From contig CABXQY010000001.1 of assembly GCA_902514485.1 (NCBI GenBank), forward strand, positions 1-60,726: 60,726 nucleotides of DNA, written 5' to 3'. The DNA is from an uncultured Candidatus Poseidoniales archaeon. Its GTDB lineage: Archaea > Thermoplasmatota > Poseidoniia > Poseidoniales > Thalassarchaeaceae. Numbering within the stretch: the stretch's first letter is position 1; the number at the start of each line of letters is the position of its first letter. The notes under the pieces were generated by a model. The model was not told the DNA's origin. It saw nothing but the letters and a program-made list of their open reading frames with translations, and did not search any database. Positions 1-60,726 of the stretch are shown here, in pieces. The position numbers were made by a program, and so were the translations under genes.

Positions 1-1
1 T

Positions 2-256
2 GATTGGTCAGTAGATCAAGAACTTTTATTGAAATCTCTTAAAATTAGAGGCGAACAAATGAGACCTAGGATTGGTGCAATAGGTTCAACATTGAAATGG
101 AAGGCTTTCAAAAAAGCCGCAATAAACTATGGCGTTAATGAAGAATGGTTCAATTCAGCAAGATGCCCCATAGGAATAGACATAGGTGCAGAAACACCGG
201 AAGAAATTGGATTAGCTGTGTGTGCAGAAATATTACTACTAGAGAAAAAAGCATAG
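2..256 (+). CDS. XdhC/CoxI-family molybdoenzyme maturation factor, C-terminal fragment (5' end lies outside the window)
   Basis: The frame is open from the window edge. The tail CPIGIDIGAETPEEIGLAVCAEILLLE matches the conserved XdhC C-terminal block (PIGLDIGA.TPEEIA.SI.AEI). It lies 2 kb upstream of a molybdoenzyme operon. Confidence 0.7.
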   Translation, partial: DWSVDQELLLKSLKIRGEQMRPRIGAIGSTLKWKAFKKAAINYGVNEEWFNSARCPIGIDIGAETPEEIGLAVCAEILLLEKKA

Positions 257-296
257 ATACGGAGAACTGAAAAAGAAGTAATCTCTCGGTCATATA

Positions 297-1511
297 ATGA
301 AGAATCTGACCGTGGCTCTTGTGTTAGTAATGACACTCGCATCATTTAGTGGATGTTTGGCTAACGAAGTTGAAAAGGACGATGTTATTGAAACAGAAAA
401 TGACTTCAGAACTTATTCGATCGTCGCACCAGTTGATACTGGAATTAATGTATATCATGACCATTTCAGAACAAATGAAACTTATCCACAATGGCTGTTA
501 GAAGGATTAGGAGTAACAATGACCTGTGAACTAACATTTGTAGGAAGTTGGCAAGAAAGATATGATGCAGATAAGGAATCATGTTGGGACATCATAAATT
601 CAACAGATATCGTATATTTCCCAGGTACAAAAATAATAGGCACTACACCAGATGATGAAACCGACATACCGATACTTGATGACCCCTCAGATGGGCATGG
701 TTCAGCGGTCACTGGGGCTGTTTTAAATGCTAATCCGGATGCCATAATATTCTTTGTCGAGGGATTCAGTGATGCTGCAGTATTAGCTGCAGCAAATCAA
801 CCATTAGTAGACATAATAACGACAAGTTTCGGACCTATTGGTTCAATACCTGTGCCAGGTATTGAAGATGCAACAAAAGTTGCAGTAGTACAAGAAAAGA
901 AAATTCATACTGGTGCGGCTGATAATTCCCCTTCACCAGCAGTTCAAGATTCTACAGCAGGCCCTCCTTGGAGCATAGGGGTTTCAGGATATGCTGAAGA
1001 AGGTGATGATCAGAAAGAAACTATGAGTGGTTCATATCCCGATATTGCAGCAGATTGGACCCAAGTATTACCAAATCATGATGACATTGATGGTTATCAT
1101 GAAACTAGTGGCACCTCTTTTGCAACCCCGAGGACAGCAGGGCTTCTATCAAAAATTATCCAACAACTTAGAACTGAATCTGAAGATTATTCATCAGGCG
1201 CTAGCCCAGATACAAGAGGTGGTTTCTTAGTAAATGGAAACGACCTAAATATCTCACAGGCACAAATAAGAGACGCACTGAATCTTTCTGCTTGGTATCC
1301 CTCATTCAGCACATGGGACCCCTTGTCAGGAACGACTCCAGTGTCTCCGGTAGCCCCTTGTACACAACTTGGATGGGGAGTTGTTAACGAATCAAATGTA
1401 CAGCCAATTATTAATCATCTTAATGGTATTAGTATTCAGCCAAATAGACCTTCTGATGTAACTACATGTATGGAAACAAATCAACAGATTAGAGAATCTT
1501 ACTGGAATTAA
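297..1511 (+). CDS. Secreted subtilisin-like serine protease (peptidase S8), probable lipoprotein
   Basis: Catalytic triad blocks are present: Asp (VAPVDTGINVYH), His (HGSAVTGAV) and Ser (SGTSFATPRTAGLLSKI). The N-terminal signal carries a lipobox-like FSGC. Confidence 0.85.
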   Translation: MKNLTVALVLVMTLASFSGCLANEVEKDDVIETENDFRTYSIVAPVDTGINVYHDHFRTNETYPQWLLEGLGVTMTCELTFVGSWQERYDADKESCWDIINSTDIVYFPGTKIIGTTPDDETDIPILDDPSDGHGSAVTGAVLNANPDAIIFFVEGFSDAAVLAAANQPLVDIITTSFGPIGSIPVPGIEDATKVAVVQEKKIHTGAADNSPSPAVQDSTAGPPWSIGVSGYAEEGDDQKETMSGSYPDIAADWTQVLPNHDDIDGYHETSGTSFATPRTAGLLSKIIQQLRTESEDYSSGASPDTRGGFLVNGNDLNISQAQIRDALNLSAWYPSFSTWDPLSGTTPVSPVAPCTQLGWGVVNESNVQPIINHLNGISIQPNRPSDVTTCMETNQQIRESYWN

Positions 1512-1555
1512 ACAGTATCGGCGGATTCAATAAGAAAGAAGCATAGCGCACCATT

Positions 1556-2206
1556 ATGCGCAAGGTTGTCCTAAGATGGAAGACTAGTTCTTTACGCGGC
1601 GCACAGGGGATTTCAGAAATTTTAAAAATTTGTGAAAGAATAGAAATTTTAGGGCATCTTTCAATTACTAAACAGGGAGTAACACAATTAGCCGAAATTA
1701 AATTGAAAGATGGTAAAAAAGTTGAAGAATTCAATAATTTAGATAATTTCGAAGTAATTAAAGTTCACGAAGAAAATGAAGACGGTGTTTTAGTCAGTCT
1801 TTTTTGTAATCATAACTTGGCAGTTTCTGCAATTGAATTGTCCAATATTCATATCCATCCGCCTTATGGTATTTCTGAAAAAAATGGGATGGAAATGAGA
1901 ATTTCTGGACTATCAAACTCAGTTAGAAGATTTATTCAACTAATTAGAATTGTTTTACCTCCTGATAATATATCAGTGCAAACATTTCAAAAGGAAAATA
2001 ATGATAATGTATGGAAAACTCTTCTTACTGAAAGACAAGTTGAAGTTTTATCCCATGCCATAAGGAAAGGGTTCTACAGTATGGATAGAAATGTGACTCT
2101 AAAACAACTTGCAGATGAGATGCAAATGGCTAGAAGTACGTATGGGGAACATATACGAAGAGCAGAAGTTGAAATAATGAATAAAATATTCAATGATCTG
2201 AACTAA
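1556..2206 (+). CDS. HTH_10 (bacterio-opsin-activator-type HTH) transcriptional regulator
   Basis: The C-terminal block LTERQVEVLSHAIRKGFYSMDRNVTLKQLADEMQMARSTYGEHIRRAEVEIMNKIF is the typical archaeal HTH_10 motif. The true start may lie downstream of the ORF-track start. Confidence 0.7.
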   Translation: MRKVVLRWKTSSLRGAQGISEILKICERIEILGHLSITKQGVTQLAEIKLKDGKKVEEFNNLDNFEVIKVHEENEDGVLVSLFCNHNLAVSAIELSNIHIHPPYGISEKNGMEMRISGLSNSVRRFIQLIRIVLPPDNISVQTFQKENNDNVWKTLLTERQVEVLSHAIRKGFYSMDRNVTLKQLADEMQMARSTYGEHIRRAEVEIMNKIFNDLN

Positions 2207-2234
2207 GTCAGAAAGCCTTGAACCGAATACTAAA

Positions 2235-2831
2235 ATGGAAACCCCTTTTGGTAACGTTGTTAGCATGAGTGTCATACGTCTTCCAATGCTCCCTGGGTCT
2301 GAAAAAATACCTTGGGAAGCAACCATAAATGGCAAACTAATTTCCAAACCAATTGAAAGCAATTCAATACTTCTAGATGTTTTGAGAGATCAAGTCGGAA
2401 CTCTTGGTGTAAAAAGAGGATGTGACATGGGAACCTGCGGTTGTTGTTCAGTATTAATTGATGGAAAACCAAAACTTTCATGCCTTGTTCTAGCTCAAGA
2501 AGCCATTGACTGTGATATTACAACAGTTGAAGGATTAGCAGATGGCCATCACCTTCATCCTATTCAAGAAATGTTTGGAGAATATGGAGGGAGTCAATGT
2601 GGATTTTGTACACCAGGATTTTTAGTGGTAATTTCTGCTCTATTGGAAGAAAATCCATCTCCTAACGATTCCGAAATTAAAACTGCAATTGAAGGAAATC
2701 TGTGTAGATGTACTGGATATCAACAAATTGTCGACTCAGTGAGAGCGGCAAGCGAATTACTAAACTCAGGAAAAAATATCAATAATTCTACAGAACCTAA
2801 GAGTAATCCTAATCCAGGATTTGATGAATGA
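2235..2831 (+). CDS. [2Fe-2S]-binding small subunit of a xanthine-oxidase-family molybdoenzyme (CoxS/HcrC-like)
   Basis: Two 2Fe-2S Cys clusters are present: GCDMGTCGCCSVLIDGKPKLSC and CGFCTPGF...NLCRCTGY. The true start is possibly Met18 (nt 2286). Confidence 0.9.
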   Translation: METPFGNVVSMSVIRLPMLPGSEKIPWEATINGKLISKPIESNSILLDVLRDQVGTLGVKRGCDMGTCGCCSVLIDGKPKLSCLVLAQEAIDCDITTVEGLADGHHLHPIQEMFGEYGGSQCGFCTPGFLVVISALLEENPSPNDSEIKTAIEGNLCRCTGYQQIVDSVRAASELLNSGKNINNSTEPKSNPNPGFDE

Positions 2832-2840
2832 GGAATTTTT

Positions 2841-5618
2841 ATGAGTGAAAAAGAAAAGAAAGAGATGGTTGGTTATAGACAACAACCAGGTAAAATCTCT
2901 TTCTCAAGACCTGGTTCTGGCGGAAAAGGTCCCTTCAGCGAGCCTCGAGATGAAGAAATGATTCCTGAAAGCCAAGGAGGAAAAAAGGAGCAACCTTGGG
3001 GAGACCATAGACATGATAAATTGATTACTGGAAGAATAGTAGGTAAACCAACTTCACTTGTCGATAGTAAATGGAAAGTAACAGGTAGAGCAAAGTATGG
3101 CGATGACATAAGATTACCAAATGAATTGATAGGTAAAATAGTTAGGTCACCCCATCATTATGCAAGAGTATTATCTATTGATTTATCTAAGGCATTAGAA
3201 TTACCAGGAGTAGTATCTATAGCAACTGGAGATGATGCAAGTAACAAGTTCGGCGTTCTTCCGGTGACTAAGGATGAGCACGCTATGGCAGTAGAGAGAG
3301 TGAGACATATCGGGGATTTAGTCGCCTGTGTCGCAGCAGAAGATGAAGCCACTGCTTTGGAAGCAGTTCGATTAATTAATGTAGAATATGAAATTTTAGA
3401 ATCAATACATGACATGAAAGATGGTCTGAAAGACTCAAAAGATCCAATTCACGATAGAGGAGAATATCATATTGGTGAAGCAAATGTTCAAAAAAGAGTT
3501 TTTCAAGAATTTGGAAATATAGAATCAATGCAAGAAAATGCAGTTGTTAGCCATAAAAATAATTGGTTTTTTAATGGAGTAAATCATGCTGCTACGGAAC
3601 CACATGCAGTGGTTGCTGATTGGGACCCCTCTGGTAGATTGACACTATACACACCACAACAAGTACCTCATTATGTACACAGAGCATTAGCAGACGTACT
3701 AGAGATACCAATGCATCAGATAAATGTCCATAGGACATTCGTAGGTGGAGGTTTTGGAGGTAAGTCAGACCCATTTCCACATGAAATGTGCGCTTCAATA
3801 TTAGCTAGAAAATCTGGTAGACCTGTACGAATTACATTTGACCGAGAAGAAGTATATTGGATAAATCGGGGAAGACACCCCTCCCATATCGAAATGAATC
3901 TGCATGCAGATAAACAAGGTAGACTCTGCGGTATTGAGACTGACGCCCTTATTGACGGAGGAGCTTTTGCCTCCTTTGGTCACGTTACTACTTACTATAA
4001 TGGAGTACTACATACAGCACCTTATGAAATAGGAGCATTTCATTATACAGGAGCAAGAGTGTGGACAAACAAGCCAGCAAGTGGAGCAATGAGAGGCCAT
4101 GGAGCTGTAAATTCTAGGTGCGCGGTTGAGGTAGGAATAGATGATATATCTGAGAAACTACAAGTAGATCCCATTTCATTTAGACTTGCGAACCTGCTCC
4201 CACCAAATTCTGCTACGATAACTGGTTTTAGAGTAACAAGTATAGGCATGAGAGAGTGTTTAGAAAGAGTAATGGAAGAATCTGGTTGGAAAGAAAAATT
4301 TAGAAAAATGCCTCTAGGACATGGTATTGGCATAGGCTGTGGATTCTTCATTTCCGGAAGTGGTTTGCCTATTCACTGGGACCCAAATAAATTCCCTCAT
4401 GCAACCGTGCATCTGAAAATTGATATGGATGGTGGAGTAACAGTTCACACAGGTGCTGCAGATATTGGCCAAGGGTCAGATACTGTAGTGGCCCAATCAG
4501 TTGCAGAAGTACTTGGATTACCACTTGATATGATTAGAATAAAATCTAGAGAAACAGATACATCTCCTGTAGATTTAGGGTCATATTCTTCGAGAGTTAC
4601 TTTCATGAATGCAAACGCGGCAATATCTGCAGCAATGAAAATCAGAGAAGATTTACTTAATGCGACTTCAGAAATTACTGACGCACCTGTAGAAAAATTA
4701 GTAATCGGTGATAGAAGAATTTTCAGAAAAGATGACCCAGCAGTGGGCGTATCATATCTAGAAGCATTGCATAAGGCACAAGAAGAGAGAGGAGCATTAG
4801 TTGCATCGGGAGCATATAGAACTCCACCAATGGGTAGAGCACACAAAGGTGCAGCGGCAGGATTAGCACCCGCTTATTCATTTTCTGCTTATGTCGCAGA
4901 AGTGAAAGTTGATGTAGAAACTGGGCAGACGAAAGTTGAGAAAGTCTGGGCGGCTCATGATTGCGGTAAAGCATTGAATCCACTTGCAGTTAAGGGGCAA
5001 ATAATAGGTTCTTGTCATATGGGTATGGGACAGGTTTTGTCTGAAGAAATGCGATATGGTAGAACTGGTAATTTAATGAATACCGACCTTCTAGATTACA
5101 AAATTCCAAGTATACATGAAATGCCAGAAGTGACTCCAATAATTGTGGAGTCAAATGACCCAGAAGGACCATTCGGAGCAAAAGAAGCGGGTGAAGGACC
5201 ACTCTTACCAATTTTACCAGCAGTTTGTAATGCGGTTTATGACGCAATAGGTGTCAGAAGTAATGAACTACCTATAACTCCCGATAGACTATACAAAGAT
5301 ATTGAGAAGAAATGTAGGGAATTAAAAATCGAGGAACCTATTGATCTTCCTTCTCCTCGCTTAGAAACTTCAAAATTACAAAAAACTCTAGAGAAGAGAG
5401 CAGAACAACACTCAGTAAGAGACAAGGAAAGAAGACTGAAATCCGATATCAAACCTTATCACAACGGAGCGTTATTTGGAATGGACCCAACAATCCCTCC
5501 GGATGAGGTTGATGAATCTTGGAAAGTCACTGTAATTCCATCAAAGAAATATTTGGAAACACCTCGTTTAGCAGGAAGTGCGTGGTTGCATACAGAAAGA
5601 AGGAAAAGAGGTGAATGA
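2841..5618 (+). CDS. Molybdopterin-binding large subunit, xanthine oxidase/aldehyde oxidoreductase family (CoxL/HcrA-like), with N- and C-terminal extensions
   Basis: Conserved blocks seen: VGGGFGGK, ASGAMRGHGAVN and FGAKEAGEGPLLPILPAVCNAVYDAIG. The AYxCSFR loop of true CO dehydrogenases is absent. Confidence 0.9.
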   Translation: MSEKEKKEMVGYRQQPGKISFSRPGSGGKGPFSEPRDEEMIPESQGGKKEQPWGDHRHDKLITGRIVGKPTSLVDSKWKVTGRAKYGDDIRLPNELIGKIVRSPHHYARVLSIDLSKALELPGVVSIATGDDASNKFGVLPVTKDEHAMAVERVRHIGDLVACVAAEDEATALEAVRLINVEYEILESIHDMKDGLKDSKDPIHDRGEYHIGEANVQKRVFQEFGNIESMQENAVVSHKNNWFFNGVNHAATEPHAVVADWDPSGRLTLYTPQQVPHYVHRALADVLEIPMHQINVHRTFVGGGFGGKSDPFPHEMCASILARKSGRPVRITFDREEVYWINRGRHPSHIEMNLHADKQGRLCGIETDALIDGGAFASFGHVTTYYNGVLHTAPYEIGAFHYTGARVWTNKPASGAMRGHGAVNSRCAVEVGIDDISEKLQVDPISFRLANLLPPNSATITGFRVTSIGMRECLERVMEESGWKEKFRKMPLGHGIGIGCGFFISGSGLPIHWDPNKFPHATVHLKIDMDGGVTVHTGAADIGQGSDTVVAQSVAEVLGLPLDMIRIKSRETDTSPVDLGSYSSRVTFMNANAAISAAMKIREDLLNATSEITDAPVEKLVIGDRRIFRKDDPAVGVSYLEALHKAQEERGALVASGAYRTPPMGRAHKGAAAGLAPAYSFSAYVAEVKVDVETGQTKVEKVWAAHDCGKALNPLAVKGQIIGSCHMGMGQVLSEEMRYGRTGNLMNTDLLDYKIPSIHEMPEVTPIIVESNDPEGPFGAKEAGEGPLLPILPAVCNAVYDAIGVRSNELPITPDRLYKDIEKKCRELKIEEPIDLPSPRLETSKLQKTLEKRAEQHSVRDKERRLKSDIKPYHNGALFGMDPTIPPDEVDESWKVTVIPSKKYLETPRLAGSAWLHTERRKRGE

Positions 5619-5619
5619 A

Positions 5620-6600
5620 ATGAAAATGCCTCCATTCAACTTACATATACCAACCAGTATAGACGAAGCAATAGAAATTGCTAAAGATTTAGACTCTAAT
5701 GGAGATGAATTTGATTGGGTCGCAGGAGGTACTGATTTACTTCCAAACTATAAATGGCACCTAAATTCAAAGAAGAATGTAATTTCATTGGCTAAGATTT
5801 CACAGTTAACTGAACTATCTGAAACGCACATTGGAGCAATGGTGAGACTGCAAGATTTAGCGGATTCAGAACTAACTCATCCCGTTCTTGTAAAATCAGC
5901 TAATTCAATAGCCAGTATCATGATTAGACGATCAGGAACAGTAGGTGGGAATATTTGTTTGGATACTCGCTGTTACTGGTATAATCAAACCGAAGATTGG
6001 AGAGAATCAATAGATTGGTGCCATAAATGTGACTGTGGAACGGGAGCAGATTGTAGAGTTATACCCAATCAAAATACATTATGCGTAGCCACGTATCAAG
6101 CAGATCTAGCGCCGGTACTGATGTGTATGGGAGCCAGAGTACACTTGATATCTATATCAGGAAAGAGAGAGATGTTATTGAATGACTTTTTTGAATTAGA
6201 TGGGATGAAAAAGAATAAATTATTGCCTGGAGAATTACTTACTCATATAACCTTACCAGAAGAAACTTTGCAATGGAATGGAGATTATCAAAAATTACGT
6301 CAACGCGAATCTTGGGATTTCCCGGAAGCAGGTGTTGCAGTTCTTTGGAAGAAAGATGGTGAAAACCTTAAGCAATTAAGAGTAGCAACCACAGGTTTAG
6401 AATCAATACCTGGATATCATGAAGATATATCTTCTGAATTAGTCAAAGATTGGAATGGAAGGGAGAGTATCAAACTTCTATCAGAACAAATCAGAAAGGC
6501 AGTGAAACCTGTCCAAAATACATGGTATACCCCATCATATAGAAGAAAAATGGTGAAGGTATTAACAAAGAGAGCCTGTAAGGGATTATTAGGTGAGTGA
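5620..6600 (+). CDS. FAD-binding medium subunit (CoxM/HcrB-like) carrying a Cys-rich insertion
   Basis: FAD-binding blocks AGGTDLLP and GTVGGNI are present. I chose ATG 5620, which has an upstream AGGAAAAGAGGTGA; the ORF track starts at 5578. A roughly 40-aa insert with 7 Cys separates GGNI from the YQADLAPVL block. Confidence 0.85.
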   Translation: MKMPPFNLHIPTSIDEAIEIAKDLDSNGDEFDWVAGGTDLLPNYKWHLNSKKNVISLAKISQLTELSETHIGAMVRLQDLADSELTHPVLVKSANSIASIMIRRSGTVGGNICLDTRCYWYNQTEDWRESIDWCHKCDCGTGADCRVIPNQNTLCVATYQADLAPVLMCMGARVHLISISGKREMLLNDFFELDGMKKNKLLPGELLTHITLPEETLQWNGDYQKLRQRESWDFPEAGVAVLWKKDGENLKQLRVATTGLESIPGYHEDISSELVKDWNGRESIKLLSEQIRKAVKPVQNTWYTPSYRRKMVKVLTKRACKGLLGE

Positions 6601-6601
6601 G

Positions 6602-7558
6602 ATGAGGAAATTTGTTTATTTTGTTGTGCTTATATTTTTATTTTCCAATTCTGCTATGCTTACCTATGCACAGGAACCAGAGTTAGGTAATTGGGAGCTA
6701 GGGATAAAATATATCGCAGACGATGAAGGTAAAGCATTTGTTCTAAATGAAAATGGAGAACGAGTAATACAATTCTATGTCCATAATACTGAAATGTTTG
6801 AAGTTGAAATAAGTTTTGAATATGAGCTGCCTTTTGAAGGACTTGCGAATGGACCAGAATCAGAAAAAATACAGGCAGGAGATAATGAAACATTCAACCT
6901 CCTTATAGAGGATATAGATGTTTTCGATTTTGCAGCCATGTCTAAGGAAGAAATGAAAATTACAGCGACTTTAGTATCAAGGGCTGGGATCGCAGTGGTT
7001 ATTCCTGAAAATCAAGAGGCAGTAGCAGATATTGAGATTCCGACAATACATTCAATCACAGTAGATATAGCAGATCCTGCGGGAGCAATGAACGCTGGGA
7101 CCGATATGGTCCTGAGAGTTACTGTGACTAATGATGGAAATATAAAAGATAAAGTCGGAGAAATTGATTTGTCAGATAATTGTCCATTAATGACATTAGA
7201 TAATGGATTAGATAAGTTACTTGTAACAGATCTTGAGATAGGGCAATCGGCAAATGCAGACTTGAAAATAACTGCATCAGATAGTCATCCAAGGAAGAAT
7301 TGTAAATTAGAGGTCGTAATATACTCTAATGGGGCGATGAATACAGGGAACTCAAGAATATCAGAGGATGAAACCTCAATTACTGTGGAACCTCCACTTG
7401 CTAAACCTGTAGATGATCAAGATGATGATGATGATGAAGGCAGTGTTTCAGAAGTGGTAGATTCTAGTCTTCCGGCTCCAGGAATAGGTATAATTCTACT
7501 ATCTTCAATCATGGCTCTATTTTATGCAGGAATAAATAGTAAGAAAAGATACAATTAA
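6602..7558 (+). CDS. Secreted acidic protein with a C-terminal membrane anchor; function unknown (CARDB-like beta domain is possible)
   Basis: Signal peptide MRKFVYFVVLIFLFSNSAMLTYAQE. It has a poly-Asp linker (DDQDDDDDEG) followed by PAPGIGIILLSSIMALFYAGINSKKRYN. The ATG lies 1 nt after the stop of the preceding gene. Confidence 0.55.
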   Translation: MRKFVYFVVLIFLFSNSAMLTYAQEPELGNWELGIKYIADDEGKAFVLNENGERVIQFYVHNTEMFEVEISFEYELPFEGLANGPESEKIQAGDNETFNLLIEDIDVFDFAAMSKEEMKITATLVSRAGIAVVIPENQEAVADIEIPTIHSITVDIADPAGAMNAGTDMVLRVTVTNDGNIKDKVGEIDLSDNCPLMTLDNGLDKLLVTDLEIGQSANADLKITASDSHPRKNCKLEVVIYSNGAMNTGNSRISEDETSITVEPPLAKPVDDQDDDDDEGSVSEVVDSSLPAPGIGIILLSSIMALFYAGINSKKRYN

Positions 7559-7723
7559 TCTAAAAAATGAGTCACTATAGCAGTGCTAAAAATACACTTC
7601 GGATAATATAAACAAGTTGTTGACCTGAACTAATGGCAGCAACATATAACTGTCATTCATCAGTGGGTTGAGTTACTGTCAGCGTTTGCTATGTTCTATA
7701 TTAGAAAAAAGGATTGATTTATT

Positions 7724-9319
7724 GTGGCCGAAGAAAATGAAAATAATCTCGATTTTAATACAGTAGTGATAGGCTCTATAGCCGTAACTGTTGTACTTCT
7801 TTTACTAGCACCAATGATTATGGTTATCGGGAAAGACACCTCATATTCAGCCTATGAATCTGATGATTTAGCACAACTTAGTGAGATGAGATCGGACATG
7901 TCAGACCCTACTGGACTTCCAGATAGTTACTTCATTGCAAACACAATGTCAACTCCAATGCTAGTTAATGACTGGAAGGATCCTCATCGTACAATGTTAG
8001 TGATTGTTTCACCTGAGAAACCAATAGATGAAACAGCAGCAGATGCAATTTATGACTTTGTTACTGAGAAAGGAGGAAAGGTGATAATTGCAGCAGATAA
8101 TACCAATGCGAATCGATTAGCTTCAAAATTCGGAGTATCATATTTCGATTCGCCACTATTAGATCAAAATCAGCATTGGCTAGAATATAACGAAGATGGG
8201 ACAACTGCGCTACCTGTATGGCAGAATGTTTGGAGTGTTGCCAGTGTTGAGAACGATGTTAATGAAATGGAAGCAGGTGCTGCTAGGAAAGGTTGTTCAG
8301 AGTTTCAAATTTCAAATAATGATCCTAAGTCCTGTAGAATACCCGTCATGTTCCGTTCCCCTACTGGAATAAGATTTGAACCAACATCTGAGGACTTACC
8401 ACAACAAAACCCAGATAATCAGAGACAAGTGAGTGTTCTCGCATCAGCATCCTCATCAGCATTCATAGACATTGTAGGGGATGGAGATTCTAGTAATCCT
8501 GCAAACCCTGCACCGGGAGATTTATCTTTAATGATACGTGTAGATTACCCTAATATTCCTGTTTACGATAAAGTGACTGGAAAGGGCGGATTTAGTGACT
8601 TGGAAGAAATAAAAGTAACTGGTAGTATTGTATTCGTTTCCGATGATGAGGCTTTTTCAAATAGACTATGGGATATATCCACAGCTGCTGAGACAGGAAT
8701 GAGAAGTTCTTGTGAAGGAGTTGTAGAATCAAAATGTTGGATGAATGAAATTAACGACAACAATGACTGGAATGGTAATAGTGTATATTTCCAGATGCTA
8801 ATACATTCAATGATGGAATTTGACAATACTCAACTTTCTAGCCAGATTAGACAAGACACTAGTAATTTCCAAATTGTTTTCGATGAAAGCAGACATGTAA
8901 CTGGTACTATATCCGCACCATTCGTAGCCGCTATGTCTACAGTTGTTTTGCTTACATCTAATACATTCCTTAAATGGCTAGTAGTTCTTAATGTAGGTTT
9001 GCTGCTATTGGTATCAATGATGGTCATTCCTGAGAAAGAAAATTGGAGACATGTATTTGATCTAACTCGATTTAATCAAAGACCAAAAAAGTTGGATTCG
9101 AGTACATACAAACTAAGAGTCAAGCAGGCACTATTTACTAAAGTCAGAGTACATCATGACCTGACTCGTGACCAAATGGCTTCAAAACCCCCTGCAGAAG
9201 TCCAAGCAATGATAGGCGACCCTAGGCTAGTCGAACTAGCCTACAGCCAAACACGTACATACTCACCCCAAGAACTAAGGCAACTTATGATAGCAATTAG
9301 AAAATGGGGTAAGAATTAG
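7724..9319 (+). CDS. Membrane protein of the MoxR-operon-associated type (DUF4350-like, tentative)
   Basis: It has an N-terminal TM, a large extracytoplasmic domain, a second TM pair and a basic C-terminal tail. It lies immediately upstream of MoxR and DUF58, as in many archaeal MoxR modules. Confidence 0.45.
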   Translation: MAEENENNLDFNTVVIGSIAVTVVLLLLAPMIMVIGKDTSYSAYESDDLAQLSEMRSDMSDPTGLPDSYFIANTMSTPMLVNDWKDPHRTMLVIVSPEKPIDETAADAIYDFVTEKGGKVIIAADNTNANRLASKFGVSYFDSPLLDQNQHWLEYNEDGTTALPVWQNVWSVASVENDVNEMEAGAARKGCSEFQISNNDPKSCRIPVMFRSPTGIRFEPTSEDLPQQNPDNQRQVSVLASASSSAFIDIVGDGDSSNPANPAPGDLSLMIRVDYPNIPVYDKVTGKGGFSDLEEIKVTGSIVFVSDDEAFSNRLWDISTAAETGMRSSCEGVVESKCWMNEINDNNDWNGNSVYFQMLIHSMMEFDNTQLSSQIRQDTSNFQIVFDESRHVTGTISAPFVAAMSTVVLLTSNTFLKWLVVLNVGLLLLVSMMVIPEKENWRHVFDLTRFNQRPKKLDSSTYKLRVKQALFTKVRVHHDLTRDQMASKPPAEVQAMIGDPRLVELAYSQTRTYSPQELRQLMIAIRKWGKN

Positions 9320-9338
9320 AAAATTGGAGAGATAAAAA

Positions 9339-10394
9339 ATGAACGCAACACCACCAGCAGAAAAACCAGCAGCACCGCAAGCAGACGCGGTCAGTCAGGG
9401 ATATGCAAAGAAAGCCGAAACCGTCCGTGGATCTAAGAAAATGAGTGAAAAACTCGAAGCTGTAGGAGCAATTGCAGAAGCAATTAGTCTAGAGGTACAG
9501 AAAGTTATTATTGGGAAAAGCCACGTAATTGACAATGTTATGGTTAACATTTTGTCTAACGGTAACCTTCTATTCGAAGATTACCCTGGACTTGCAAAAA
9601 CACTGATGACCAACACCTTCGCAGACGCATTAGGATGCGATTTCAAGCGTGTACAATTTACGCCTGATTTGCTTCCAGCAGATATTACTGGAACAAATAT
9701 CTATGATGCAAAGAAAGGAGAATTTAGTTTCAAACCAGGTCCTATCTTCTGCAATTTACTCCTATCTGATGAGATAAATAGAGCACCTCCAAAGACACAG
9801 GCTGCTTTACTGGAAGCGATGCAGGAAAAGCAAGTTACTATTGGTGTAATTACTCACAAATTACCATCTCCGTTCTTGACAATGGCTACACAAAACCCAG
9901 TAGAACAAGAAGGAACTTATCCTCTACCTGAAGCTCAATTAGACCGTTTCATGTTCAAAATGTCCGTAGGATATCCAGACAGGGCTGATGAAGACGAGAT
10001 TCTAAGAAGAAGGATTGAAAGAAAGAAAGATGCAGTTGAAGTCGATGTAATAACCGACCCTGCTAGGGTTGTTGCCATGCAACAAGCAATTGAAGATGTG
10101 TATGTAGATCCAGCAGTAAGAATGTATATGGTAGAAATAGTTTCTAGGACTAGAGAAGACCCACGAGTGTTAGTTGGTTCTTCACCTCGTGGTTCTCAAG
10201 CATTGCTGAAGACAAGTCGTGCTGCTGCTGCTATGCGAGGAAGAGATTTCGTCACACCAGATGATGTTAAGGCCGTAGCTACATTAGCAGTTTCTCACAG
10301 ATTAATTTTGAAACCAGAACATCAAATAAAGGGTCTTGAGACTGATCAAGTTGTTTCAGACATTCTTAGGCAAGTTCCAGTCCCAACGGTTTGA
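9339..10394 (+). CDS. moxR: MoxR-family AAA+ ATPase
   Basis: Characteristic MoxR blocks: FEDYPGLAKT (Walker A variant GxAKT), VQFTPDLLPADITG, LLLSDEINRAPPKTQAALLEAMQE and SPRGSQALL. Confidence 0.9.
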   Translation: MNATPPAEKPAAPQADAVSQGYAKKAETVRGSKKMSEKLEAVGAIAEAISLEVQKVIIGKSHVIDNVMVNILSNGNLLFEDYPGLAKTLMTNTFADALGCDFKRVQFTPDLLPADITGTNIYDAKKGEFSFKPGPIFCNLLLSDEINRAPPKTQAALLEAMQEKQVTIGVITHKLPSPFLTMATQNPVEQEGTYPLPEAQLDRFMFKMSVGYPDRADEDEILRRRIERKKDAVEVDVITDPARVVAMQQAIEDVYVDPAVRMYMVEIVSRTREDPRVLVGSSPRGSQALLKTSRAAAAMRGRDFVTPDDVKAVATLAVSHRLILKPEHQIKGLETDQVVSDILRQVPVPTV

Positions 10395-10417
10395 ATAGAA
10401 GACAGATCTAAGGAGGT

Positions 10418-11743
10418 TTGCTTATGGCATGGAGTAGAAAATCAGCGATGTTCGCTTCTTTAGCGATAGCTCTTTATCTCCTCGGCCTAGTTTTACGTAA
10501 TCAGCAGTTGGTAACAGTAGCTGTAGTCCTTCTTTCTTTCCTTACTTGGGCAGCATTCAGAACTATAAATGCTGATGTTTCATCATCCGGTAGAAGGATG
10601 GATGAAGAAGTGTACTCAGGTGGGGTCGCATTACAGAATCTCGTGGCATTAAGAAGACTCTCTTCAGCACGAGTCTTCGAAGATGGTGAAGTCGATGTAT
10701 CTATCAGAATCCAGAACAAATCAAATCTCTCCAAGGTTCTGGAAGTTAGAGATCGTGTTCCTGAAGTAATGAGAATAAAGAAGGGTGCAAACTATGTTTT
10801 AATGGAATTAGGGCCTCAAAGAGAAACAGAAATAGCGTATACTATTGAGGCCCCATTAAGAGGATTTTATACTATAGGACCAGTATGTATCAGGATACAA
10901 GATACATTTGGACTATTCCATAATGAAAGAGAAATACACTTGTACGATGATTTTCTTGTATTTCCAAAAATGGAAGATATCAAGGATGCACTAATTAAAA
11001 GTCGTGTACCAAAAATATTCACAGGTGCAGTGAATATTAGGAATCCTGGGGAAGGCTCAAATTTCTATAACCTTAGAGAATATGTACCAGGGGACGCAAT
11101 GAAAAAAGTCAACTGGAAAGCTACGGCTCGTTCTGGTGGTAAACTAATGGTAAATGAGTTTGAAAGAGACGCTGTCAGCGACATTATATTGTTAGTAGAT
11201 AGTAGATCGGTTTCTGAAACAGGTCCAGTCAGTAGGAATTCGTTAGTATACAGCACTAGAGCAGCAGCAAGTCTTGCACAATATTTCCTCTCAAGAAGAG
11301 ACTCAGTAGGATTGGTTGTTTACGGCGATGAAATTGTTTCAGTTGACAGAGATACCGGTAAAAAGCAGTTATATGTTATTCTAACAAAACTAGCAGGAGC
11401 AATGGCTAAGGGGAATACTCCACTTAAAGTCGTCACAAATAGAATAATGCCTCACATAAATAGAGGGAGTCCAATTATTATTCTGAGTCCATTGGAAGAC
11501 GACCCTACAATAATTGAAGCAGTTAGGGATTTAAGGTCAAGAAACTTTGACGTCACTATACTATCTCCAAGTAGTTTACAATTCGAATTTGATGCAAGGA
11601 GATTAGATAGGACTGGTTACGAATTACTCAAAACAGAAAGAGATATCCTAATGAGCGAGTTAAGAGGACTAGGTGCTAATGTAATGGACTGGGAACCAGA
11701 TATGCTACTAAACACAGCTTTGTCAGGAGCTAGAGGATTTTGA
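10418..11743 (+). CDS. DUF58 (vWA-like) protein, MoxR partner
   Basis: Two N-terminal TM helices. It carries the conserved DUF58 block REYVPGDAMKKVNWKATARSGGLMVNEFE followed by LLVDS, a vWA-like MIDAS remnant. Confidence 0.8.
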   Translation: MLMAWSRKSAMFASLAIALYLLGLVLRNQQLVTVAVVLLSFLTWAAFRTINADVSSSGRRMDEEVYSGGVALQNLVALRRLSSARVFEDGEVDVSIRIQNKSNLSKVLEVRDRVPEVMRIKKGANYVLMELGPQRETEIAYTIEAPLRGFYTIGPVCIRIQDTFGLFHNEREIHLYDDFLVFPKMEDIKDALIKSRVPKIFTGAVNIRNPGEGSNFYNLREYVPGDAMKKVNWKATARSGGKLMVNEFERDAVSDIILLVDSRSVSETGPVSRNSLVYSTRAAASLAQYFLSRRDSVGLVVYGDEIVSVDRDTGKKQLYVILTKLAGAMAKGNTPLKVVTNRIMPHINRGSPIIILSPLEDDPTIIEAVRDLRSRNFDVTILSPSSLQFEFDARRLDRTGYELLKTERDILMSELRGLGANVMDWEPDMLLNTALSGARGF

Positions 11744-11755
11744 GGAGGTGATTAA

Positions 11756-12679
11756 TTGGTTGAACAAAAATCAGATACTGCTCATTTGTATGATGGGAAG
11801 ACTATCAGGTCATCCGCACCTAGCAGGAAAAAAGCTGCTGGGAAGATGAAAGGTAGCACTGAAATCCCTAAAGATGCAATACCAGAAGTGCATGTACCTT
11901 CCGTTATTGAGTCATTCTTTGGAGGACCAATTGTAACTAAGACGAAATTCCTCCCTCCGGATCGAGTAGTTAGTACTCTACAACTTTCAGCAGCAATTAT
12001 TCTAACATTATTGTGTATTGTAACATTTACAGTTACGCCCGTTTCAGGCACAGCATGGTTCTGGCTAAGTGACCTCATGGATATACCGATTATGGGAGTA
12101 GCAATCCATCTCTTACTGATAGGCATTGGATTTATTGGAGGCATGTATGGAATTTTTCAAAGAGATCAACGAGCAATATTGATATCTTATGTAGTTCTAA
12201 TATTAGTAACAATTAGATTTGCAGGGAGTAAAGTTGAATTTGGTATTGACCTATTACCAGATGGTGAGATTGCACAAAAATTACTCCTAATCTCCTATGC
12301 AATTTTCCTTGTAATGTACATTGAACTAACTAGTGGAGTCATACGGTTCTCTATGCTAGATAAATCCATTAGAACCGGCGAAGTTTATGTCATGAATGTT
12401 AAGAAAATAACATCTCAGTATTATAAGTCATTAATAATTACTCCAACAGTGGCGGGATTAGTTGCTTTGGTTACTTTAATGATCAATCTAATTATTCCAT
12501 CAATAGTTGGATTACTAGGTAGTGATGCTGCTGCAGATAGATTATCAGAGAGTGTGGAATTAACATCAGTTTACGGTGTAGCTCTGGGGACGGCAGTTGT
12601 TTTCATGATTGTTGCATCGGCATTTGCAGTGAATCTACCAGTAAGATTAGCCCAAATGAGAGAAAATGGTAGTAAATAA
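11756..12679 (+). CDS. Polytopic membrane protein, unknown function (last gene of the MoxR module)
   Basis: About 6 hydrophobic helices follow a basic cytoplasmic N-terminus. I recognise no family motif. Confidence 0.45.
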   Translation: MVEQKSDTAHLYDGKTIRSSAPSRKKAAGKMKGSTEIPKDAIPEVHVPSVIESFFGGPIVTKTKFLPPDRVVSTLQLSAAIILTLLCIVTFTVTPVSGTAWFWLSDLMDIPIMGVAIHLLLIGIGFIGGMYGIFQRDQRAILISYVVLILVTIRFAGSKVEFGIDLLPDGEIAQKLLLISYAIFLVMYIELTSGVIRFSMLDKSIRTGEVYVMNVKKITSQYYKSLIITPTVAGLVALVTLMINLIIPSIVGLLGSDAAADRLSESVELTSVYGVALGTAVVFMIVASAFAVNLPVRLAQMRENGSK

Positions 12680-12685
12680 AAAAAA

Positions 12686-13783
12686 CTATCCAATGTATCC
12701 ACCAATAATTCCTAAGTCTGCCATAACTAATATTGCTACAGATTCGACTACTGGTACTGCTCTTGGCCCTAGAACAGGATCATGGCGACCGAAAACTCGA
12801 AGCGTTCTCTGTTCGCCACTAGGTAAGTGTAGTGTAGATTGTTCTCTAGCAAGGCTACTTGGCGGTTTGAAGTGAACTACAACCCTAACTGCAGCACTAG
12901 TTGAACGGCCACCTAATGAACCGTCGGCATCCCCTGATTCAGAGCCGGCTAAAGAAAACTTCTCATCTTCTAATACCCACGCATCATTATTTTCAGAACC
13001 TCTCATTTTAGAGGTCTCAAATCCATGAGAAAACTCGACCGCTCTGGCACCAGGTATGGCCATCATACCTCTAGCTAGTGCTGGCTCGATGCCATCGAAC
13101 CATGGTTCTCCAACTCCAATGGGTAATCCCTCAATCAATAATTCTACAGATGAACCTATAGAGTCAAGGTCACGTCTTACGCTCTCCAATAATTCGGACA
13201 TTTTAACTACTGCATCTGGATCTCTACAATTCAAACGAGACATGTCAGTGTCATTAACTAGAGGAGATGATCTATCTAACTGAAATAAAGGCTTAGAGTG
13301 AATTATTCCCACACTGGCTAGATGGGCATTACAACTCCAACCTACTGAATCCAGTAAAGTACGTGCTTGACTGCCCGCAGCAACAAGTCCGAAAGTCAAC
13401 CTTGCAGATTGTGAACCCCCTCCTCTCAAATCACTTACGCCTTCAGATCTTACATGTTCGACTAGGTCTGCATGACCTGGCCTAGGATGATCGGGAAGAA
13501 AGGAGTAGTCTTTCGAACGTATATCTGAATTATGAGTCAGTAGAAGTATTGGCCAACCAGTAGCAACGCCCTCATGAACTCCAGACATTATCTCACATTT
13601 GTCGATTTCTGCTCTCGATGAAAGTCCTTTTCTACCCGGTTTTCTTCTTTCTATGAATTCAATTAATACATCATTGTCGATAGGCGTCCCTGCAGGTAAT
13701 CCCTCTAACAATGCACCAACACATCGCCCGTGACTTTCTCCAAAAAGTGTCACTCGGAGTCGGTCTCCTAATTTCATACTCAT
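12686..13783 (-). CDS. aroC: Chorismate synthase
   Basis: Recognisable blocks: N-terminus FGESHGRCVGALLEGLPAG, then RPGHAD, and the GGGSQSARLT region. Confidence 0.92.
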   Translation of the reverse strand: MSMKLGDRLRVTLFGESHGRCVGALLEGLPAGTPIDNDVLIEFIERRKPGRKGLSSRAEIDKCEIMSGVHEGVATGWPILLLTHNSDIRSKDYSFLPDHPRPGHADLVEHVRSEGVSDLRGGGSQSARLTFGLVAAGSQARTLLDSVGWSCNAHLASVGIIHSKPLFQLDRSSPLVNDTDMSRLNCRDPDAVVKMSELLESVRRDLDSIGSSVELLIEGLPIGVGEPWFDGIEPALARGMMAIPGARAVEFSHGFETSKMRGSENNDAWVLEDEKFSLAGSESGDADGSLGGRSTSAAVRVVVHFKPPSSLAREQSTLHLPSGEQRTLRVFGRHDPVLGPRAVPVVESVAILVMADLGIIGGYIG

Positions 13784-14634
13784 TTTATGATCTCCGTTAA
13801 ATTAGATTCCTGAAAACTACTCTCGATAATTTCATATTGATTTCTACTAAGAACTTCTTCAATTAATACTTTGTCTTGTCTAAAGCAAACAACCGAGATA
13901 GCGGGACCAGATCCTGTTATTGCTGCTGAAAGAGCACCATTTGCTATAGCACTATTACAAATCCTGAGTGCTTCATCATCATCTGTTGCTGCAGCAACAG
14001 CCATACCGTTTGCTGACATCGCATGAAATATTGAACCATTCGATAAAGAACTTAATGAGCGTTCAAAAATTGTCATCTGATTCTTGAATTTTTGAGTATT
14101 AATTTCATTCGAACGCCTTCCTCTGAGTAAAATAAATACACAATAATCCTCTTTTATTTCACCCTCGATTAAAATTGAATGTTCTGCTGGTTGAGATGGA
14201 TCAACTAATTTCCAACCCGAAGAAATTGATGCCCATGAATCATCCATACTTCCGGTCACTGTACAGCCAGCATGCCGTTGTGAAGAAACGGACAAATTAA
14301 TTATCTCAGATTTACTCAAGCCAGTCCATGTGGCAAGGTTTAAAGCTTTAATTGCAGCACAAGAAATTGCAGAGCTAGACTTAAGGCCTTGCCCCATTGG
14401 TATATTAGATACTATTTGCCATCCAAAGTTATCTGGTAAAGGAAAGCCTTCTTGCCTCCATATTATTTCAACCGATTCTAACAATGAATGTAAGTCTTCT
14501 TTTACATCTTGAGGCTCAGATACTAACCTAACTAAAACTTTCAAATCAATACCTATTGAACAACCTTTACCTAACCCTAGAGCATGAAGAACAGAAATTG
14601 CGGCGTTGGCTTCAGCCTCGGCGAGAACTTTCAT
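13780..14634 (-). CDS. aroK: Archaeal GHMP-family shikimate kinase
   Basis: GHMP ATP motif PMGQGLKSSSAISCA. The size (284 aa) and the position between DHQ synthase II and aroC fit. Start and stop codons overlap on both sides by 4 nt. Confidence 0.8.
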   Translation of the reverse strand: MKVLAEAEANAAISVLHALGLGKGCSIGIDLKVLVRLVSEPQDVKEDLHSLLESVEIIWRQEGFPLPDNFGWQIVSNIPMGQGLKSSSAISCAAIKALNLATWTGLSKSEIINLSVSSQRHAGCTVTGSMDDSWASISSGWKLVDPSQPAEHSILIEGEIKEDYCVFILLRGRRSNEINTQKFKNQMTIFERSLSSLSNGSIFHAMSANGMAVAAATDDDEALRICNSAIANGALSAAITGSGPAISVVCFRQDKVLIEEVLSRNQYEIIESSFQESNLTEIIK

Positions 14635-15584
14635 TTTTCTCTCATCTCCCCTTCAAGTGCGTTACCTATATGTCGCATTTGATTATCATTACGTACAATG
14701 ATTTCATCTCCAACTTCTAAGTCAGTAACAGAAATTATACTACCTGAGCCGTCAACAAGTCTTACGGTCTCCGCCTGCTGTAACATTATCTGACCTTCAT
14801 TACCTGACTTAGATCTAAAACGTATTAGCAAAAAAGGTCTTCTTTCTATTTTCAGTCGACCAATGATAGATTTCCTAACTACACCAGAATGAGAAATCAC
14901 TGTAACCTCATCACCTGCTAATAATTCTGAAAGATATCTAGTTGAACCATCTGACATTAAAACGTAAGAATGTACTGAACCAGCATTCACTCTAAATGGT
15001 CTAGAAGGGACGTATTCTGATTCAATTGTTTCTCCGTGGACTAAAGCCAGAGATGAAGAATTAGACCCAATCACCATACCTTCACCAATTCCTAAACGCT
15101 CGATTAAATCAATACATACTCTTTCTCCTATACCACTAGTATTTATTGAGAATACTTTCGCAATTGATAACTCAACAATAGGCTCAGAATTTATAATTGT
15201 AGATTTTTTGCTAGAAACTATTAGTTCTGCTTCATCCCATATTTCTTTATCTTGAGAAGGCAACACTAGTGCATCAACTCCATGTTCAAGAGCAAATGCA
15301 GCACCATTAATGTCCATTGCATTACTTATCGCGACCGCAATTTTTGTACCGCTACCCAAGGAATGTGAAATTAAGTTCTCTAAAGGAATCATTTTCCAAT
15401 TAGAACATCTAACAAGAATCCAAGGAATCATTCCAATAAGTGATATCGCTTCCTTCTGCGATGAATAATCATCAAGATTGACTTCCGCAACATCAGAATC
15501 TGAAGCTTGCCAAATTCGAGTACAAGATTCACGGGAAGATTCTGGACCTGAATCTTGCCAAAGTTGCATGTAATCACCTTCCAA
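14631..15584 (-). CDS. aroB': 3-dehydroquinate synthase II (archaeal type)
   Basis: Called on size, position directly downstream of the ADH synthase gene, and general resemblance to archaeal DHQS-II. No single diagnostic motif could be verified by eye. Confidence 0.7.
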   Translation of the reverse strand: MEGDYMQLWQDSGPESSRESCTRIWQASDSDVAEVNLDDYSSQKEAISLIGMIPWILVRCSNWKMIPLENLISHSLGSGTKIAVAISNAMDINGAAFALEHGVDALVLPSQDKEIWDEAELIVSSKKSTIINSEPIVELSIAKVFSINTSGIGERVCIDLIERLGIGEGMVIGSNSSSLALVHGETIESEYVPSRPFRVNAGSVHSYVLMSDGSTRYLSELLAGDEVTVISHSGVVRKSIIGRLKIERRPFLLIRFRSKSGNEGQIMLQQAETVRLVDGSGSIISVTDLEVGDEIIVRNDNQMRHIGNALEGEMREK

Positions 15585-16371
15585 TTAACTTTGAAGCTTC
15601 ATTTGCTGTTGATCCATTATGAACTATAGCCCTGAGTGCCCGAATACAAGATTCGGGGTCCTCTGATCCAAATACTTGACGACCGATGCAGACACCCGAG
15701 CCTCCTGATACAATTGCAGACTCTACAATATCTAGCAGATCAATAAATGAAATACCTCTTGGTCCACCTGAAATAAGGACTGGTATAGGGACTGCTTGAC
15801 ATACTAATTTGAATGAATCAATGTCTCCAGTCCAAGGAACCTTGACTACATCACATCCCAATTCCCAGGCAACTCTTGCTGCATGAGCTGCACCTTTAGT
15901 AGTATCATCTTCAGCAATCTTCAGATTGGGGCCTCTTGGATATATCATCCCTAATGTAGGGAGACCTAGAGGTAAAGCCTCACTTGTCAACATCCCCATA
16001 TCTTCAATCATCTCTGGCTCATTCTCATCGCCAAGATTTATCTGAGCAGAAACACCGTTGGCACCTCGAATCAGGCATTCTTCTGCATTTGCTACTTTTA
16101 CTTTATACTGATCTCTCGAACCTGCGTTCACGGTAGAAACTGACACATGACAAATGAAATTACTCCATCCTGTTGTCTCAACAAAGTGGCTCAGAGCGCC
16201 TTTCTGTAAAACTATGGCATCTGCACCACCAGAGATACAAGATGATATTACTTCATTCATTCTTTCTAGGCCTTTCTCCGGATATCCAGAGATGCCATGA
16301 TCCATAGGCACCCATACGCCTTTACCATCTGGAAGAATTCGAGCAAGACGGTCTACAAGCCCTTCTCCCAT
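15574..16371 (-). CDS. aroA': 2-amino-3,7-dideoxy-D-threo-hept-6-ulosonate (ADH) synthase, DhnA-type class I aldolase
   Basis: DhnA/FbaB-family blocks VPMDHGISGYP, GADAIVLQKG and DVVKVPWTG are present. It is linked to DHQS-II. Confidence 0.8.
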   Translation of the reverse strand: MGEGLVDRLARILPDGKGVWVPMDHGISGYPEKGLERMNEVISSCISGGADAIVLQKGALSHFVETTGWSNFICHVSVSTVNAGSRDQYKVKVANAEECLIRGANGVSAQINLGDENEPEMIEDMGMLTSEALPLGLPTLGMIYPRGPNLKIAEDDTTKGAAHAARVAWELGCDVVKVPWTGDIDSFKLVCQAVPIPVLISGGPRGISFIDLLDIVESAIVSGGSGVCIGRQVFGSEDPESCIRALRAIVHNGSTANEASKLIGR

Positions 16372-16445
16372 GGATTAGCGCCTGCTATCTTACTCTTGAA
16401 AGGTATCGTATAGAAATAACAGACAATTCACACAAAAAATATGTC

Positions 16446-17234
16446 TTAAATATCTAAATCTAGGATAAGAGGCGCATGATCAGAGACTACAAGACCCCCT
16501 TCTCTCAAAACTTCAGCTGATCTGAAAATCTTTAGCGCTGCTTCATTAGCAAGAGCATAATCAATTCTCCATCCTCTATTCAAAGCTCTAGCCTGACCCC
16601 TATTAGACCACCAAGAATATGGGCCTTTAATATCACCAACTTCCATCCTAAGTAAGTCATGCCAACCTAAGGATAGGAATCTAGTAAACCATTCTCGCTC
16701 ATGAATAAGAAAACCAGAAGTATTTCGATTGCCAGAAGGATTCCAAATATCATTTTCTGTATGCGCTATATTAAGATCGCCGCAAAGCAAAACCGGTTCA
16801 TCTAATTGTATAAATTTTTTAGACCAAATCAATAAATCTTCTAACCATTGATCTTTAAATTTCTGCCTATCAATATTCGCCCCGCCATTTGGAAGATAAA
16901 TATTGATACAATGAAGATTTCCATGTTTTGTATGAAGTACTCGCCCTTCAGAATCATCGATATCAACTATAGTAGAAATGCCCCGGCCTTCTTCGGACAT
17001 CCCTATTCTTGACCAAGTTGAAACACCCGAATATCCTTTTTTCTCAGCAGGGTGCCAAATAATTTCATGGCCACCTATTGGTTGCCAATCTTTTGGCATC
17101 TGTTCAGGTAAAGCCCTTACTTCTTGGAATAACCAGACATCACTATCTATTTTATTAATAAAGTCATCAAGTCCTTTACGATGTGCGGCTCTAATACCGT
17201 TTAGATTCCAAGTCACAACCCTCATGATATGCAC
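16446..17234 (-). CDS. xth: Exodeoxyribonuclease III (AP endonuclease)
   Basis: Matching blocks: MRVVTWNLNGIRA, LFQEV, GDLNIAHTENDI, RIDYAL and SDHAPL. Confidence 0.9.
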   Translation of the reverse strand: MHIMRVVTWNLNGIRAAHRKGLDDFINKIDSDVWLFQEVRALPEQMPKDWQPIGGHEIIWHPAEKKGYSGVSTWSRIGMSEEGRGISTIVDIDDSEGRVLHTKHGNLHCINIYLPNGGANIDRQKFKDQWLEDLLIWSKKFIQLDEPVLLCGDLNIAHTENDIWNPSGNRNTSGFLIHEREWFTRFLSLGWHDLLRMEVGDIKGPYSWWSNRGQARALNRGWRIDYALANEAALKIFRSAEVLREGGLVVSDHAPLILDLDI

Positions 17235-17235
17235 C

Positions 17236-19683
17236 TCATTGAGATAGGTCTTTTACTTTCTCTACCAAATCCATACGTCTCAATCTCCAAACTCCAACAG
17301 GAACCATACAAACTGCTATTAATAGTACAATTCCTATAATTTGGAAAGAAACACTTGGGACAATCTTCACAGGAATAAAGAACTGCCACGATGAGAATGA
17401 TGCTGAGAGTAAGGCCGCGCCTCCAAATGCGAAGATGACGCCGACAATACCACCAATGAATCCGATTAGAATACTCTCAAACAAAAGCATTGTTCCGAGG
17501 CTCCTTGTGGAAGCACCTAGAACTCTAAGTGTAGCAAGTTCGAAATCACGCTCAGCCACATTCATAATCATCGTATTGAACATGACAACAAGGGTGAAAA
17601 GAAGACCGAGATACATCATTGATTGAAGAAATTCGGTCTGTTGATCTAGTAAACTGTTAATTCCATCTAGCAATGAATGACGCTCGACGATACCGATTGA
17701 GGCTTCTCCTAGGGTTGAATCGACCTCAATTCCATCGGGTAATTCGATATAAATTGAGGTTGCATTAACACCGAGGATTTTACTTAAATCGTCGCGTACA
17801 AAATACATCGTACGGGCTAACTCCCCAGCAGAAACGCCGATAATTTCAACATCTCTTTCTACTCCATCTATACTTACGGTATGACGATCTCCGATATTCC
17901 ATCTAAGGAATTTGATGCTGCCTTCATCCATTATGACTTGAGTTACGGTAGCATTAGCAACTGGTGTACCACCTTCAATAACAGAGACTGAGCGCATTCC
18001 ATTTCTGAATGAATCAAGACCTACGAGAGTGAAAGAGCGTTCAATATCATCAGAATCTGCAACCGAACCAATCGGCATTTCAATAATCATCTCGTAATGT
18101 GCAGAGTTATCTTCTGCCCAATCAACTACAGGCCCCTCTGAGTCTGGTGAAATATAGACCTGAGCATCCCATGTCTGGTCATCTTCTAGACTACCAATCA
18201 TGGTATCTTGGAGTCCAACAGTCATCATCTGAATCGAACCAAAAAGCATTAATGAAATACCAACGGCAACAAAAGTCATTGATAGACGGATTGGTTTGCG
18301 AACACTAGAACGAATTGAAAGACCAAGTGTCGTTGGCATCCATGAAGTCAGCTTTCTGAGACGATTTGAGCCAACGCGTATTTCATTCTGGCCACTCAGC
18401 ACGGACAGAGGATCAAGGCGACTCGCTTTCCATGCTGGGAAAGCACCGGATAAAAATACCACAAACATTGTTAAACCAATAACTGTCACATATACCGAAT
18501 TAGGAACTGTACGTTCGATAATCGGAACTCCTGCAAAATCTTGGTAGAAATCTAACATTCCGTTCATTCCATAAGGACCCGCTAATGCTCCAAATACAGA
18601 GCCAATCCCTCCTATTACCAAAGGTGCAACCAAATAGCCGGTCATGAGAGATGAGCGTTCGACGCCTAATGTTCGTAATACCGCAATTTCCTTGGCCTGA
18701 CTTTGGACCAAACGCTGAAGACTCAGAACGATTGTAATAGCTGCGATAGAGGCAATCATTACAGTGAAAGGAACTGTTGTTCGCTTAGTACCCTCCAAAT
18801 CTTGACGCATGACCTCTACTGGTTCGTTTTGCCCTCGGTCACGTATACGTCCATTCATTTCGGTCGAATTCAATGAAGAATCAACTAGCTGCTTGGCTAC
18901 ATTAATTTCCTCACCTTCATATTTTTGAGTATCTGGTAAGTCAAACGATGGGCTTCCCTCAAGATCAAGAATAATCGTATTGCTAGTACCAATTTCATCA
19001 CCTGTTAGTCGAGCCATCCCCGCATCAGAAAGGTAACCAACTACATATTGTCCAGGTTCGGGAGGAAAAAGACTGCCTTCTGGCGCCATGAGTACGTGAA
19101 GTGGATGATAACCCATACCAACGATTATGAAATCAGCAGTGGTATTTCCCGCACCAATACTCACAGTATCTCCTAGATTGAGATTGAGAGCATCTGTAAC
19201 ATGAGCGTCAATAACAATTTCATCTTCTGCAACGGCTGTTCTTCCTTCAGAATACCCTACTGGCATCCATATGCGATCAGCATTAGCATCTTCGGGAATA
19301 CCGTGCCAAAGAGAATTTATGATATAATCACCAGTATCGTTACTATGAAACATCGCCCCTTGTGTCACTGTACGGCCTTCACATGAATCAAGTGCAAAAC
19401 TTATTGATGAATTATCCCAAGCCGCCCCAAGAGTGTTACAGAATGTATCCACCTGCTCAGGAGTCCATTTCGTGCTTCGATTATCAATCCATATATCTGC
19501 GAGATTAGCCCCCCTCTCATCATCTGCCTGCATAGTATCGTACATACTACCAAGATTGTGAGCATAGCCTCCAAACGTAATACCTGCAAATACACCGACA
19601 AAAACCATAAGAATTACGGCAAAGAGCCGTATTTTAGTTCTCATTAGGCTGCGAGCCAAGCGTTTGTTCAGAAGTGCTGACAT
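17236..19683 (-). CDS. ABC transporter permease, duplicated FtsX/MacB-type
   Basis: Two units, each an N-terminal TM, a large extracytoplasmic domain and three TMs, with FtsX-like blocks (LRTLGVERSSL and LRVLGASTRSL). It lies downstream of the cognate ATPase. Confidence 0.8.
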   Translation of the reverse strand: MSALLNKRLARSLMRTKIRLFAVILMVFVGVFAGITFGGYAHNLGSMYDTMQADDERGANLADIWIDNRSTKWTPEQVDTFCNTLGAAWDNSSISFALDSCEGRTVTQGAMFHSNDTGDYIINSLWHGIPEDANADRIWMPVGYSEGRTAVAEDEIVIDAHVTDALNLNLGDTVSIGAGNTTADFIIVGMGYHPLHVLMAPEGSLFPPEPGQYVVGYLSDAGMARLTGDEIGTSNTIILDLEGSPSFDLPDTQKYEGEEINVAKQLVDSSLNSTEMNGRIRDRGQNEPVEVMRQDLEGTKRTTVPFTVMIASIAAITIVLSLQRLVQSQAKEIAVLRTLGVERSSLMTGYLVAPLVIGGIGSVFGALAGPYGMNGMLDFYQDFAGVPIIERTVPNSVYVTVIGLTMFVVFLSGAFPAWKASRLDPLSVLSGQNEIRVGSNRLRKLTSWMPTTLGLSIRSSVRKPIRLSMTFVAVGISLMLFGSIQMMTVGLQDTMIGSLEDDQTWDAQVYISPDSEGPVVDWAEDNSAHYEMIIEMPIGSVADSDDIERSFTLVGLDSFRNGMRSVSVIEGGTPVANATVTQVIMDEGSIKFLRWNIGDRHTVSIDGVERDVEIIGVSAGELARTMYFVRDDLSKILGVNATSIYIELPDGIEVDSTLGEASIGIVERHSLLDGINSLLDQQTEFLQSMMYLGLLFTLVVMFNTMIMNVAERDFELATLRVLGASTRSLGTMLLFESILIGFIGGIVGVIFAFGGAALLSASFSSWQFFIPVKIVPSVSFQIIGIVLLIAVCMVPVGVWRLRRMDLVEKVKDLSQ

Positions 19684-19692
19684 AGTAATACC

Positions 19693-20388
19693 TCACACAC
19701 CAGAATCATTACCTGTACGCTCATCTGAGATAATTTTTCCACTATCTATTCGTATAACTCGGGTCGCATACTTAACCAATCCTTCATCGTGAGTGACAAA
19801 AACAGAAGTAATATTTTCTTGCTTACATGCACTGACTAGAGCCTCCATGACTTTGTTTGAAGTTTCAGTATCGAGATTTCCAGTCAACTCATCACCTAGT
19901 AAAAGCGTTGGTCTCTTTGCAATACTTCTGGCTATAGCAACACGTTGTTGCTGACCGCCACTAATTTCACCAGGAAAACGGTCAACTTCTGCCTCGAGAC
20001 CAACAAGTTCCAATAATTCCTTTGCGCGCAAAGAATTCTTTTTATTAGCTAATTCTTGAATTAAAAGTATGTTTTCAAGCACAGTAAGATCCTGTAGTAA
20101 ATTAAAAAATTGAAAAACATAGCCGATATTTTCTCTACGGAATGATGTCATTTTTTCTGAATTGTTCCGAGGAACTTCCCTCCCCTTAAAGGAATAATTA
20201 CCACCCGTTGGGCTATCCAATGCTGAAAGACAATTTAGAAGAGTAGTTTTTCCTGACCCGGAGGGTCCCAGAAGAATAACTCGTTCACCTTCAAATATCT
20301 CAAAAGAGATACCGTCAAGTGCTTTAACAACACCTGCTGGTGTTTCATAATGTCTTTCTAGATTCTTCATTTGTAATAATTTATTCAT
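19693..20388 (-). CDS. ABC transporter ATP-binding protein (MacB/LolD-like)
   Basis: Walker A GPSGSGKTT, signature ISGGQQQRVAIAR and Walker B LLLGDE are all present. Confidence 0.92.
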   Translation of the reverse strand: MNKLLQMKNLERHYETPAGVVKALDGISFEIFEGERVILLGPSGSGKTTLLNCLSALDSPTGGNYSFKGREVPRNNSEKMTSFRRENIGYVFQFFNLLQDLTVLENILLIQELANKKNSLRAKELLELVGLEAEVDRFPGEISGGQQQRVAIARSIAKRPTLLLGDELTGNLDTETSNKVMEALVSACKQENITSVFVTHDEGLVKYATRVIRIDSGKIISDERTGNDSGV

Positions 20389-20412
20389 TATTTCACCTCT
20401 GAACTGTTTTAT

Positions 20413-22476
20413 TTAGGCATTAGAATTACTTGATGTCGCAAAAAATGCCATAGATTCCCTGAATAATTCTTCTCTTCTTCTTCTTTTATTCCTTCTAAGA
20501 TGAAGAAACGTAAAGACAAAAGCAAGTAAAATTAAGAATGGAATGAATGTTTGAGCATGATACCTTTCCATGAATTCTATAATTCCTCTAGCAGTGTATG
20601 CCCATGTTATTGAAGCTGCTGAGCCACCAACTAAACAAGCCAGTAGAACTCTTCTGAAACGCATTCTGGCCACTAGACCCAACATAGCACCTACTAATAC
20701 ACCACTAGCCATGAATGGAATCCAAACAAATACAATCAATCCCCAGAACCCATATTTATCTATTCTAGATCTATTTGAGTGGGCTACATATTCAACCGAA
20801 GATAGAATGTCTCCCATAAATGGATTCTGAAGTAATACCCCCGTCAATCCTGCTTGTTTAGCGACCATAGCCTCGCCTACCAAATCATCTTGATTTGAGC
20901 CTAATTCAACTCTTCCTGCCAGTGCTCTATCTGAAAGAGTCGCTTTCTCGTTTCTAGCGCTAATTATCAATTCACGAGAATCTAGATTCTTAGCAAGTAC
21001 TTCACTAAGATATTCAGTCAAATCTTCTTGCATATCAATAAATGACTTTCGATAGAGAAAATATGAGAAACGCATCATAGGAGTGTATATGACCCTAATT
21101 AATATAGATTCATCATCAACAATTATGGCAGAACCATAGTCGATTAGATTGTGTTTCTTAAACCATTTATCCAGTAAATGAATGGTTTTATCTTCTAACT
21201 TACCATTCGCGCTGAGACCAGAGAAAAACGAACTATAATCTTCCGATAAGATACTTCTCTCAGAACCAATGATGGAAAGATCATTAGAAAGTATAAATTC
21301 ATGGTTCGAATTAGAATTAATGCCATCAAGAGAAATAGATTTTATTTGTAGTGGCCTCATTTCACCAAAAACTGCAAATTCTTCTAATAAATCTCTTGTA
21401 AAAGCAGCACGGATATCTGTTGCTTGACCAATGGTTTTATTCGTTGTATTATAAGGAATTATGACATCGATTGATATCGCTCTTTCTTGCATTCTCATTT
21501 CTTCAAATTTTATCGTTATTCTCTGATTATTTTCAGATTTTCGTAAAGTTCTTTCAATAAGTCTGCGCAATTGTTTATCCGTCAACAAATCATCAGTATC
21601 TCGGTGATACATACGATGCATCAAAGGATATTGAACACATAAGAAAAATATAGACATGCCCAAAGAAATGAATGCCATCCACCATGCAGGAACGCTCGCA
21701 CTGCCTCCAGTAAGCATTGCTGTTTCTCTACCACCTGCCCATTCAGCGGCCATCAAAATCCATCCCCAACCACCAAGAATCTCCATGGTGAAACAAGCTC
21801 TAGGGTCAGGATCTGAAATATAGATTGACGAATGAGTTGTTACTTCTAAGTCTACTATCTTTTCATTTCCGACCATCTTAAGTTTTTCAGAGACTTCTGA
21901 GAATGTTGTTGAATTAGTAACCAAAAGTTCACTATCGTTATCTCCTTGATAAAAACTAACAATTAACAAATAATCTCCAGGGTTAATTTCGTCACTTAAG
22001 GTAAATGAAAGATCAATATCACCTTGGCCACTTTGATAATGAACTTCGCCAATATCTGACTTATTTAAATCGGTGAATCTAACAACTAATACTGAAGAAT
22101 TGTCATCTCGGGCATTATGAGTTTCAACATAAATTTCAAGATGCTCTGAATAAATCTGATACCACAATTCGCCTTGCATATCACGACATTCACCTCCTGT
22201 ATCAAGAGGAGTTTTAGACAGTGTCTGATCAATTAATATTGAATCTCCAGCAAACATTCCCGAAGAAAGCAGAGTCACCCCTCCAAAGAATACAATTCCA
22301 GCAATTACTCCAAAAATTAAAACAACATCATCAAATGTTTTAGGGAATCTTTTATCTTTATCTGTTCGCCTCAATCTTATCCTATCAAGCTCTCTATCGA
22401 GACTATCTTTTTCAACTAAATTATTTATTTCTGACAAATCACTAGATTCAACCAATGAGGCGTCCTCGACAGACAT
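20413..22476 (-). CDS. Large membrane protein; the C-terminal domain resembles the COG2426 small multidrug-export-like family
   Basis: It has several TM segments. The C-terminal block GLIVFVWIPFMASGVLVGAMLGLVARMRFRRVLLACLVGG resembles the COG2426/PF06695 pattern as I remember it. The N-terminal two thirds are unrecognised. Confidence 0.5.
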   Translation of the reverse strand: MSVEDASLVESSDLSEINNLVEKDSLDRELDRIRLRRTDKDKRFPKTFDDVVLIFGVIAGIVFFGGVTLLSSGMFAGDSILIDQTLSKTPLDTGGECRDMQGELWYQIYSEHLEIYVETHNARDDNSSVLVVRFTDLNKSDIGEVHYQSGQGDIDLSFTLSDEINPGDYLLIVSFYQGDNDSELLVTNSTTFSEVSEKLKMVGNEKIVDLEVTTHSSIYISDPDPRACFTMEILGGWGWILMAAEWAGGRETAMLTGGSASVPAWWMAFISLGMSIFFLCVQYPLMHRMYHRDTDDLLTDKQLRRLIERTLRKSENNQRITIKFEEMRMQERAISIDVIIPYNTTNKTIGQATDIRAAFTRDLLEEFAVFGEMRPLQIKSISLDGINSNSNHEFILSNDLSIIGSERSILSEDYSSFFSGLSANGKLEDKTIHLLDKWFKKHNLIDYGSAIIVDDESILIRVIYTPMMRFSYFLYRKSFIDMQEDLTEYLSEVLAKNLDSRELIISARNEKATLSDRALAGRVELGSNQDDLVGEAMVAKQAGLTGVLLQNPFMGDILSSVEYVAHSNRSRIDKYGFWGLIVFVWIPFMASGVLVGAMLGLVARMRFRRVLLACLVGGSAASITWAYTARGIIEFMERYHAQTFIPFLILLAFVFTFLHLRRNKRRRREELFRESMAFFATSSNSNA

Positions 22477-22565
22477 ATTACCTCATGAGAAGGAGAGGGA
22501 CATTAAGTCAACGGTATGATGTTAGAAAATAAAAAAATTAAATCAACTGATTCAATTTTTGAAAA

Positions 22566-22650
22566 TGGTGCAGGGGACAGGATTTGAACCTGCGAAGCAC
22601 TACGCACTGGGACCTAAACCCAGCCCCTTTGACCACTCGGGTACCCCTGC
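22566..22650 (-). tRNA. tRNA-Leu (anticodon UAG), class II long variable arm, encoded CCA
   Basis: The reverse complement GCAGGGGTACCCGAGTGGTCAAAGGGGCTGGGTTTAGGTCCCAGTGCGTAGTGCTTCGCAGGTTCAAATCCTGTCCCCTGCACCA folds as a cloverleaf. It has a 7-bp acceptor stem, anticodon loop TT-TAG-GT and T-loop TTCAAAT. Confidence 0.9.
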
Positions 22651-22743
22651 TTGGTTCTGCGGGAGAGCATTTGAGTCAAGAATGCAACGGATGGCGTCTT
22701 CTCATACCCAAGAGGTCTTAACGAGGAGTTAAAGCGACTGAAA

Positions 22744-23766
22744 TTGAGTGGTACTATGGCTCGCATAGGTATAATCGGTTTGGGTAATTGGGGAACAGCA
22801 CTTGCGAAAGTATGGTGTGAAGATGGACATAATGTAATGGGATGGACCATTGAGCAAGAAGTATATGAGTCAATAATGACTGAAAACATCAATAAAAAAT
22901 ATCTACCGCACACAAAGATTCCAGGATTACAAGCTACTATGCAAATAGAAGATATCACTACAGAATGTGAGATTATTGTCTTAGCGGTCCCTAGTGGCAT
23001 AATTCTAGGAGTTGTTGACCAAATAATTCCATATTTACGGCCATCACATTTACTAATAGATTTAGCCAAAGGATTAGCTCCTGAAGAAGAAGGAGGTTCA
23101 GGCATAATATCTAAAGCAATCACAAAAAGATTAGAAGATGCAAAGAAATCTAATCCGTTAGTTGTAATGACCGGCCCTACAATTGCTCCGGAGGTTGCAA
23201 GAGGTGTGATGACTACTGCTCTAGTGGCTTGCCATGATAGGTCGATTGCAGAAAGAATAGCTGGAAGGCTTTCTACCAATACATTAGTACTAACTCCAGC
23301 AGATGACCCAGAGGGAGCAGAATTATGGGGGGCATTCAAAAATACGGTCGCACTTGCTTGCGGTCTAGTTGATGGTCTTAGAAATAGTATAGGAGGAGAT
23401 AATCTGAAGGCCGCATTAGTTCTAGCAGGATTCAGTGAAGGGATTAGGCTACTGAATGCAATGGGGGCAGAACCTACAACTGCATTCGGACCCGCAGGAT
23501 TGGGAGATCTATATGTCACTGCAACTAGCCCAAGAAGTCGAAATAGAACTTTAGGTGAAATGTTGGGCTATGGAAAATCATTAGAAGAAGCTCTAGATGA
23601 AATGCATATGGTTGCAGAAGGTGTTAGAGCGACGAGAATGTTTGTAAAAATCGCCCCTAAATTAAATATAGAAATACCTTTCTTATCGTCGTTAAGTAAA
23701 TTACTAGACGGAGAAATTCCTGTCGAAGATGCCGTTCGTGCAATGGTTGCTTCGTATCAAAATTAA
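22744..23766 (+). CDS. gpsA: NAD(P)H-dependent sn-glycerol-3-phosphate dehydrogenase
   Basis: Rossmann start MARIGIIGLGNWGTALA, then GPTIAPEVARG and ALACGLVDGL blocks typical of GpsA. The likely true start is ATG 22756. Confidence 0.9.
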   Translation: MSGTMARIGIIGLGNWGTALAKVWCEDGHNVMGWTIEQEVYESIMTENINKKYLPHTKIPGLQATMQIEDITTECEIIVLAVPSGIILGVVDQIIPYLRPSHLLIDLAKGLAPEEEGGSGIISKAITKRLEDAKKSNPLVVMTGPTIAPEVARGVMTTALVACHDRSIAERIAGRLSTNTLVLTPADDPEGAELWGAFKNTVALACGLVDGLRNSIGGDNLKAALVLAGFSEGIRLLNAMGAEPTTAFGPAGLGDLYVTATSPRSRNRTLGEMLGYGKSLEEALDEMHMVAEGVRATRMFVKIAPKLNIEIPFLSSLSKLLDGEIPVEDAVRAMVASYQN

Positions 23767-23786
23767 TAATCAAACAGAAAATAATA

Positions 23787-24374
23787 ATGGAGAAATCTAT
23801 GAAAAATTCAGGTCACAGATTAGGGGCATCAGGGACTAATTTGGAAAATACTATTCAAGGATTGAGGAATTCAATAGATAATTTAGATGAAAAGAAATTT
23901 AGATACTGGGAGTTTGACATTAGAGAATCAATTGACGGAGTTGTTTTTGTATTTCATGATGATTTAATAAATCTAAATGGAGAAATAATAGAAATATCAA
24001 AAATGACTTTTTCAGAAATCAAAGATGCTGGTAAAACTTTAGATATATCGATACCTACTTTCGAGGAAGTAGTGATTGAATTAGAAAATCGTAAAGAAAA
24101 AGTAATGGTAGAAATAAAAGAGATTTTTTCAGATCAGGCTAGAAATGAAATTATTAATAGAGTTTCAGAATTAGAAAATTGGAAAATTATGGCTACACCT
24201 GAACGTTTCGAGAAATCATTTCCCAAAGAATCGAGAGCTTTTTGGCGAAAAGAAATTAAAGAATTAGAAATTAAATTTGTGAGAGTTGGTAGACATAGGG
24301 TTGAACTTTTTAAAGCATCAGGATCTTATTGGAGATGGAAAATGGCAAAACCAAAATGGCTATTTGGATTCTGA
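23787..24374 (+). CDS. Short glycerophosphodiester phosphodiesterase (GDPD)-like protein
   Basis: GDPD catalytic pattern GHRLG...ENT...WEFDIRESIDGVVFVFHDD (HR, E, E/D, HD). At 195 aa it is shorter than typical GDPDs. Confidence 0.6.
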   Translation: MEKSMKNSGHRLGASGTNLENTIQGLRNSIDNLDEKKFRYWEFDIRESIDGVVFVFHDDLINLNGEIIEISKMTFSEIKDAGKTLDISIPTFEEVVIELENRKEKVMVEIKEIFSDQARNEIINRVSELENWKIMATPERFEKSFPKESRAFWRKEIKELEIKFVRVGRHRVELFKASGSYWRWKMAKPKWLFGF

Positions 24375-24418
24375 TTCATAAAATCATAAATCGGAACAAA
24401 ATCCCGGACATGAAGATT

Positions 24419-24434
24419 TTTAGGTTACCCTAAA
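24419..24434. promoter_or_regulatory. Palindromic operator-like site TTTAGG-ttac-CCTAAA (copy A), overlapping a TATA-like CCTAAATTTTAT
   Basis: Perfect 6+6 inverted repeat with a 4-nt spacer. It lies 10 nt upstream of the first possible start (24445) and 31 nt upstream of ATG 24466 of the single-lobe transferrin-like gene. Confidence 0.65.
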
Positions 24435-24444
24435 TTTTATCTGT

Positions 24445-25515
24445 ATGTTATTATTCGGTAAAGGTATGAAGGTAGCTACGGTTACAGACTGGGCAGTAAA
24501 AAATAAGGCAATATTGATGGTAGGTGTTCTACTATGTGCAGGGACTATATACATGGTTTTTGATGTCAATTATAAGGAATGTGACGATCAAGAGAATTGT
24601 CTTATTGTTGCTTTTGAAGTACAGGATACTTACCTTATTTGGGATAAAAACCCACAACATCTAGCCGACAAACTTAGTACACTTACAGGAATGGATGTAG
24701 AGATATATCCAGTAACTGATTCGGGTGCTGCAATTGAAGCCGTCAGACTAGGTAATGCAGATATTGCATTCATGGATGGTGCAGCGGCATGGTTAGCATG
24801 GGAAGTATACGGATTAGATGTCTTGGCTGCTGAAGAGAAAGCAGATGGTAGAGTATACTACAATGCAACTGCATGGGTAAAAGCAGACTCGGACATGGCG
24901 GAAGCTTACCTCGATGATGATGATACTACAGACCCATTTGCACTAATGGAAGGAAAAATCTCTTGCCATACAGGATGGCTAAAAAGTGCAGGAATGCTCA
25001 TCCCTATGGGTTATTTGATTGGTAATGGATATGCAGAAGTTGTAGGTGATGAAAATGAAATTGAGTCTCTAAGAGATACAGTGTATGGTTTCTTCTCAGA
25101 TGATTCTAGTATCCCTGAGGGAGGAACGCCTTACTCATCCTACAAAGGAGCACTTAGGTGCCTATCTGATGGAAAGGGAGATGTGGCACTAGCTAAAGAT
25201 TCAGTAGTAAATTCATACTGTACTGGAGAAGATCGCTACGATTGGTGCTTAGATATTGATGAATATGTAATGTTACCTGCATTTGGGCAAGCTCCCAGCC
25301 ACCCTGCCATGTATAATTCAGAAGTGATGGATGAAGAAACCGTTATTATTGTTCAAGAAGGATTGGCAAAACTTGGAGATGATGATGAAGGAAGAGAAAT
25401 CCTCAATGACTTATTGAATACAGATGGAATGGTTGTTGCTAACTCCGAAGATCACTTGGGGACTTACGCTGCAGCTATATCCAATGTACCTGGAATTCAG
25501 GCTTATTTTGAATAA
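24445..25515 (+). CDS. Single-lobe transferrin-like substrate-binding protein, membrane- or lipid-anchored
   Basis: Blocks match transferrin lobes: NADIAFMDGAAAW, RVYYNATAWVKADSD, GKISCHTGWLKSAGMLIPMGYL, YSSYKGALRCLSDGKGDVALAKDSVV, DWCLDIDEY and APSHPAMY. It has an N-terminal hydrophobic anchor. Confidence 0.75.
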   Translation: MLLFGKGMKVATVTDWAVKNKAILMVGVLLCAGTIYMVFDVNYKECDDQENCLIVAFEVQDTYLIWDKNPQHLADKLSTLTGMDVEIYPVTDSGAAIEAVRLGNADIAFMDGAAAWLAWEVYGLDVLAAEEKADGRVYYNATAWVKADSDMAEAYLDDDDTTDPFALMEGKISCHTGWLKSAGMLIPMGYLIGNGYAEVVGDENEIESLRDTVYGFFSDDSSIPEGGTPYSSYKGALRCLSDGKGDVALAKDSVVNSYCTGEDRYDWCLDIDEYVMLPAFGQAPSHPAMYNSEVMDEETVIIVQEGLAKLGDDDEGREILNDLLNTDGMVVANSEDHLGTYAAAISNVPGIQAYFE

Positions 25516-25554
25516 ACATAAAATCACATGATTACTTAAAATGAGAGGGAGAAT

Positions 25555-26742
25555 ATGAAGTATTTTGCTATATTTGTTCTAATAATTCTTTGTTCAGGAT
25601 TGACGGGGTGTATTGATTCTGAGGACGACTTTGAATGGCCAGAACCAACAGAATTTAATTGCGAATTATCCCTAGACTTAAATCTAGAATGTAAATTGTA
25701 TATGGAAGGATTCGAAACTCCACATCACTCAATTTCCAATCCTGAAAATGAGGAAATATGGATTATTTATCTTAACGGATTTGTTAAGTCATGGGATGGA
25801 GAGGAACTGGAAGAAATCGCCGACTTAAGTTCATTTGTGAATCGCTGCCACATGGAACAGGGGCTTCTAGGAATGGCCTTCGATGAAGATTTCAATACTT
25901 CAAAAACAGTACTGATATCATATATAGAGGAAGGTGATTGTGATGGCCCTAATGATTCAGATTTGATATTAGCATCAATAAAATTGGGGGAAAGTGGATT
26001 ACTAGATCCTTCTACTATTTCTTCTTTAAGAACCGTAGAACAACCTTACAGGAATCATAATGGAGGACACCTGATTAGTATTGGAGATAATCAATATCTT
26101 TGGGGCATAGGTGACGGAGGTAGCGCAAATGATCCTGAAAATAATGGCCAAAATAGGAGTAACTCACTTGGAACTATAAACCTTTTTTCATACGAAAATG
26201 GGAAAATTTCTCCCGTACTTAACAACTCAGAAGATGACCCATATATCTTACATCATGGTTTGAGAAATCCATGGAGATTTTCACTTGGTGAAGATAATAT
26301 GATCTGGATTGGAGATGTTGGACAAAATTGTTGGGAAGAAATAAATTTAGTTCCATTGTTTGAAAGAAAGAATCTTGGTTGGTCATTAAAAGAAGGTTTT
26401 CAATATTTTGACGAGGATGGAGATTGTTATGAAGAAGATGACCACGAGGACCATAGTGATGATGACCTGACTTACCCAGTTGTTGCTTATGGTCATGAAA
26501 ATGGAAATTGTTCAATCACAGGAGGATTTTGGATGGATTGGGGGCCGGAATCACTACAAAATGGATATTTATATGGAGATTTTTGCAGTGGGGAGATTTG
26601 GTTATTGAAAGAAACTGATGACGGGAAATGGAAAGAAAACTATGTCGGTTCAAGTGGTGGAATGATTGTCGGGTTTGGTAGAGGAATTGCTGATGAAATA
26701 TTAATTTTTCATTGGACTGGCGATATAGTACTAATTGAATAA
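25555..26742 (+). CDS. PQQ-dependent sugar (glucose/sorbosone) dehydrogenase-like beta-propeller lipoprotein
   Basis: Signal plus lipobox LTGC. Family blocks GLLGMAFD, YRNHNGGHLISIGDN, GIGDGG, HGLRNPWRFS and GDVGQNCWEEIN are present. Confidence 0.75.
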   Translation: MKYFAIFVLIILCSGLTGCIDSEDDFEWPEPTEFNCELSLDLNLECKLYMEGFETPHHSISNPENEEIWIIYLNGFVKSWDGEELEEIADLSSFVNRCHMEQGLLGMAFDEDFNTSKTVLISYIEEGDCDGPNDSDLILASIKLGESGLLDPSTISSLRTVEQPYRNHNGGHLISIGDNQYLWGIGDGGSANDPENNGQNRSNSLGTINLFSYENGKISPVLNNSEDDPYILHHGLRNPWRFSLGEDNMIWIGDVGQNCWEEINLVPLFERKNLGWSLKEGFQYFDEDGDCYEEDDHEDHSDDDLTYPVVAYGHENGNCSITGGFWMDWGPESLQNGYLYGDFCSGEIWLLKETDDGKWKENYVGSSGGMIVGFGRGIADEILIFHWTGDIVLIE

Positions 26743-26752
26743 TAAAAAGACA

Positions 26753-27736
26753 TCATTTATTCACACTAGATGGTAAAAAGATACTTTTCCAAGATGGGCG
26801 ATTAAGCCCAATATCTTCTGTGAAATATGAACGTGCCTTAATTGAAATAAAATCAATGATTAAAACTACTACGAAGATAATAATTAGGTATGCAATTACT
26901 TTATCATATTGTAAAAATTTCAAATATAAATTAATGTAGTATCCAATTCCTCCAGCACCTACTATTCCAATCACAGTACCATGCCTGAAATTATATTCAA
27001 ACATGAAAATTACTTGAGAGATTAAATCATTTGCACATTCAGGAATAACTACCTTAAATGCTATTTCAAACCTTGTAAGGCCCATTGCTTCAGCAGCATC
27101 GAGAGGAGTTTTAGTCATACCTTCTATTGCTTCATATTGAAGTTTACCGAGATACCCGACTGTATAGACAGTCATAGCTAAGACTCCTGCTAAAGGTCCA
27201 TATCCAACTAGTATTACAAAGAATATTGCCCAAATAATACTTGGTAAACTTCTGAACGCAGCCAGTAAGAATCTAGGTAAATATGACAAAGTAGAAACTA
27301 GAAGAAAAATGATTCCACCATCGTTCCATCTCGTCAAATATTCGTAGAAAAATGATGCATAGTCCAAATTACGTGAAGCTAATATTGAAATTGGAAGGGA
27401 TATAATCGCCCCAAATACTGTTGATACAAATGCAATTTTCATTGTCTCGACCATCCCGATCCAGGCAGTTGAGCAGGTAAAATCCATGAAAGTCGGGTAA
27501 ACAGTGCATACAGGATAAGCTCGCGGTTCAAGGACACTCCAATCAGGAGGCCATAATGATTCATTAAAGAATGTCACAAGATTACCAAGTCCTTGAGATG
27601 CCCTGCCCCAGTCATTAACCATTCCATCAAAAACAACGATGCTGAATAAGAATATTAGAATAAAAATTCCAAGCCATGAGCGTAGTGGACCAAAGAAAGT
27701 ATCTAAGAACTTCCTTAAAGGATTAAAATCATTCAT
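26753..27736 (-). CDS. ABC importer permease, PhnE family
   Basis: The block EAAEAMGLTRFEIAFKVVIPE...RHGTVIGIVGAGGIGYYI matches the PhnE signature (VGAGGIG). Its start overlaps the ATPase stop by 4 nt. Confidence 0.85.
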   Translation of the reverse strand: MNDFNPLRKFLDTFFGPLRSWLGIFILIFLFSIVVFDGMVNDWGRASQGLGNLVTFFNESLWPPDWSVLEPRAYPVCTVYPTFMDFTCSTAWIGMVETMKIAFVSTVFGAIISLPISILASRNLDYASFFYEYLTRWNDGGIIFLLVSTLSYLPRFLLAAFRSLPSIIWAIFFVILVGYGPLAGVLAMTVYTVGYLGKLQYEAIEGMTKTPLDAAEAMGLTRFEIAFKVVIPECANDLISQVIFMFEYNFRHGTVIGIVGAGGIGYYINLYLKFLQYDKVIAYLIIIFVVVLIIDFISIKARSYFTEDIGLNRPSWKSIFLPSSVNK

Positions 27737-28482
27737 AATTTAACCTCCATAGCGGTAGGTTCGGTGATAAATGGATTAGCTCTTCCATCATCAATTACTA
27801 GTAACCTATCTGCCATCATTTTTGCACGTGTAATATCATGCTCTACAACAAGAAGTGCAGAATTACTAGATTTGACATATTTTGTGACCTCCTTAAGGAC
27901 CATACCAACTGTTTTTTCATCTAGTTCACTTAGGAACTCATCAGCCATTATCAGTTCAGGACATTGAGCCAATGTTCTAGCAGTAGCAACTCTTCTCTGT
28001 TGACCTCCTGAAAGCCGCCTTATTGGTTCACTAATTTTATCTTCAAGGCCCATGGAGTTAATTGCCTGAATAGCTTTTTTCTTTGCAAATGAGGACGGTA
28101 AACAAACACCAATAAAAGGTATTGGAGTATTATGACCTGCATTTGCACCTAACATTACATTATGTAATACGCTTGCATGTCTAACTAACCCCAAACTTTG
28201 TGGCACATATCCTAACTTTCCTCTTTTAGGACTGTCAGGAATAGTTTTACCACATACTTCAATACTACCTGAGATAGGACTTATCAGACCTGCAATTGTT
28301 TTCAACAAAGTCGACTTACCGACTCCAGAAGGCCCGGCAATTGCAACAATTTCTCCAGGGAATATTTCTAGATTTGGTATCTGAACTAAAGGCTTATCAT
28401 GCTTATATCCTATCGAAACATCATTTAATCGTATAATTGGTTCAATATTCTTAGGAATATTTGTCATAGACTCACCCCCCAC
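27733..28482 (-). CDS. ABC importer ATP-binding protein, PhnC family
   Basis: Walker A GPSGVGKST, signature LSGGQQRRVATAR and Walker B LIMADE are present. The likely true start is ATG 28467, preceded by GGGGGGTGAG. Confidence 0.85.
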   Translation of the reverse strand: MGGESMTNIPKNIEPIIRLNDVSIGYKHDKPLVQIPNLEIFPGEIVAIAGPSGVGKSTLLKTIAGLISPISGSIEVCGKTIPDSPKRGKLGYVPQSLGLVRHASVLHNVMLGANAGHNTPIPFIGVCLPSSFAKKKAIQAINSMGLEDKISEPIRRLSGGQQRRVATARTLAQCPELIMADEFLSELDEKTVGMVLKEVTKYVKSSNSALLVVEHDITRAKMMADRLLVIDDGRANPFITEPTAMEVKL

Positions 28483-28496
28483 ACCCGATTACTAAG

Positions 28497-28512
28497 TTTA
28501 GGCGCCCCTAAT
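28497..28512. promoter_or_regulatory. Palindromic operator-like site TTTAGG-cgcc-CCTAAt (copy D, one mismatch)
   Basis: Located between the stop of the bilobal binding-protein gene (28570) and the ATPase start (28467/28482). Confidence 0.55.
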
Positions 28513-28569
28513 TCCTATTTGGTATTGACGGAGTGGAGTGAAAACTCAAAATTTACATTCAAAAAATAA

Positions 28570-30669
28570 TTAGTTTGCAAAGATATCAGAATAATATGAA
28601 GAAATATCAGGAATAATTGCTATGAATGACGAATACTGCCCTAGATGTTCTTGAGATGTCGCTCTGGTTAATCCGGATGTACCTAATATGTTATTCATTA
28701 TCTCAGAACCACACATATTTTTCTGAGATGTTTCATCAATTACATGTACTGAAATGTCATAACAACCTGTATATACCGATCCTCGTGTACTGAAATTTTC
28801 CAAATACATCTCATAGTTAAGTGAGATTAAAGCATTCAAGACCGCTGTTCTTGTCTGTATATCCAGCAACTCAGGATTATAGATTACAGAATCGCTTGGG
28901 ATAGGGGCAATAGCAGGGAGGGAGGTATACTCTTCAATATCTAAACACCAATTCATATTTTCTGAAATAACAACATTGTCACAATACATATTAACAGTAT
29001 TTTCTTCTAAAAATACAATATCTCCTCCGCCCTCAGAAAGACATCTTAGTGCTCCTGAATCGCCAAAATACGTATCATTTTGATTAGGTATTGATGAATT
29101 ATAATTGAAGAAAGAATAAATTATTTCTGATAAATAATCTATATCATTACTTTGATTTAATTCGAGATAATTATTTTTCGCTAAATAACTGATTGGAAGC
29201 ATCATACTTTCCACATCTGAAGAATCAGAATGGCAGGATGTTTTTCCTTCCAACAAATCAAAAGGATTAGTCAAAGGATCATTGTCTAAATGACTTATTG
29301 CGATTGAACTATTCGAATTAACCCAAGCTAAAGTATCGGAATATGTTCTACTATCTTCCATTTCTACTGCCGCCATTACTGCCAATTCATATTGTTTCCA
29401 TCCAACCCATGCCAACTCAGAATTAACAATTGCAATATCGGCATGACCATCTCTTAAACTGTTAAGTAATTCGTTTTGAGAATTAACAAAAAATATTTCC
29501 ACATCTATTTTTAATTTCTGAGATAGAAAATCGGCTAAGAGTTCCGGATTTTTATCTACATCATCAGATAATTTACCTAAATCATAAGCAATCTTAATTT
29601 GATTAATATCTGGGGAAACAGAAGTATTCAAGGAGAACTTATCGTTATAATAAGCAGAGATACCCGGTATATTGGAAATTAATGATGAATAACTACCCAA
29701 GTGTACTGAAGTGTTTGTTGCAATGAATCCAGGCGTATTAAGGATATTCTCGAGAATATTAGTCGCTTCGGGATCACTGCTCATTTCAACTAAAATATTT
29801 GTAACTTTACTTGTAATTTCTGAATCTAAAAAATTAGGGTTATACATTACTGGATGGCTAGGTGATTGCCCAAAAGCGGGTAATGCAATATACTCCTCAA
29901 TGTCAAGACACCATTCTTGATTGAGAGAAGAAATTTCATTATTACAAAGAATTTCTACGCTATTTTCTTCTAAAAAGGCAACATCTCCTTTTCCTTCCGA
30001 TAAACATTTCAAAGCACCCGAATAACCATAATATGGAGTTCCAGTGTCTGGAATTGAAGAATTTGGATTAAAAAATCCATGTATAGTATTTCTTATGGTC
30101 TCGACATCATTAGGATCTCCTATAATATTTGCATAACCTAGACCAATTAGGTAACCCATGGGAAGAAGCATACCCACTGATTTTAGCCATCCTGTATGGC
30201 AGGATGTTTTACCAGATAAAAGTGCAAACGGATCAGAATAGGGGTTATCGTCGAGATAAGCACTAGCAACGTCACTATCTGACTTTACCCATGCATTAGC
30301 ATTGTAATATGTTCTTCCATCGACATTAAGGTCTGCAGCTAAAACTTCTAATTGATATTGTTGCCAACCAACCCATGCGGCTCCAGCATCCATTAATGCA
30401 ATATCTGCATTGCCAAACCTCAGAGCTTCCACCATAGCACCCTCCGAGTCAACGCTGAACAGAGAAACATCATAATTTAATTTCTCAGAAAGATAATCTG
30501 CAAAAATCTGAGGGTTAGAATCGATGATGTCGATATTATCTTTGATCTCATATGCAATTACTAGAGTGCCAAGACTGCCTTCTTCACTATCATTACCGAT
30601 ACAACCTGAAACATAAGTCATTATCAAGATTGAAGTAATTAGAATAGAGACTAGCTTACCATTGGCCAT
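28570..30669 (-). CDS. Bilobal (tandem two-lobe) transferrin-like substrate-binding lipoprotein
   Basis: Signal plus lipobox VSGC. Lobe 1 (about aa 35-342) carries NADIALMDAGAAW, RTYYNANAWVKSDSD, GKTSCHTGWLKSVGMLLPMGYL, YYGYSGALKCLSEGKGDVAFLEE, EWCLDIEEY and SPSHPVMY. Lobe 2 (about aa 355-699) repeats the same block order with substitutions. GGAGTG lies 7 nt upstream of the ATG. Confidence 0.75.
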   Translation of the reverse strand: MANGKLVSILITSILIMTYVSGCIGNDSEEGSLGTLVIAYEIKDNIDIIDSNPQIFADYLSEKLNYDVSLFSVDSEGAMVEALRFGNADIALMDAGAAWVGWQQYQLEVLAADLNVDGRTYYNANAWVKSDSDVASAYLDDNPYSDPFALLSGKTSCHTGWLKSVGMLLPMGYLIGLGYANIIGDPNDVETIRNTIHGFFNPNSSIPDTGTPYYGYSGALKCLSEGKGDVAFLEENSVEILCNNEISSLNQEWCLDIEEYIALPAFGQSPSHPVMYNPNFLDSEITSKVTNILVEMSSDPEATNILENILNTPGFIATNTSVHLGSYSSLISNIPGISAYYNDKFSLNTSVSPDINQIKIAYDLGKLSDDVDKNPELLADFLSQKLKIDVEIFFVNSQNELLNSLRDGHADIAIVNSELAWVGWKQYELAVMAAVEMEDSRTYSDTLAWVNSNSSIAISHLDNDPLTNPFDLLEGKTSCHSDSSDVESMMLPISYLAKNNYLELNQSNDIDYLSEIIYSFFNYNSSIPNQNDTYFGDSGALRCLSEGGGDIVFLEENTVNMYCDNVVISENMNWCLDIEEYTSLPAIAPIPSDSVIYNPELLDIQTRTAVLNALISLNYEMYLENFSTRGSVYTGCYDISVHVIDETSQKNMCGSEIMNNILGTSGLTRATSQEHLGQYSSFIAIIPDISSYYSDIFAN

Positions 30670-30793
30670 ACTAACACTCCATTCTCAAACATACGAATAG
30701 ACACTAGTAATTTAATGTGAGTTTGTGGCATCGAACAATAGAAATAATTTATTCTGAAAGTTTTCTCGCCTTTTAAATCGTTATTTCAATACC

Positions 30794-30809
30794 TTTTTTT
30801 TAAAAAAAA
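30794..30809. terminator. T8A8 tract; it reads as an oligo-T run on either strand and may be an archaeal termination signal
   Basis: The sequence ccTTTTTTTTAAAAAAAAtgg lies in the 300-bp spacer between two co-directional minus-strand genes. Confidence 0.3.
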
Positions 30810-30928
30810 TGGGTTAACGAGAGACGCTAAAATTGAATGTGAGTCCCATTTTAACTTTGATGAAGCCAATGATTACCTGATGTGAGCCAGGATAAATCAG
30901 CGCCTCCCGTTACCGTTCAAGTATGTCC

Positions 30929-30957
30929 TTCGATGTGGGCAAAATGCCCACATCGAA
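30929..30957 (-). terminator. Perfect 13-bp stem / 3-nt loop hairpin 14 nt downstream of the stop of the Cys-module lipoprotein gene
   Basis: TTCGATGTGGGCA-aaa-TGCCCACATCGAA, all Watson-Crick. There is no adjacent oligo-T on the minus strand, so it may be an RNA-stability or processing element rather than a terminator. Confidence 0.4.
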
Positions 30958-30970
30958 ATCGTCAATTTAT

Positions 30971-32620
30971 TTATTGGAGTGTTCCAATGTCTTCCGCAGT
31001 TATTCCTAGCATATCCCAAGCTGGTTGTAGATGTGCGCGAACAGCGGCCTGATAGTCAGTTCCTGCTACTGGTACATTACTGAAATCATAGATTCCATTA
31101 ATTCCAGTTGTTCCAAATCCATCGAAGTGTGTAAATGCCGAACACTCTGCTTCAGTCATATCTGCATCAGTTGTATGGGACACCATATTATAACATCCAG
31201 TAAACATAGTAGCGCCATAATTCACATACCAACCATAAGATTCGCATGTAGTCTGATCTACTGCTGTGTCCCATGAGTGAGATACGCTGTTGTAGCAACC
31301 GTCTTGCCCAGCAACTGTGACATAATCTTCAACCCAAATATATGATGTGCATGTAGCATTATCATCGCTTGATGTTTCATGAGATACCATGTTGTAACAT
31401 CCAGTGAAAGTAGTGGAACCCCATGAAGCATTATCATAGTAATCCCAAGACTCGCAGATTGATTGATTCCATGAACTGTTCATACCATGAGATACACTGT
31501 TGTAACAACCTGTGTAAGTTTGTTCACCATAATTCTCTAAGAACATGTATCCAAGACATGAGGTCTCGTCACTGTCTCCAGAAACTTCGTGAATATTCAT
31601 ATTGTAGCAAATATCCTCACCATCACCCATATCATAATCAGTCATGTAGATGTATCCTGCACATTCATCAGCTGCCGCACCACTAACAGTCATAGTAACA
31701 CCATTGTAACAATCGTCACCAGGTGATGGATTCGCTTCAGCAACGTATTTTTCAATTACTCTCCAGAAAGAATATCCCTCTGCTTGATGTGTTTGAGCTT
31801 TTTCTACTGTATCATCAGTATTCATCTTGTGAGCATAACGTATTGTTGCTTGTGAGTAAATAATTACTAGATTCTTTACTATATCGTCTCTTGCAGCAGT
31901 TGCTCCAGCGAGATCTTCGGCTTGTAGTGCAGCAAGGCCCTCATTCATTGCTAAAAGAATTGCTGCATTTGCTATAGCAGTACCATCTGCATTTGCAGTA
32001 GCATAGTTACCTGCTCTCTTGTCTCCAGTAGCATACGGAGAGCATGAAGCATACTCATCTAGACCGTGATAAAACGCCCATCCTTCATCCCATGCGTGTT
32101 GTGCATCATCGGTGCCAAAGTTTCCAGCTTCTGCCTTGTTTATGGCTGCATTTAATTCATGAATTGCATATGCAACCATTATCTGATTTTGGACGCCTTT
32201 CTCAACAGCTTGCTCTCGAACACTATCTGAAGTTCCTTCAAAAATACCAGTTCCATCCAGTGCTGACATCAAGTAGTCATCTAAAGGTGAATCAGTACCG
32301 TAGAAGGTATCTAATCCATGTTGCTTACCAGTAGCATCTGCAAATCCTTGCAATGTTCTGTATGAACCATCGCTCTTTTCTGCATGCTTACCATTCATGT
32401 AAATATCTTTTACCCCATCCCAATCATGCTCTTCCGCTAGATCTTTGATATCACAAACATCTTCAACTAACATTCTATGATTATCAACATTTGAGGCGTA
32501 TTCATATCCGCCGTCTATTTCGTCAAAGTTATTATCAGTATCATCCGATAAACAGCCAGCAAAAGCTGCGGCTAACATACTTAATGTCATCATTATAGCA
32601 ATTATTTTATCATTTTTCAT
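30971..32620 (-). CDS. Secreted lipoprotein: unknown helical N-domain plus six tandem CYN.VSH...C modules
   Basis: Signal plus lipobox FAGC. GGAG lies upstream of the ATG. aa 304-496 contain six modules of about 30 aa, each with two Cys. Confidence 0.6.
   Translation of the reverse strand: MKNDKIIAIMMTLSMLAAAFAGCLSDDTDNNFDEIDGGYEYASNVDNHRMLVEDVCDIKDLAEEHDWDGVKDIYMNGKHAEKSDGSYRTLQGFADATGKQHGLDTFYGTDSPLDDYLMSALDGTGIFEGTSDSVREQAVEKGVQNQIMVAYAIHELNAAINKAEAGNFGTDDAQHAWDEGWAFYHGLDEYASCSPYATGDKRAGNYATANADGTAIANAAILLAMNEGLAALQAEDLAGATAARDDIVKNLVIIYSQATIRYAHKMNTDDTVEKAQTHQAEGYSFWRVIEKYVAEANPSPGDDCYNGVTMTVSGAAADECAGYIYMTDYDMGDGEDICYNMNIHEVSGDSDETSCLGYMFLENYGEQTYTGCYNSVSHGMNSSWNQSICESWDYYDNASWGSTTFTGCYNMVSHETSSDDNATCTSYIWVEDYVTVAGQDGCYNSVSHSWDTAVDQTTCESYGWYVNYGATMFTGCYNMVSHTTDADMTEAECSAFTHFDGFGTTGINGIYDFSNVPVAGTDYQAAVRAHLQPAWDMLGITAEDIGTLQ
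31133..31711 (-). repeat. Coding repeat: six modules of the form C-Y-N-x-[VNM]-[STI]-[HM]-x8-11-C-x-[SGA]-[YWF]
   Basis: The modules are CYNGVTMTVSGAAADECAGY, CYNMNIHEVSGDSDETSCLGY, CYNSVSHGMNSSWNQSICESW, CYNMVSHETSSDDNATCTSY, CYNSVSHSWDTAVDQTTCESY and CYNMVSHTTDADMTEAECSAF. Confidence 0.8.
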
Positions 32621-32637
32621 ATTTCTATCTCCGTGTT

Positions 32638-32653
32638 TTTAGGTCGCCCTAAA
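32638..32653. promoter_or_regulatory. Palindromic operator-like site TTTAGG-tcgc-CCTAAA (copy B)
   Basis: Perfect inverted repeat 18 nt upstream of ATG 32620 of the Cys-module lipoprotein gene, which probably places it at the TSS or 5' UTR. Confidence 0.65.
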
Positions 32654-32680
32654 CTTCCGAGACAGATAGAGTATATCAAA

Positions 32681-32696
32681 TTTAGGTGAGCCTAAA
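32681..32696. promoter_or_regulatory. Palindromic operator-like site TTTAGG-tgag-CCTAAA (copy C) in a divergent promoter region
   Basis: Perfect inverted repeat. On the minus strand it abuts the TATA-like CCTAAATTTGATATA about 45-60 nt upstream of ATG 32620. It is 51 nt upstream of the plus-strand gene start at 32747. Confidence 0.65.
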
Positions 32697-32746
32697 TTAG
32701 AGATTAGGTCTTAAAAAATCTATGAATATGAAAACGATATAATGAT

Positions 32747-34765
32747 GTGAGTATACCTTCTCGATATATTGTGAGTTATTCTGGACGAACGAAAATTTTG
32801 ACGGCAATCTGCGTTATTCTTATGTTTTCGATGTTTTTCCCTCTGGAAAATGAAGATAAAGTACTAGATACAGAGATAATAACTAAAAATCAACTGGGCG
32901 GCGGTGGAGGAAGTATAGAAGATAGATGCAGTTCTATTACTTTCGAAGATATTCTGCCTTATACTCATGCACATTTCGATATTGTGGTCAATGATGACTG
33001 GGATTCTGCAGAGGTAGAAGCGAGAGCATGGATAAATGGTAGCAGTGTTGATTTGTTAAGAGAAAAACTCGACTCATATTTGGAAGAACTATATCCGAGC
33101 GGAGGAGATGGTTGGATCTCAACTGATGAAAAATCTGCTGTTGAGGCAGTTGCTTCAGAATGCATAGAATATGCAATGACTCGAATAGGATTGAGAGAGT
33201 CTTCCCCTCACAGAGGGGGCGTGGGATTAGATTGGAAGAATGCTACTTGGCAAGATAATGGCGTTATAATAGAAGAGTGGAATTTAGTCCCTTCTAATCA
33301 TGCAGATATAAGGGATTGTACTGCTATAGGATCTAGTAATGATTGTGAAGAAGTTCCTGTTTATCCCAATTCAGAAAGAGATTGTAATACCTTGGTTGAA
33401 ACTTCTGAGGGAGTAGATGAATGCAGACTTGAACTATGGATGAATGCTACGATGGTAATACCCAATATGGCCCAAGGAGAGGAGTTTACTCTCGCATTTA
33501 ATGCATCTAATATGACCAATGCAGTTCTAGACTTTACATTCCCTAGTAATCCTGATTTAAGATTAGATATGTGGGAAGAATGCGAAGGAAGAGATGTTGA
33601 ATTCGAGCCTATGACTCATGAAGATGCGCCGTTGAGAGGAACATGTGTCGGAGATGGCTCATCCACATATACATTTGAAAATAATGAAGATATCAAGTAT
33701 ATTCTATCCCCACATCGAAGTAGAGATGTTTGGCCTAGTGGAGAGGATATTTTTGCAGATTTTACAATTGCGCCGATACCTATTGACGAACCACCGGTTT
33801 GGACAGAAAATGCACCACTTGATGAATCATGGTTTCCTTCTCTAGAAAGTGGGGAAATAGTATGGGCAGAATGGGATAGCGTTTCTTCATGGTTTGTCGA
33901 TGAAAAACCACTTACTCAATTAGAGGTTAATTGTGAAGCTGATGAATCAGCAAATATATTCCAACGATCGGATAAATCATTCTCAGGAATTATACCAAGC
34001 GATGGAGTCGTAAGTGTTACTTGTGAAGCAATTGATGTCGCAGGACAGAGTTCAGGAAATAGAACTTGGCACCTTGGAATCCCAATTTCTGTATCGACGA
34101 CATCTAATATTCTCCAAAGTCCACACCCGATAAAGATTGAATTGAATCAAGGATGGCCGGAATTAAGTATAGACTATAGTTTCACACAAACTCAAAATAT
34201 TAATTTAGCTACAATTGATACAGTTACGATAATATCAGAAACGACATTAATGGTTGAATCAATGGGAATGAATCCAGGATTGGTTGATCTTTGGGTTGGA
34301 GTTTACGGAGAAAATGTATATCCCGTTGACAAGATATTTAGTCTAAATATAATTAAAGAGAGTTCACCACCTCTGATTTCTGTTTCCGAATATGGATGGG
34401 AATTAGATACTTGGAAGGCACAGGGTCAATTTAGTGACCCAGATGGAGAAGAAGTCGTATTTTCATTATCCATAGATAATATATCAGCAGGTAGTATATC
34501 TGTTTCGGGAGATTCTTGGAGTACTCCGATAATAAATTTCGGATTATGGGATGAAGGAATCCACGAAGTAAAAGTTATTGGTTGCGATATTTCATTGAAA
34601 TGTAACGAGGTTATTATGATGGTAAATAATTCTCATTTATTCAATACAATTGCTCCTCTTCCCGTCGAAAATCCTAAGGAAACTGGTTTTTTGCCCGGGC
34701 CGAGTATTGTTTTAACTATTTTAGCTCTAACTGTCGGTCTCATATACTCGACCCGACGCGAATGA
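32747..34765 (+). CDS. Large secreted surface protein with a C-terminal membrane anchor; function unknown
   Basis: GTG start and N-terminal signal anchor. The protein is acidic, has many N-x-S/T sequons and includes a HYR-like stretch (VSVTCEAIDVAGQSS). The C-terminus is GFLPGPSIVLTILALTVGLIYSTRRE. Confidence 0.55.
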   Translation: MSIPSRYIVSYSGRTKILTAICVILMFSMFFPLENEDKVLDTEIITKNQLGGGGGSIEDRCSSITFEDILPYTHAHFDIVVNDDWDSAEVEARAWINGSSVDLLREKLDSYLEELYPSGGDGWISTDEKSAVEAVASECIEYAMTRIGLRESSPHRGGVGLDWKNATWQDNGVIIEEWNLVPSNHADIRDCTAIGSSNDCEEVPVYPNSERDCNTLVETSEGVDECRLELWMNATMVIPNMAQGEEFTLAFNASNMTNAVLDFTFPSNPDLRLDMWEECEGRDVEFEPMTHEDAPLRGTCVGDGSSTYTFENNEDIKYILSPHRSRDVWPSGEDIFADFTIAPIPIDEPPVWTENAPLDESWFPSLESGEIVWAEWDSVSSWFVDEKPLTQLEVNCEADESANIFQRSDKSFSGIIPSDGVVSVTCEAIDVAGQSSGNRTWHLGIPISVSTTSNILQSPHPIKIELNQGWPELSIDYSFTQTQNINLATIDTVTIISETTLMVESMGMNPGLVDLWVGVYGENVYPVDKIFSLNIIKESSPPLISVSEYGWELDTWKAQGQFSDPDGEEVVFSLSIDNISAGSISVSGDSWSTPIINFGLWDEGIHEVKVIGCDISLKCNEVIMMVNNSHLFNTIAPLPVENPKETGFLPGPSIVLTILALTVGLIYSTRRE

Positions 34766-34768
34766 ATC

Positions 34769-35587
34769 ATGAGTTTCTCCGGGAGTGTCAGCCAACCATC
34801 TCATGAAGGAGGTTTGTTGGTATCTTTCGAAGGTAGGGCTCCGGGACTATATACAGGAATAAGAATTGTAGGTGGAAAATTCTTAGGAAGAGTCGATTCA
34901 GTAATTGGATCAGTAAATGGTGCATTCATTCATATCAAACCACTGGCAGAAGGCGTAGTAGCAGAAAATGCATTAGGTTCGCCTGTTGAGATTGCACCAA
35001 GAGATCGAAGACCACGTGATGATAGAAAGAGAAATAATAGAGGAAGAGACAATAATCGTGGTGGAAATGATAGACGAAGTTTCGATAGAGATATTCATAT
35101 GAAACCAGGGGATTGGCGTTGTCCAAAATGTAAAAATCATAACTATGCCAATAAACAATTCTGTAATCGTTCAACTTGTAACGAAAAGAAACCAAGTGGA
35201 AGTAATAATTCTTATCAGAGAAGAGGCAATGACCGTGGAAGAAACAATAACCGTGGAAGAGACAATAACCGTGGAAGACATAATACTGATGATTCTAACA
35301 TTAAACCAGGTGACTGGATATGCCCGAAATGTAAAAATCATAATTATGCAAGTAAAAATTTCTGTAACCGCTCAAGTTGTGATATGAGAAAACCAGGGGG
35401 GCCAACAAGTTCCAAAGGTAGTAGAAATACACCGGCTAGGGCGAGAAGACCTGATAGAAAATCTACTGAAAAACGAGGGAATAGTAATTCATCACGTAGG
35501 CAAACAAGTCGGCAAAGTTCATCGGGTTCTGGAAAAAGAAGAAGAGACAATAACAGAAGCGGAAAAAAGTTCAATTCAAGAAGATAA
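34769..35587 (+). CDS. gar1: Gar1-like (H/ACA RNP) domain fused to Arg/Asn/Gly-rich repeats and two RanBP2-type zinc fingers
   Basis: The N-terminal GLLVSFEGRAPGLYTGIRIVGGKFLGRVDSVIGSVNGAFIHIKP parallels archaeal Gar1 (GFLIVRT..VPSLNDRVVD...VGIVKDVFGPVKMPYVAIKP). The fingers are GDWRCPKCKNHNYANKQFCNRSTC (nt 35108-35179) and GDWICPKCKNHNYASKNFCNRSSC (nt 35309-35380). Confidence 0.7.
   Translation: MSFSGSVSQPSHEGGLLVSFEGRAPGLYTGIRIVGGKFLGRVDSVIGSVNGAFIHIKPLAEGVVAENALGSPVEIAPRDRRPRDDRKRNNRGRDNNRGGNDRRSFDRDIHMKPGDWRCPKCKNHNYANKQFCNRSTCNEKKPSGSNNSYQRRGNDRGRNNNRGRDNNRGRHNTDDSNIKPGDWICPKCKNHNYASKNFCNRSSCDMRKPGGPTSSKGSRNTPARARRPDRKSTEKRGNSNSSRRQTSRQSSSGSGKRRRDNNRSGKKFNSRR
35233..35286 (+). repeat. 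3 x 18-nt tandem coding repeat (ccgtggaagaNacaataa) encoding RGRNNN-RGRDNN-RGRHNT
   Basis: Read directly: ccgtggaagaaacaataa / ccgtggaagagacaataa / ccgtggaagacataatac. A related copy lies at about 35040-35070. Confidence 0.85.
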
Positions 35588-35607
35588 TTTCTATTTAACA
35601 GACGTCC

Positions 35608-36648
35608 TTGTACCCGAGGTTTAATTTCTTAGAACTAATACCGATGTTTATGGCGAAGGACTCAGAAACGATTTGGCTCGACGCTTTAGATTCAAGAAAA
35701 AGAGGAGATATTGATTCTGCAATAGAACTTGCTAAAGATGTAGTTCATGTGAATGAAGAACATGCTGATGCTTGGATGGGAATAGCAACCTGGTCTCTAC
35801 CCCCTCCATCTAGAGGAAAACAAATACAACCAACTCTCAAACAATCTGCCAAAGCAATGGCTGCTTTAAGGAAGGTTGTACAATATGATTCGAAAAATAT
35901 TGAAGCATGGAAAATCGGTGGCTGGATATTAGTAGATAACTTAGGTATGCTTGAAGATGCCCTTCAGTGGTGGGAAGAATACAGGTATGAATTCCCGAAA
36001 GATGTCACTCCAGTCATAGAACAAATTTCAATATTAGTTAGATTCGGACTATACGAAGAATGTGGCGAAAAAATATCAGAATTATTCAGCGGAAATTTAG
36101 ATACTCTTTCTAGTCAGCAGGCTGTAAGAATTGATGGGGTTAAGAGAATGGTTGAAAGAGCCGCCAATATGGAAAAGGAAGAAATTTTCAAGCCTCAAGA
36201 TTCTACACATCCACGATGGGAAGTAATTGAAAAAATGAAAAAAGTTAAGCCATTAAGTTCAACATTCTGGTTAATTGCTTTCATAGCCCCCGTTGTTTTT
36301 ATTTTTGGTAGCATATCTATGACATTTTTAGGAGGAAGTATACCTGGTTTCATACTTGTTTTTCTAATGATACTCGGAGCTTTTGGTTTCCTGACAAGGG
36401 CTTCGATGGGACTCTTACAAAGAAGGAACCGTCATGCATTAGATGTAGATAGGGCCATTGATTATGAAACCTCATCTGGGAAAATATGTATTCCTGAATC
36501 AATAAGGGGAAGCATTGTTTATAATTCAATGATTAAAAATCGCAGTCCTGCAATTAAGGAAAGACTAGATCTTCTAATTAAAGCAGATGAAAAGATAAGT
36601 TCTAAGTTCATACTAAAAATCCCTACTTGGGATTTAGAGGAAGAGTAG
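35608..36648 (+). CDS. TPR-like N-terminal domain plus two-TM membrane protein; function unknown
   Basis: The helical N-domain has a TPR-like pattern (AIELAKDVVHVNEEHADAWMGIA; NIEAWKIGGWILVD). Two adjacent hydrophobic helices sit at about aa 220-265. The likely start is an internal Met (MFMAKD). Confidence 0.45.
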   Translation: MYPRFNFLELIPMFMAKDSETIWLDALDSRKRGDIDSAIELAKDVVHVNEEHADAWMGIATWSLPPPSRGKQIQPTLKQSAKAMAALRKVVQYDSKNIEAWKIGGWILVDNLGMLEDALQWWEEYRYEFPKDVTPVIEQISILVRFGLYEECGEKISELFSGNLDTLSSQQAVRIDGVKRMVERAANMEKEEIFKPQDSTHPRWEVIEKMKKVKPLSSTFWLIAFIAPVVFIFGSISMTFLGGSIPGFILVFLMILGAFGFLTRASMGLLQRRNRHALDVDRAIDYETSSGKICIPESIRGSIVYNSMIKNRSPAIKERLDLLIKADEKISSKFILKIPTWDLEEE

Positions 36649-36658
36649 AATTATTATT

Positions 36659-37924
36659 CTAGGTTCCTGCACTGTAATCAGTAGAATAGCTAATTTGTTC
36701 ATCAGTTAGTTGGTCAATTGTAACTCCTGTCGTAGATAATTTTAATGCCGCTAATTCACTATCTTGCTCAGTCGTGATATCATAAACGGAATTAGAATAC
36801 GATTTGCCTTCTTTAGCTAATCTGCAAAGTGCAAGAAATTGATTTGCAAAAGACATGTCCATAACCTCGCTAGGATGTCCTTCTGCTGCAGCCAAATTTA
36901 CTAAACGCCCTCGTGCAAGCAAATGAATTGTCCTCCCATCACTCAAACTAAACGCTTCATTATTTTCACGAATTGTAAAAATTTCTACTGCTCTTTCTTC
37001 TAATTCGGGAATATTTATTTCACAATCATAGTGCCCAGTATTACTAATAATTGCACCATCTTTCATTGAATCTATATGACGACCAATTATCACATCTTTC
37101 ATTCCTGTTGCTGTACAAAATATATCACCTATTGATGCTGCGTCATCCATTTTCATTACCCTGAAACCATCCATTATAGCTTTTAGTGCACAAATAGGAT
37201 CTATTTCTGTAATCACTACATTTGCACCCAATCCTCGAGCTCTGTTAGCAAGGCCACGCCCACAATGGCCATATCCGGCAACTACGAATACTTTGCCTGC
37301 AAGAAGAACACTTGTTGACCTTACTATACCATCAATAGTCGACTGCCCTGTTCCATGTACATTATCAAAATCCCACTTGGTCTCTGCATCATTAACTGCT
37401 ATTACTGGATATAATAATTCACCAGCGTCTGCCATAGCTCGAAGTCGGTGTACACCAGTTGTAGTTTCCTCAGTACCACCAATAATTCCTGTAGATAATT
37501 CAGGATATTTGCTGTGGACTCTGTAAATTAAGTCGGCACCATCATCAAGTGTCAAAGTTGGTTTGAAATCTAAAGTACGGTCAATACATTCGTAAAAACC
37601 ATCGTTACTCTGACCATACCAAGCGTGGACTCCATAACCTTCTCTTGCTAACCAAGCAGCTACATCGTCTTGCGTCGATAGAGGGTTACAACCAGACCAA
37701 GAGACTTCTGCGCCAGCAGCAACTATGGTTTCAATTAATATCGCTGTTTCTTTAGTTACGTGAAGACAACCAGAAACTCTCTGACCGGAAAGAGGTTTGT
37801 CAATCTCTGCTTGCTTCCTGAGAGCTGCTAAAGCGGGCATTCTACTTCTTGCCCATGCAACTCTTTTTTCACCTGCATCTGCTAAAGAAATATCTGCAAC
37901 AGTATAAGGCCCTGATGTATCCAT
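36659..37924 (-). CDS. ahcY: Adenosylhomocysteinase
   Basis: Matching blocks: ADISLADAGEKRVAWA, LDDGADL, GGTEETTTGVHRL, INVNDAETK-like AVNDAETKWDFDN and the NAD site VAGYGHCGRG. Confidence 0.95.
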   Translation of the reverse strand: MDTSGPYTVADISLADAGEKRVAWARSRMPALAALRKQAEIDKPLSGQRVSGCLHVTKETAILIETIVAAGAEVSWSGCNPLSTQDDVAAWLAREGYGVHAWYGQSNDGFYECIDRTLDFKPTLTLDDGADLIYRVHSKYPELSTGIIGGTEETTTGVHRLRAMADAGELLYPVIAVNDAETKWDFDNVHGTGQSTIDGIVRSTSVLLAGKVFVVAGYGHCGRGLANRARGLGANVVITEIDPICALKAIMDGFRVMKMDDAASIGDIFCTATGMKDVIIGRHIDSMKDGAIISNTGHYDCEINIPELEERAVEIFTIRENNEAFSLSDGRTIHLLARGRLVNLAAAEGHPSEVMDMSFANQFLALCRLAKEGKSYSNSVYDITTEQDSELAALKLSTTGVTIDQLTDEQISYSTDYSAGT

Positions 37925-37973
37925 AAATCTAAGGCGTTCGCAACTGGTTATTCAAGGTACGTTTTAACGCACC

Positions 37974-37990
37974 CGTATAATTTTTATACG
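37974..37990. promoter_or_regulatory. Palindrome CGTATAA-ttt-TTATACG abutting the stop of the giant gene; a TATA-like element or hairpin upstream of ahcY
   Basis: Perfect 7-bp arms. On the minus strand it reads TATAAAAATTATA about 50-63 nt upstream of the ahcY ATG (37924). Confidence 0.3.
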
Positions 37991-40900
37991 TTAATTTCCG
38001 CCTTTTTGTTGGGCATAGTAAGATGCATAGTATTGCTCAGCATACTGCCTAGCTGTTTGCTCATCATAACCGGATGCAACCATCTGTTGGACATAAGCTT
38101 CCACTGGATCCATCTGCTCGACACCACCAAACTGCTCTACTGCATCGTCATCACTATCTTTACCACCTCTGCCTCGGGCTACAAGAGTGACTCCAACTAT
38201 AGCTAGAATAGCAATTAAACCACCTATTCCTATGAAAAGCGGATTAATACCACCCGATTCAGAGCCACCACATCCTGAAGATGTAGGGTCAAGAACGCAA
38301 GCATCCTTAGGCAGTAAATTGATTACAATTTCTTCAGTCAATACATATCTACTCCCATCTCCCTCAGTTATTCTGAAGTAAAGAGTTGCACTTACACCAC
38401 TAATTGAATAAAGTTCAGATATGTCTAAAGTCATTGAGAAACCATCTCCATCACCTAAATTACTAGATACATTGTATTTACCTATTGACTTTTGAGTGAT
38501 TTTCTGAGTAGGAGTGTAATCCAAGATTAATGGATCTAACGATACCTCTATCATTACATCACTATTTTCAGCACCACCAACGATATTACCTACAATTGTC
38601 ACATCATCAGAGGATTGTGAGTCACTAGGTCTTGGCGAAGTGAAAGACCATACTGGTTGAGCATCGCCATCATCTTCTCCAACTATTATGAAATACATAC
38701 GATATTTGTTTTGAGTTTGCTTACCTGCTTTATCATAAACAATTAACTCGACTCTTACGTCTTTCTCAATTGTTGCACTTGTAGTGATATTTCGGAAAGT
38801 ATAACTCCACTCATCGGTTACTGCTGCAGGATTTTGCCAAACGTGTTGTTCGTCATTGAATTCACCAACTGGCATATCATTAATCACTCTCCATTCATAC
38901 AGAGCTATTCCTGATTCTCCTTCAGGTGCATCAGGATCAGTACTATTCTCACCTGTAAATTGAATTGTTGTCTCTCCCGTCTCAGATAGTCTCACTCTGT
39001 AAACCGGCCAATCAACTCCTGCGATTGGTTTAGTACCTGCAGGAGTGATATATTCAGAAGTCAAATCATCATGGATAATAGTTGCAGCAGAAATTGGGTA
39101 GAAATCATCTGCAAGTGTATCATTAGTGATTAGGCGAATATAAGTAATTCTAGTATGACCTGCGTCATCATGGAGGTAAAGTGTCAATAACCACTCTGCA
39201 CCAATTCGACAAGGTTCATCTACGCCCGCTGCACAAAATGACCCCATAGTTGGTATCGAAGGACTCAACTGATTAGTGTGACTTACCAAACCGGACTCAA
39301 GTACAGCTCCGTCCCAACCAGTGACTGAATCATTGTTACCTGATTCTAAATCCCAGTCTGCAGTTAGGCCAGGGATAGTTGATACATAATTGAATTCTAA
39401 ATCTGCATTGCTCTTAATATATTTATCACGATATGCAGCGGTAGTCGGATTGATATCAACGGATTCACCGTTAATTATCAGATCGAAATCTGTACCTGCA
39501 ATACCGAAGTCAATAGGATATGGAGTTAAGTGATAAGAAAGCATATTGGAAAGTAGAGGTATATTCTCCCCACCATAGGATTCAGAAACACTAGGGTTCT
39601 CTACATCAATAGTCGTAACAATTAATCCACCTGCACCTTTATTGCAAAGAGACATTAGAGAATGCCCTTGATCAGTATCTCTGAGTAATGTGTGGAAAGT
39701 CCCTCCAGTAACACTAATTCGACCACCACATGTGGCAGGTATCTGATTAGTTTGGACTTGGGATGCAACATCTATTCCAGCTGTTGCAACATAATTACCT
39801 GCATGAATTCCAGAAAATGTTACTTTATCAATACCTAACAGTATAGGATGATATGGGTCATCAATCGAGAGATCATCATAATTAATTCTGTTATCAGTTG
39901 AGAAATTATACTGATTTCTATCTTTTATTGCCATATCGAAAATTAATCTACCTGGGTCATATTCATTCTGATATGGACCCAAATGCATCTGTACAGTACC
40001 TCCATTGACCATGAAATTTTCTAGAACATCAACAACACTCAGACCATCGGTATCTCTAGTTGTATCCATTATTTCATAATAATCGCCATAAACGACGTTA
40101 TAATCAGTCTGCCAAGGTAGTAATACCTTATTGTAATGTTCAATCCAATCAGGTGTTGCGTATGTATTCCAGTCATCTACTCTTAATTGAGTGTAGGTCA
40201 TTTCCATAGCTTCAAGATCTTTCTTCACTTGCTGAAGTCGATTCTGATCAGTAGGATTAGACAATATTGCTACATCTACCTGATCATAGAACTCTATTTC
40301 AAAGAATCTCTCATTGCCTGAACTATTACCATCATCGGTGAAAGTTGCAAAGAAACTAATATTGTATTTATGTTCATCATACCAATTAGAATAAGGCGCC
40401 GTCCAATTAGCCCATGACCTCTCATGAGGGACTAAATCAAATGGCCCATTGTCCGAATTCTCCTCATAGACTGTTTGCCCCGTTTCTAAATCCACAATTC
40501 TCATAGTCAATTGATATTCTGCTTCAATAACTCCGTTCAATAATGGTAATACAAAGTCATGTGATGACGCACCATAAGCACCTTGCTGGTCCTTATTTGT
40601 GGTGTAAACACATGCATAAGTTATATCTGTAGTACAGTCCAAAATGTCAGGTTGCATCAAAGTGATATCAGCACTAGCAATACTAAACATTATTGTAGTA
40701 AAGTTATTTGCTAAGTTGACTTCATCTTCATTATACCACTTATCTAGAGGGTCAGTATTATCAAAAATTGTCTTTACATCAATTCGATAAATTCCACTCT
40801 GGAAATCATGATTTGCCACGTTTATTAATTGTCTCTCGGAGGCATCCATACCATTGACATCTACGGTGTAAGTGCCATCATCTTCGAAAGTAAATTCCTC

Positions 40901-43900
40901 AATTCGGATATTATCTATAGCGAATCCAGCGGACCCGGCATTTCCATTTACGCCATCGTCATTTGATAAAAATCTCCATGTCAAGGTAACATCAGATCCT
41001 GAAAGTGAAGTACATTCATCCTGCCATTCAAAGGTACTATCGCTGGTTTGATTTTGCAAGAATATATTTGACATGTCAACTGTAACTGACTTGACAATTT
41101 GCTCAGAGTCATACCAAACAACTGAATTATATTTATCAGAGAAGTCCCCGAAATACTCTACTTCGTCATATCCGTTATTATCGAAATCTTCACAAGAATC
41201 AAAAGGACGTGGCCCGTTCTCATTAAGGTCGGTCCAACTACCAAATATTATACCATTGAAATTTTCTCCATTCTTTGTCCATGAAACTTCCAATTGCGCG
41301 GCATCCCTGATTGCGAGAATATTGCCATCACTATCTTTCAGGTAGTCCCCCTCAGCATAATAATCGAATGTCAAATATGTGAAATCAGCTCCATCCGCTC
41401 CAACTGGTATATCTTCAATAGTCAGAGTCTCATTCCAATTATCACCATAACCAGTATCTGGATGGCCTAACCAATATGCATGATTATTGAAAACTCCTTG
41501 ATTTTGAGGAAGCATGCCATTAGATCCACTTGAGTCATCAATACGACTTCCATTTTCATTACCATCGTCAGTCCAGATTTGATCCGCAGAATTACCAAAA
41601 GAGAAATCTTCTATAGCAACTAAATCAGGAAGTGCATTGCGTACTCTTGCCTCAAGTTGGAAATCTGTTACTGTATTACCATAATTCTGAACCTTGACAT
41701 TAATATCTCTAGTCCCTGATGCATATCTAACGCCATTTTCTAGATCTACCCAAGGTTCTTCAGCCACACCTGGGTCGTAAAGATTGTCGACATTTAACTG
41801 GAATTTCACTTCATCATTTGTTGCATCAGCATTTAGGAAACCGGAAGGATTTTCGAGAGTTGTAGAAATATAGTAGGTCTTGTTATCTACGAAATCGGAG
41901 GTTAATGAAACATCACGTGAAGCACCAGCGCCGAGATTTGTAAATGAGATTTCTTGACTTACTACTTCTTCAGTTCCGAAAGTAACATCTCTCTTCCTGA
42001 TAGAAATATTATCAAATGCAAAACCATCCAAACCTGTATCATAAGATGCACCTTCTGGTCCAACTGAACCTACTAGTCCACTTCTAAATCTAAATCTTAT
42101 ATCGATTACTTGACCAGCATAAGGAGTCAAATCAATTGAATCGATCTTCTCTTGATCGGGAGATTCTGAGCCCTCCTCTGTGAAATTTAGCCAACCGGTT
42201 ATGGTCTCACTAGAAATATCACCATTGTAAGTATTGTATTCCGGATCTACACCCTGATACAGAAGACGGAAATAGCGATCATTATCCCACCCTCCAGCAA
42301 AGAACACTTGTTCCCAACCACTTCCATCACTCCATACTTCAACACTGCATGAATCTTCATACAACCAACGTTCAACAACATCAAACTGTTCGGCAAGATA
42401 TAGTTGGAAGAAAGAAGCACTGCACATTGCCCACATGTCAAGGTAAGCAGCATCAGAACCTGTCAAGTCTACATTTTGAAGAATTACTGCTTCGTCTTGA
42501 TGGTTATAATATCCAGAATCTGATTCGTTCTGACCTCCCTCATAATCGAGTCCAGCCCAATAATAGTTTGTAGGGTTAGAGTCTGCTTCCCATGCTGATG
42601 CATTTTGATTTACAGTTGAACCAGTTTCTACATGCCAAGATGAGTCTCCTTCATCAAATTCTCCCGTATAAGAGAATTTTTCCCAAGCACACGAGTTACA
42701 ACCAGATGTATCTTCATTACCATCAAAATCATTAGCATATACTATTGTATCTACACCACCTAATACTTCTTTCACTTCTAGGTCAACATCTACACTTCCT
42801 GAAATTGGATTTAATCCTGTATTTTTAATTGTGACATTGACATATCTGTTTCCTTCACCAAGTTGAGCGGCTCCAGTTGCAGGATTATATGAAGCAGGAG
42901 CTACAGAAACATCTGTGATACCTACATCTTCATTGTCAAGAGATAATACTGAGAGGAAATCGCCTGCACCAGGCCAACCCTGAGTATCTAGCCACATCGC
43001 ATTATTAGCAAATCTGTAAGCGTAATCACGTTGCCCTATCACAATTTCGAATGCACTGTCTTCACCACCTTGTAATTGCCCCGGGTGCGCCATAGTAGGC
43101 CTTCTTCCAACATCAAAAGAAAGCCCTGGAAGATAGCCATTACCATTAGGATTACCAAGAAGTATCTCCACTGAATTGATTTCTCTCAAATTATCAAGAA
43201 GGAGGAAGGTCTGATTCTGAGAAGTAGAATCTTGAATTCTTGTTAAGGTTAACTCAGTAGGAATAAAGAAATCATATATTCCGTCTTGATTAATATCTTC
43301 AATTGTGATAGATGCACCTTTGAAATCACCTAGGTAGGCGTAATTTTGAGTAGTCCAAGAGGAACCGGACCCATAGGCATATGACACATTACCGGTCAAA
43401 CCATCGATAGCTGCAATCAGATCAATCTCTCCATTGTTATCGGTATCCTTGATATCTATCCCATACAGTGGTTCATTGTGCTCAGCATCTAATTTGAACT
43501 CATGAACTCCTTGAGCACCGGGAGTTAATGGATTTGGGTATTGCCCCTGAAGGCAATCATATTCTAGGACAGTCATATTGTCATAATGCCCTACTGAAGT
43601 CCCCACTCCTGTATTATATGGAGGGGTTCTAAGTAACCAAATATCAAGATCTTCACAATCACCAATACCACCGCCACCGGGGAATCCCCCGCCAGTTACG
43701 GTTTCACCATAATGGCCAAGCATCATGTCAGTGTAAAGTCCGGTTGTAAGAGGGACTGCAAGCGTTTGTTGAGCAGTTAGTAATGTTGGATCTGGTCCTT
43801 TATAGATCTGAATATATTGATTTGTAGCGGTATTATCTCTAACTACCATAACAATATCTGCATTACCATCGCCATCTATGTCGCCTACTTCCATATCAGA

Positions 43901-44494
43901 TAAATATGGATTTGAAACAGTTATTTCAGAATCGCTCCAGGTATTAACTCTCTCACTACAATCCCCCCATAGGACGGTAAGGTTTCCTGGCCTAACGAAT
44001 GATTCTCCAACAAATCTAATATTTTGCTGGTAGTAAACTAAGTCATTTACACCATCACCATCAATATCAGCAACTTCAACACGAGTCCCATCGGCAGTAT
44101 CAACGAAGCCAGCTCTCCGAGAATCATTGTTGGATATGAATACGTCTTGTCTATCCGCAAATCCTCCTGAACCATCATTATATAGTACAGTGATAAATAA
44201 TCCCATAGTACTTGCAGATGCTATGTCATTGTCACCATCACAGTCAAGATCCCCGATAGAAATGTAAGAAGGGTCTCTTTGTACCGCATATTGCGTAATG
44301 TGTGATGCAGAGACTGCAGGAACTAATGACACAAAAAGGGAACTGACAAACAAAAAGACAAGAAAGAGCGCTTTCCGGCTCTTCGCGGATTGATTATTCG
44401 TATTGTTCTGGTTATACAACATACTCCTTCGGAGTTTCGTTCCATTCTTAGCACTTATCACCACGTGATTAAGCAGTGTAGAAGAATGATACAA
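37991..44494 (-). CDS. Giant (about 2150 aa) secreted surface protein with an N-terminal FG-GAP/integrin-alpha-like propeller, a C-terminal TM anchor and a cytoplasmic tail
   Basis: Ca-binding FG-GAP loops DLDCDGDNDI, DIDGDGVNDL, DIDGDGNADI, DTDNNGEIDL and DINQDGIYDF. The signal peptide follows an internal Met, so the likely start is nt 44422. The TM LFIGIGGLIAILAIVGVTLVA is followed by a 60-aa tail. Confidence 0.7.
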   Translation of the reverse strand: MYHSSTLLNHVVISAKNGTKLRRSMLYNQNNTNNQSAKSRKALFLVFLFVSSLFVSLVPAVSASHITQYAVQRDPSYISIGDLDCDGDNDIASASTMGLFITVLYNDGSGGFADRQDVFISNNDSRRAGFVDTADGTRVEVADIDGDGVNDLVYYQQNIRFVGESFVRPGNLTVLWGDCSERVNTWSDSEITVSNPYLSDMEVGDIDGDGNADIVMVVRDNTATNQYIQIYKGPDPTLLTAQQTLAVPLTTGLYTDMMLGHYGETVTGGGFPGGGGIGDCEDLDIWLLRTPPYNTGVGTSVGHYDNMTVLEYDCLQGQYPNPLTPGAQGVHEFKLDAEHNEPLYGIDIKDTDNNGEIDLIAAIDGLTGNVSYAYGSGSSWTTQNYAYLGDFKGASITIEDINQDGIYDFFIPTELTLTRIQDSTSQNQTFLLLDNLREINSVEILLGNPNGNGYLPGLSFDVGRRPTMAHPGQLQGGEDSAFEIVIGQRDYAYRFANNAMWLDTQGWPGAGDFLSVLSLDNEDVGITDVSVAPASYNPATGAAQLGEGNRYVNVTIKNTGLNPISGSVDVDLEVKEVLGGVDTIVYANDFDGNEDTSGCNSCAWEKFSYTGEFDEGDSSWHVETGSTVNQNASAWEADSNPTNYYWAGLDYEGGQNESDSGYYNHQDEAVILQNVDLTGSDAAYLDMWAMCSASFFQLYLAEQFDVVERWLYEDSCSVEVWSDGSGWEQVFFAGGWDNDRYFRLLYQGVDPEYNTYNGDISSETITGWLNFTEEGSESPDQEKIDSIDLTPYAGQVIDIRFRFRSGLVGSVGPEGASYDTGLDGFAFDNISIRKRDVTFGTEEVVSQEISFTNLGAGASRDVSLTSDFVDNKTYYISTTLENPSGFLNADATNDEVKFQLNVDNLYDPGVAEEPWVDLENGVRYASGTRDINVKVQNYGNTVTDFQLEARVRNALPDLVAIEDFSFGNSADQIWTDDGNENGSRIDDSSGSNGMLPQNQGVFNNHAYWLGHPDTGYGDNWNETLTIEDIPVGADGADFTYLTFDYYAEGDYLKDSDGNILAIRDAAQLEVSWTKNGENFNGIIFGSWTDLNENGPRPFDSCEDFDNNGYDEVEYFGDFSDKYNSVVWYDSEQIVKSVTVDMSNIFLQNQTSDSTFEWQDECTSLSGSDVTLTWRFLSNDDGVNGNAGSAGFAIDNIRIEEFTFEDDGTYTVDVNGMDASERQLINVANHDFQSGIYRIDVKTIFDNTDPLDKWYNEDEVNLANNFTTIMFSIASADITLMQPDILDCTTDITYACVYTTNKDQQGAYGASSHDFVLPLLNGVIEAEYQLTMRIVDLETGQTVYEENSDNGPFDLVPHERSWANWTAPYSNWYDEHKYNISFFATFTDDGNSSGNERFFEIEFYDQVDVAILSNPTDQNRLQQVKKDLEAMEMTYTQLRVDDWNTYATPDWIEHYNKVLLPWQTDYNVVYGDYYEIMDTTRDTDGLSVVDVLENFMVNGGTVQMHLGPYQNEYDPGRLIFDMAIKDRNQYNFSTDNRINYDDLSIDDPYHPILLGIDKVTFSGIHAGNYVATAGIDVASQVQTNQIPATCGGRISVTGGTFHTLLRDTDQGHSLMSLCNKGAGGLIVTTIDVENPSVSESYGGENIPLLSNMLSYHLTPYPIDFGIAGTDFDLIINGESVDINPTTAAYRDKYIKSNADLEFNYVSTIPGLTADWDLESGNNDSVTGWDGAVLESGLVSHTNQLSPSIPTMGSFCAAGVDEPCRIGAEWLLTLYLHDDAGHTRITYIRLITNDTLADDFYPISAATIIHDDLTSEYITPAGTKPIAGVDWPVYRVRLSETGETTIQFTGENSTDPDAPEGESGIALYEWRVINDMPVGEFNDEQHVWQNPAAVTDEWSYTFRNITTSATIEKDVRVELIVYDKAGKQTQNKYRMYFIIVGEDDGDAQPVWSFTSPRPSDSQSSDDVTIVGNIVGGAENSDVMIEVSLDPLILDYTPTQKITQKSIGKYNVSSNLGDGDGFSMTLDISELYSISGVSATLYFRITEGDGSRYVLTEEIVINLLPKDACVLDPTSSGCGGSESGGINPLFIGIGGLIAILAIVGVTLVARGRGGKDSDDDAVEQFGGVEQMDPVEAYVQQMVASGYDEQTARQYAEQYYASYYAQQKGGN

Positions 44495-44800
44495 CTGAAT
44501 AATGATTAAACCTTTAACTATAATTTACAAATTGTGTTTCAAATTGCAAGAAAAAGATGATTAATATTCTAATCCGCATGTAGATTGATGTCATCAATTT
44601 TAATAGGTCGTTGAAATTACATTGAAGAACTAGAATCAAGTATTAATGATTCGAGTTGTTCACTCAACTTTTGCCACAGGTTATCTACTTCAATACTACT
44701 CATAAACATCGAACAGAGTTGCTACATATATACGGTGGTTTGACAAAAAGATACAATCATGCAAAGATAATCATGAAAAATTCAACATTATCTCTATTAA

Positions 44801-45457
44801 TTATTGAGAGACCAACCAACTAGGATTCGGTGCATAATGAACCTCTGCACCGCCGTATATAAGTTCTAAACGACCCATTATCCAAAGTCGATTTAAGAAT
44901 AATTCTAATTCCGGCCCCTCTTTGTTTATTTTTTCACCAATAAGTTCCTCGATTGCACTTATAGAGAGCGATGTTTGACCATGTTGACGTACTACAAGAG
45001 TCAATAGAATTTGCAACCAAGCTTCAGCCATAGGGTCACCAGATAGATTATTTTTCAGGGGTTCAAGTTCATCTATAGATTCAAGAAATTCCCTAATGTA
45101 TTCTAACTGAGGTTCAGTTCTTGAAGGGCCATCTAACTCAGAAATCTCAGCCTTAATATCTAAATCACCAATTCTTCTTACTACCGCAGGAATACTAGTA
45201 GGGTCAGGGGGTGGACCCGGTAGTTTATTCTCGTCGCTGAGATTTCCTGAATCTTCTTCATGACCCATTGCAGGACTTAATTCTGATTCTGGATCGTGAA
45301 CCAAACCATCAGAAAGTGGCTGGATAAAACCAACTCTACCTTGTAGACCTAATTCTTCACGTAGAGAATTAACAACATTATATTCTCCTTCAATAAGGAC
45401 ATCTATCTTACTCTCAGGAGAATGAAAACGGAATCTAACTTTACCTCTCGTCTGCAT
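44801..45457 (-). CDS. Hypothetical acidic cytoplasmic protein
   Basis: Long ORF with coding-like composition. A Pro-rich linker (KLPGPPPDPTSIP) separates two domains. I recognise no family. Confidence 0.4.
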   Translation of the reverse strand: MQTRGKVRFRFHSPESKIDVLIEGEYNVVNSLREELGLQGRVGFIQPLSDGLVHDPESELSPAMGHEEDSGNLSDENKLPGPPPDPTSIPAVVRRIGDLDIKAEISELDGPSRTEPQLEYIREFLESIDELEPLKNNLSGDPMAEAWLQILLTLVVRQHGQTSLSISAIEELIGEKINKEGPELELFLNRLWIMGRLELIYGGAEVHYAPNPSWLVSQ

Positions 45458-45506
45458 AAGTTATCTCCTGCTACGCCCCTCATAGGTAAAAAATCATGTT
45501 TCAAAA

Positions 45507-48221
45507 TTACTCTTTAGCCAAATTACGTAAAACTGTTTGTAATATGCCGCCATTATTATAATAATCAACCTCAACCGGAGTGTCTAAACGCACTACTGCA
45601 CTAAATTGAATTGATTTACCATTAGTTTTTGTAGCTTCGACTTCTATCGTTGAAAGAGGTATAAGTTTATCATTTGCAGGTATATTGAAAACTTCAGTAC
45701 CATCTAATCCAAGAGTTTCTGCATCTTGACCCTCGATGAAAGTTAGAGGAAGAACGCCCATACCAACTAAATTGGAGCGATGAATACGCTCAAAAGAGGT
45801 TGCAATTACTGCCTTGACCCCGAGTAATAGAGTTCCTTTCGCCGCCCAATCTCTACTGCTACCGGTACCATATTGTGAACCGGCTATTACTATCAAATCA
45901 GTCTCATCGGATTGATATCGTTGACTTGCCTCAAAAATTGATGTTACATCCCCTGTAGGGAAATGAGTTGTCCAGCCCCCTTCAGTTCCTTCTGCTATCT
46001 GATTCTTAATTCGAATATTAGCAAAGGTCCCCCGCATCATAACCTCATGATTACCTCTACGACTACCAAATGAGTTGAAATCTTTTGGATTAACGTCATT
46101 ATCTATCAAATATTTACCAGCCGGGCCATGGTGAGGAAAAGCTCCGGCAGGAGATATATGATCAGTAGTAACAGAATCGCCAAGTTTCAGTAATACTCGA
46201 GCATTTTCAATTGGATGAATTGGAGAAGGTTCAGCCTCTATTCCTTCAAAGAAAGATGGTAGACGGACATAAGTAGAGGACTTATCCCACGGATACAAAG
46301 CAGAGGGTTCGGTAGGTATTGAGTCCCATCTTGGTTCTTCTAAAACATCAGAGTATCTTTTTCTAAACATCTCAGGAGTTAAAGATTCAAGCAACGTTGT
46401 ATGTATTTCTTCATCAGTAGGCCAAATGTCTGAGAGCATTACGGGTACATCTTCAGAGGTATATCCTATTGGGTCATTTTGCAAATCGATATCTAATGTT
46501 CCAGCTAAAGCATAGGCAACCACTAATGGAGGACTTGCCAAATAGTTGGCCTTGATTTTTTGATGTATGCGCCCCTCAAAATTACGATTTCCGGAAAGAA
46601 CGCTGCCTACGATAAGATTCGATTCATCAATTGCCGCCTCAATATCCTCATCAAGAGGCCCGGAATTACCTATGCAAGTCGTACAACCATAACCAACTAC
46701 GTTAAATCCTAGAGCAGATAAATCCTCAGTTAATCCTGCAGCATCGAAATATTCTGTCACTACCCGACTCCCTGGCGCTAAACTAGGTCTCACCCATGGT
46801 TTGATTTCAAGACCCTTGAGTCTAGCATTTCTTGCTAAAAGTCCCGCTGCTAACATAACACTCGGATTACTAGTATTTGTGCAACTTGTTATTGCCGCAA
46901 TTACGATATCTCCATGTTTCAGTTCAACTTCACGACTTTCTATGTAAGATGAATCATCATTCCTACTCTGCTCAATGCCATGACCTTGATGGCCTGAGGG
47001 GGAATTAAGGCTATCACGCCAATGGTTTTTCATATTTGATAAGTCGACACGATCTTGAGGTCTCTTGGGTCCTGCCAGAGCGGGTTCAACTGTACTCAAA
47101 TCTAGTGAAATAGAAGAGGTAAATTTAGGAACAGGAGTATTTTCTGTATGAAATAAGCCTTGAGCAATCATGTATCTTCTAACATCTTCAATATGTGATT
47201 CATTCCTGCCTGAAAGATGCATATAGTCAAGAGTTGTTTGGTCTACTGGGAAGAAGCCACAGGTAGCACCATATTCGGGAGCCATGTTGGCGATAGTTGC
47301 TCGATCAGGAAGACTAAGATTAGCCATTCCTGGGCCATAAAACTCTACAAATTTAGAGACGACTCCATGTCCCCTAAGCATCTCTACAATCCTCAGTGTC
47401 ATATCAGTAGCAGTTACTCCTGGATTTAGTTTACCTTTTAGTTCGAAACCTACTACTTCAGGTAATAGCATGTAGATTGGCTGCCCGAGCATTACTGCTT
47501 CTGCTTCTATTCCACCAACACCCCAACCTAAAACACCGAGGCCATTAATCATGGTAGTATGAGAATCAGTACCAACTAGAGAATCGGGAATCCATAGGTC
47601 ATTTTCCAAACGAGCAACGCTTGCAATCCATTCAAGATTAACTTGATGAACTATTCCTCGACCAGGAGGTACTGCACGGAAATTATCAAGACTCATTTGC
47701 CCCCATTTAAGAAATTTATACCTTTCCATATTACGCTTATATTCAATTTCAAGATTACGCTCTCGAGCATCGGGAAATAGACCTGAAACATCGACTTGGA
47801 CTGAATGATCAATAACCAAATCCACTGGAACCTGAGGATTTACTTTCTCAGGGTTACCGCCTAATTCAACCATTGCATCTCTTAATGCTGCGATATCAAC
47901 TACCGCGGGCACACCAGTAAAATCTTGAAGAATTACTCTACTAGGATTGAATGGTATTTCTTCAGGATTCATTGAAGGAGACCAAGATGCTATTCTTCTA
48001 ACATCGTCTTTTGTCACAAGGAAATCATCGCATTTTCTTAGTGCTGATTCCAATAGTATTCGAATAGTGAAAGGGAGTTCATTAAGATAACAAAGTCCCT
48101 GATTTTCAAGCTCTTTAAGAGACATGAATGAGGCCTTTTCCCCAGAATGTGTATCAAACTCAGACCTTGCAGAGAACAAATCATTAGTTGACATGATAAT
48201 AGCCGCTAAGGCACAGCACAA
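45507..48221 (-). CDS. acnA: Aconitate hydratase A
   Basis: Matching blocks: ILQDFTGVPAVVD, VGTDSHTTMINGLGVLGWGVGGIEAE, the Fe-S Cys motifs ITSCTNTSNP and CTTCIGNSG, and GSSRDWAAKG. The likely start is the internal MSTNDLF. Confidence 0.95.
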   Translation of the reverse strand: MCCALAAIIMSTNDLFSARSEFDTHSGEKASFMSLKELENQGLCYLNELPFTIRILLESALRKCDDFLVTKDDVRRIASWSPSMNPEEIPFNPSRVILQDFTGVPAVVDIAALRDAMVELGGNPEKVNPQVPVDLVIDHSVQVDVSGLFPDARERNLEIEYKRNMERYKFLKWGQMSLDNFRAVPPGRGIVHQVNLEWIASVARLENDLWIPDSLVGTDSHTTMINGLGVLGWGVGGIEAEAVMLGQPIYMLLPEVVGFELKGKLNPGVTATDMTLRIVEMLRGHGVVSKFVEFYGPGMANLSLPDRATIANMAPEYGATCGFFPVDQTTLDYMHLSGRNESHIEDVRRYMIAQGLFHTENTPVPKFTSSISLDLSTVEPALAGPKRPQDRVDLSNMKNHWRDSLNSPSGHQGHGIEQSRNDDSSYIESREVELKHGDIVIAAITSCTNTSNPSVMLAAGLLARNARLKGLEIKPWVRPSLAPGSRVVTEYFDAAGLTEDLSALGFNVVGYGCTTCIGNSGPLDEDIEAAIDESNLIVGSVLSGNRNFEGRIHQKIKANYLASPPLVVAYALAGTLDIDLQNDPIGYTSEDVPVMLSDIWPTDEEIHTTLLESLTPEMFRKRYSDVLEEPRWDSIPTEPSALYPWDKSSTYVRLPSFFEGIEAEPSPIHPIENARVLLKLGDSVTTDHISPAGAFPHHGPAGKYLIDNDVNPKDFNSFGSRRGNHEVMMRGTFANIRIKNQIAEGTEGGWTTHFPTGDVTSIFEASQRYQSDETDLIVIAGSQYGTGSSRDWAAKGTLLLGVKAVIATSFERIHRSNLVGMGVLPLTFIEGQDAETLGLDGTEVFNIPANDKLIPLSTIEVEATKTNGKSIQFSAVVRLDTPVEVDYYNNGGILQTVLRNLAKE

Positions 48222-48259
48222 GAAGATGCCTAATCAATGGGTTCAAATAAATCCTAAAA

Positions 48260-49291
48260 TTAAGCAGAAATAGTTACAGATAGTAGACGAACTTCATATA
48301 CAGGTCTATCGCTATCTCCTGTTTCGACATTGCTGATATCAGTTACTGAACTCAGTCCACTGGAAACTTGACCGAATACTGTATGGACTCCATCGAGATG
48401 ACTAGGATTACTATCTTCAGGGACAATGAAGAATTGGCTTCCACCCGTATTGTCTGCATTAGTCTTGGCCATAGATAGAGCACCAGGCACATGAGTTCTA
48501 CCATTATTCGCTTCATCACCTACTGTCCATGAAGTCTGTGAGCAAGCACTAGAACTATCTTCGGCTTCACCATTGCAATAGCCATACCAATTATGTGCAT
48601 AACCGCCAGTTCCAGTTCCAGATTCAAAATCCCCACCCTGTATCATAAAATTATCAATAATTCGATGAAATATAGTTGCATCATAATTTCCACTTCTGGA
48701 ATGATCTGCAAAGTTCTCAACATGATCTGGAGCATCTTCAGAATACAAATCGATGACAATAGTAGCTGTAGTTCTAGAATTTTCGTCCATTCCGTTTGGA
48801 ACGTAGGATATCTGCATTGTGGCCTGAGATGCAGAACTGGGAGAATCAGCCGCGTAATCCGCGATAACTTTTACAGAAGAAAGCAGCAATAAAATCGCTA
48901 CTAAACCTACAAGTAGACCCATTGGAGTAGGACTACCATTATCCAACATTTGGAAACTCTGCCCAATTGAAATCCCTTCTTGATCCATCAATGAAGTAAG
49001 TTTTCCCCTCTCTCGTAAAGTTTCTTTCGATTTCGGGTCTAATTTTAGAGCATTAGAATAATTCTTATATGCACGCTTTAAATTCGCTTTTCGGGAAGGT
49101 AAATCAAGATCTGCTTTTATCACGTAAATGTTACCTGCTAAAGAAAGTGTTTTGGCTCTCTGTACAGCGTCTTCACAAGAATCCCATGCGACTGAACGGA
49201 GTACGTTTAATGCCGCATCAGGATCATCATTTTTCTTCAGTTCATTTTCTGCTTTGTCCCATGCATTCTGGAGAGTCTCGGAAACAGACAT
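48260..49291 (-). CDS. Membrane-anchored cyclophilin-type peptidyl-prolyl isomerase with an N-terminal TPR-like cytoplasmic domain
   Basis: The C-terminal domain carries FHRIIDNFMIQGGDF, GALSMAKT, GSQFFI and HTVFGQV. A single TM, LLVGLVAILLLLSSV, sits mid-protein. Confidence 0.85.
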   Translation of the reverse strand: MSVSETLQNAWDKAENELKKNDDPDAALNVLRSVAWDSCEDAVQRAKTLSLAGNIYVIKADLDLPSRKANLKRAYKNYSNALKLDPKSKETLRERGKLTSLMDQEGISIGQSFQMLDNGSPTPMGLLVGLVAILLLLSSVKVIADYAADSPSSASQATMQISYVPNGMDENSRTTATIVIDLYSEDAPDHVENFADHSRSGNYDATIFHRIIDNFMIQGGDFESGTGTGGYAHNWYGYCNGEAEDSSSACSQTSWTVGDEANNGRTHVPGALSMAKTNADNTGGSQFFIVPEDSNPSHLDGVHTVFGQVSSGLSSVTDISNVETGDSDRPVYEVRLLSVTISA

Positions 49292-49447
49292 GATGCTTCG
49301 GACAACAATCTAATAAAAAACCGCAACGGGTGCTATCAAGTCAAAAATTTCGGATTGTTGAACGGGAATGCATAAGACCCGTTCCCTACGGCAGTTGACT
49401 CACGCAAGCACCGATGGGGCTACGAAACCAATGGAGAATGTGAAGTA

Positions 49448-51235
49448 ATGGCCATCAGAGTTAATGATTTTACAATTAATATAGCAACAGCAAACGGCAC
49501 TGGTTCTCAATCAGCGAATTTAATAATACTACACTCGATGTATGAGATGGGAGTTCCAGTTAGTGGAAAGAATCTATTTCCAAGTAATATTTCTGGATTG
49601 CCTACTTGGTTCATAATTAGAGCTAGTGATGCAGGTTATCAAGCACCAGGAGATAATACACATATCCAGGTAATGATGAATAAGGATACTTGGGAAAAGG
49701 ATTTGAATAACACAGAACCAGGTACTGTGATTATTTACAATCAAGATGTTAAGTTGCCCGTTGAAAGAGACGATTGCGTAGTTCTTCCAATGCCAATGAC
49801 GAAGATGGCTAGGTCAATTAGCCCAAAAATGGCTAAACTTATGGCAAATATGTACTATGTAGGAGCAATGGCACATATATTAAAAATTGATCAAAGAGCA
49901 ATTGAAACCGCAGTCTCCAATCAATTCGGAGGGAAGGAGAAAGCAATAGAATGGAATCTACAGGCTATTGCTGAAGGGAAAGCATATGCTGAAGAAAATT
50001 GGAATTATGAATCAGAATATATGGCAGAAGCAAGAGAAAAAGACCCAAATACATTCCTAATAGAAGGAAATGAGGCAACTGCTCTAGGTGCAATATATGG
50101 TGGAATTAACATGCTCTCTTGGTACCCAATTACACCATCCTCATCAGTAGCGGAATCGATAATTAGTTGGATACCAAAACTACGTGAAGCAGAAGATGGC
50201 GGAGCCACTTGTGCAGTCGTACAAGCGGAAGACGAATTAGCCGCTGCCGGAATGGTACTAGGCGCAGGCTGGGCTGGAGGCAGAGGGATGACATGTACAA
50301 GTGGACCTGGGATTTCATTAATGTCAGAATTTATCGGGCTATTCTACTTCGCCGAAGTCCCTGGAGTAATTTGGGATGTTAATAGAGTTGGACCATCCAC
50401 TGGATTACCCACAAGAACTCAGCAGGGGGATTTATCTATGCTGTATGAAGCAAGCCATGGAGATACACAACATATCGTATTAATTCCGGGAACTGTGGAT
50501 GAATGCTTCGAATTTGGTTGGAGAGCCTTTGATTATGCAGATAGATTCCAAACTATGGTATTCGGATTTGGAGATTTAGATTTAGGCATGAATAGATGGT
50601 CGACTGCAGGGTTTGAGTACCCAGATATACCAATGGATAGAGGGAAAGTAATTCGAAGTCAAGAGCAAATGGATGCTATTACTAATTATGGTCGTTACAG
50701 AGATGTAGATGGTGACGGAATAGCATATAGAACTCTACCAGGGAGTGGTTTAGATCCTATTCTCTACAGAGGTACTGGCCATGACGAAGATGGAATCTAT
50801 TCAGAAGACCCTCAAGTTTATCACTCTACTATGGAGAGATTGAAAAGGAAAATTGATGGTGCCAGAGATCTACTCCCTGCACCTATCATAAGAGAAGAAG
50901 ATGAGAAAAGTTTGGGAATCATATTCTATGGTTCTATGGAAAATACAATAGTAGAAATTGATGATATGTTGGAAGAAACTGGACTTTCAGTAAGTACATG
51001 CCGTGTTCGTGCTTTACCTTACCACTCAGATGTTAAATCTTTTATCGAGGAACATGATAAAATTGTGGTTCTAGAAATTAATCGAGATGGTCAATTATTT
51101 GGCATACTGAGAAAAGAATTACCAGTGGAATTACTTACGAAAATACAGAGTGTTGCGTACAGTGATGGATTACCACCGAGAGCGAGAGTTTATGCTGATT
51201 TAATTCTTGAAACTATGAAGGAGGGGGAATTGTGA
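49448..51235 (+). CDS. korA: 2-oxoglutarate/2-oxoacid:ferredoxin oxidoreductase alpha subunit
   Basis: Fused gamma/alpha-type architecture (IATANGTGSQSAN..., then EGNEATALGAIYGG...YPITPSS). It is followed by the TPP-binding beta subunit with a 4-nt overlap. Confidence 0.9.
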   Translation: MAIRVNDFTINIATANGTGSQSANLIILHSMYEMGVPVSGKNLFPSNISGLPTWFIIRASDAGYQAPGDNTHIQVMMNKDTWEKDLNNTEPGTVIIYNQDVKLPVERDDCVVLPMPMTKMARSISPKMAKLMANMYYVGAMAHILKIDQRAIETAVSNQFGGKEKAIEWNLQAIAEGKAYAEENWNYESEYMAEAREKDPNTFLIEGNEATALGAIYGGINMLSWYPITPSSSVAESIISWIPKLREAEDGGATCAVVQAEDELAAAGMVLGAGWAGGRGMTCTSGPGISLMSEFIGLFYFAEVPGVIWDVNRVGPSTGLPTRTQQGDLSMLYEASHGDTQHIVLIPGTVDECFEFGWRAFDYADRFQTMVFGFGDLDLGMNRWSTAGFEYPDIPMDRGKVIRSQEQMDAITNYGRYRDVDGDGIAYRTLPGSGLDPILYRGTGHDEDGIYSEDPQVYHSTMERLKRKIDGARDLLPAPIIREEDEKSLGIIFYGSMENTIVEIDDMLEETGLSVSTCRVRALPYHSDVKSFIEEHDKIVVLEINRDGQLFGILRKELPVELLTKIQSVAYSDGLPPRARVYADLILETMKEGEL

Positions 51236-52266
51236 GCATTTTAAAATTGAATGTGATAGACTTGGAGAAATCGGAATATAAGGGCGGGAAATCATCACTA
51301 TGCCCCGGTTGTGGTCATGACCAAATTTCAAATGTAATTATCCAAGCGGCTTGGGAGAATGGAATAAAACCCGAGGGAATAGCCAAAATGAGTGGCATTG
51401 GTTGTTCTTCGAAAACTCCAGCGTATTTCCTGGGGAAAAGTCATGGATTTAATACAGTTCATGGAAGAATGCCTTCAGTTACAACTGGTGCTAATATGGT
51501 GAATAAAGATTTATCATTTTTGGCTGTTTCAGGAGATGGAGATACAGCTAGTATTGGCATTGGACAATTTATTCACGCAATACGTAGAAACTTAGACATG
51601 GTTTATATTATCGAAAATAATGGAGTTTACGGATTGACAAAAGGCCAATACAGTGCGACTGTCGAGAAAGGCTCGAAAAAGAAAAAAGGTACTATGAATG
51701 AACAATCACCAATTGATTTGTGCGCTATGGCTGTTAACTTAGGTTGTAGCTTCGTTGCAAGATCATTTTCAGGCAGTAAAAAACAACTAACTGCATTACT
51801 AAGGGCAGCTATGAGTCATAAGGGAATGGCAATTATCGATGTCATATCTCCGTGCGTTACCTTCGCTAATAACGATGAATCATATAAATCATATAATTAT
51901 GTTAAAGAGAATGACGAGGTACTACATATTGTAGATTATATTGCACATTTCTCCCCTATTGAAGCAGTAGAAGTCCCCGCAGGTGAATTCAAAGAAATAA
52001 AATTATTCGATGGTTCGACATTAAGGCTTGAGACAGTGGGTAACGAGCATGACCCAACAGATCCTGTCGAAGCTCTAAGGGCTATACATGAAGCAGATAG
52101 GGAAAGTAGGCATGTAACAGGTCTGCTTTACTACAACCCTGATAAAAAAACGGCTACTGAAACGCTAGGATTGACAAATACGCCCCTAATGGCTCTACCA
52201 GAATCGGAACTAAGACCTAGTAAGCAGAGTCTTAAAGAATTAAATGACGGTTTTAGAACTAATTAA
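51232..52266 (+). CDS. korB: 2-oxoacid:ferredoxin oxidoreductase beta subunit (TPP-binding)
   Basis: Matching blocks: CPGCGH, SGIGCSS, the TPP motif GDGD...IENNGVYGLTKGQ, and SPCVTF. Confidence 0.9.
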   Translation: MSILKLNVIDLEKSEYKGGKSSLCPGCGHDQISNVIIQAAWENGIKPEGIAKMSGIGCSSKTPAYFLGKSHGFNTVHGRMPSVTTGANMVNKDLSFLAVSGDGDTASIGIGQFIHAIRRNLDMVYIIENNGVYGLTKGQYSATVEKGSKKKKGTMNEQSPIDLCAMAVNLGCSFVARSFSGSKKQLTALLRAAMSHKGMAIIDVISPCVTFANNDESYKSYNYVKENDEVLHIVDYIAHFSPIEAVEVPAGEFKEIKLFDGSTLRLETVGNEHDPTDPVEALRAIHEADRESRHVTGLLYYNPDKKTATETLGLTNTPLMALPESELRPSKQSLKELNDGFRTN

Positions 52267-52323
52267 TAATTTACTTTTAGTATCGGTTTTCTTGAAATAG
52301 AGATGCCGTCTCGGATACACAAT

Positions 52324-52399
52324 AGTCCCTTAGTGTAGTGGTCCATCATGTGGGGTTCTGGATCCCACGACCCTGGTTCGAATCCGGGAGGGACTACCA
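52324..52399 (+). tRNA. tRNA-Gln (anticodon CUG), encoded CCA
   Basis: AGTCCCTTAGTGTAGTGGTCCATCATGTGGGGTTCTGGATCCCACGACCCTGGTTCGAATCCGGGAGGGACTACCA. It has a 7-bp acceptor stem with A1-U72, anticodon loop TT-CTG-GA and T-loop TTCGAAT. Confidence 0.85.
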
Positions 52400-52432
52400 A
52401 AATAACTCAACTGTGGACAATAGTATCTGCAA

Positions 52433-52618
52433 TCAAAAATCTAGTGAACGATTTAGTAACTGAGATACCCAACTTAGCATCATTATTATCATGAACCAAC
52501 CTAGTGCTATTTTCCCCCAAGGTTTCGATTCCTTTATTGGAGGAAATGGGTCAATTCCTGCATCTATAGCTGCTGCAATGATTTCTAATTCTTCTTCAAT
52601 AGTTTCGGGCTTTTTCAT
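52433..52618 (-). CDS. Possible small (61 aa) single-TM protein
   Basis: From the internal ATG at 52618 it encodes MKKPETIEEELEIIAAAIDAGIDPFPP...IALGWFMIIMMLSWV. The longer ORF-track version overlaps the AKR gene. No homology recognised. Confidence 0.25.
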   Translation of the reverse strand: MKKPETIEEELEIIAAAIDAGIDPFPPIKESKPWGKIALGWFMIIMMLSWVSQLLNRSLDF

Positions 52619-52628
52619 ATGATCACAC

Positions 52629-53477
52629 TCAAGGTTCAGTAGTAGGATCCCAACCCGAAATATAGGATTCTTCAAGCAAATTAAATTCTTTTTCAAAACC
52701 TGATATATCAAAATTTAATGATTGTAAATTTTCTATTATTCGATTAGGATTACTCGATTTAGGAATTGTAATTGCACCTGTGTCATAAACCCACTTTATT
52801 GCGGCTTGAGCAGGGGTGCAGCCTATCGAATTAGCTATTTTCTCTATATTGACATCGTTTACTTTTTGCCCTCTTGCTAATGGAGAATACCCCATCGGAA
52901 TAGCACCAATATCGATTGTAGCTTTTCTCAACTCAGGCCTTTGTAACCAAGGGTGGATTTCTATTTGATTAACTGAAGGTAAGATTGTCGCGTAATCACG
53001 CATATCTCGAAGATGCGCTGCCCCATAGTTAGAGACGCCGATTGCACGCGTTAAGCCGATTTTCATACATTCTTCCATTGCATTCCATACATCTCCTCGA
53101 GTAGAAATATCTTCAGGAGGCGCATGAACAAGATAAAGATCAATATAATCGAGACCTAAAATTGCTAAACTCTCGCGACATTTCTGCAGTGTTTCATCAT
53201 ATCCAGTTGCATGTACTCTTCGTAATTTAGTAACTATAAATATCTCTTCTCGAGGAATGCTAGATTCACGTATAGCTTCACCAACCGCTTCTTCGTTACC
53301 ATAAGCAGTTGCAGTATCAATTAATCTATATCCTTGATTAAGTGCATGTATGATAGATGACTTACATTCATTTTTATCCATCTGCCAGACACCTAAACCG
53401 AATCTTGGCATTACTATTTCAAAAAGTTTTGAACCATCTTCAACATCGGTATGACCTATCGTCACACTATCTACCAT
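52629..53477 (-). CDS. Aldo/keto reductase (2,5-diketo-D-gluconate reductase-like)
   Basis: Matching blocks: GLGVWQ, IDTATAYGNEEAVGEAI, FIVTKL, LDYIDLYLVHAP, IGVSNY, NQIEIHPWL and IPKSSNPNRI. Confidence 0.9.
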   Translation of the reverse strand: MVDSVTIGHTDVEDGSKLFEIVMPRFGLGVWQMDKNECKSSIIHALNQGYRLIDTATAYGNEEAVGEAIRESSIPREEIFIVTKLRRVHATGYDETLQKCRESLAILGLDYIDLYLVHAPPEDISTRGDVWNAMEECMKIGLTRAIGVSNYGAAHLRDMRDYATILPSVNQIEIHPWLQRPELRKATIDIGAIPMGYSPLARGQKVNDVNIEKIANSIGCTPAQAAIKWVYDTGAITIPKSSNPNRIIENLQSLNFDISGFEKEFNLLEESYISGWDPTTEP

Positions 53478-53550
53478 GATAATCGGTTCACGTACTAAAC
53501 TTGAGTCATTCGACGTGCTGGTTTGAAATCATTGACCTTCTCGAGAGTAC

Positions 53551-55092
53551 ATGGGCGAGTTGCCGGAAGGCGTGGAATTACCACTGGCTAGTGTGGCAAT
53601 ACCAAGACCATCTGCATCTCTAATTATTAGTAGAAATAATTCTGGAAAGGAAGAAATATTATTGTGCCATCGTGTATCAGAAGTTCCTTCTTTCCCTGAT
53701 TTCTGGGCGTTTCCTGGAGGGGGAGTTAGCAGAGTTGATAGAAAAGTAGCAGAGGAAAATCCTGATTGGTTATCCCATACTGAAGACCCAGTTTCGACTA
53801 TTACTTTACTAAGAGAATTAGTTGAAGAAGTTGGTTTCGCACCTGATGGTGAAGGGTCACTAGAATTAGTAGATGAAAACATACAAAATAGTGTTTGTGA
53901 AGATAAAAATACATGGAGTAGTTTCGTTAAACAAAATTTACTCAAAATTGAAAATTTTAACTCGCAAATCGTTGCTGAACGTACTATGCCTCCTTTGGCT
54001 CCTGTTCGATTCACAAATACTTTTCATCATTTATCTATAGGTGACTCTAAGATTGAGCCACGATTCCCCGAGGGATTATCTGAATTTGATGAATATAGAT
54101 GGTGGCAACCTAAAGAGTTACTAGATTTTTGGTTAAAAAATGAAGTAAGATTACCCCCTCCACAAGTTACTCTAACAAGAGACATTGTTCAAGCAATTAA
54201 TGAACGAGGAGATTTAATCTCAGCATTTGAAAAGTTACATGAGAATTCATCAAAAGGGTACCATATCTTAGAATTTGCACCAGGAGTTGAATGTTTACCC
54301 TTACCAACTCAAACTTTACCTCCTGCAACACATACTAATTGTTACGTTTTAGGAGTCTCTGGAGGAGAAAGAATAATTGTAGATCCTGCTGCAAAAAGTA
54401 AAGAGGCTCTAGATACATTGAGGAATAAAGTCAGAGAAATAGAAAGTACAGGAAGCAAAGTTATTGCAACAATATTTACACATAAACATCCTGACCATAT
54501 TGGAGACTTGGAAAATATCTCAAAGATATATCAAGCACCCATATGGGCGAGTAAAGAGACATTGGAAATAATTCCTAAATGTGAATCGAATATAATTCTG
54601 AAAGAAGGATATGAATTCAATTTAATCGGAAAGGGAGAATCGATACCTTGGAGCATAATAGAAACTCATGGGCATTGCCCCGGACATATCTGTTTGGTAG
54701 GAGATGCAGGTATTATTAGTGGAGATAATGTGACAGTCATAGGAACTATTCTAGTACCATCAAGTGATGGAGATATGAATCAATACTTAGAAGGATTAGA
54801 AAGAATCAAAAATCTGAATCCACCATTATTATTCCCAGGGCATGGTCCATTTTCAGCAAATCCTCAGAGACTACTAAACAGATATATTACTCACAGAAAT
54901 GATAGGCACATGTTAGTATATAATGCTGTGAAAAATAATAATAAAGAACTCGCATCGATTGCTAAAAAATCGTATGAAGATACTCCCGATGCACATCCTG
55001 CCTTACTAATCGATCAAACATTATCACATCTTAAAGGGCATATTAAATCAGAGAACATTAGAGAAGAAGATGGGAGATATTACATAAATTAG
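53551..55092 (+). CDS. Nudix hydrolase domain fused to an MBL-fold metallo-hydrolase domain
   Basis: The Nudix box is WAFPGGGVSRVD...TLLRELVEEVGF. The C-terminal half carries the MBL motif FTHKHPDHIGD plus the downstream ETHGHCPGH and GH. Confidence 0.8.
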   Translation: MGELPEGVELPLASVAIPRPSASLIISRNNSGKEEILLCHRVSEVPSFPDFWAFPGGGVSRVDRKVAEENPDWLSHTEDPVSTITLLRELVEEVGFAPDGEGSLELVDENIQNSVCEDKNTWSSFVKQNLLKIENFNSQIVAERTMPPLAPVRFTNTFHHLSIGDSKIEPRFPEGLSEFDEYRWWQPKELLDFWLKNEVRLPPPQVTLTRDIVQAINERGDLISAFEKLHENSSKGYHILEFAPGVECLPLPTQTLPPATHTNCYVLGVSGGERIIVDPAAKSKEALDTLRNKVREIESTGSKVIATIFTHKHPDHIGDLENISKIYQAPIWASKETLEIIPKCESNIILKEGYEFNLIGKGESIPWSIIETHGHCPGHICLVGDAGIISGDNVTVIGTILVPSSDGDMNQYLEGLERIKNLNPPLLFPGHGPFSANPQRLLNRYITHRNDRHMLVYNAVKNNNKELASIAKKSYEDTPDAHPALLIDQTLSHLKGHIKSENIREEDGRYYIN

Positions 55093-55169
55093 TCATGTAA
55101 GTCTAAATTCCGGGTCAATATTGAATAAGTAAGTATTACTAGAAAGGGTATAAAATAGGAGATTTTACA

Positions 55170-56231
55170 ATGCCAGACGACAGATGGTGGGACAAGGGAG
55201 GATCCGAAAAGGAAGAACTTGGTTCTAAAGAAGAAGTAGAAGAAATGATGAACCATACTGAAATGATGAACATCAAAAGAGAAGAAGAAATGGCACAAGC
55301 ACAGCATGAGTTCAATATGAGTAAGATGAATCAAGAAATGCTGGAAACAAAATCTGGAAGCCCTACTCCTGCAACGATAAATCAAGGCGCTATGATGAAT
55401 CAAACAGAGAAAGAAGGTCCATTTAGTTGGATGACAGATGACCCAGGATATCTTTTTCTAGCAATTATTGTTTCTTTGGGACTTGTAGGGTCAATTGTTG
55501 CTTCAATATTGATACCAGATGTTGAGGACATTTGGGGGACGGCTGATGGTACCGTTTTAGAAGGCACTGAATGGTGGGAGTGGGAAATAGAGGAAGAAGA
55601 TTGTCTATACGATGATTATTACGATGAATACTACGACTGCATATACTATTACACATATGATTGTGGAGCAGATGTCATCTATAATTACTCGATATTAGGA
55701 ACAGAATACATTGGCGAAGAATTTGATTGGTTCCTAGGAAATTGGGACGATTATTGTTTAGAAATTGTTGAGAATGACACATTACCATTGGGTCACCGGG
55801 TCACGGTTTGGTACAAGCTTGATGATAATGGAATTAGTCAAATGGAAACACCCAATGATGATGGTGCTCTTTTTGCATTCTTTGGACTGTGTTGCTTACT
55901 CCCCATTTTGCTAAGTTTACTATTCTTCATGTATTTTGAAGGGAATAATGACCAATATGAAAGTGCTGGATCTAACGGCAGTAATGAGGTTCATCATTAC
56001 CACCATGGGGGAGGAATAATGGGTGGAGTGTATTATGGAAGCCCATGGTATAGGAGACCATGGTTCCATCGTCGAAGAAGTCGAAGGAGGGTACGAATCT
56101 CAAGCGGCAATCGTCGCTCAAGTGGTGGCAGTCGCAGATCAGGTGGTGGCAGTCGCAGATCAGGTGGTGGCAGTCGTAGATCAGGTGGTGGCAGTCGTAG
56201 ATCAGGTGGTGGCGGAAGAAGATCTCGTTGA
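55170..56231 (+). CDS. Orphan two-TM membrane protein with a Met/Glu-rich N-terminus, a Tyr/Asp/Cys-rich loop and a C-terminal (RRSGGGS)n tail
   Basis: The ORF has an AGGAG 7 nt upstream of the ATG. Two hydrophobic segments (LFLAIIVSLGLVGSIVASILI and ALFAFFGLCCLLPILLSLLFFMYF) are present, and the tail is encoded by a 21-bp tandem repeat. Confidence 0.5.
   Translation: MPDDRWWDKGGSEKEELGSKEEVEEMMNHTEMMNIKREEEMAQAQHEFNMSKMNQEMLETKSGSPTPATINQGAMMNQTEKEGPFSWMTDDPGYLFLAIIVSLGLVGSIVASILIPDVEDIWGTADGTVLEGTEWWEWEIEEEDCLYDDYYDEYYDCIYYYTYDCGADVIYNYSILGTEYIGEEFDWFLGNWDDYCLEIVENDTLPLGHRVTVWYKLDDNGISQMETPNDDGALFAFFGLCCLLPILLSLLFFMYFEGNNDQYESAGSNGSNEVHHYHHGGGIMGGVYYGSPWYRRPWFHRRRSRRRVRISSGNRRSSGGSRRSGGGSRRSGGGSRRSGGGSRRSGGGGRRSR
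56119..56223 (+). repeat. 5 x 21-bp tandem repeat (caggtggtggcagtcgYagat) encoding SGGGSRR units
   Basis: Units at 56119, 56140, 56161, 56182 and 56203. Units 1-2 carry cgc and units 3-4 cgt. The first unit differs at one further position and the last is degenerate. Confidence 0.9.
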
Positions 56232-57109
56232 TTCCTGAATATTATGGAAGTGGAAAAATGGAAACACATTGGGAGGGAATTCCCAAACTCCCAAATTGCG
56301 AAGGTAAAGAAGATTGGATTAAAGTCTCAGAAAATGTTTCATTGAGAGTTTTTATATGGAAACCTATTGATGAGTCTCTTAGAAATTTATCACCAATAAT
56401 CATGGTTCCAGGGTGGGGTTCGGTTTTCGAGGGATGGAGGCCTTTAATCACAGAATGGGTTGGAAGAAGGCCAATAATATACATTGAAACAAGGGAAAAA
56501 TCAAGTGCTATTTTTGAAACTAAGATGGAAATAAAAGATTTTTATATGAGCAAATTCACCAATGATATAGCAGAAATAATAAGGATTCTCGATTTAAAAA
56601 ATGATTTGCACTTCTTCTCATCATCCCTAGGCTCCACAATATTAATCGACGGTATGCAATCTGGTGTAATATATGGGAAAAGTTCAATCTTTTTAGCTCC
56701 AAATCAAAGATTTATATTCCCACTATGGGCTAAAATTTTGATTAAAATGCCCTTACCAAATTTTACATTAAAATGGCTGATTAAAGCAGCAGTATGGGGC
56801 GTAGAAAGAAAAGTGAAAGAAGAAGGGCAGAAAATTCGTTATCGAAGAACACTATTGTCTCAAAATTTCGAAAGGATACGATTTTCTGCTAGGTACTTAA
56901 TGAAATATACATTACCAGATAATTTATCAAATATAATTATTCCATGCGCAATAATAACCGCTGATTCAGATAAATTACACGGTCTAAAAGATGTAGAGAG
57001 CATTGCTGACAGGATACCTAATTCAAAGATGATAAAAGTCCCATCTAATCAATATGCACATGAAGCGGATTTTCTCGAAGAGATTGAAGATTTTCATGAA
57101 TCTATATAA
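56228..57109 (+). CDS. Alpha/beta-fold hydrolase (tentative)
   Basis: IMVPGWGS (oxyanion-type block), a nucleophile-elbow-like FFSSSLGST, and a late D...H (ADSDKLH; YAHEAD). The likely true start is ATG 56258. Confidence 0.55.
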   Translation: MIPEYYGSGKMETHWEGIPKLPNCEGKEDWIKVSENVSLRVFIWKPIDESLRNLSPIIMVPGWGSVFEGWRPLITEWVGRRPIIYIETREKSSAIFETKMEIKDFYMSKFTNDIAEIIRILDLKNDLHFFSSSLGSTILIDGMQSGVIYGKSSIFLAPNQRFIFPLWAKILIKMPLPNFTLKWLIKAAVWGVERKVKEEGQKIRYRRTLLSQNFERIRFSARYLMKYTLPDNLSNIIIPCAIITADSDKLHGLKDVESIADRIPNSKMIKVPSNQYAHEADFLEEIEDFHESI

Positions 57110-57139
57110 TTACTGCACATAAGCCAAAGCGATTGCCTG

Positions 57140-59314
57140 ATGAAGGATGGCTCTTACCGGATAATGAAATACATGCGTGAACAGGCTTCATCTTTTGACG
57201 TGGCACGTATTGTGCGTGAGCTTTCAAAGATGATAGGCGCGAGAGCAAGAAAAGCATATCAACCGCATTATGAACAGGTCGTAATACGATTGAATCCCAA
57301 AGGTTCACCATCTTCTGATTTAGTAATAGTTAGTGGAAGGAGATTATATCTTTCTCAACGAGATAGACCTATGCCATCACAACCATCGCAATTTGCAATG
57401 GTACTTAGAAAACACCTCAATAATTCAAGATTAATAGAAGTGGAACAATTAGGGTTTGACAGAATTATTTCTTTGACTTTTGAGCATGGAAGTGGGAAAT
57501 TAAAGCTAATAATAGAACTATTTAGAGATGGTAATGTATTACTTCTGGATAATGAAGATATAATTATTCAACCATTAACGCATGCTAATTATGCCAGTAG
57601 AACACTGAAAAGAGGTGTCAAATATATTTCGCCACCACCTGCTATAGATCCCCGAGAAATCGATAGAGGAAAACTAGACCAACTACTCGAAGGAAGTAAT
57701 GATGATCTAATTAGAACATTAGCAGCAAGAGGTAATCTTGGAAGAATATATGGGAGTGCTATTTGTGCTTCGGCAGAATTAGATGAGAAACTAAATGCTA
57801 AGCAACTTGATGATAACCAAAGAGAAAAATTAGATAGTTCGATAAAGGAGTTACTAAATGAACTTGCTGAGAATCAAAGCAGTAGAATGTGGTTTAGCAA
57901 TAGTGAGGCGCTTAAATTATGGGATAATTCTGTAGACACATCCGATAAAGATAGTGCAGCAGAGGGTATTACGGAAATAGCACCTATAGATTTAAGATAT
58001 TTAGACCATGATTTGTCAATTGAAATACCCTCTCTATGTTATGGCTATGATTCTGTATTTGGACCTCATGACGCCTCAGCATTTATTCGAAGAGAAGAGG
58101 AAAAACTTGTCAGTATTGGACAGGATGAAGGAGAAAAAAAAGCGAAATTAGAGAGAAGAGCAGAACAACAAAGAAATGCGATAGGAAGATTCCTATCACA
58201 AGCAGCTATTAGTCAAGAATTAGGTAAAGCGATGCAAGAAAATTGGACGCATCTAGAACATATAATGAACGAATTTAATGAACAAATATCTAAACTAACA
58301 TGGCAAGAAGTTGCAGAAAAATCTAGAGATGTGCCGTGGATTGATAGGCTGAATCCAGAGAAAGGGACTTTTGTAGCATTTCTTCCAGATGAAGAAGGTG
58401 ACCCTGGATCAAGTGTTACTCTCCATGCCAATAAATCAGTACATCAAAATGCACAAAGATATTTTCAAGAGGCAAGGACCTTGAAAGATAAATCCAAAGG
58501 CGCAGAAAAAGCACTAAAGGATACTGAAAATTCTAAATCAAGGCAAGAAAAGAAGAAAGCAAAAGATGTTGCTGCTGGAAGAGTTAAAGGTCTTCAGAGA
58601 AGCAAGAAGTTTTGGTTTGAAAAGTATAGATGGGCAATTCTTGAGGGGGGACATATATTTGTTGGAGGCAGAGATGCTAGAGGAAATGATACAATAGTAC
58701 GTAAACACCTCAATTCAAATGATATTTATGTTCATGCGGATTTACATGGCGCGCCTTCTTGTTCACTGAAGTTAAAGGATGGATTCAGTCGATTAACAGG
58801 TATCACAAATCTACCCGAAGGAGTTATTTCATTACAAATTGCTCAGAACTTGGGGGAGAATGTAGAAGATGCTAGAGACCTAGATAAAAAAATACTCGCT
58901 CAGGCGGCTCAAATCGCAGTTTGTTGGTCCAGAGCTTGGGGTTCAGGAGGAGCAGCAGCAACTGCCTTCCATGTTAGACCAAGTCAGGTTTCTAAACAAA
59001 CAGAAAGTGGAGAATCACTTGGTAGAGGAAGTTTCGTAGTTAGGGGAAAACGTACATGGCATAGAGATTTACCATTAGAATTGGGAATGGGTATAGGAGT
59101 AATTAACGGAGTTCCATTACCAATCTGTGGAACTATTGAGGCAATTTCAAATATGTTCGAGAAATGGATTAAAATTACACCAGGAAGAGAAAAGAAAGAA
59201 TCAATTGCGAATAAGATTGCTAAGGCCACAGGACTTACTCAAGATGATGTTTTAGCATCTTTACCACCTGGTGGATGTACGATAGAAGACTATGGGGTCA
59301 TGAAAAAGACTTAG
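57140..59314 (+). CDS. NFACT-family protein (archaeal Rqc2/NEMF/FbpA homologue) with a DUF814 (NFACT-R) domain
   Basis: The N-terminal NFACT-N pattern is FDVARIVRELSKMIGARARKAYQP...LVIVSGRRLYLS, followed by a central coiled coil. The DUF814 block is GGRDARGNDTIVRKHLNSNDIYVHADLHGAPSCSLK. Confidence 0.8.
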   Translation: MKDGSYRIMKYMREQASSFDVARIVRELSKMIGARARKAYQPHYEQVVIRLNPKGSPSSDLVIVSGRRLYLSQRDRPMPSQPSQFAMVLRKHLNNSRLIEVEQLGFDRIISLTFEHGSGKLKLIIELFRDGNVLLLDNEDIIIQPLTHANYASRTLKRGVKYISPPPAIDPREIDRGKLDQLLEGSNDDLIRTLAARGNLGRIYGSAICASAELDEKLNAKQLDDNQREKLDSSIKELLNELAENQSSRMWFSNSEALKLWDNSVDTSDKDSAAEGITEIAPIDLRYLDHDLSIEIPSLCYGYDSVFGPHDASAFIRREEEKLVSIGQDEGEKKAKLERRAEQQRNAIGRFLSQAAISQELGKAMQENWTHLEHIMNEFNEQISKLTWQEVAEKSRDVPWIDRLNPEKGTFVAFLPDEEGDPGSSVTLHANKSVHQNAQRYFQEARTLKDKSKGAEKALKDTENSKSRQEKKKAKDVAAGRVKGLQRSKKFWFEKYRWAILEGGHIFVGGRDARGNDTIVRKHLNSNDIYVHADLHGAPSCSLKLKDGFSRLTGITNLPEGVISLQIAQNLGENVEDARDLDKKILAQAAQIAVCWSRAWGSGGAAATAFHVRPSQVSKQTESGESLGRGSFVVRGKRTWHRDLPLELGMGIGVINGVPLPICGTIEAISNMFEKWIKITPGREKKESIANKIAKATGLTQDDVLASLPPGGCTIEDYGVMKKT

Positions 59315-59969
59315 CAGTTAGTTTCTCCCATTCAGGAGCAGTTATCGCGTACAAAGCAGCGTCAACATATGTGCCATAGAGCAATTCTCTATCTTTTATT
59401 ATTCCCTCAAGCCTCATACCTAACTTTTCTGCAACTTTGCGGCTAGCATAATTTTCAACGGCTGCTTCAATTACAAAACGATGAATTTGGTTATTAGAAA
59501 TTAAATCATTAATCAAAGATTTGCAACAACGATTAACTATGCCTTTGCCGACTTTATCTTCAGATATCCAGTATCCTAATCCACATGATTTATTATCCCA
59601 ATCTATCCAATTAATACTAATAACCCCTACTAAATCATTATTTTCTTTTATTAGCCAAATACCTGAGCTCCCTTGAATACGATCTTTTTGAGAAATTTCG
59701 ATAAAGTCAAGTTGATCCTTAACTGATAGATTGTTATCAAGCCAGGGTAACCATTCCTTGAGATAATTCCTATTACTATCTACTAATGAGAATAATTCCA
59801 CAGCGTCCTCTGAGGTCGGAACAATGATTGATAATTCATTATCAACAATGATTATTGGAGATAATATGAATCCTAATCTATGAGGGTCATGATTGGACTC
59901 AGGTGAATCAGACATAGAAGTGCCTATCCGCTTTATTATTTGAATTTCTTGGATTAATTGGATTTTCAT
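59298..59969 (-). CDS. GNAT N-acetyltransferase, RimJ/RimL-like
   Basis: Matching blocks: LVGVISINWIDWDNKSCGLGYWISEDKVGKGIV and FVIEAAVENYASRKVAEKLGMRLEGI. The likely start is the internal Met (nt 59915). Its 3' end overlaps the NFACT gene by 17 nt in convergent orientation. Confidence 0.8.
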   Translation of the reverse strand: MKIQLIQEIQIIKRIGTSMSDSPESNHDPHRLGFILSPIIIVDNELSIIVPTSEDAVELFSLVDSNRNYLKEWLPWLDNNLSVKDQLDFIEISQKDRIQGSSGIWLIKENNDLVGVISINWIDWDNKSCGLGYWISEDKVGKGIVNRCCKSLINDLISNNQIHRFVIEAAVENYASRKVAEKLGMRLEGIIKDRELLYGTYVDAALYAITAPEWEKLTAKSFS

Positions 59970-60029
59970 ACAAAAAATCGGAACGGTCGAGACAGTAATG
60001 ATTCAAGAGTGAAACGCTATCGGACGACC

Positions 60030-60726
60030 ATGAGTGACCGGAATTGGACTTATGGGAATTATTTACAGTTAGAGGAATTACTAAGTCTTCAGGGCGATGA
60101 AAGAGGAATCTCATCGGATGAAATGCATTTTATTATAGTTCATCAAACATTCGAATTATGGTTCAAACAAATAATAAGAGAGCTATCTGAAGTAAGAAAT
60201 ATACTCTCTCAAGAGCAAGTACCAGAGAAAGATATTCCAAGAGCAGTTGAGCACTTAGGAAGAACTACTGAAATTTTCAAGTTGATGGGGGCTCAATGGA
60301 ATGTTATGGAAACCTTAACTCCACAAGGTTTCTTGGCTTTCAGAGATGGTTTAGGTTCAGCTTCGGGGTTTGAATCTTTTCAAATGAGGAAATTCGAGAT
60401 ACTTTTAGGACTAAAAAATGAAGATAGATTATTTGGAATGGACCCGATTGATACATTTAGAAAATTAGCAGGTAATAGCGATAATGATGCCGCCATACTT
60501 TCAGATTTAGAAGAAATAGCATCAAACCCATCATTAGAAGAATCATTAATGAAGTGGATTTCAAGAACTCCAATAATGGGTTCTATCTATGAATCAGAGA
60601 ATGACATCGAATCTGTCCAAAACTATGTCAATTCGCATTTGGCTGCGCACAAATCAATGGGTGATTCAGCAGCAGAGCGAATGTCAGGGTACGGCGTTTC
60701 AGATGTAGAAAAGGCGAAAATAAGGT
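60030..60726 (+). CDS. kynA: Tryptophan 2,3-dioxygenase, 3'-truncated by the window end
   Basis: My own translation from ATG 60030 gives MSDRNWTYGNYLQLEELLSLQGDERGISSDEMHFIIVHQTFELWFKQIIRELSEV...TPQGFLAFRDGLGSASGFESFQMRKFEILLGLK. These are the conserved TDO blocks (Y..YL.L..LL..Q; H.E..FI..HQ..ELWFK; F..FR..L...SGFQS.QFR.IE). Confidence 0.85.
   Translation, partial: MSDRNWTYGNYLQLEELLSLQGDERGISSDEMHFIIVHQTFELWFKQIIRELSEVRNILSQEQVPEKDIPRAVEHLGRTTEIFKLMGAQWNVMETLTPQGFLAFRDGLGSASGFESFQMRKFEILLGLKNEDRLFGMDPIDTFRKLAGNSDNDAAILSDLEEIASNPSLEESLMKWISRTPIMGSIYESENDIESVQNYVNSHLAAHKSMGDSAAERMSGYGVSDVEKAKIR

Follow-up and report, generated by a model that had tools for sequence, protein, structure and literature searches.

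Genes and palindromic boxes of the locus

The window, i.e., the whole 60,726-bp stretch of DNA analysed here, contains a cluster of genes for transferrin-like proteins, an ABC importer and a lipoprotein. On the plus strand, a gene for a single-lobe transferrin/phosphonate-binding-like substrate-binding protein (24445–25515; Pfam PF12974 and PF00405) is followed in the same operon by a GSDH-family (glucose/sorbosone dehydrogenase-like) gene (25555–26742; PF07995), and this gene pair is conserved in related loci. Translation of the single-lobe gene probably begins at the ATG at 24466, in which case its mRNA would be leaderless. An ABC transporter permease (26753–27736; PF00528) and its ATPase (27733–28482; PF00005) are encoded on the minus strand, and the ATPase likely starts at the ATG at 28467, after a G-rich Shine–Dalgarno-like stretch. 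Also on the minus strand, a double-lobe transferrin-like binding protein (28570–30669; PF12974 and PF00405, two lobes) lies downstream of an FEA1-like lipoprotein with C-terminal Cys-repeat modules (30971–32620; PF07692, Fea1). The order FEA1 then transferrin-like is kept in relatives, and we infer that the two genes are co-transcribed. The FEA1-like lipoprotein is a homologue of algal low-iron-induced proteins. A divergent plus-strand operon (32747–36648) encodes a 672-aa surface protein, a Zn-ribbon (RanBP-type) protein and a TPR protein.

Four copies of a palindromic box were located at the promoters of these genes. Box A (24419–24434; TTTAGGTTACCCTAAA) is an exact TTTAGG-N4-CCTAAA and occupies the BRE position directly 5′ of TTTTATC, within the TATA-like element TTTTATCT (24435–24442, plus strand) of the single-lobe gene, which is conserved in relatives and is a putative TATA box. 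Box D (28497–28512; TTTAGGCGCCCCTAAT, one mismatch) lies directly 3′ of the TATA-like CCAAATAGGA and 29 nt 5′ of the ATPase ATG; the minus-strand element caATACCAAATAgga (28513–28527) would serve the ATPase–permease operon. Boxes B and C share the 126 bp that separate the FEA1-like Cys-repeat lipoprotein gene, the main box target, from the divergent 672-aa gene. Box B (32638–32653; TTTAGGTCGCCCTAAA), the candidate proximal FEA1 operator, lies over the predicted transcription start, 17 nt 5′ of the FEA1-like ATG with GGAG in between. Box C (32681–32696; TTTAGGTGAGCCTAAA), the candidate distal operator, is in the BRE position and abuts the minus-strand TATA-like element TTTGATATAC (32671–32680), the predicted FEA1 promoter element between boxes C and B; the 672-aa gene, which is divergent from FEA1, may be a further target of box C. 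The TATA boxes and transcription starts are predictions from sequence alone.

The first-pass annotation had described these box sequences and their positions relative to the genes in the same way, and had considered a chance origin unlikely. A scan with the pattern TTTAGGNNNNCCTAAA allowing up to one mismatch confirmed the four copies and returned no others in the window, against 0.17 expected from dinucleotide-preserving shuffles, and none of 100 shuffles reached four. With two mismatches permitted, only two further matches appeared, both within coding sequence and at chance level, which agrees with the claim that the window holds no further two-armed copy. The isolated half-site reported near 48251 is a CCTAAA hexamer whose partner half-site is absent. 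As had also been noted, no regulator gene was found inside the cluster on gene and Pfam reading of the window.

Conservation and promoter geometry in Poseidoniales

We compared the window with 80 related Marine Group II (Poseidoniales; MGII) loci totalling 1.31 Mb. The 80 loci and the window together contained 166 exact copies of the box, with approximately 0.11 expected in the 1.31 Mb of the loci. The first-pass annotation had made its reading depend on the box recurring in orthologous clusters and being restricted there; it was present throughout the order Poseidoniales, in both Thalassarchaeaceae and Poseidoniaceae records and even where the identity of the FEA1 proteins drops to about 45%. 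A crude gene call placed 190 of the 208 copies with up to one mismatch between genes; the remainder mostly reflected over-extended start codons. A box was found upstream of 68 of the 70 FEA1-like genes, within −150/+60 of 39 of the 91 ABC ATPase genes, and at 27 of the 65 transferrin-like and five of the six ferrochelatase genes. In all remaining gene families, only 17 of 674 genes had a box nearby, mostly as divergent neighbours of targets; it is therefore not a general promoter element, and the claim that it is uncommon at unrelated promoters stands. The operons downstream of boxes are iron-related, comprising Fea1, transferrin-like, FecCD/Peripla_BP_2, flavodoxin, HugZ-like and M28-ZIP fusion genes, and in the window, as proposed earlier, boxes front the FEA1-like, transferrin-like and ABC importer genes of an iron-related cluster. 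The 672-aa-protein operon, which in relatives lies either divergent from FEA1 or 3′ of a box-controlled transferrin-like gene, probably belongs to the same regulon.

The promoter layouts were also conserved. FEA1 promoters consist of a box, a TATA-like element and a second box covering the predicted start, with tttgATATAc, aattATAAGa or ctttATGTAt between the two boxes at most loci. The spacing of the two boxes is 43 bp in the window and 34, 43–45 or 53–56 bp across loci, classes that differ by roughly 10-bp steps. Transferrin-like promoters show a box, tTTTATC, about 25 nt and the ATG, the same in 27 orthologous promoters; in single-lobe orthologues the ATG lies about 31 nt 3′ of the box. In ATPase promoters the TATA-like element precedes the box, and a block (CAATACCAAATA/CAATACCATATA) directly 5′ of the ATPase box is conserved in more than 20 loci. 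Close relatives share the one-mismatch form of this box, ATTAGG...CCTAAA; more distant relatives carry the exact form. Both the box positions and the TATA-like elements that they overlie or adjoin, as first described for the window, are thus conserved in relatives. Boxes that abut or follow a TATA-like element, or lie over the predicted start, fit repression in plentiful iron.

The substitution pattern distinguishes selection on sequence from selection on structure. Among the promoter copies, 150 were exact, 30 had single changes that break pairing, three had a wobble pair and none had a compensated change. Invariant arms, a free spacer and the absence of compensatory changes in 185 promoter copies show that selection acts on the sequence of the box and not on its structure. 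The invariant arms and free spacers from which the first-pass annotation had deduced a dimeric-regulator site therefore hold across the 80 orthologous loci.

Match to DtxR-family operators and search for the regulator

IdeR crystallography and EMSA have redefined the single-dimer target of DtxR/IdeR as TTAGGNNNNCCTAA, in which every monomer occupies one CCTAA repeat (Marcos-Torres et al., NAR 2021; PMC8464063). All four boxes of the window and the 166 exact copies contain this two-fold symmetric TTAGG-N4-CCTAA core. In Haloferax volcanii, the ChIP-seq motif of the DtxR-family protein TroR is TTTAGGC-NNN-CCTAAAANAN; TroR represses iron-uptake promoters under iron-replete conditions, its promoters frequently carry two motifs, either of which is enough, and it also activates some genes, e.g., dpsA (PMC10783522). 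When we scanned the H. volcanii replicon pHV3, exact TTTAGG-N4-CCTAAA had four matches against 0.13 expected, located only at the promoters of the TroR-controlled siderophore operon and the adjacent ABC binding-protein gene. Of 120 box-carrying metagenome loci sampled at random, nine had a DtxR-family gene starting within about 60 nt of the box, compared with none beside the box in 120 control viral contigs carrying the same pattern. The specificity, conservation and promoter geometry of the box, and its match to experimentally defined sites, identify it, at the level of sequence, as an operator of the DtxR/IdeR/TroR type. The first-pass annotation had rightly listed DtxR/IdeR first among regulator candidates, the box sequence being that of the published DtxR-family operator; Fur, TrmB and Lrp are unnecessary as candidates. 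It had overrated the novelty, as motif and mechanism are both already known from bacteria and haloarchaea.

The TroR operator resembles the MGII box in its core (TTTAGG(C)-N3/4-CCTAAA), its archaeal host, its location at iron-uptake promoters and the frequent pairing of copies at a single promoter, close to the TATA box, with TroR's copies mediating iron-replete repression (Martinez-Pastor et al., NAR 2024; PMC10783522). The systems differ in that H. volcanii is halophilic and has three DtxR paralogues, and in that TroR targets siderophore synthesis and hydroxamate transporters, whereas the MGII targets are FEA1-like and transferrin-like systems. The TroR motif lies approximately 100 nt 5′ of start codons (PMC10783522), whereas MGII boxes lie 0–60 nt from them and bracket the TATA-like element. 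In Actinobacteria, the IdeR/DtxR iron box is the 19-bp TTAGGTTAGSCTAACCTAA; its 14-bp single-dimer form is contained without change in the MGII box, and the two agree in half-site pentamer, 4-nt spacer and iron-uptake targets. The classical box accommodates two overlapping dimer sites on opposite faces, whereas the MGII box is a single-dimer site and seems to gain extra repression strength from a second, separate box 34–45 bp away. The promoter machinery also differs, being archaeal (TBP/TFB) in MGII and sigma-70 in Actinobacteria. The Fur box is of the GATAATGATAATCATTATC type and is likewise the site of an iron-responsive repressor at uptake promoters, but its sequence is unrelated, it is read by another protein family, and there was no sign of Fur here. 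The archaeal DtxR homologue MDR1 of Archaeoglobus fulgidus is likewise a metal-dependent repressor of an ABC metal importer; it reportedly prevents the recruitment of polymerase by binding near the TATA box or 3′ of it (Bell et al. 1999). Its operator sequence differs and is given as GTT-N8,9-AAC (PMC3074139).

No DtxR-family gene was detected in the window and the 80 loci (1.37 Mb) by six-frame phmmer searches with IdeR, DtxR and MntR at E ≤ 10, the IdeR query having been checked against PDB 1fx7. A longer contig extends the window by 10 kb at its upstream end, and this extension had none either; for the other end of the window, the exact protein was not found on record. With no DtxR-family gene in the window, the 80 loci or the 10-kb extension, we assume that Poseidoniales genomes encode a cognate regulator. 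When a set of 5.8 billion proteins was searched with a profile built from ten box-associated DtxR proteins, at least 8000 candidates passed, and Bacteroidetes-like sequences, which made up the best 120, swamped the search. In 33 of the 80 loci, the regulated ABC operon adjoins the gene of a small, highly conserved protein (about 75 aa). This protein had no family match in Pfam or PDB and is missing from the window, and we set it aside as a local regulator.

Proposed regulation and alternative readings

The four palindromes are very probably operators at which a homodimeric DtxR/IdeR/TroR-family repressor, activated by metal, shuts off iron uptake when Fe(II) is sufficient; we infer which protein reads the box here, its metal and the sign of regulation. 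Each monomer's winged helix-turn-helix would read one TTAGG/CCTAA pentamer, and the half-sites are centred 10 bp apart, so that both fall on the same side of the helix. With sufficient intracellular Fe(II), the metal-loaded dimer would occupy boxes directly 5′ of the TATA-like element (A and C), directly 3′ of it (D) or over the predicted start (B). The bound dimer would exclude TBP/TFB or RNA polymerase, and the FEA1-like lipoprotein, the transferrin-like binding proteins and their ABC importer would be switched off. Under scarce iron, the apo-repressor would leave the DNA and the uptake genes would be expressed. Because TroR activates some genes (dpsA), the sign proposed at box-then-TATA promoters is drawn from gene function. 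The metal may also be Mn or Zn, which DtxR-family members can sense; the box targets include a ZIP transporter.

It is improbable, although somewhat less so than the readings considered after it, that a non-DtxR dimeric regulator (e.g., an unrecognised small winged-helix protein) reads the box in Poseidoniales through convergence or takeover. The absence of a DtxR homologue from the 1.37 Mb around the regulon and the 10 kb beyond the window would agree with this, as would the conserved 75-aa protein of no recognised family beside the regulated ABC operon. However, DtxR-family proteins of bacteria and archaea bind sites identical to the box, DtxR genes stand beside it in nine of 120 environmental matches, and regulators of this family are mostly encoded apart from their targets. 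The sequence searched also represents less than 5% of the summed genomes, and the 75-aa protein is missing from the window, where all four boxes are present. If such a reader were real, then in one of the most abundant archaeal groups of the ocean another protein would have taken over an operator found from Actinobacteria to haloarchaea, through which it would control algal-type FEA1/ISIP2a and transferrin-like ferric-iron uptake. The boxes are still less likely to be activator sites, at which a regulator 5′ of BRE/TATA recruits TBP/TFB under low iron. Boxes A and C do lie directly 5′ of the TATA-like element, where some archaeal activators bind, and the activation of dpsA in Haloferax offers a precedent; but they abut the TATA-like element and leave no space for a separate BRE, and B and D lie 3′ of it, over or adjoining the predicted start, where repressors bind. 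In Haloferax, iron-uptake genes are repressed through the same motif, either of two copies being enough, and the targets here are all uptake or iron-sparing genes.

The least probable reading, to which we give hardly any weight, takes the palindrome to be a generic core-promoter element of these archaea or a hairpin formed by the 5′ leader of the RNA. A stem of 6 bp closed by a 4-nt loop could form in each box (−5.5 to −8.6 kcal/mol), and B and D may be transcribed in part. Boxes A and C, being 5′ of the TATA-like element, would be outside the transcript, however, and the hairpin is largely ruled out by the covariation count (30 broken and no compensated stems) together with an Rfam search that returned no match. 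Half of the box does occupy the BRE position, as a generic element might, but restriction to few gene families, with the 17 of 674 other genes mostly divergent neighbours, rules this out.

Under the preferred DtxR-family reading, the TTAGG-N4-CCTAA operator, known from Actinobacteria and haloarchaea, is now found in a third distant lineage. Marine Group II archaea are uncultured and abundant in surface oceans, and we found no discussion of their iron uptake or its regulation in two large comparative-genomics papers. The conserved DtxR-type box offers a purely computational route to their iron-starvation regulon and a first handle on the iron response of these abundant plankton. It marks the FEA1-like lipoprotein, transferrin-like proteins, flavodoxin and HugZ-like protein as iron-acquisition or iron-sparing, and box-marked genes are candidate MGII iron-stress markers for metatranscriptomes. 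The MGII transferrin-like proteins are probably the ‘lactoferrin-like’ extracellular peptidases of one of those two comparative-genomics papers.

Four palindromic boxes in the iron cluster

A search of the window with TTTAGGNNNNCCTAAA, allowing at most one mismatch, returned four matches starting at 24419, 28497 (one mismatch), 32638 and 32681. Shuffled sequences predicted 0.17 sites, and in 100 shuffles the count never reached four. These are exactly the four copies of the palindrome TTTAGG-N4-CCTAAA (the box) that the first-pass annotation had placed, and the surrounding sequence agrees with its account. At two mismatches just two further matches appeared, both in coding regions and at chance level.

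Genes were called by ORF listing and Pfam. The boxes lie among genes for a single-lobe transferrin/phosphonate-binding-like protein (24445-25515, +), a GSDH-family protein (25555-26742, +), an ABC permease (26753-27736, -), an ABC ATPase (27733-28482, -), a double-lobe transferrin-like protein (28570-30669, -) and a Fea1-domain lipoprotein with Cys repeats (FEA1; 30971-32620, -), followed by a divergent operon encoding a 672-aa protein, a Zn-ribbon protein and a TPR protein (32747-36648, +). Homologues of the Fea1-like protein carry the names Candidatus Thalassarchaeaceae or Poseidoniales. In the lipoprotein and its homologues (P0036-P0120) the N-terminal Fea1 domain is conserved, but the number of Cys-containing repeats (CYNxVSH...) arrayed at the C-terminus differs among relatives: whole proteins of about 413 aa and 549 aa occur, and the longest reach about 700 aa.

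Outside the iron cluster, the window genes are housekeeping genes, with no metal regulator among them; an archaeal-type dehydroquinate synthase II is also encoded. This enzyme and the names of the Fea1-like homologues assign the window to a Marine Group II archaeon. The sole clear transcription factor is an HTH_10 protein of the bacterio-opsin-activator type (1556-2206), whose gene is followed by a 2Fe-2S, molybdopterin and FAD set (CoxSLM- or xanthine-dehydrogenase-like; together 1556-7558, +), and no box lies near these genes. A tRNA gene (22569-22650, -; Rfam RF00005, 57.7 bits) sits just beyond the cluster, between the genes for a 687-aa membrane protein and G3P dehydrogenase. The cluster is bordered by a 2167-aa ORF (37991-44494, -), homologues of which border it in many relatives.

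Conservation and regulon in Marine Group II

We compared 80 loci around Fea1-like homologues of Marine Group II archaea (MGII), one genome per species, from Thalassarchaeaceae and Poseidoniaceae, with Fea1-like protein identities from 95% down to about 45%. Together with the window they hold 166 exact boxes, where 0.11 would be expected from the composition of the loci (1.31 Mb), and 208 sites at up to one mismatch versus about 3.9 expected. By a crude longest-ORF gene call, 190 of the 208 sites were intergenic, and the 18 "coding" sites mostly reflect start codons called too far upstream. The six bases of each arm were imposed by the search pattern, and the added information lies in the flanks: C never precedes TTTAGG, G never follows CCTAAA, and A/T is enriched two bases out. 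The four spacer bases vary freely.

Any palindrome can potentially fold into a hairpin. The 185 copies in target promoters speak strongly against an RNA hairpin as the selected feature: 150 were exact, 30 carried a single change that breaks a potential base pair, three had a wobble pair, two had two uncompensated changes, and none had a compensated change. No Rfam match was found at the box sites. The pair-breaking and uncompensated changes show that what is selected is each arm's sequence, in keeping with readout by a protein.

All 1052 called proteins were clustered, and a gene was scored when a box lay within -150/+60 of its start. Boxes marked 68/70 FEA1-like genes, 39/91 ABC ATPase genes, 27/65 transferrin-like genes, 25/44 genes for the 672-aa protein divergent from FEA1 and 5/6 ferrochelatase genes, against 17/674 in all other families. 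None was found near the starts of G3P dehydrogenase, AdoHcy hydrolase, TPR, Zn-ribbon, permease or GSDH genes. In MGIIa-type loci a long operon follows the boxes at FEA1, also encoding a large surface protein, a Peripla_BP_2 binding protein, a FecCD permease, an ATPase, a flavodoxin and a HugZ/DUF2470-like protein. The box-preceded genes are a coherent set for iron acquisition and iron sparing. The first-pass annotation had named a spread over unrelated promoters and absence from the orthologous clusters of relatives as outcomes that would count against it, and on both points the result went its way.

In one MGII genome a box precedes a peptidase-M28/ZIP transporter fusion gene (L058:3710-6031, +), whose architecture is unusual among metal importers. 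In 33 of the 80 loci (such as L012:15725-15973, -, and L030:6694-6945, -, with 31 others), the box-controlled ABC permease gene is separated from that of G3P dehydrogenase by the gene for a very conserved small protein with a core of about 75 aa (...TEFE.RLLKWISASDFVEVPWSTKRAAEAFKV.EKEVYEALA.LT.K...IQI.Y..G.IRIVAD). This protein is absent from the window and matched nothing in Pfam or PDB; it might bind DNA or act as an accessory protein in the iron system.

Promoter layouts

TATA elements and transcription starts are predictions from sequence. FEA1 promoters present a distal box, directly a TATA-like element (tttgATATAc, aattATAAGa or ctttATGTAt), 10-27 nt, a proximal box, and then GGAG plus ATG or ATG alone. 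In the window, this order is box C (32681-32696), TTTGATATAC (32680-32671, -) and box B (32638-32653), with GGAG leading to the ATG at 32620, and a start about 25 nt past the TATA-like element would lie within box B. The start-to-start spacing of the two boxes was 34 bp at 14 loci, 43-45 bp at 37 and 53-56 bp at two, steps of about one helical turn, which suggests that the two bound dimers have to stay in phase with each other or with the TATA element or start.

At single-lobe transferrin-like promoters the box is directly followed by tTTTATC, with an ATG about 25 nt on, and the start codon of orthologues lies about 31 nt after the box. This spacing implies a probably leaderless mRNA and makes ATG 24466 the likely start in the window, rather than the ORF's initial ATG at 24445. 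ABC ATPase promoters have a conserved CAATACCAAATA/CATATA block and then the box, so that the box lies downstream of the TATA-like element but before the start. All three layouts would bring a bound dimer into clash with TBP/TFB or the polymerase, which fits repression.

The box and DtxR-family operators

Marcos-Torres et al. (PMC8464063) showed for the DtxR-family repressor IdeR that every monomer reads one CCTAA repeat, that one dimer occupies a half site, and that the consensus needs redefining as the 14-bp TTAGGNNNNCCTAA. The MGII box contains TTAGGNNNNCCTAA plus one extra T/A per side. The ChIP-seq motif of TroR, a DtxR-family protein of Haloferax volcanii, is TTTAGGC-NNN-CCTAAAANAN; in iron-replete cells TroR represses iron-uptake genes, and two motifs are common at its promoters, either of which is enough for repression (PMC10783522). 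With the pattern of the first-pass annotation at up to two mismatches, 49 kb of the Haloferax volcanii plasmid pHV3 gave four matches versus 0.13 expected, all of them in the promoters of the siderophore operon and of the ABC binding-protein gene next to it. The box type is already defined in the literature.

Scanning metagenome contigs with the palindromic 22-mer ANNTTTAGGNNNNCCTAAANNT gave at least 120 loci from habitats of every kind. Among the matches listed, 9/120, in unrelated environmental genomes, had the box directly upstream of a DtxR-family gene whose start lay no more than about 60 nt away (L178, L157, L175, L119, L113, L148, L112, L199 and L087; phmmer E 1e-27 to 1e-8 against IdeR, DtxR or MntR), versus no DtxR-family gene in 120 viral contigs with the same pattern (994 kb). 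One box is shared by an IdeR-like and an MntR-like gene that diverge from it (L178:2125-3290), and three boxes surround the DtxR gene of L113. This gene association marks the box as a widespread autoregulatory operator of the DtxR family.

No regulator gene was found in the window, in the 80 loci or in the 10 kb that precede the window on a longer contig from the same population. This leaves a small chance that a protein outside the DtxR family reads the box in MGII, but it weighs little, since DtxR-family regulators are normally encoded apart from the genes they control. A protein-database profile search for a DtxR homologue was saturated by Bacteroidetes sequences, and what looked like a published remark about DtxR in MGII proved to be a preprint error, corrected in the printed version. 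From the gene content we infer iron as the sensed metal, but the DtxR family also includes Mn and Zn sensors.

The searchable literature holds nothing on iron regulation in MGII and no paper treating phytotransferrin together with Marine Group II. A survey of MGII counts "lactoferrin-like" proteins among the extracellular peptidases (Tully 2019, PMC6336850). If these are the transferrin-like proteins of the window (28570-30669 and 24445-25515), the box and the ABC importer encoded next to them point to ferric-iron binding proteins rather than peptidases, and that annotation deserves revisiting. In practice, the box offers a sequence handle on the iron-stress regulon of a group of archaea that is abundant yet uncultured.

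Follow-up and report, generated by a model that had tools for sequence, protein, structure and literature searches.

Transferrin is a textbook eukaryotic protein, and its descent from periplasmic binding proteins has long been assumed. The 60,726-nucleotide stretch of Poseidoniales DNA analyzed here (the window) holds a gene that source annotations describe as encoding a phosphonate transporter component. An initial annotation, made from the sequence alone, proposed that the product is instead a membrane-anchored, single-lobe transferrin-like protein with a complete Fe(III) ligand set, encoded next to an ABC importer. The question raised by the locus is which of these two identities the protein has. 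The results described below support the transferrin-like interpretation and indicate that the marine Group II (MGII) transporter long labelled for phosphonate uptake probably imports iron with high affinity and represents a prokaryotic transferrin relative, because the iron- and carbonate-binding residues are kept, an ABC importer is encoded alongside, and a site of the iron-repressor type is shared with low-iron genes.

Results

The predicted protein and its membrane anchor

The open reading frame at 24445-25515 (+) is real and encodes 356 amino acids, and all six sequence blocks cited for it were found at the positions given in the initial annotation. The product has one lobe, not two. M8 is an alternative start codon and is the one used by most homologs. 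The AlphaFold model contains an N-terminal helix at residues 21-39, compatible with the predicted anchoring in the membrane, and the lysines ahead of the transmembrane helix predict an outward-facing binding domain. In some orthologs a lipobox (LAGC) takes the place of the transmembrane anchor. The exact sequence of the protein was absent from the contig index searched. A eukaryotic or contaminant origin of the window was considered and rejected, since a Poseidoniales single-cell genome (L023) has a 97% identical gene and the remaining genes of the window are typical archaeal housekeeping genes. Features of the locus are listed in Table 1.

Table 1. Positions of genes, site residues and operator copies in the window.
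Feature	Position	Strand	Remarks
Operator TTTAGGTTACCCTAAA	24419..24434	.	Palindrome, 11 nt upstream of transferrin-like ATG
Single-lobe transferrin-like substrate-binding protein gene	24445..25515	+	356 aa, pI ~4.05
N-terminal transmembrane anchor (predicted), codons for residues 22-39	24508..24561	+	AlphaFold helix 21-39
Asp111 codon, transferrin Asp63 (Fe ligand position)	24775..24777	+	Alignment
Tyr139 codon, transferrin Tyr95 (Fe ligand position)	24859..24861	+	Alignment; replaces earlier Tyr138
Thr176-Lys180 (T-G-W-L-K), transferrin Thr120-Arg124 (synergistic-anion site position)	24970..24984	+	Alignment
Tyr233 codon, transferrin Tyr188 (Fe ligand position)	25141..25143	+	PhnD counterpart His157
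His286 codon, transferrin His249 (Fe ligand position)	25300..25302	+	PhnD counterpart Asp205
GSDH-family beta-propeller lipoprotein, directly downstream	25555..26742	+	Conserved partner, 37/48 long loci
PhnE-type ABC permease	26753..27736	-	TIGR01097 208 bits, just below 216.7 cut-off
PhnC-type ABC ATPase	27733..28482	-	TIGR02315 145 bits, cut-off 266
Operator copy TTTAGGCGCCCCTAAT	28497..28512	.	1 mismatch, 15 nt upstream of ATPase start
Two-lobe paralog, 699-aa lipoprotein	28570..30669	-	Lobe 1 with full ligand set
Fea1-family ("low iron-inducible periplasmic protein") lipoprotein	30971..32620	-	Six Cys-rich repeats
Operator copy TTTAGGTCGCCCTAAA	32638..32653	.	Upstream of Fea1
Operator copy TTTAGGTGAGCCTAAA	32681..32696	.	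Fea1 / 672-aa ORF divergent promoter region
672-aa membrane-anchored surface protein, no known family	32747..34765	+	Divergent from Fea1, common operator region

Family assignment

The likeness to transferrin was borne out by profile searches. The protein matched Pfam Transferrin (PF00405) with 60.5 bits (E=2e-16; gathering cut-off 20.3), and in a phmmer search of PDB sequences the best 60 matches were all transferrins, headed by ovotransferrin (E=3.2e-25). Pfam Phosphonate-bd (PF12974) also passed its cut-off of 27 with 70.6 bits, slightly above the Transferrin score. This match favors the explanation that the protein is a PhnD-type phosphonate-, phosphite- or phosphate-binding component of a PhnCDE importer in which Tyr, His and Asp hydrogen-bond the oxyanion and no metal is bound. 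Such a role agrees with the source annotation and with reviews of MGII in which the transport of phosphonates ranks among the core traits (PMC6336850). However, the NCBIfam PhnD models scored far under their cut-offs (TIGR01098, 43.4 vs 112 bits; TIGR03431, 32 vs 261 bits), and the family HMM gave E. coli PhnD a score of no more than 7.7 bits. With a significant transferrin score and the NCBIfam PhnD cut-offs missed, a firm assignment to PhnD does not follow from the searches. No FbpA/SBP_bac-type family was detected in the Pfam and NCBIfam scans of the protein. Of 982 plasmid records, each encoding a PhnD homolog, just one, a haloarchaeal ortholog, matched the protein.

The AlphaFold model (pLDDT 88.2) gave transferrins as the top Foldseek matches (E=6e-15, probability 1.00, TM ~0.5-0.6). 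The PhnD-family proteins AioX and PtxB were matched at ~1e-13, a near tie indicating that the fold alone cannot separate transferrin from the PhnD family. The binding-site positions are likewise homologous to those of PhnD, a further point in favor of a PhnD-type protein. The residues that occupy them argue against it. An STS-H oxyanion-binding motif is conserved in PhnD/PtxB proteins (Bisson 2017, PMC5700983). This family-defining motif is absent from the archaeal protein, in which K180-S181-A182 aligns with S-T-S and Tyr233 with His157. Each substrate-contact position that differs from PhnD holds the transferrin residue (Gly to Asp111, S-T-S to K-S-A, His157 to Tyr233, Asp205 to His286), such that the residues found are exactly the transferrin metal ligands. 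PhnD Tyr93 corresponds to Tyr139, the same residue in both families.

Predicted metal and anion site

Residue equivalences were obtained from HMMER alignments to ovotransferrin and the human N-lobe. Asp111, Thr176, Lys180, Tyr233 and His286 stand as assigned in the initial annotation; the ligand given there as Tyr138 was off by one and is replaced by Tyr139. The latter is invariant in the family, and Tyr138 aligns with Phe94 at a position that varies (Y/F/H/W). Lys180 is followed by a Ser-Ala-Gly helix N-terminus (S181-A182-G183), the counterpart of the helix-5 N-terminus Ala126-Gly127, and Lys at the Arg124 position is frequent in eukaryotic transferrin lobes too. The cysteine pair described earlier was recovered as C174 (Cys118) and C239 (Cys194), both aligned and invariant. 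C268 corresponds to Cys227, and its probable partner C259 differs from human Cys241.

With Tyr139 in place, the full set claimed for the site (D111/Y139/T176/K180/Y233/H286, or DYTKYH) is kept in 84 of 85 single-lobe homologs of 53-97% identity. In the two-lobe paralog of the window all six positions are lost from lobe 2 (N/S/S/D/D/D), a joint loss that fits one cooperative site. The ligand set is incomplete even in lobe 1 of some two-lobe relatives, suggesting that not all family members are able to bind iron in this way. By homology to solved transferrins the four ligands would meet at one site, and homology together with gene context points to iron as the metal.

Gene neighborhood

As proposed, ABC importer genes adjoin the transferrin-like gene. 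Among 48 long loci, PhnC-like genes were found in 34, PhnE-like genes in 28 and Fea1 in ~22, and in locus L081 the genes for the substrate-binding protein (SBP), ATPase and permease are arranged as a single operon. The clusters of related loci L082 and L083 contain flavodoxin, FecCD and Peripla_BP_2 genes (siderophore-type transporter). In L082 the GSDH gene is followed by an ORF of 678 aa that matched no Pfam family. The Fea1 neighbor showed no profile-level homology to the transferrin-like family (hhalign probability 1.5%, with signal peptides matched only) and had no relative among PDB sequences.

Upstream of the transferrin-like gene are genes for GpsA and a glycerophosphodiesterase (GDPD), the latter present in 23 of the 48 loci. 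Both could be phosphorus-related, and the adjoining partners are of the PhnC/PhnE type, with a permease that is almost a PhnE equivalog in a family with oxyanion substrates, features that speak for a PhnD-type function. On the other hand, genes for C-P lyase, phosphonatase or ptxD/htx were missing from the scanned ORFs of the window, no phosphonate, phosphite or hypophosphite catabolic genes were found in L081-L083, and the neighbors and regulator type are related to iron or metal. Binding of a phosphorus oxyanion in the manner of PhnD is considered very improbable.

Operator and candidate regulator

The palindrome TTTAGG-N4-CCTAAA is located ahead of the transferrin-like, ATPase and Fea1 genes. 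Four copies are present in the window versus 0.17 expected, all inside this cluster, and 153 copies in 83 related loci versus ~1.1 expected. Nearly all (148/153) are upstream of tracked cluster genes, namely the transferrin-like (72), Fea1 (42), PhnC-like (31), GDPD (2) and flavodoxin (1) genes. The cluster genes have this palindromic operator in common, and the 672-aa surface protein is a possible member of the regulon.

In a marine Group III (MGIII) locus, L079, a DtxR-family repressor gene at 7111-7770 (Fe_dep_repress, Fe_dep_repr_C and FeoA) is divergent from the ortholog, and the intergenic region between them holds two exact copies of the operator and an imperfect third. DtxR-family genes also adjoin the ortholog in a second MGIII locus (L072) and lie directly upstream of it in Natronococcus, where the ortholog gene is frameshifted and the MGII palindrome is not clearly recognizable in the intergenic regions. 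No DtxR-family regulator was detected among the scanned ORFs of the window or by tblastn against it, and none flanks the other 81 loci. The Cys-x-x-Glu-His motif of the MGIII protein is of a kind typically seen in DtxR/IdeR proteins that respond to Fe.

Transferrin sites accept a wide variety of tri- and tetravalent cations, and Mn sensors are known among the DtxR-family regulators. Both facts would also fit a transferrin-type site for another hard cation or metal-oxyanion, such as Mn(III)/Mn(II), Al, Ti, V, Ga or Fe(III) with phosphate, as would the Al-, Cr- and Ti-transferrin PDB entries among the Foldseek matches, the Lys instead of Arg at the anion site, and the cobalt transporter genes cbtAB beside a basal relative from Nitrosopumilus. 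Such a specificity is judged quite unlikely in view of Fea1 and flavodoxin, which are specific markers of iron limitation, the frequent occurrence of this Lys in eukaryotic transferrin lobes, and the motif of the MGIII regulator.

Distribution and ancestry

The family is ubiquitous in Poseidoniales, and species-representative genomes gave 452 matches to the gene, which is present in MGIIa, MGIIb and MGIII alike. Relatives without cysteines that have the same ligand set are present in Nitrosopumilus and Heimdallarchaeota. A search with the Nitrosopumilus protein returned near-identical Nitrosopumilus sequences only and did not broaden the sampling. Genes cbtAB adjoin the gene of this basal relative. 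The two-lobed archaeal forms, including the 699-aa paralog, derive from duplications within the archaeal clade. The closest eukaryotic proteins are ichthyosporean transferrins (Chromosphaera, E=4e-118; ichthyosporean lobes, 100-150 bits each), and the Cys259/Cys268 pair is common to archaeal and ichthyosporean proteins. Pfam scores form a continuous gradient along the series PhnD, Nitrosopumilus, Heimdall, MGII and eukaryotes.

A rough bootstrapped neighbor-joining (NJ) tree, in which the decisive nodes are weakly supported, placed the archaeal forms without cysteines at the base (77%) and the eukaryotes in a clade of their own (54%) that did not enclose archaeal sequences. The branching order of Poseidoniales, an "unknown single-lobe group" and eukaryotes received 35-40% bootstrap. 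The initial annotation had left a choice between an ancestral state and a transfer. The tree agrees with a prokaryotic grade below the eukaryote clade, although with this NJ support at the decisive nodes the direction of transfer is not settled. The low bootstrap for the branching order, the strong eukaryotic matches and the shared cysteine pair would accommodate a Poseidoniales gene taken from a eukaryote (holozoan or alga), an explanation that concerns origin only and would render the gene uninformative on transferrin ancestry. This origin is unlikely given the gene's place in a native prokaryotic operon of SBP, ATPase and permease genes that carries an archaeal operator, the spread over MGIIa, MGIIb and MGIII, the gradient of Pfam scores, and the separation in the tree of eukaryotes from basal archaeal forms without cysteines. 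Literature searches returned nothing relevant on archaeal or prokaryotic transferrin or on transferrin in Poseidoniales ("transferring" only); the phylogeny of McQuaid 2018 may include such sequences.

Discussion

Comparison with known systems

The archaeal protein has in common with the eukaryotic transferrins (serotransferrin, ovotransferrin and lactoferrin lobes) the type II binding-protein fold, the Asp/Tyr/Tyr/His positions with an anion site of Thr, Arg/Lys and a helix N-terminus, the SCHTG and Y-x-G-A-x-x-C-L-x-x-G-x-G-D-V-A-F motifs, and the equivalents of Cys118-Cys194. Eukaryotic transferrins are two-lobed with Cys-rich insertions, whereas the archaeal protein is a single lobe without such insertions that differs further in its N-terminal membrane anchor, Lys for Arg124 and an acidic insertion (LDDDxxTDPF). 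Receptor-mediated endocytosis is the route used by eukaryotic transferrins, in contrast to the archaeal protein that is encoded beside an ABC importer. PhnD, PtxB, HtxB and AioX (PF12974) belong to the same superfamily and share the fold, the type of ABC partner and homologous site positions, but have the STS-H motif; the archaeal protein is without it, scores under the NCBIfam cut-offs and is found in an iron-related context.

FbpA, FutA and HitA, the "bacterial transferrins", are periplasmic or extracellular type II binding proteins that bind naked Fe(III) via Tyr, Tyr, His and a synergistic anion and pass it to an ABC importer. By analogy with these FbpABC-type systems, the working principle proposed for the archaeal protein would be the same, although FbpA is of another sequence family, with Glu rather than Asp and typically phosphate as the anion, and the archaeal partner permease is PhnE-type, not FbpB-type. 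The phytotransferrin ISIP2a/FEA1 (PF07692) captures Fe(III) in a carbonate-dependent manner at the cell surface of marine plankton, and a common origin of phytotransferrin and transferrin from a phosphonate-binding protein has been proposed, according to the account of McQuaid 2018 given in PMC7676907. In the archaeal locus, the transferrin-like gene shares its cluster and regulon with a gene for a Fea1 protein. Phytotransferrin, however, acts by endocytosis in eukaryotes, and the Fea1 neighbor has no detectable homology to the transferrin-like protein.

Proposed mechanism

The best explanation for the locus as a whole, with a probability of roughly 0.7, is an Fe(III)-capturing transferrin lobe that feeds an ABC importer, is under DtxR-type control and is kin to transferrin. 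In the proposed mechanism, an extracellular, membrane-anchored substrate-binding protein built as one transferrin lobe would capture Fe(III) with Asp111, Tyr139, Tyr233 and His286, while Thr176, Lys180 and the N-terminus of the helix at Ser181-Ala182-Gly183 would bind synergistic carbonate (or a similar oxyanion). The lobe would close on the metal and pass it on to the PhnC/PhnE-type ABC importer encoded alongside, and the paralog with two lobes, like the Fea1 lipoprotein, may serve the same uptake pathway. A DtxR-family metal-dependent repressor is predicted to act on TTTAGG-N4-CCTAAA, with the system on at iron scarcity. In evolutionary terms, a prokaryotic branch of the PhnD superfamily would have gained the transferrin metal site and would be close kin of the lineage leading to eukaryotic transferrins.

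A broader reading is offered tentatively, as a possibility that we do not favor outright. Transferrin would not be a eukaryotic invention; rather, an archaeal PhnD-type branch would have evolved the Asp/Tyr/Tyr/His and carbonate Fe(III) site while continuing to supply ABC importers controlled by regulators of the DtxR type. Its surviving members would be the proteins of Nitrosopumilus, Heimdallarchaeota and haloarchaea, along with the disulfide-bearing proteins of Poseidoniales, and a gene from that stock would have entered an early holozoan, or an earlier eukaryote, to become transferrin. As a corollary, the MGII "phosphonate transporter" and the equivalent locus of marine ammonia-oxidizing archaea would be high-affinity importers of inorganic iron.

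Implications

Transferrin gains a concrete prokaryotic relative that retains an ABC importer and a regulator, and its descent thereby becomes testable by structure, binding assays and phylogeny. Transferrin-like and phytotransferrin-family genes are found side by side in a single organism. Together with the ABC importer and the palindromic operator, the transferrin-like protein and Fea1 would constitute a compact archaeal low-iron regulon that could serve as a marker of iron stress in metatranscriptomes. If the protein binds Fe(III), models of phosphorus and iron use for Marine Group II, among the most abundant archaea of the surface ocean, need correcting, and Nitrosopumilus may need the same re-reading.

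Transferrin homology and ligand residues

The ORF at 24445-25515 encodes an acidic protein of 356 aa (pI about 4.05), in which all of the sequence blocks quoted in the initial annotation were found at the residues assigned to them. The resemblance to transferrins was beyond chance. All 60 of the best PDB matches listed by phmmer were transferrins, headed by ovotransferrin (E=3.2e-25), and the Pfam Transferrin model (PF00405) scored 60.5 bits (cut-off 20.3). Residue equivalences were taken from HMMER alignments to ovotransferrin and to the human N-lobe, the latter sequence reproducing all canonical residue numbers. The alignments upheld the earlier assignment of Asp111, Thr176, Lys180, Tyr233 and His286 as the counterparts of transferrin Asp63, Thr120, Arg124, Tyr188 and His249, whereas Tyr138 was misassigned: the Tyr95 equivalent is Tyr139, invariant across the archaeal family, while Tyr138 is variable and aligns with Phe94. 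Cys174 and Cys239 correspond to Cys118 and Cys194. The ligand and anion-site residues are complete, and they are conserved: the 120 closest cluster representatives include 85 single-lobe proteins (53-97% identity), of which 84 carry D-Y-T-K-Y-H at the six positions, the exception having Gly at position 180. Lys is also frequent in eukaryotic lobes at the Arg124 position. The Poseidoniales core clade contains an acidic insertion (A-Y-L-D-D-D-x-x-T-D-P-F) that resembles a cation-binding loop and is missing from transferrins, PhnD and other single-lobe relatives.

The two-lobe paralog encoded nearby has a complete ligand set in lobe 1, and all six positions of lobe 2 are replaced (N/S/S/D/D/D). 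This joint loss is the pattern expected of one abandoned cooperative site, and the degenerate lobe recalls the inactive C-lobe of melanotransferrin. Among other archaeal two-lobe relatives, P0121 has kept both sites, and P0122, P0123, P0126, P0128 and P0133 have partial ligand sets even in lobe 1.

Relationship to PhnD

The profile search returned a significant transferrin score rather than a PhnD score alone. The protein also passed the Pfam Phosphonate-bd model (70.6 bits), and since both models are passed it is placed between the two families. Pfam scores were graded continuously from E. coli PhnD (Phosphonate-bd 268 bits, Transferrin none) through Nitrosopumilus P0224 (151, none), Heimdallarchaeota P0191 (95, 36), the protein studied here (71, 61) and the unknown single-lobe protein P0137 (54, 63) to the single lobe of the ichthyosporean Abeoforma (47, 113). 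Four tests told the two families apart. In the first three, the NCBIfam PhnD models scored far under the required values (43 where 112 is needed, and 32 where 261 is), E. coli PhnD reached only 7.7 bits with an HMM of the archaeal family, and only one of 982 plasmid records with a PhnD homolog matched the protein, that one being a haloarchaeal ortholog. The AlphaFold model was confident (pLDDT 88.2, pTM 0.79). Foldseek ranked transferrins first (E=6e-15), with AioX and PtxB close behind (about 1e-13); the fold is therefore not discriminating.

The fourth test concerned the binding site. What defines PhnD proteins is an STS-H oxyanion motif together with tyrosines (PMC5700983). In a bridged multiple alignment the transferrin ligand positions were homologous to the PhnD contact positions, and wherever the contact residues of the two families differ the archaeal protein has those of transferrin: PhnD Gly, S-T-S, His157 and Asp205 correspond to Asp111, K180-S-A, Tyr233 and His286, and Tyr93, equivalent to Tyr139, is common to both. 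In MGII genomics the locus is regarded as a phosphonate transport system, and the Phosphonate-bd score is in keeping with that usage; with transferrin residues at every differing contact, a conventional oxyanion is very unlikely to be the substrate.

Distribution and origin

With 325 matches at E<=0.001 among 1.84 billion representatives, the archaeal family is small, yet it is ubiquitous in Poseidoniales; species-representative genomes yielded 452 matches. The 80 best loci were MGII/MGIII contigs, among them a 97% identical single-cell genome. Three of these contigs, labeled as Rhodobacteraceae, Pedosphaera and Salinimicrobium MAGs (L003, L039 and L073), have genes 58-88% identical to the archaeal gene and are probably mis-binned Poseidoniales contigs. 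Relatives that lack the Cys and Lys residues and have the Asp/Tyr/Thr/Tyr/His set occur in Nitrosopumilus, cultured species included, and in one Heimdallarchaeota MAG (P0191), where they go by the name of phosphonate-binding proteins.

The nearest eukaryotic proteins were multi-lobe transferrins of Ichthyosporea (Chromosphaera, Creolimax, Amoebidium, Ichthyophonus and Abeoforma) together with a protein tagged 'Clim', read as Corallochytrium, followed by a Bryopsis protein and then metazoan-like lobes. The Chromosphaera protein P0124 has five lobes in 1894 aa and the Bryopsis protein P0156 seven in 2619 aa; the other multi- or single-lobe transferrins in this group are P0136, P0141, P0146, P0163, P0169 and P0138. 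One single-lobe Abeoforma protein has a C-terminal membrane anchor, and a Cys259/Cys268 pair is common to the archaeal family and unicellular-holozoan transferrins.

Five genuine PhnD proteins served to root an NJ tree of 72 lobes with bootstrapping, and transferrin-like proteins separated from these outgroups at 100%. Support was 77% for the clade without basal Nitrosopumilus, P0232 and P0211, 68% when Heimdallarchaeota were also left out, 77% for the Poseidoniales core and 54% for the eukaryote clade. The archaeal two-lobe forms arose within the archaeal clade and are therefore independent duplications. The initial annotation had proposed either an ancestral state or a transfer; the tree fits a prokaryotic origin better than transfer from eukaryote to archaeon, though not decisively, with the order among Poseidoniales, the unknown single-lobe group and eukaryotes at 35-40%.

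Gene cluster

Features of the window around the transferrin-like gene and of related loci
Feature	Coordinates	Strand	Remarks
tRNA-Leu(TAG)	22566-22650	-
301-aa ORF	22614-23519	-	antisense to gpsA, overlaps tRNA-Leu gene; probably spurious
GpsA and GDPD genes	22744-24374	+	bacterial-type NAD(P)-dependent GpsA; short glycerophosphodiesterase (GDPD)
Palindrome	24419-24434		upstream of transferrin-like gene
Transferrin-like gene	24445-25515	+	356 aa
Acidic insertion	24907-24939	+	residues 155-165
GSDH-family lipoprotein	25555-26742	+	PQQ-type sugar dehydrogenase-like beta-propeller; directly downstream of transferrin-like gene
PhnE-type permease	26753-27736	-
PhnC-type ATPase	27733-28482	-
Palindrome	28497-28512		upstream of ATPase gene
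Two-lobe paralog	28570-30669	-	lipoprotein
Fea1-family lipoprotein	30971-32620	-	PF07692 'low iron-inducible periplasmic protein', 89 bits
Palindromes (two)	32638-32653, 32681-32696		upstream of Fea1
672-aa surface protein	32747-34765	+	Cys-containing; hydrophobic N- and C-terminal anchors; no Pfam match
Giant ORF	37991-44494	-	2167 aa
tRNA-Gln(CTG)	52324-52399	+
L079 (MGIII) spacer	7771-7898		128 bp, between repressor and ortholog
L085 (Natronococcus occultus SP4 plasmid 2, NC_019976.1)	8081-11459		DtxR-family, transferrin-like, ABC ATPase and phnE genes, in order
L090 (N. adriaticus, CP011070.1)	7001-9706		Nitrosopumilus gene/operon adjoining cbtA, cbtB

The protein carries extracellular anchoring signals. 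The Fea1, paralog, ATPase and permease genes converge on the transferrin-like and GSDH genes; the GSDH lipoprotein is a possible redox or release partner. The operon link to the ABC importer is direct in the more distant member L081, where the genes for the substrate-binding protein, ATPase and permease are joined in a single operon, stop codons overlapping start codons. In the 48 loci that span 12 kb or more, neighbors were GSDH-like (37), PhnC-like (34), PhnE-like (28), Fea1 (about 22) and flavodoxin (10). In two Tara contigs (L082 and L083) genes for Fea1, flavodoxin, Peripla_BP_2 and FecCD border the cluster; L082 also has a 678-aa ORF after the GSDH gene with no Pfam match. The Fea1 lipoprotein is of the same family as algal FEA1 and diatom phytotransferrin, and its Fea1 domain is followed by six Cys-rich repeats of about 30 aa (C-Y-N-x-V-S-H...C). 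Homology between it and the transferrin-like family was undetected, and it had no relative among PDB sequences. The upstream GpsA and GDPD genes, which recur in 16 and 23 of the 48 loci, could be read as phosphorus-related, a caveat to the iron context. The Nitrosopumilus relatives adjoin cobalt transporter genes; in the present cluster, with its iron-type neighbors, a different metal or synergistic anion at the site is improbable.

Operator and regulator

The ATG of the transferrin-like gene is preceded, at a distance of 11 nt, by a palindrome, TTTAGG-N4-CCTAAA. When one mismatch is allowed, the 60.7-kb window contains four copies (0.17 expected; none of 100 shuffles reached four), every copy within the cluster. 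The 672-aa gene diverges from Fea1 across the operator region between them. A scan of 83 Poseidoniales loci, 1.08 Mb in all, for the core TTAGG-N4-CCTAA gave 153 copies where composition predicts about 1.1. Of these copies, 148 sit upstream of a tracked cluster gene at a distance of no more than 250 bp: transferrin-like (72), Fea1 (42), PhnC-like (31), GDPD (2) and flavodoxin (1). The transferrin-like gene, Fea1 and the ABC transporter genes would form a regulon defined by this conserved candidate operator. Its half-sites, TTAGG and CCTAA, agree with the outer pentamers of a DtxR/IdeR box, although the spacing is different.

No regulator gene was found in the 60.7-kb window. Locus L079, from MGIII, has a DtxR-family repressor gene (Fe_dep_repress, Fe_dep_repr_C and FeoA) that diverges from the ortholog, and the spacer between the two contains two perfect palindromes and one imperfect. 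A DtxR-family gene also directly precedes the ortholog in Natronococcus occultus, a cultured haloarchaeon. That ortholog has Ser instead of the Asp ligand, and a frameshift divides it into two ORFs, so it is either a pseudogene or a sequencing error.

Proposed function

Databases already mark PF00405 on the archaeal family, and some members are named 'PhnD/SsuA/transferrin family'; a description of the archaeal protein was not found in the searchable literature. The proposed working is that of the FbpA-type 'bacterial transferrins', although by sequence the archaeal protein belongs to the transferrin family proper. Unlike canonical transferrins, it is a membrane-anchored, ABC-coupled archaeal protein of one lobe. 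It would bind Fe(III) with carbonate and hand the metal to the PhnC/PhnE-type importer, and a DtxR-family repressor would leave the operators under iron scarcity. Such capture and import of iron under DtxR-type control is the best explanation of the results, with a probability of roughly 0.7.

What the first reader, a model, noticed from the sequence alone, without database searches (positions are those of the whole stretch)
28570..30669. Bilobal transferrin-like lipoprotein wired to a PhnC/PhnE-type ABC importer; the second lobe has a substituted ligand set
This 699-aa lipoprotein is a tandem duplication of the lobe found at 24445-25515, which is the defining architecture of animal transferrins. 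Lobe 1 keeps every ligand: Asp94 in LMDAG, Tyr121 in RTYYNANAWV, Thr159/Lys163 in SCHTGWLKSVG, Tyr216 in GYSGALKCL and His272 in SPSHP. Lobe 2 keeps the block order, but most ligands are substituted. IVNSE has Asp replaced by Asn416. RTYSDTLAWV keeps Tyr443. SCHSDSSDVES has Thr replaced by Ser481 and the anion loop rewritten. FGDSGALRCL has Tyr replaced by Asp537. IPSDS has His replaced by Asp593. This mirrors the degenerate second lobes of melanotransferrin and insect transferrins, or it may indicate a different metal with an N/Y/D/D set. The gene sits directly upstream of the PhnC- and PhnE-family genes (26753-28482). The binding protein therefore appears to deliver cargo to an ABC importer, something no eukaryotic transferrin does. 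With the single-lobe paralogue, the PQQ-dehydrogenase-like lipoprotein and the Cys-module lipoprotein, this forms a candidate uptake system I have not seen described.
Basis: partly seen in the sequence, partly recalled or inferred. Interest (0 to 1): 0.9.

Follow-up and report, generated by a model that had tools for sequence, protein, structure and literature searches.

The report
Archaeal transferrin feeding an ABC importer
A marine Group II archaeon carries a true relative of animal transferrin, with one intact iron-binding lobe and one degenerate lobe, as the surface binding protein of an ABC importer that has been read as a "phosphonate transporter" and appears to be under metal-responsive control.

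Summary
The 699-aa ORF is real. It has a conserved lipobox (G22-C23) and two homologous lobes (41% identity, E 1e-93). Each lobe alone hits only transferrins among solved structures.

Lobe 1 and the single-lobe paralogue carry the complete transferrin site, Asp-Tyr-Tyr-His plus Thr/Lys. These residues are invariant in 43 single-lobe relatives. Lobe 2 has lost all four ligands (N416/S444/D537/D593). Lobe 2 is still under purifying selection.

The gene order Tf-like, PhnC, PhnE holds in 64 of 66 informative loci across Poseidoniales.

New findings:
- A 16-bp palindrome, T-TTAGG-N4-CCTAA-A, occurs 4 times in the window (0.10 expected). It occurs 160 times in 1.28 Mb of window plus related loci (about 1.4 expected). 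Every site lies at a gene start in this cluster.
- DtxR-family genes adjoin the operon in four related loci.
- A Fea1-like gene is present only where lobes are degenerate (13 of 13 loci against 0 of 50).

Best reading: a metal-regulated Fe(III)-carbonate uptake system. It is the closest prokaryotic relative of eukaryotic transferrins, and its bilobal form arose independently. I found no description in the literature. Iron binding itself is untested.

The parts
28570..30669 (-). Bilobal transferrin-like substrate-binding lipoprotein, 699 aa
   Evidence: ORF. Pfam Transferrin 89.1 bits and Phosphonate-bd 125.2 bits. PDB best hits are transferrins, E 3e-19. AF2 model pLDDT 84.2; the top 50 Foldseek hits are all bilobal transferrins.
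30601..30669 (-). Signal peptide and lipobox (aa 1-23, VSGC; Cys23 is the predicted lipidation site)
   Evidence: Read from the sequence. G22 and C23 are invariant in 37 homologues. The region is helix 3-20 in the model.
29626..30579 (-). Lobe 1 (aa 31-348) with an intact transferrin site: D94, Y122, Y216, H272, plus anion residues T159 and K163. Cys157-Cys222 and Cys242-Cys254 correspond to Tf disulfides 118-194 and 227-241.
   Evidence: Alone it hits PDB transferrins at 5e-21. Pfam Transferrin 63.8 bits. dN/dS 0.05-0.09.
28573..29610 (-). Lobe 2 (aa 354-699), degenerate: N416, S444, S481, D485, D537, D593 at the six functional columns
   Evidence: Alone it hits melanotransferrin at 4.5e-15. 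Pfam Transferrin 30.9 bits. dN/dS 0.10-0.20.
28699..28812 (-). Two-Cys beta module of about 36 aa inserted in lobe 2 (aa 620-657). It is homologous to the repeats of the Fea1-like lipoprotein.
   Evidence: blastp 34% identity, E 1e-5. HMM hit 4e-17. Distribution across loci. Beta strands 620-645 in the model.
27733..28482 (-). PhnC-like ABC ATPase
   Evidence: Pfam ABC_tran. The best NCBIfam match is TIGR02315 at 145 bits, below its cut-off of 266. Conserved downstream of the Tf-like gene.
26753..27736 (-). PhnE-like ABC permease; its start overlaps the PhnC stop by 4 nt
   Evidence: TIGR01097 at 208 bits against a cut-off of 216.7; Pfam BPD_transp_1. Synteny.
28498..28511 (.). Operator palindrome TTAGGCGCCCCTAA, 16 nt upstream of the PhnC GTG
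   Evidence: The same position is occupied in many related loci.
30971..32620 (-). Fea1-related lipoprotein, 549 aa. The N-terminal Fea1 domain is followed by six tandem two-Cys modules (nt 31130-31753).
   Evidence: NCBIfam NF038033 at 395 bits (cut-off 250); Pfam Fea1 3e-25. Modules.
32639..32652 (.). Operator palindrome, proximal copy, 19 nt upstream of the Fea1 ATG
32682..32695 (.). Operator palindrome, distal copy, 43 nt from the first. It lies in the divergent intergenic region shared with ORF 32747-34765.
30929..30957 (.). Perfect 13-nt inverted repeat just after the Fea1 stop. It could be an attenuator or terminator between the Fea1 and Tf-like genes. No operator lies in this 301-nt spacer.
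24445..25515 (+). Single-lobe transferrin-like paralogue, 356 aa, with an intact site (D111, Y139, T176, K180, Y233, H286)
   Evidence: All six residues are invariant in 43 single-lobe relatives. AF2 pLDDT 91.3.
24420..24433 (.). Operator palindrome TTAGGTTACCCTAA, 12 nt upstream of the paralogue ATG
25555..26742 (+). GSDH-family (glucose/sorbosone-dehydrogenase-like beta-propeller) lipoprotein, immediately downstream of the paralogue and probably co-transcribed with it
   Evidence: Pfam GSDH 4.5e-17. It is found with the paralogue only in the closest relatives L001-L003 and L006.

Best explanation
This is a metal-regulated, high-affinity Fe(III) uptake system of a marine Group II archaeon (family Thalassarchaeaceae).

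Proposed mechanism:
- The 699-aa protein is anchored by lipid to the outer face of the cell membrane.
- Lobe 1 captures inorganic Fe(III) together with a synergistic (bi)carbonate in a transferrin-type site. The ligands are Asp94, Tyr122, Tyr216 and His272. The anion is held by Thr159, Lys163 and a helix N-terminus.
- Lobe 1 then docks on the PhnE-type permease, and the PhnC ATPase drives import. It therefore works like FbpABC/FutABC, but with a true transferrin homologue as the binding protein.
- Lobe 2 no longer binds iron in the canonical way. It is kept under purifying selection as an accessory lobe.
- The Fea1-like lipoprotein encoded just upstream is a relative of algal iron-assimilation proteins. 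It probably concentrates Fe at the surface. The single-lobe paralogue provides a second intact binding unit.
- All these genes sit behind copies of one palindrome, T-TTAGG-N4-CCTAA-A, which is most likely the operator of a DtxR-family metal-dependent repressor.

Shown: the homology, ligand conservation, synteny, operator specificity and selection.
Inferred: Fe(III)/carbonate as the cargo, DtxR as the regulator, transfer to PhnE, and the role of lobe 2.
For: Transferrin homology:
- Pfam Transferrin scores above cut-off for the whole protein and for each lobe.
- Only transferrins are hit in the PDB by sequence: 3e-19 for the whole protein, 5e-21 for lobe 1, 4.5e-15 for lobe 2.
- The Foldseek top 50 are all bilobal transferrins.
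- Only 337 clusters among 1.84 billion representatives match. This is a small Tf-like family, not the broad PhnD family.

Ligand conservation:
- D-Y-T-K-Y-H is complete in lobe 1 and the paralogue.
- It is invariant in 43 single-lobe relatives.
- It is present in lobe 1 of about 220 of 240 bilobal homologues and in 50 GTDB loci in every lobe.
- Solved PhnD/PtxB proteins carry other residues at these columns: G-Y-G-S-H-Y/D.
- The cysteines of two Tf-type disulfides are conserved.

ABC wiring:
- Tf-like, PhnC, PhnE in that order occur in 64 of 66 loci with enough downstream sequence, across MGIIa, MGIIb and 'MGIII'.

Metal context:
- The palindrome occurs 4 times in the window against 0.10 expected.
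- It occurs 160 times in 1.28 Mb against about 1.4 expected. Every site lies at the start of a Fea1, Tf, PhnC, paralogue or big672 gene.
- A DtxR-family gene (PF01325 + PF02742) is adjacent to the operon in L081, and DtxR homologues are adjacent in L046, L051 and L057.
- The neighbour is an Fea1-related lipoprotein (NF038033, 395 bits).

Lobe 2:
- dN/dS 0.10-0.20 shows it is functional.
Against: - No biochemical or expression data exist.
- The permease and ATPase are closest to PhnE/PhnC. PhnE falls just below the equivalog cut-off (208 against 216.7 bits). I know of no precedent for Fe(III) passing a PhnE-type permease.
- Pfam Phosphonate-bd scores higher than Transferrin for both lobes.
- Single-lobe fold search interleaves PtxB/AioX/ArrX with transferrin lobes at nearly equal E-values.
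- PhnD-like proteins from Nitrosopumilus- and Heimdallarchaeota-labelled MAGs also show D-Y-T-G-Y-H. The tetrad therefore predates the Tf-specific features, and its meaning there is unknown.
- No DtxR gene lies in this window. Its resemblance to the DtxR/IdeR box rests on my own knowledge of that consensus. DtxR-family regulators also sense Mn.
- Conserved neighbours include a glycerol-3-phosphate dehydrogenase and, in this clade, a GDPD phosphodiesterase. This is a weak hint toward a phosphorus compound.
- The bilobal gene itself has no operator in its 301-nt upstream spacer.
Confidence: 0.66

Rival explanations
1. It is what the annotation pipelines call it: the binding protein of a phosphonate, phosphite, phosphate or glycerol-phosphate ABC importer of the PhnT family. 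The transferrin-like residues would bind an oxyanion rather than a metal.
For: - PF12974 scores 125 bits, and PhnE/PhnC are the best family matches.
- JGI names orthologues 'ABC-type phosphate/phosphonate transport system substrate-binding protein'.
- Tully 2019 lists phosphonate transport as an MGII core trait.
- The PhnT family is known to have diversified to G1P/G3P.
- GPDH and GDPD genes are neighbours.
- Tf ligand positions are homologous to PhnD ligand positions.
Against: - The PhnD equivalog TIGR03431 scores 49 bits against a cut-off of 261, and TIGR01098 scores 72 against 112.
- The residues at the contact columns differ from solved PhnD/PtxB and instead form the exact Fe(III) tetrad, which is invariant across the family.
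- The PDB sequence hits listed are exclusively transferrins.
- DtxR genes adjoin the operon in four related loci, a DtxR-box-like operator marks the cluster, and the neighbour is Fea1-like.
- No C-P lyase or phosphonatase domains occur in the window ORFs scanned.
Confidence: 0.12
2. It is a metal importer whose cargo is not free Fe(III). The cargo could be another hard cation such as Mn(III) or Mn(II), or an iron-ligand complex handed over by the Fea1-like or GSDH-like proteins.
For: - Transferrin sites bind many tri- and tetravalent metals. PDB hits include Ti, Yb, Al, Cr and Bi transferrins.
- DtxR-family regulators include Mn sensors (own knowledge).
- In Fea1-linked clades even lobe 1 is sometimes altered, for example to DYTNHN or DYTKDN.
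Against: - The full Asp-Tyr-Tyr-His set plus a Thr/Lys carbonate site is the classic Fe(III) signature, and it is invariant in most species.
- Fea1-family proteins are tied to iron assimilation.
- Iron is the scarce metal in the open-ocean habitat (own knowledge).
Confidence: 0.12
3. This is the first reader's alternative: lobe 2 is a second, re-tooled metal site (N/D, D, D carboxylate-rich) for a different cation, not an accessory lobe.
For: - S444, D485, D537 and D593 are retained between the window and relatives whose lobe 2 is only about 65% identical. The patterns are NSSDDD, DSSDDD and ESNDDD.
- Lobe 2 is under purifying selection.
Against: - The supposedly retained Tyr is not at the ligand column.
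- Other clades with a degenerate lobe 2 carry unrelated sets: DYSSNS, NNSSDS, NHTDEK, AIPDDK, AHTDPE. No common site is conserved.
- The anion-site Thr and Lys are also lost.
Confidence: 0.1
4. Evolutionary rival: the archaeal genes were acquired from a eukaryote by transfer of a transferrin gene into Thermoplasmatota, and are not the prokaryotic stem of the transferrin family.
For: - The closest eukaryotic sequences, from Ichthyosporea, are 34-36% identical.
- Archaeal monophyly is unresolved, at 4% and 42% bootstrap in two data sets. The trees alone do not fix the direction of transfer.
Against: - The archaeal genes sit in a PhnC/PhnE operon, like their PhnD-family relatives.
- Pfam scores form a graded series: Nitrosopumilus-type, Heimdall-type, MGII, other Thermoplasmatota, Ichthyosporea.
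- With solved PhnD/PtxB as outgroup, the DYTGYH archaeal proteins branch between PhnD and the clade of Thermoplasmatota plus eukaryotes, with 74% support.
- The family is near-universal in Poseidoniales, with at least 440 hits in species representatives.
Confidence: 0.15

Closest known systems
Eukaryotic transferrins (Pfam PF00405), especially melanotransferrin and the multi-lobe transferrins of Ichthyosporea
   Same: - True sequence homology.
- The same Asp-Tyr-Tyr-His plus Thr/(Arg/Lys) site in lobe 1.
- The cysteines of two of the same disulfides.
- Tandem lobes.
- Like melanotransferrin it is membrane-anchored, and its best structural match is melanotransferrin 6xr0. From my own knowledge, melanotransferrin also binds iron only in its first lobe.
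   Different: - It is an archaeal lipoprotein encoded in an operon with an ABC permease and ATPase.
- No receptor or endocytosis route exists.
- The dilysine pH trigger is absent: K206 is Glu and K296 is missing.
- Most Tf disulfides are absent.
- The lobe duplication is independent of the eukaryotic ones.
FbpABC / FutABC ferric-ion ABC importers ('bacterial transferrin' FbpA)
   Same: The proposed mode of action matches. A type-II periplasmic-binding-protein fold holds Fe(III) with Tyr ligands and a synergistic anion, and delivers it to an ABC importer.
   Different: - It belongs to a different binding-protein family. There is no Pfam SBP_bac_6/8/11 match.
- The permease belongs to a different family, PhnE-type.
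- The ligand set is the eukaryotic one (Asp, Tyr, Tyr, His), not the FbpA one.
PhnCDE / PtxABC phosphonate and phosphite importers (TC 3.A.1.9)
   Same: - The operon layout and the permease/ATPase families match.
- PF12974 matches.
- Ligand positions are homologous.
   Different: - It fails the NCBIfam PhnD cut-offs.
- The contact residues are replaced by the Fe(III) tetrad.
- It has Tf-type cysteines and tandem lobes.
- It has a metal-type operator and DtxR neighbours.
Algal Fea1 / ISIP2a phytotransferrin systems and Dunaliella multi-lobe transferrins
   Same: An Fea1-family protein and a transferrin-family protein work together at the cell surface of a marine microbe. Lobe number is expanded to 1, 2, 3 or 4.
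   Different: Here the two proteins are encoded side by side in a prokaryotic regulon and feed an ABC importer. They do not feed endocytosis or a ferroxidase/permease route.
ABC importers with tandem substrate-binding domains (for example GlnPQ)
   Same: Several complete binding domains sit in one polypeptide and serve one translocator (own knowledge).
   Different: The domains are not fused to the permease. In this clade the second domain has lost the binding site.

Membership tests
Transferrin family (Pfam PF00405) | Profile match above the curated threshold, for the whole protein and for each lobe | tested here: met
   89.1 bits against 20.3 for the whole protein; lobe 1 63.8 bits; lobe 2 30.9 bits.
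Transferrin family (Pfam PF00405) | Iron ligands Asp63, Tyr95, Tyr188, His249 (human N-lobe numbering) | tested here: met
   Lobe 1 has D94/Y122/Y216/H272 and the paralogue has D111/Y139/Y233/H286. Lobe 2 does not meet this feature: N416/S444/D537/D593.
Transferrin family (Pfam PF00405) | Synergistic-anion site Thr120 + Arg124 | tested here: met
   Lobe 1 has T159 and K163. The Lys also occurs in ichthyosporean lobes and some animal lobes. Lobe 2 has S481 and D485, so it does not meet this feature.
Transferrin family (Pfam PF00405) | Conserved disulfides | tested here: inconclusive
   Cysteines align with Tf C118-C194 and C227(-C241) in both lobes. The other six N-lobe disulfides are absent. 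Bond formation was not tested.
Transferrin family (Pfam PF00405) | Lobe fold closer to transferrin than to other type-II binding proteins | tested here: inconclusive
   The whole protein gives a top 50 made up entirely of transferrins. The single-lobe model gives transferrins first (2.4e-15, about 360 columns, 20-25% identity), but PtxB/AioX/ArrX are interleaved from rank 11.
Transferrin family (Pfam PF00405) | Bilobal architecture inherited from the duplication that made animal N- and C-lobes | tested here: not met
   All eukaryotic lobes form one clan (93% and 76% bootstrap). Archaeal lobes 1 and 2 pair within the archaeal groups.
Transferrin family (Pfam PF00405) | Reversible Fe(III) + carbonate binding | not testable with these tools
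   This needs protein chemistry.
PhnD phosphonate-binding protein (NCBIfam TIGR03431 / TIGR01098; TC 3.A.1.9) | Score above the curated family cut-offs | tested here: not met
   TIGR03431 scores 49.3 against 261.1. TIGR01098 scores 71.9 against 112. The broader Pfam PF12974 is met.
PhnD phosphonate-binding protein (NCBIfam TIGR03431 / TIGR01098; TC 3.A.1.9) | Phosphonate or phosphite contact residues as in solved PhnD/PtxB | tested here: not met
   PhnD/PtxB show G-Y-G-S-H-Y/D at the six columns, against D-Y-T-K-Y-H here. Only the Tyr95-equivalent is shared.
PhnD phosphonate-binding protein (NCBIfam TIGR03431 / TIGR01098; TC 3.A.1.9) | Encoded with PhnC and PhnE | tested here: met
PhnD phosphonate-binding protein (NCBIfam TIGR03431 / TIGR01098; TC 3.A.1.9) | Linked phosphonate catabolism genes (C-P lyase, phosphonatase) | tested here: not met
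   None appear among the Pfam hits of 38 of the 44 window ORFs of 150 aa or more. The rest of the genome was not seen.
FbpA/FutA ferric-binding proteins | Membership of the SBP_bac_6/8/11 families | tested here: not met
   No such Pfam hit. The protein works like these but is not a member.
DtxR-family regulon | Palindromic operator at the promoters and a cognate DtxR-family repressor | tested here: inconclusive
   The operator-like palindrome is highly specific to the cluster. DtxR genes are adjacent in L081, L046, L051 and L057. No DtxR gene lies in this window, and binding was not tested.
FEA1-related lipoprotein (NCBIfam NF038033), neighbour gene | Score above the curated cut-off | tested here: met
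   395.1 bits against 250; Pfam Fea1 3.3e-25.

The most novel reading that the evidence does not exclude
The Thermoplasmatota Tf-PhnC-PhnE operon is a living intermediate in the origin of transferrin. On this reading, a PhnD-type binding protein acquired the Fe(III)-carbonate site while still serving a PhnE/PhnC importer. A gene of this kind then passed from a marine archaeon into the holozoan stem and gave rise to animal transferrins. As a corollary, the 'phosphonate transporter' counted as a core trait of Marine Group II archaea is really their main iron importer. It would be controlled by a DtxR-type repressor through the TTAGG-N4-CCTAA operator.
Probability: 0.35. Interest if true: 0.88.

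Novelty: new variant of a known kind. Interest (0 to 1): 0.8.

Why it matters
Marine Group II archaea are among the most abundant archaea in the surface ocean, and they have no cultured representative. Their genomes have been read as encoding phosphonate uptake. If this operon imports iron instead, their role in both the phosphorus and the iron cycle needs revising.

The system would also give the transferrin family a prokaryotic, operon-embedded relative with an intact site. That makes the proposed descent of transferrin from phosphonate-binding proteins directly testable.

It further supplies a sharply defined operator for finding the archaeal iron regulon in metagenomes. Finally, it provides natural one-, two-, three- and four-lobe variants, with intact or degenerate lobes, for studying how transferrin lobes lose or change function.

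Tried and rejected
- A first attempt to scan genomes with a 15-sequence alignment failed because it had no conserved stretch. It worked with 8 closer sequences.
- Word-start literature searches for 'transferrin' mostly matched 'transferring'.
- Whole-word searches for transferrin with Poseidoniales, PhnD or Ichthyosporea, and for Fea1/ISIP2a with archaeal names, gave nothing relevant.
- McQuaid 2018 is not held. I could not check whether archaeal sequences were in its tree.
- The Fea1-like protein has no PDB sequence relative.
- Model coordinates are not exposed, so I could not measure ligand geometry.
- L081 and L082, from other Thermoplasmatota, lack the exact palindrome. A quick look upstream of the L081 DtxR gene showed no obvious variant.
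- I rejected 'generic PhnD' because of the NCBIfam cut-offs and the contact residues.
- I rejected 'pseudogenised lobe 2' because dN/dS is 0.10-0.20.
- I rejected real bacterial hosts for the few bacterial-labelled contigs. They show full archaeal synteny at 60-94% identity, which points to mis-binning.
- The exact sister group of eukaryotic transferrins could not be resolved with NJ bootstraps.


Full report
**1. What is there**

The ORF at 28570-30669 (-) encodes 699 aa. Its N-terminus ends in a lipobox (VSGC), and Gly22 and Cys23 are invariant in 37 homologues.

The two halves are clearly homologous. Lobe 1 against lobe 2 gives 41% identity, E 1e-93. Lobe 1 against the single-lobe paralogue at 24445-25515 gives 54%. 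Lobe 2 against the paralogue gives 37%.

An AlphaFold2 model has mean pLDDT 84.2 and pTM 0.69. It shows two type-II binding-protein lobes joined by a low-confidence linker at residues 342-350. Lobe 2 carries an extra beta module at about residues 620-645.

**2. Is it transferrin-like or just PhnD-like?**

It is both, and measurably in between.

- Pfam gives Phosphonate-bd at 125 bits and Transferrin at 89 bits (cut-off 20.3).
- Taken separately, lobe 1 scores 77.9 and 63.8 bits, and lobe 2 scores 52.6 and 30.9 bits.
- NCBIfam's PhnD models are missed by a wide margin: TIGR03431 scores 49 against 261, and TIGR01098 scores 72 against 112.
- By sequence, every solved-structure relative listed (the best 60 of about 95 matches) is a transferrin, lactoferrin, melanotransferrin or saxiphilin. 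The whole protein scores 3e-19, lobe 1 scores 5e-21 and lobe 2 scores 4.5e-15.
- A PhnD-like protein from Nitrosopumilus run the same way hits PtxB, PhnD, GpxB and ArrX, and no transferrin.
- An exhaustive HMMER scan of 1.84 billion cluster representatives found only 337 relatives. These are archaeal lipoproteins with one to three lobes, multi-lobe eukaryotic proteins and animal transferrins. The very large PhnD family is not reached.
- Foldseek with the full model returns only bilobal transferrins in the top 50, with melanotransferrin 6xr0 best at 6.7e-29.

One caveat applies. A high-confidence model of the single-lobe paralogue (pLDDT 91.3) puts transferrin lobes first, but PtxB, AioX and ArrX appear from rank 11 at nearly the same E-values. 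Transferrins align over about 360 columns at 20-25% identity, against about 300 columns at 16-19% for the others. Fold alone therefore does not separate the two families. Sequence and site residues do.

**3. The binding site**

I aligned 65 lobes with the human transferrin N-lobe, whose D63/Y95/T120/R124/Y188/H249 numbering checked out, and repeated the mapping with hmmalign.

- Lobe 1: D94, Y122, T159, K163, Y216, H272.
- Paralogue: D111, Y139, T176, K180, Y233, H286.
- Lobe 2: N416, S444, S481, D485, D537, D593.

In the gapless lobe-lobe alignment, Y121-Y122 pairs with Y443-S444. The ligand (lactoferrin Tyr92, transferrin Tyr95) pairs with Y122. Lobe 2 has therefore lost all four ligands and both anion residues.

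Cysteines matching the transferrin disulfides 118-194 and 227-241 are present in both lobes. The other transferrin disulfides and the dilysine pH trigger are absent.

Solved PhnD and PtxB carry G-Y-G-S-H-Y/D at the six columns. HMMER alignments show that the transferrin ligand positions correspond to the PhnD ligand-contact positions Y47, Y93, H157 and D205 (numbering from my own knowledge and from PMC12718374). This fits the published idea that transferrins descend from phosphonate-binding proteins (PMC7676907).

**4. Conservation**

- The six residues are invariant in 43 single-lobe relatives at 38-80% identity.
- Among about 240 bilobal homologues, 104 have both lobes intact, 110 have the window's pattern (DYTKYH/NSSDDD) and 19 have DYTKYN/DSSDDD.
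- In 80 loci from GTDB species representatives, 50 have every lobe intact.
- Other clades with a degenerate lobe 2 carry unrelated residues: DYSSNS, NNSSDS, NHTDEK, AIPDDK. There is no shared 'alternative site'.
- Lobe 2 is not decaying. Against six to eight close orthologues, dN/dS is 0.10-0.20 for lobe 2 and 0.05-0.09 for lobe 1.

**5. Organism and distribution**

Named relatives come from 'Candidatus Thalassarchaeaceae', Poseidoniales and 'Euryarchaeota archaeon' MAGs. NCBI calls them 'PhnD/SsuA/transferrin family substrate-binding protein'. JGI calls them either 'ABC-type phosphate/phosphonate transport system substrate-binding protein' or 'melanoma-associated antigen p97'.

A scan of one genome per GTDB species found at least 440 coding matches. 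The best 80 are almost all Poseidoniales (MGIIa, MGIIb, 'MGIII'). The few bacterial labels have full archaeal synteny and look mis-binned. More distant single-lobe members come from other Thermoplasmatota.

**6. Wiring**

Tf-like, PhnC-like and PhnE-like genes follow one another on one strand in 64 of 66 loci with enough downstream sequence. The same holds in two distant Thermoplasmatota loci.

Lobe number varies across loci. There are 29 one-lobe and 52 two-lobe genes, one locus has two bilobal genes in tandem, and trilobal proteins exist with all lobes intact.

**7. Evidence for metal control (new)**

The palindrome TTAGG-N4-CCTAA occurs four times in the 60.7-kb window, against 0.10 expected. 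None of 100 shuffles reached four. The four sites are:

- 12 nt upstream of the paralogue ATG;
- 16 nt upstream of the PhnC GTG;
- two sites, 43 nt apart, in the intergenic region between the Fea1-like gene and the divergent ORF 32747-34765.

In the window plus 82 related loci (1.28 Mb) there are 160 sites, against about 1.4 expected. Every one lies at the start of a Fea1-like, Tf-like, PhnC-like, paralogue or big672 gene. The consensus extends to T-TTAGG-N4-CCTAA-A.

From my own knowledge, it resembles the DtxR/IdeR box TTAGGTTAGCCTAACCTAA. Some sites read TTAGGTTAGCCTAA exactly.

Independent context agrees. A DtxR-family gene (Fe_dep_repress + Fe_dep_repr_C) lies directly upstream of the Tf-like operon in a Thermoplasmatota locus. 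DtxR homologues lie divergently next to it in three MGIII-type loci, with three operator copies between the genes.

In the window, the bilobal gene has no operator of its own. Where the Fea1-like gene is absent, the operators sit directly in front of the Tf-like gene. The Fea1-like gene therefore looks inserted between promoter and Tf gene, with a perfect 13-nt hairpin after its stop.

**8. The Fea1 link (new)**

The upstream gene is an FEA1-related lipoprotein (NF038033 at 395 bits; Pfam Fea1 3e-25). Fea1/ISIP2a proteins are algal iron-assimilation proteins.

Among loci with enough upstream sequence:

- All 13 loci with a Fea1-like gene have a degenerate lobe 2, and some also have an altered lobe 1.
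- None of the 50 loci with intact lobes has a Fea1-like gene.
- Two loci have altered lobes without a Fea1-like gene.

The degenerate lobes cluster together in the tree. This may therefore reflect one or a few evolutionary events rather than 13 independent ones.

A two-Cys module of about 36 aa, inserted in lobe 2 (aa 620-657), is homologous to the six tandem repeats at the C-terminus of the Fea1-like protein (34% identity, E 1e-5). In 80 loci this module occurs only in Tf-like and Fea1-like proteins.

**9. Evolution**

The nearest eukaryotic relatives are multi-lobe proteins of Ichthyosporea: Chromosphaera, Creolimax, Amoebidium and Ichthyophonus. A preprint already places transferrin in the holozoan ancestor (PMC11429873).

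- In NJ trees the eukaryotic lobes form one clan (93% and 76% bootstrap).
- With solved PhnD/PtxB as outgroup, Thermoplasmatota plus eukaryotes separate from PhnD and from the DYTGYH proteins of Nitrosopumilus- and Heimdallarchaeota-labelled MAGs at 74%.
- Archaeal monophyly is unresolved, at 4% and 42%.

The archaeal family is therefore the closest prokaryotic relative of eukaryotic transferrins, either as sister or as paraphyletic stem. The two-lobe form arose separately in archaea and eukaryotes. The direction of transfer is not proven. The operon context and the graded Pfam scores favour a prokaryotic origin.

**10. Rivals**

The phosphorus-compound reading rests on four things: the PhnE/PhnC affinities, the higher Phosphonate-bd score, the conserved glycerol-3-phosphate dehydrogenase and GDPD neighbours, and the known plasticity of the PhnT family. 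Against it stand the failed PhnD cut-offs, the replaced contact residues, the DtxR context, the Fea1 neighbour and the lack of phosphonate catabolic genes in the window ORFs scanned.

A different metal cannot be excluded.

Tully 2019 lists 'transport of phosphonates' as an MGII core trait. That call probably rests on this operon, but I did not verify it in their data.

**11. Novelty and limits**

Annotation pipelines already attach 'transferrin' or 'p97' to these proteins. However, I found no paper linking transferrin or Fea1 to Marine Group II or Poseidoniales. Subscription journals, including McQuaid 2018, could not be read.

Everything functional is inferred: iron binding, carbonate dependence, passage through PhnE, DtxR binding and the role of lobe 2.

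My verdict is that this is a real, conserved and apparently undescribed variant. It is a transferrin-family protein used as the binding component of an ABC importer in abundant marine archaea. Lobe 1 is canonical. Lobe 2 is retained but has no canonical site.

Noticed in passing
window 28699-28812 (-) and 31130-31753 (-): A two-Cys module of about 36 aa (..Y/F-T-G-C-Y-N/D-x-V/I-x-H..C) occurs once in lobe 2. It occurs six times in tandem in the Fea1-like lipoprotein. In 80 related loci it is found only in these two protein families.
   Followed up: partly
P0246, P0267 (Nitrosopumilus-labelled); P0254, P0258 (P0254 Heimdallarchaeota-labelled, P0258 grouped with it): PhnD-like binding proteins without transferrin cysteines carry D-Y-T-G-Y-H at the transferrin ligand columns. 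Their best PDB hits are PtxB/PhnD. They may be an earlier step toward the iron site, or the tetrad may serve another ligand there.
   Followed up: partly
window 32747-34765 (+) and 34769-35587 (+): A 672-aa surface protein with no Pfam match, and a protein with two RanBP2-type zinc fingers and Arg/Asn-rich tracts, are divergent syntenic neighbours of the operon in most Poseidoniales loci. One operator copy lies next to the start of the 672-aa gene, so it may belong to the regulon.
   Followed up: partly
window 30929-30957: A perfect 13-nt inverted repeat (TTCGATGTGGGCA N3 TGCCCACATCGAA) lies immediately after the Fea1-like stop codon, followed further on by a T8/A8 palindrome at 30794-30809.
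   Followed up: no
L002, L041, L054, L061, L072: Contigs assigned to Rhodobacteraceae, Salinimicrobium, Yoonia, Deltaproteobacteria and Flavobacteriaceae MAGs carry the archaeal locus with full synteny at 60-94% identity. They are most likely mis-binned archaeal contigs.
   Followed up: partly
L063 9642-14019; P0120/P0121: One species has two bilobal genes in tandem, one intact and one degenerate (DYTHFD/PRTSEE). Other archaea have trilobal proteins with all three sites intact.
   Followed up: partly
L082 4647-5075 and 9298-12158: In a 3.0-Mb Thermoplasmatota contig, the Tf-like operon sits beside a NikR_C-domain gene. It also sits beside a second ABC system with an SBP_bac_6/8/11 binding protein and a 572-aa double permease, which is FbpAB-like.
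   Followed up: no
window 22744-24374 (+): An NAD-dependent glycerol-3-phosphate dehydrogenase and a short GDPD phosphodiesterase lie directly upstream of the paralogue. The dehydrogenase is a conserved neighbour of PhnE across the order, in convergent orientation.
   Followed up: partly
window 22614-23519 (-): This 301-aa ORF runs antisense to the glycerol-3-phosphate dehydrogenase gene and overlaps tRNA-Leu (22566-22650). It is almost certainly not a gene.
   Followed up: no
window 37991-44494 (-): A 2167-aa ORF whose only Pfam match is a weak FG-GAP-like repeat. It is probably a giant surface protein.
   Followed up: no
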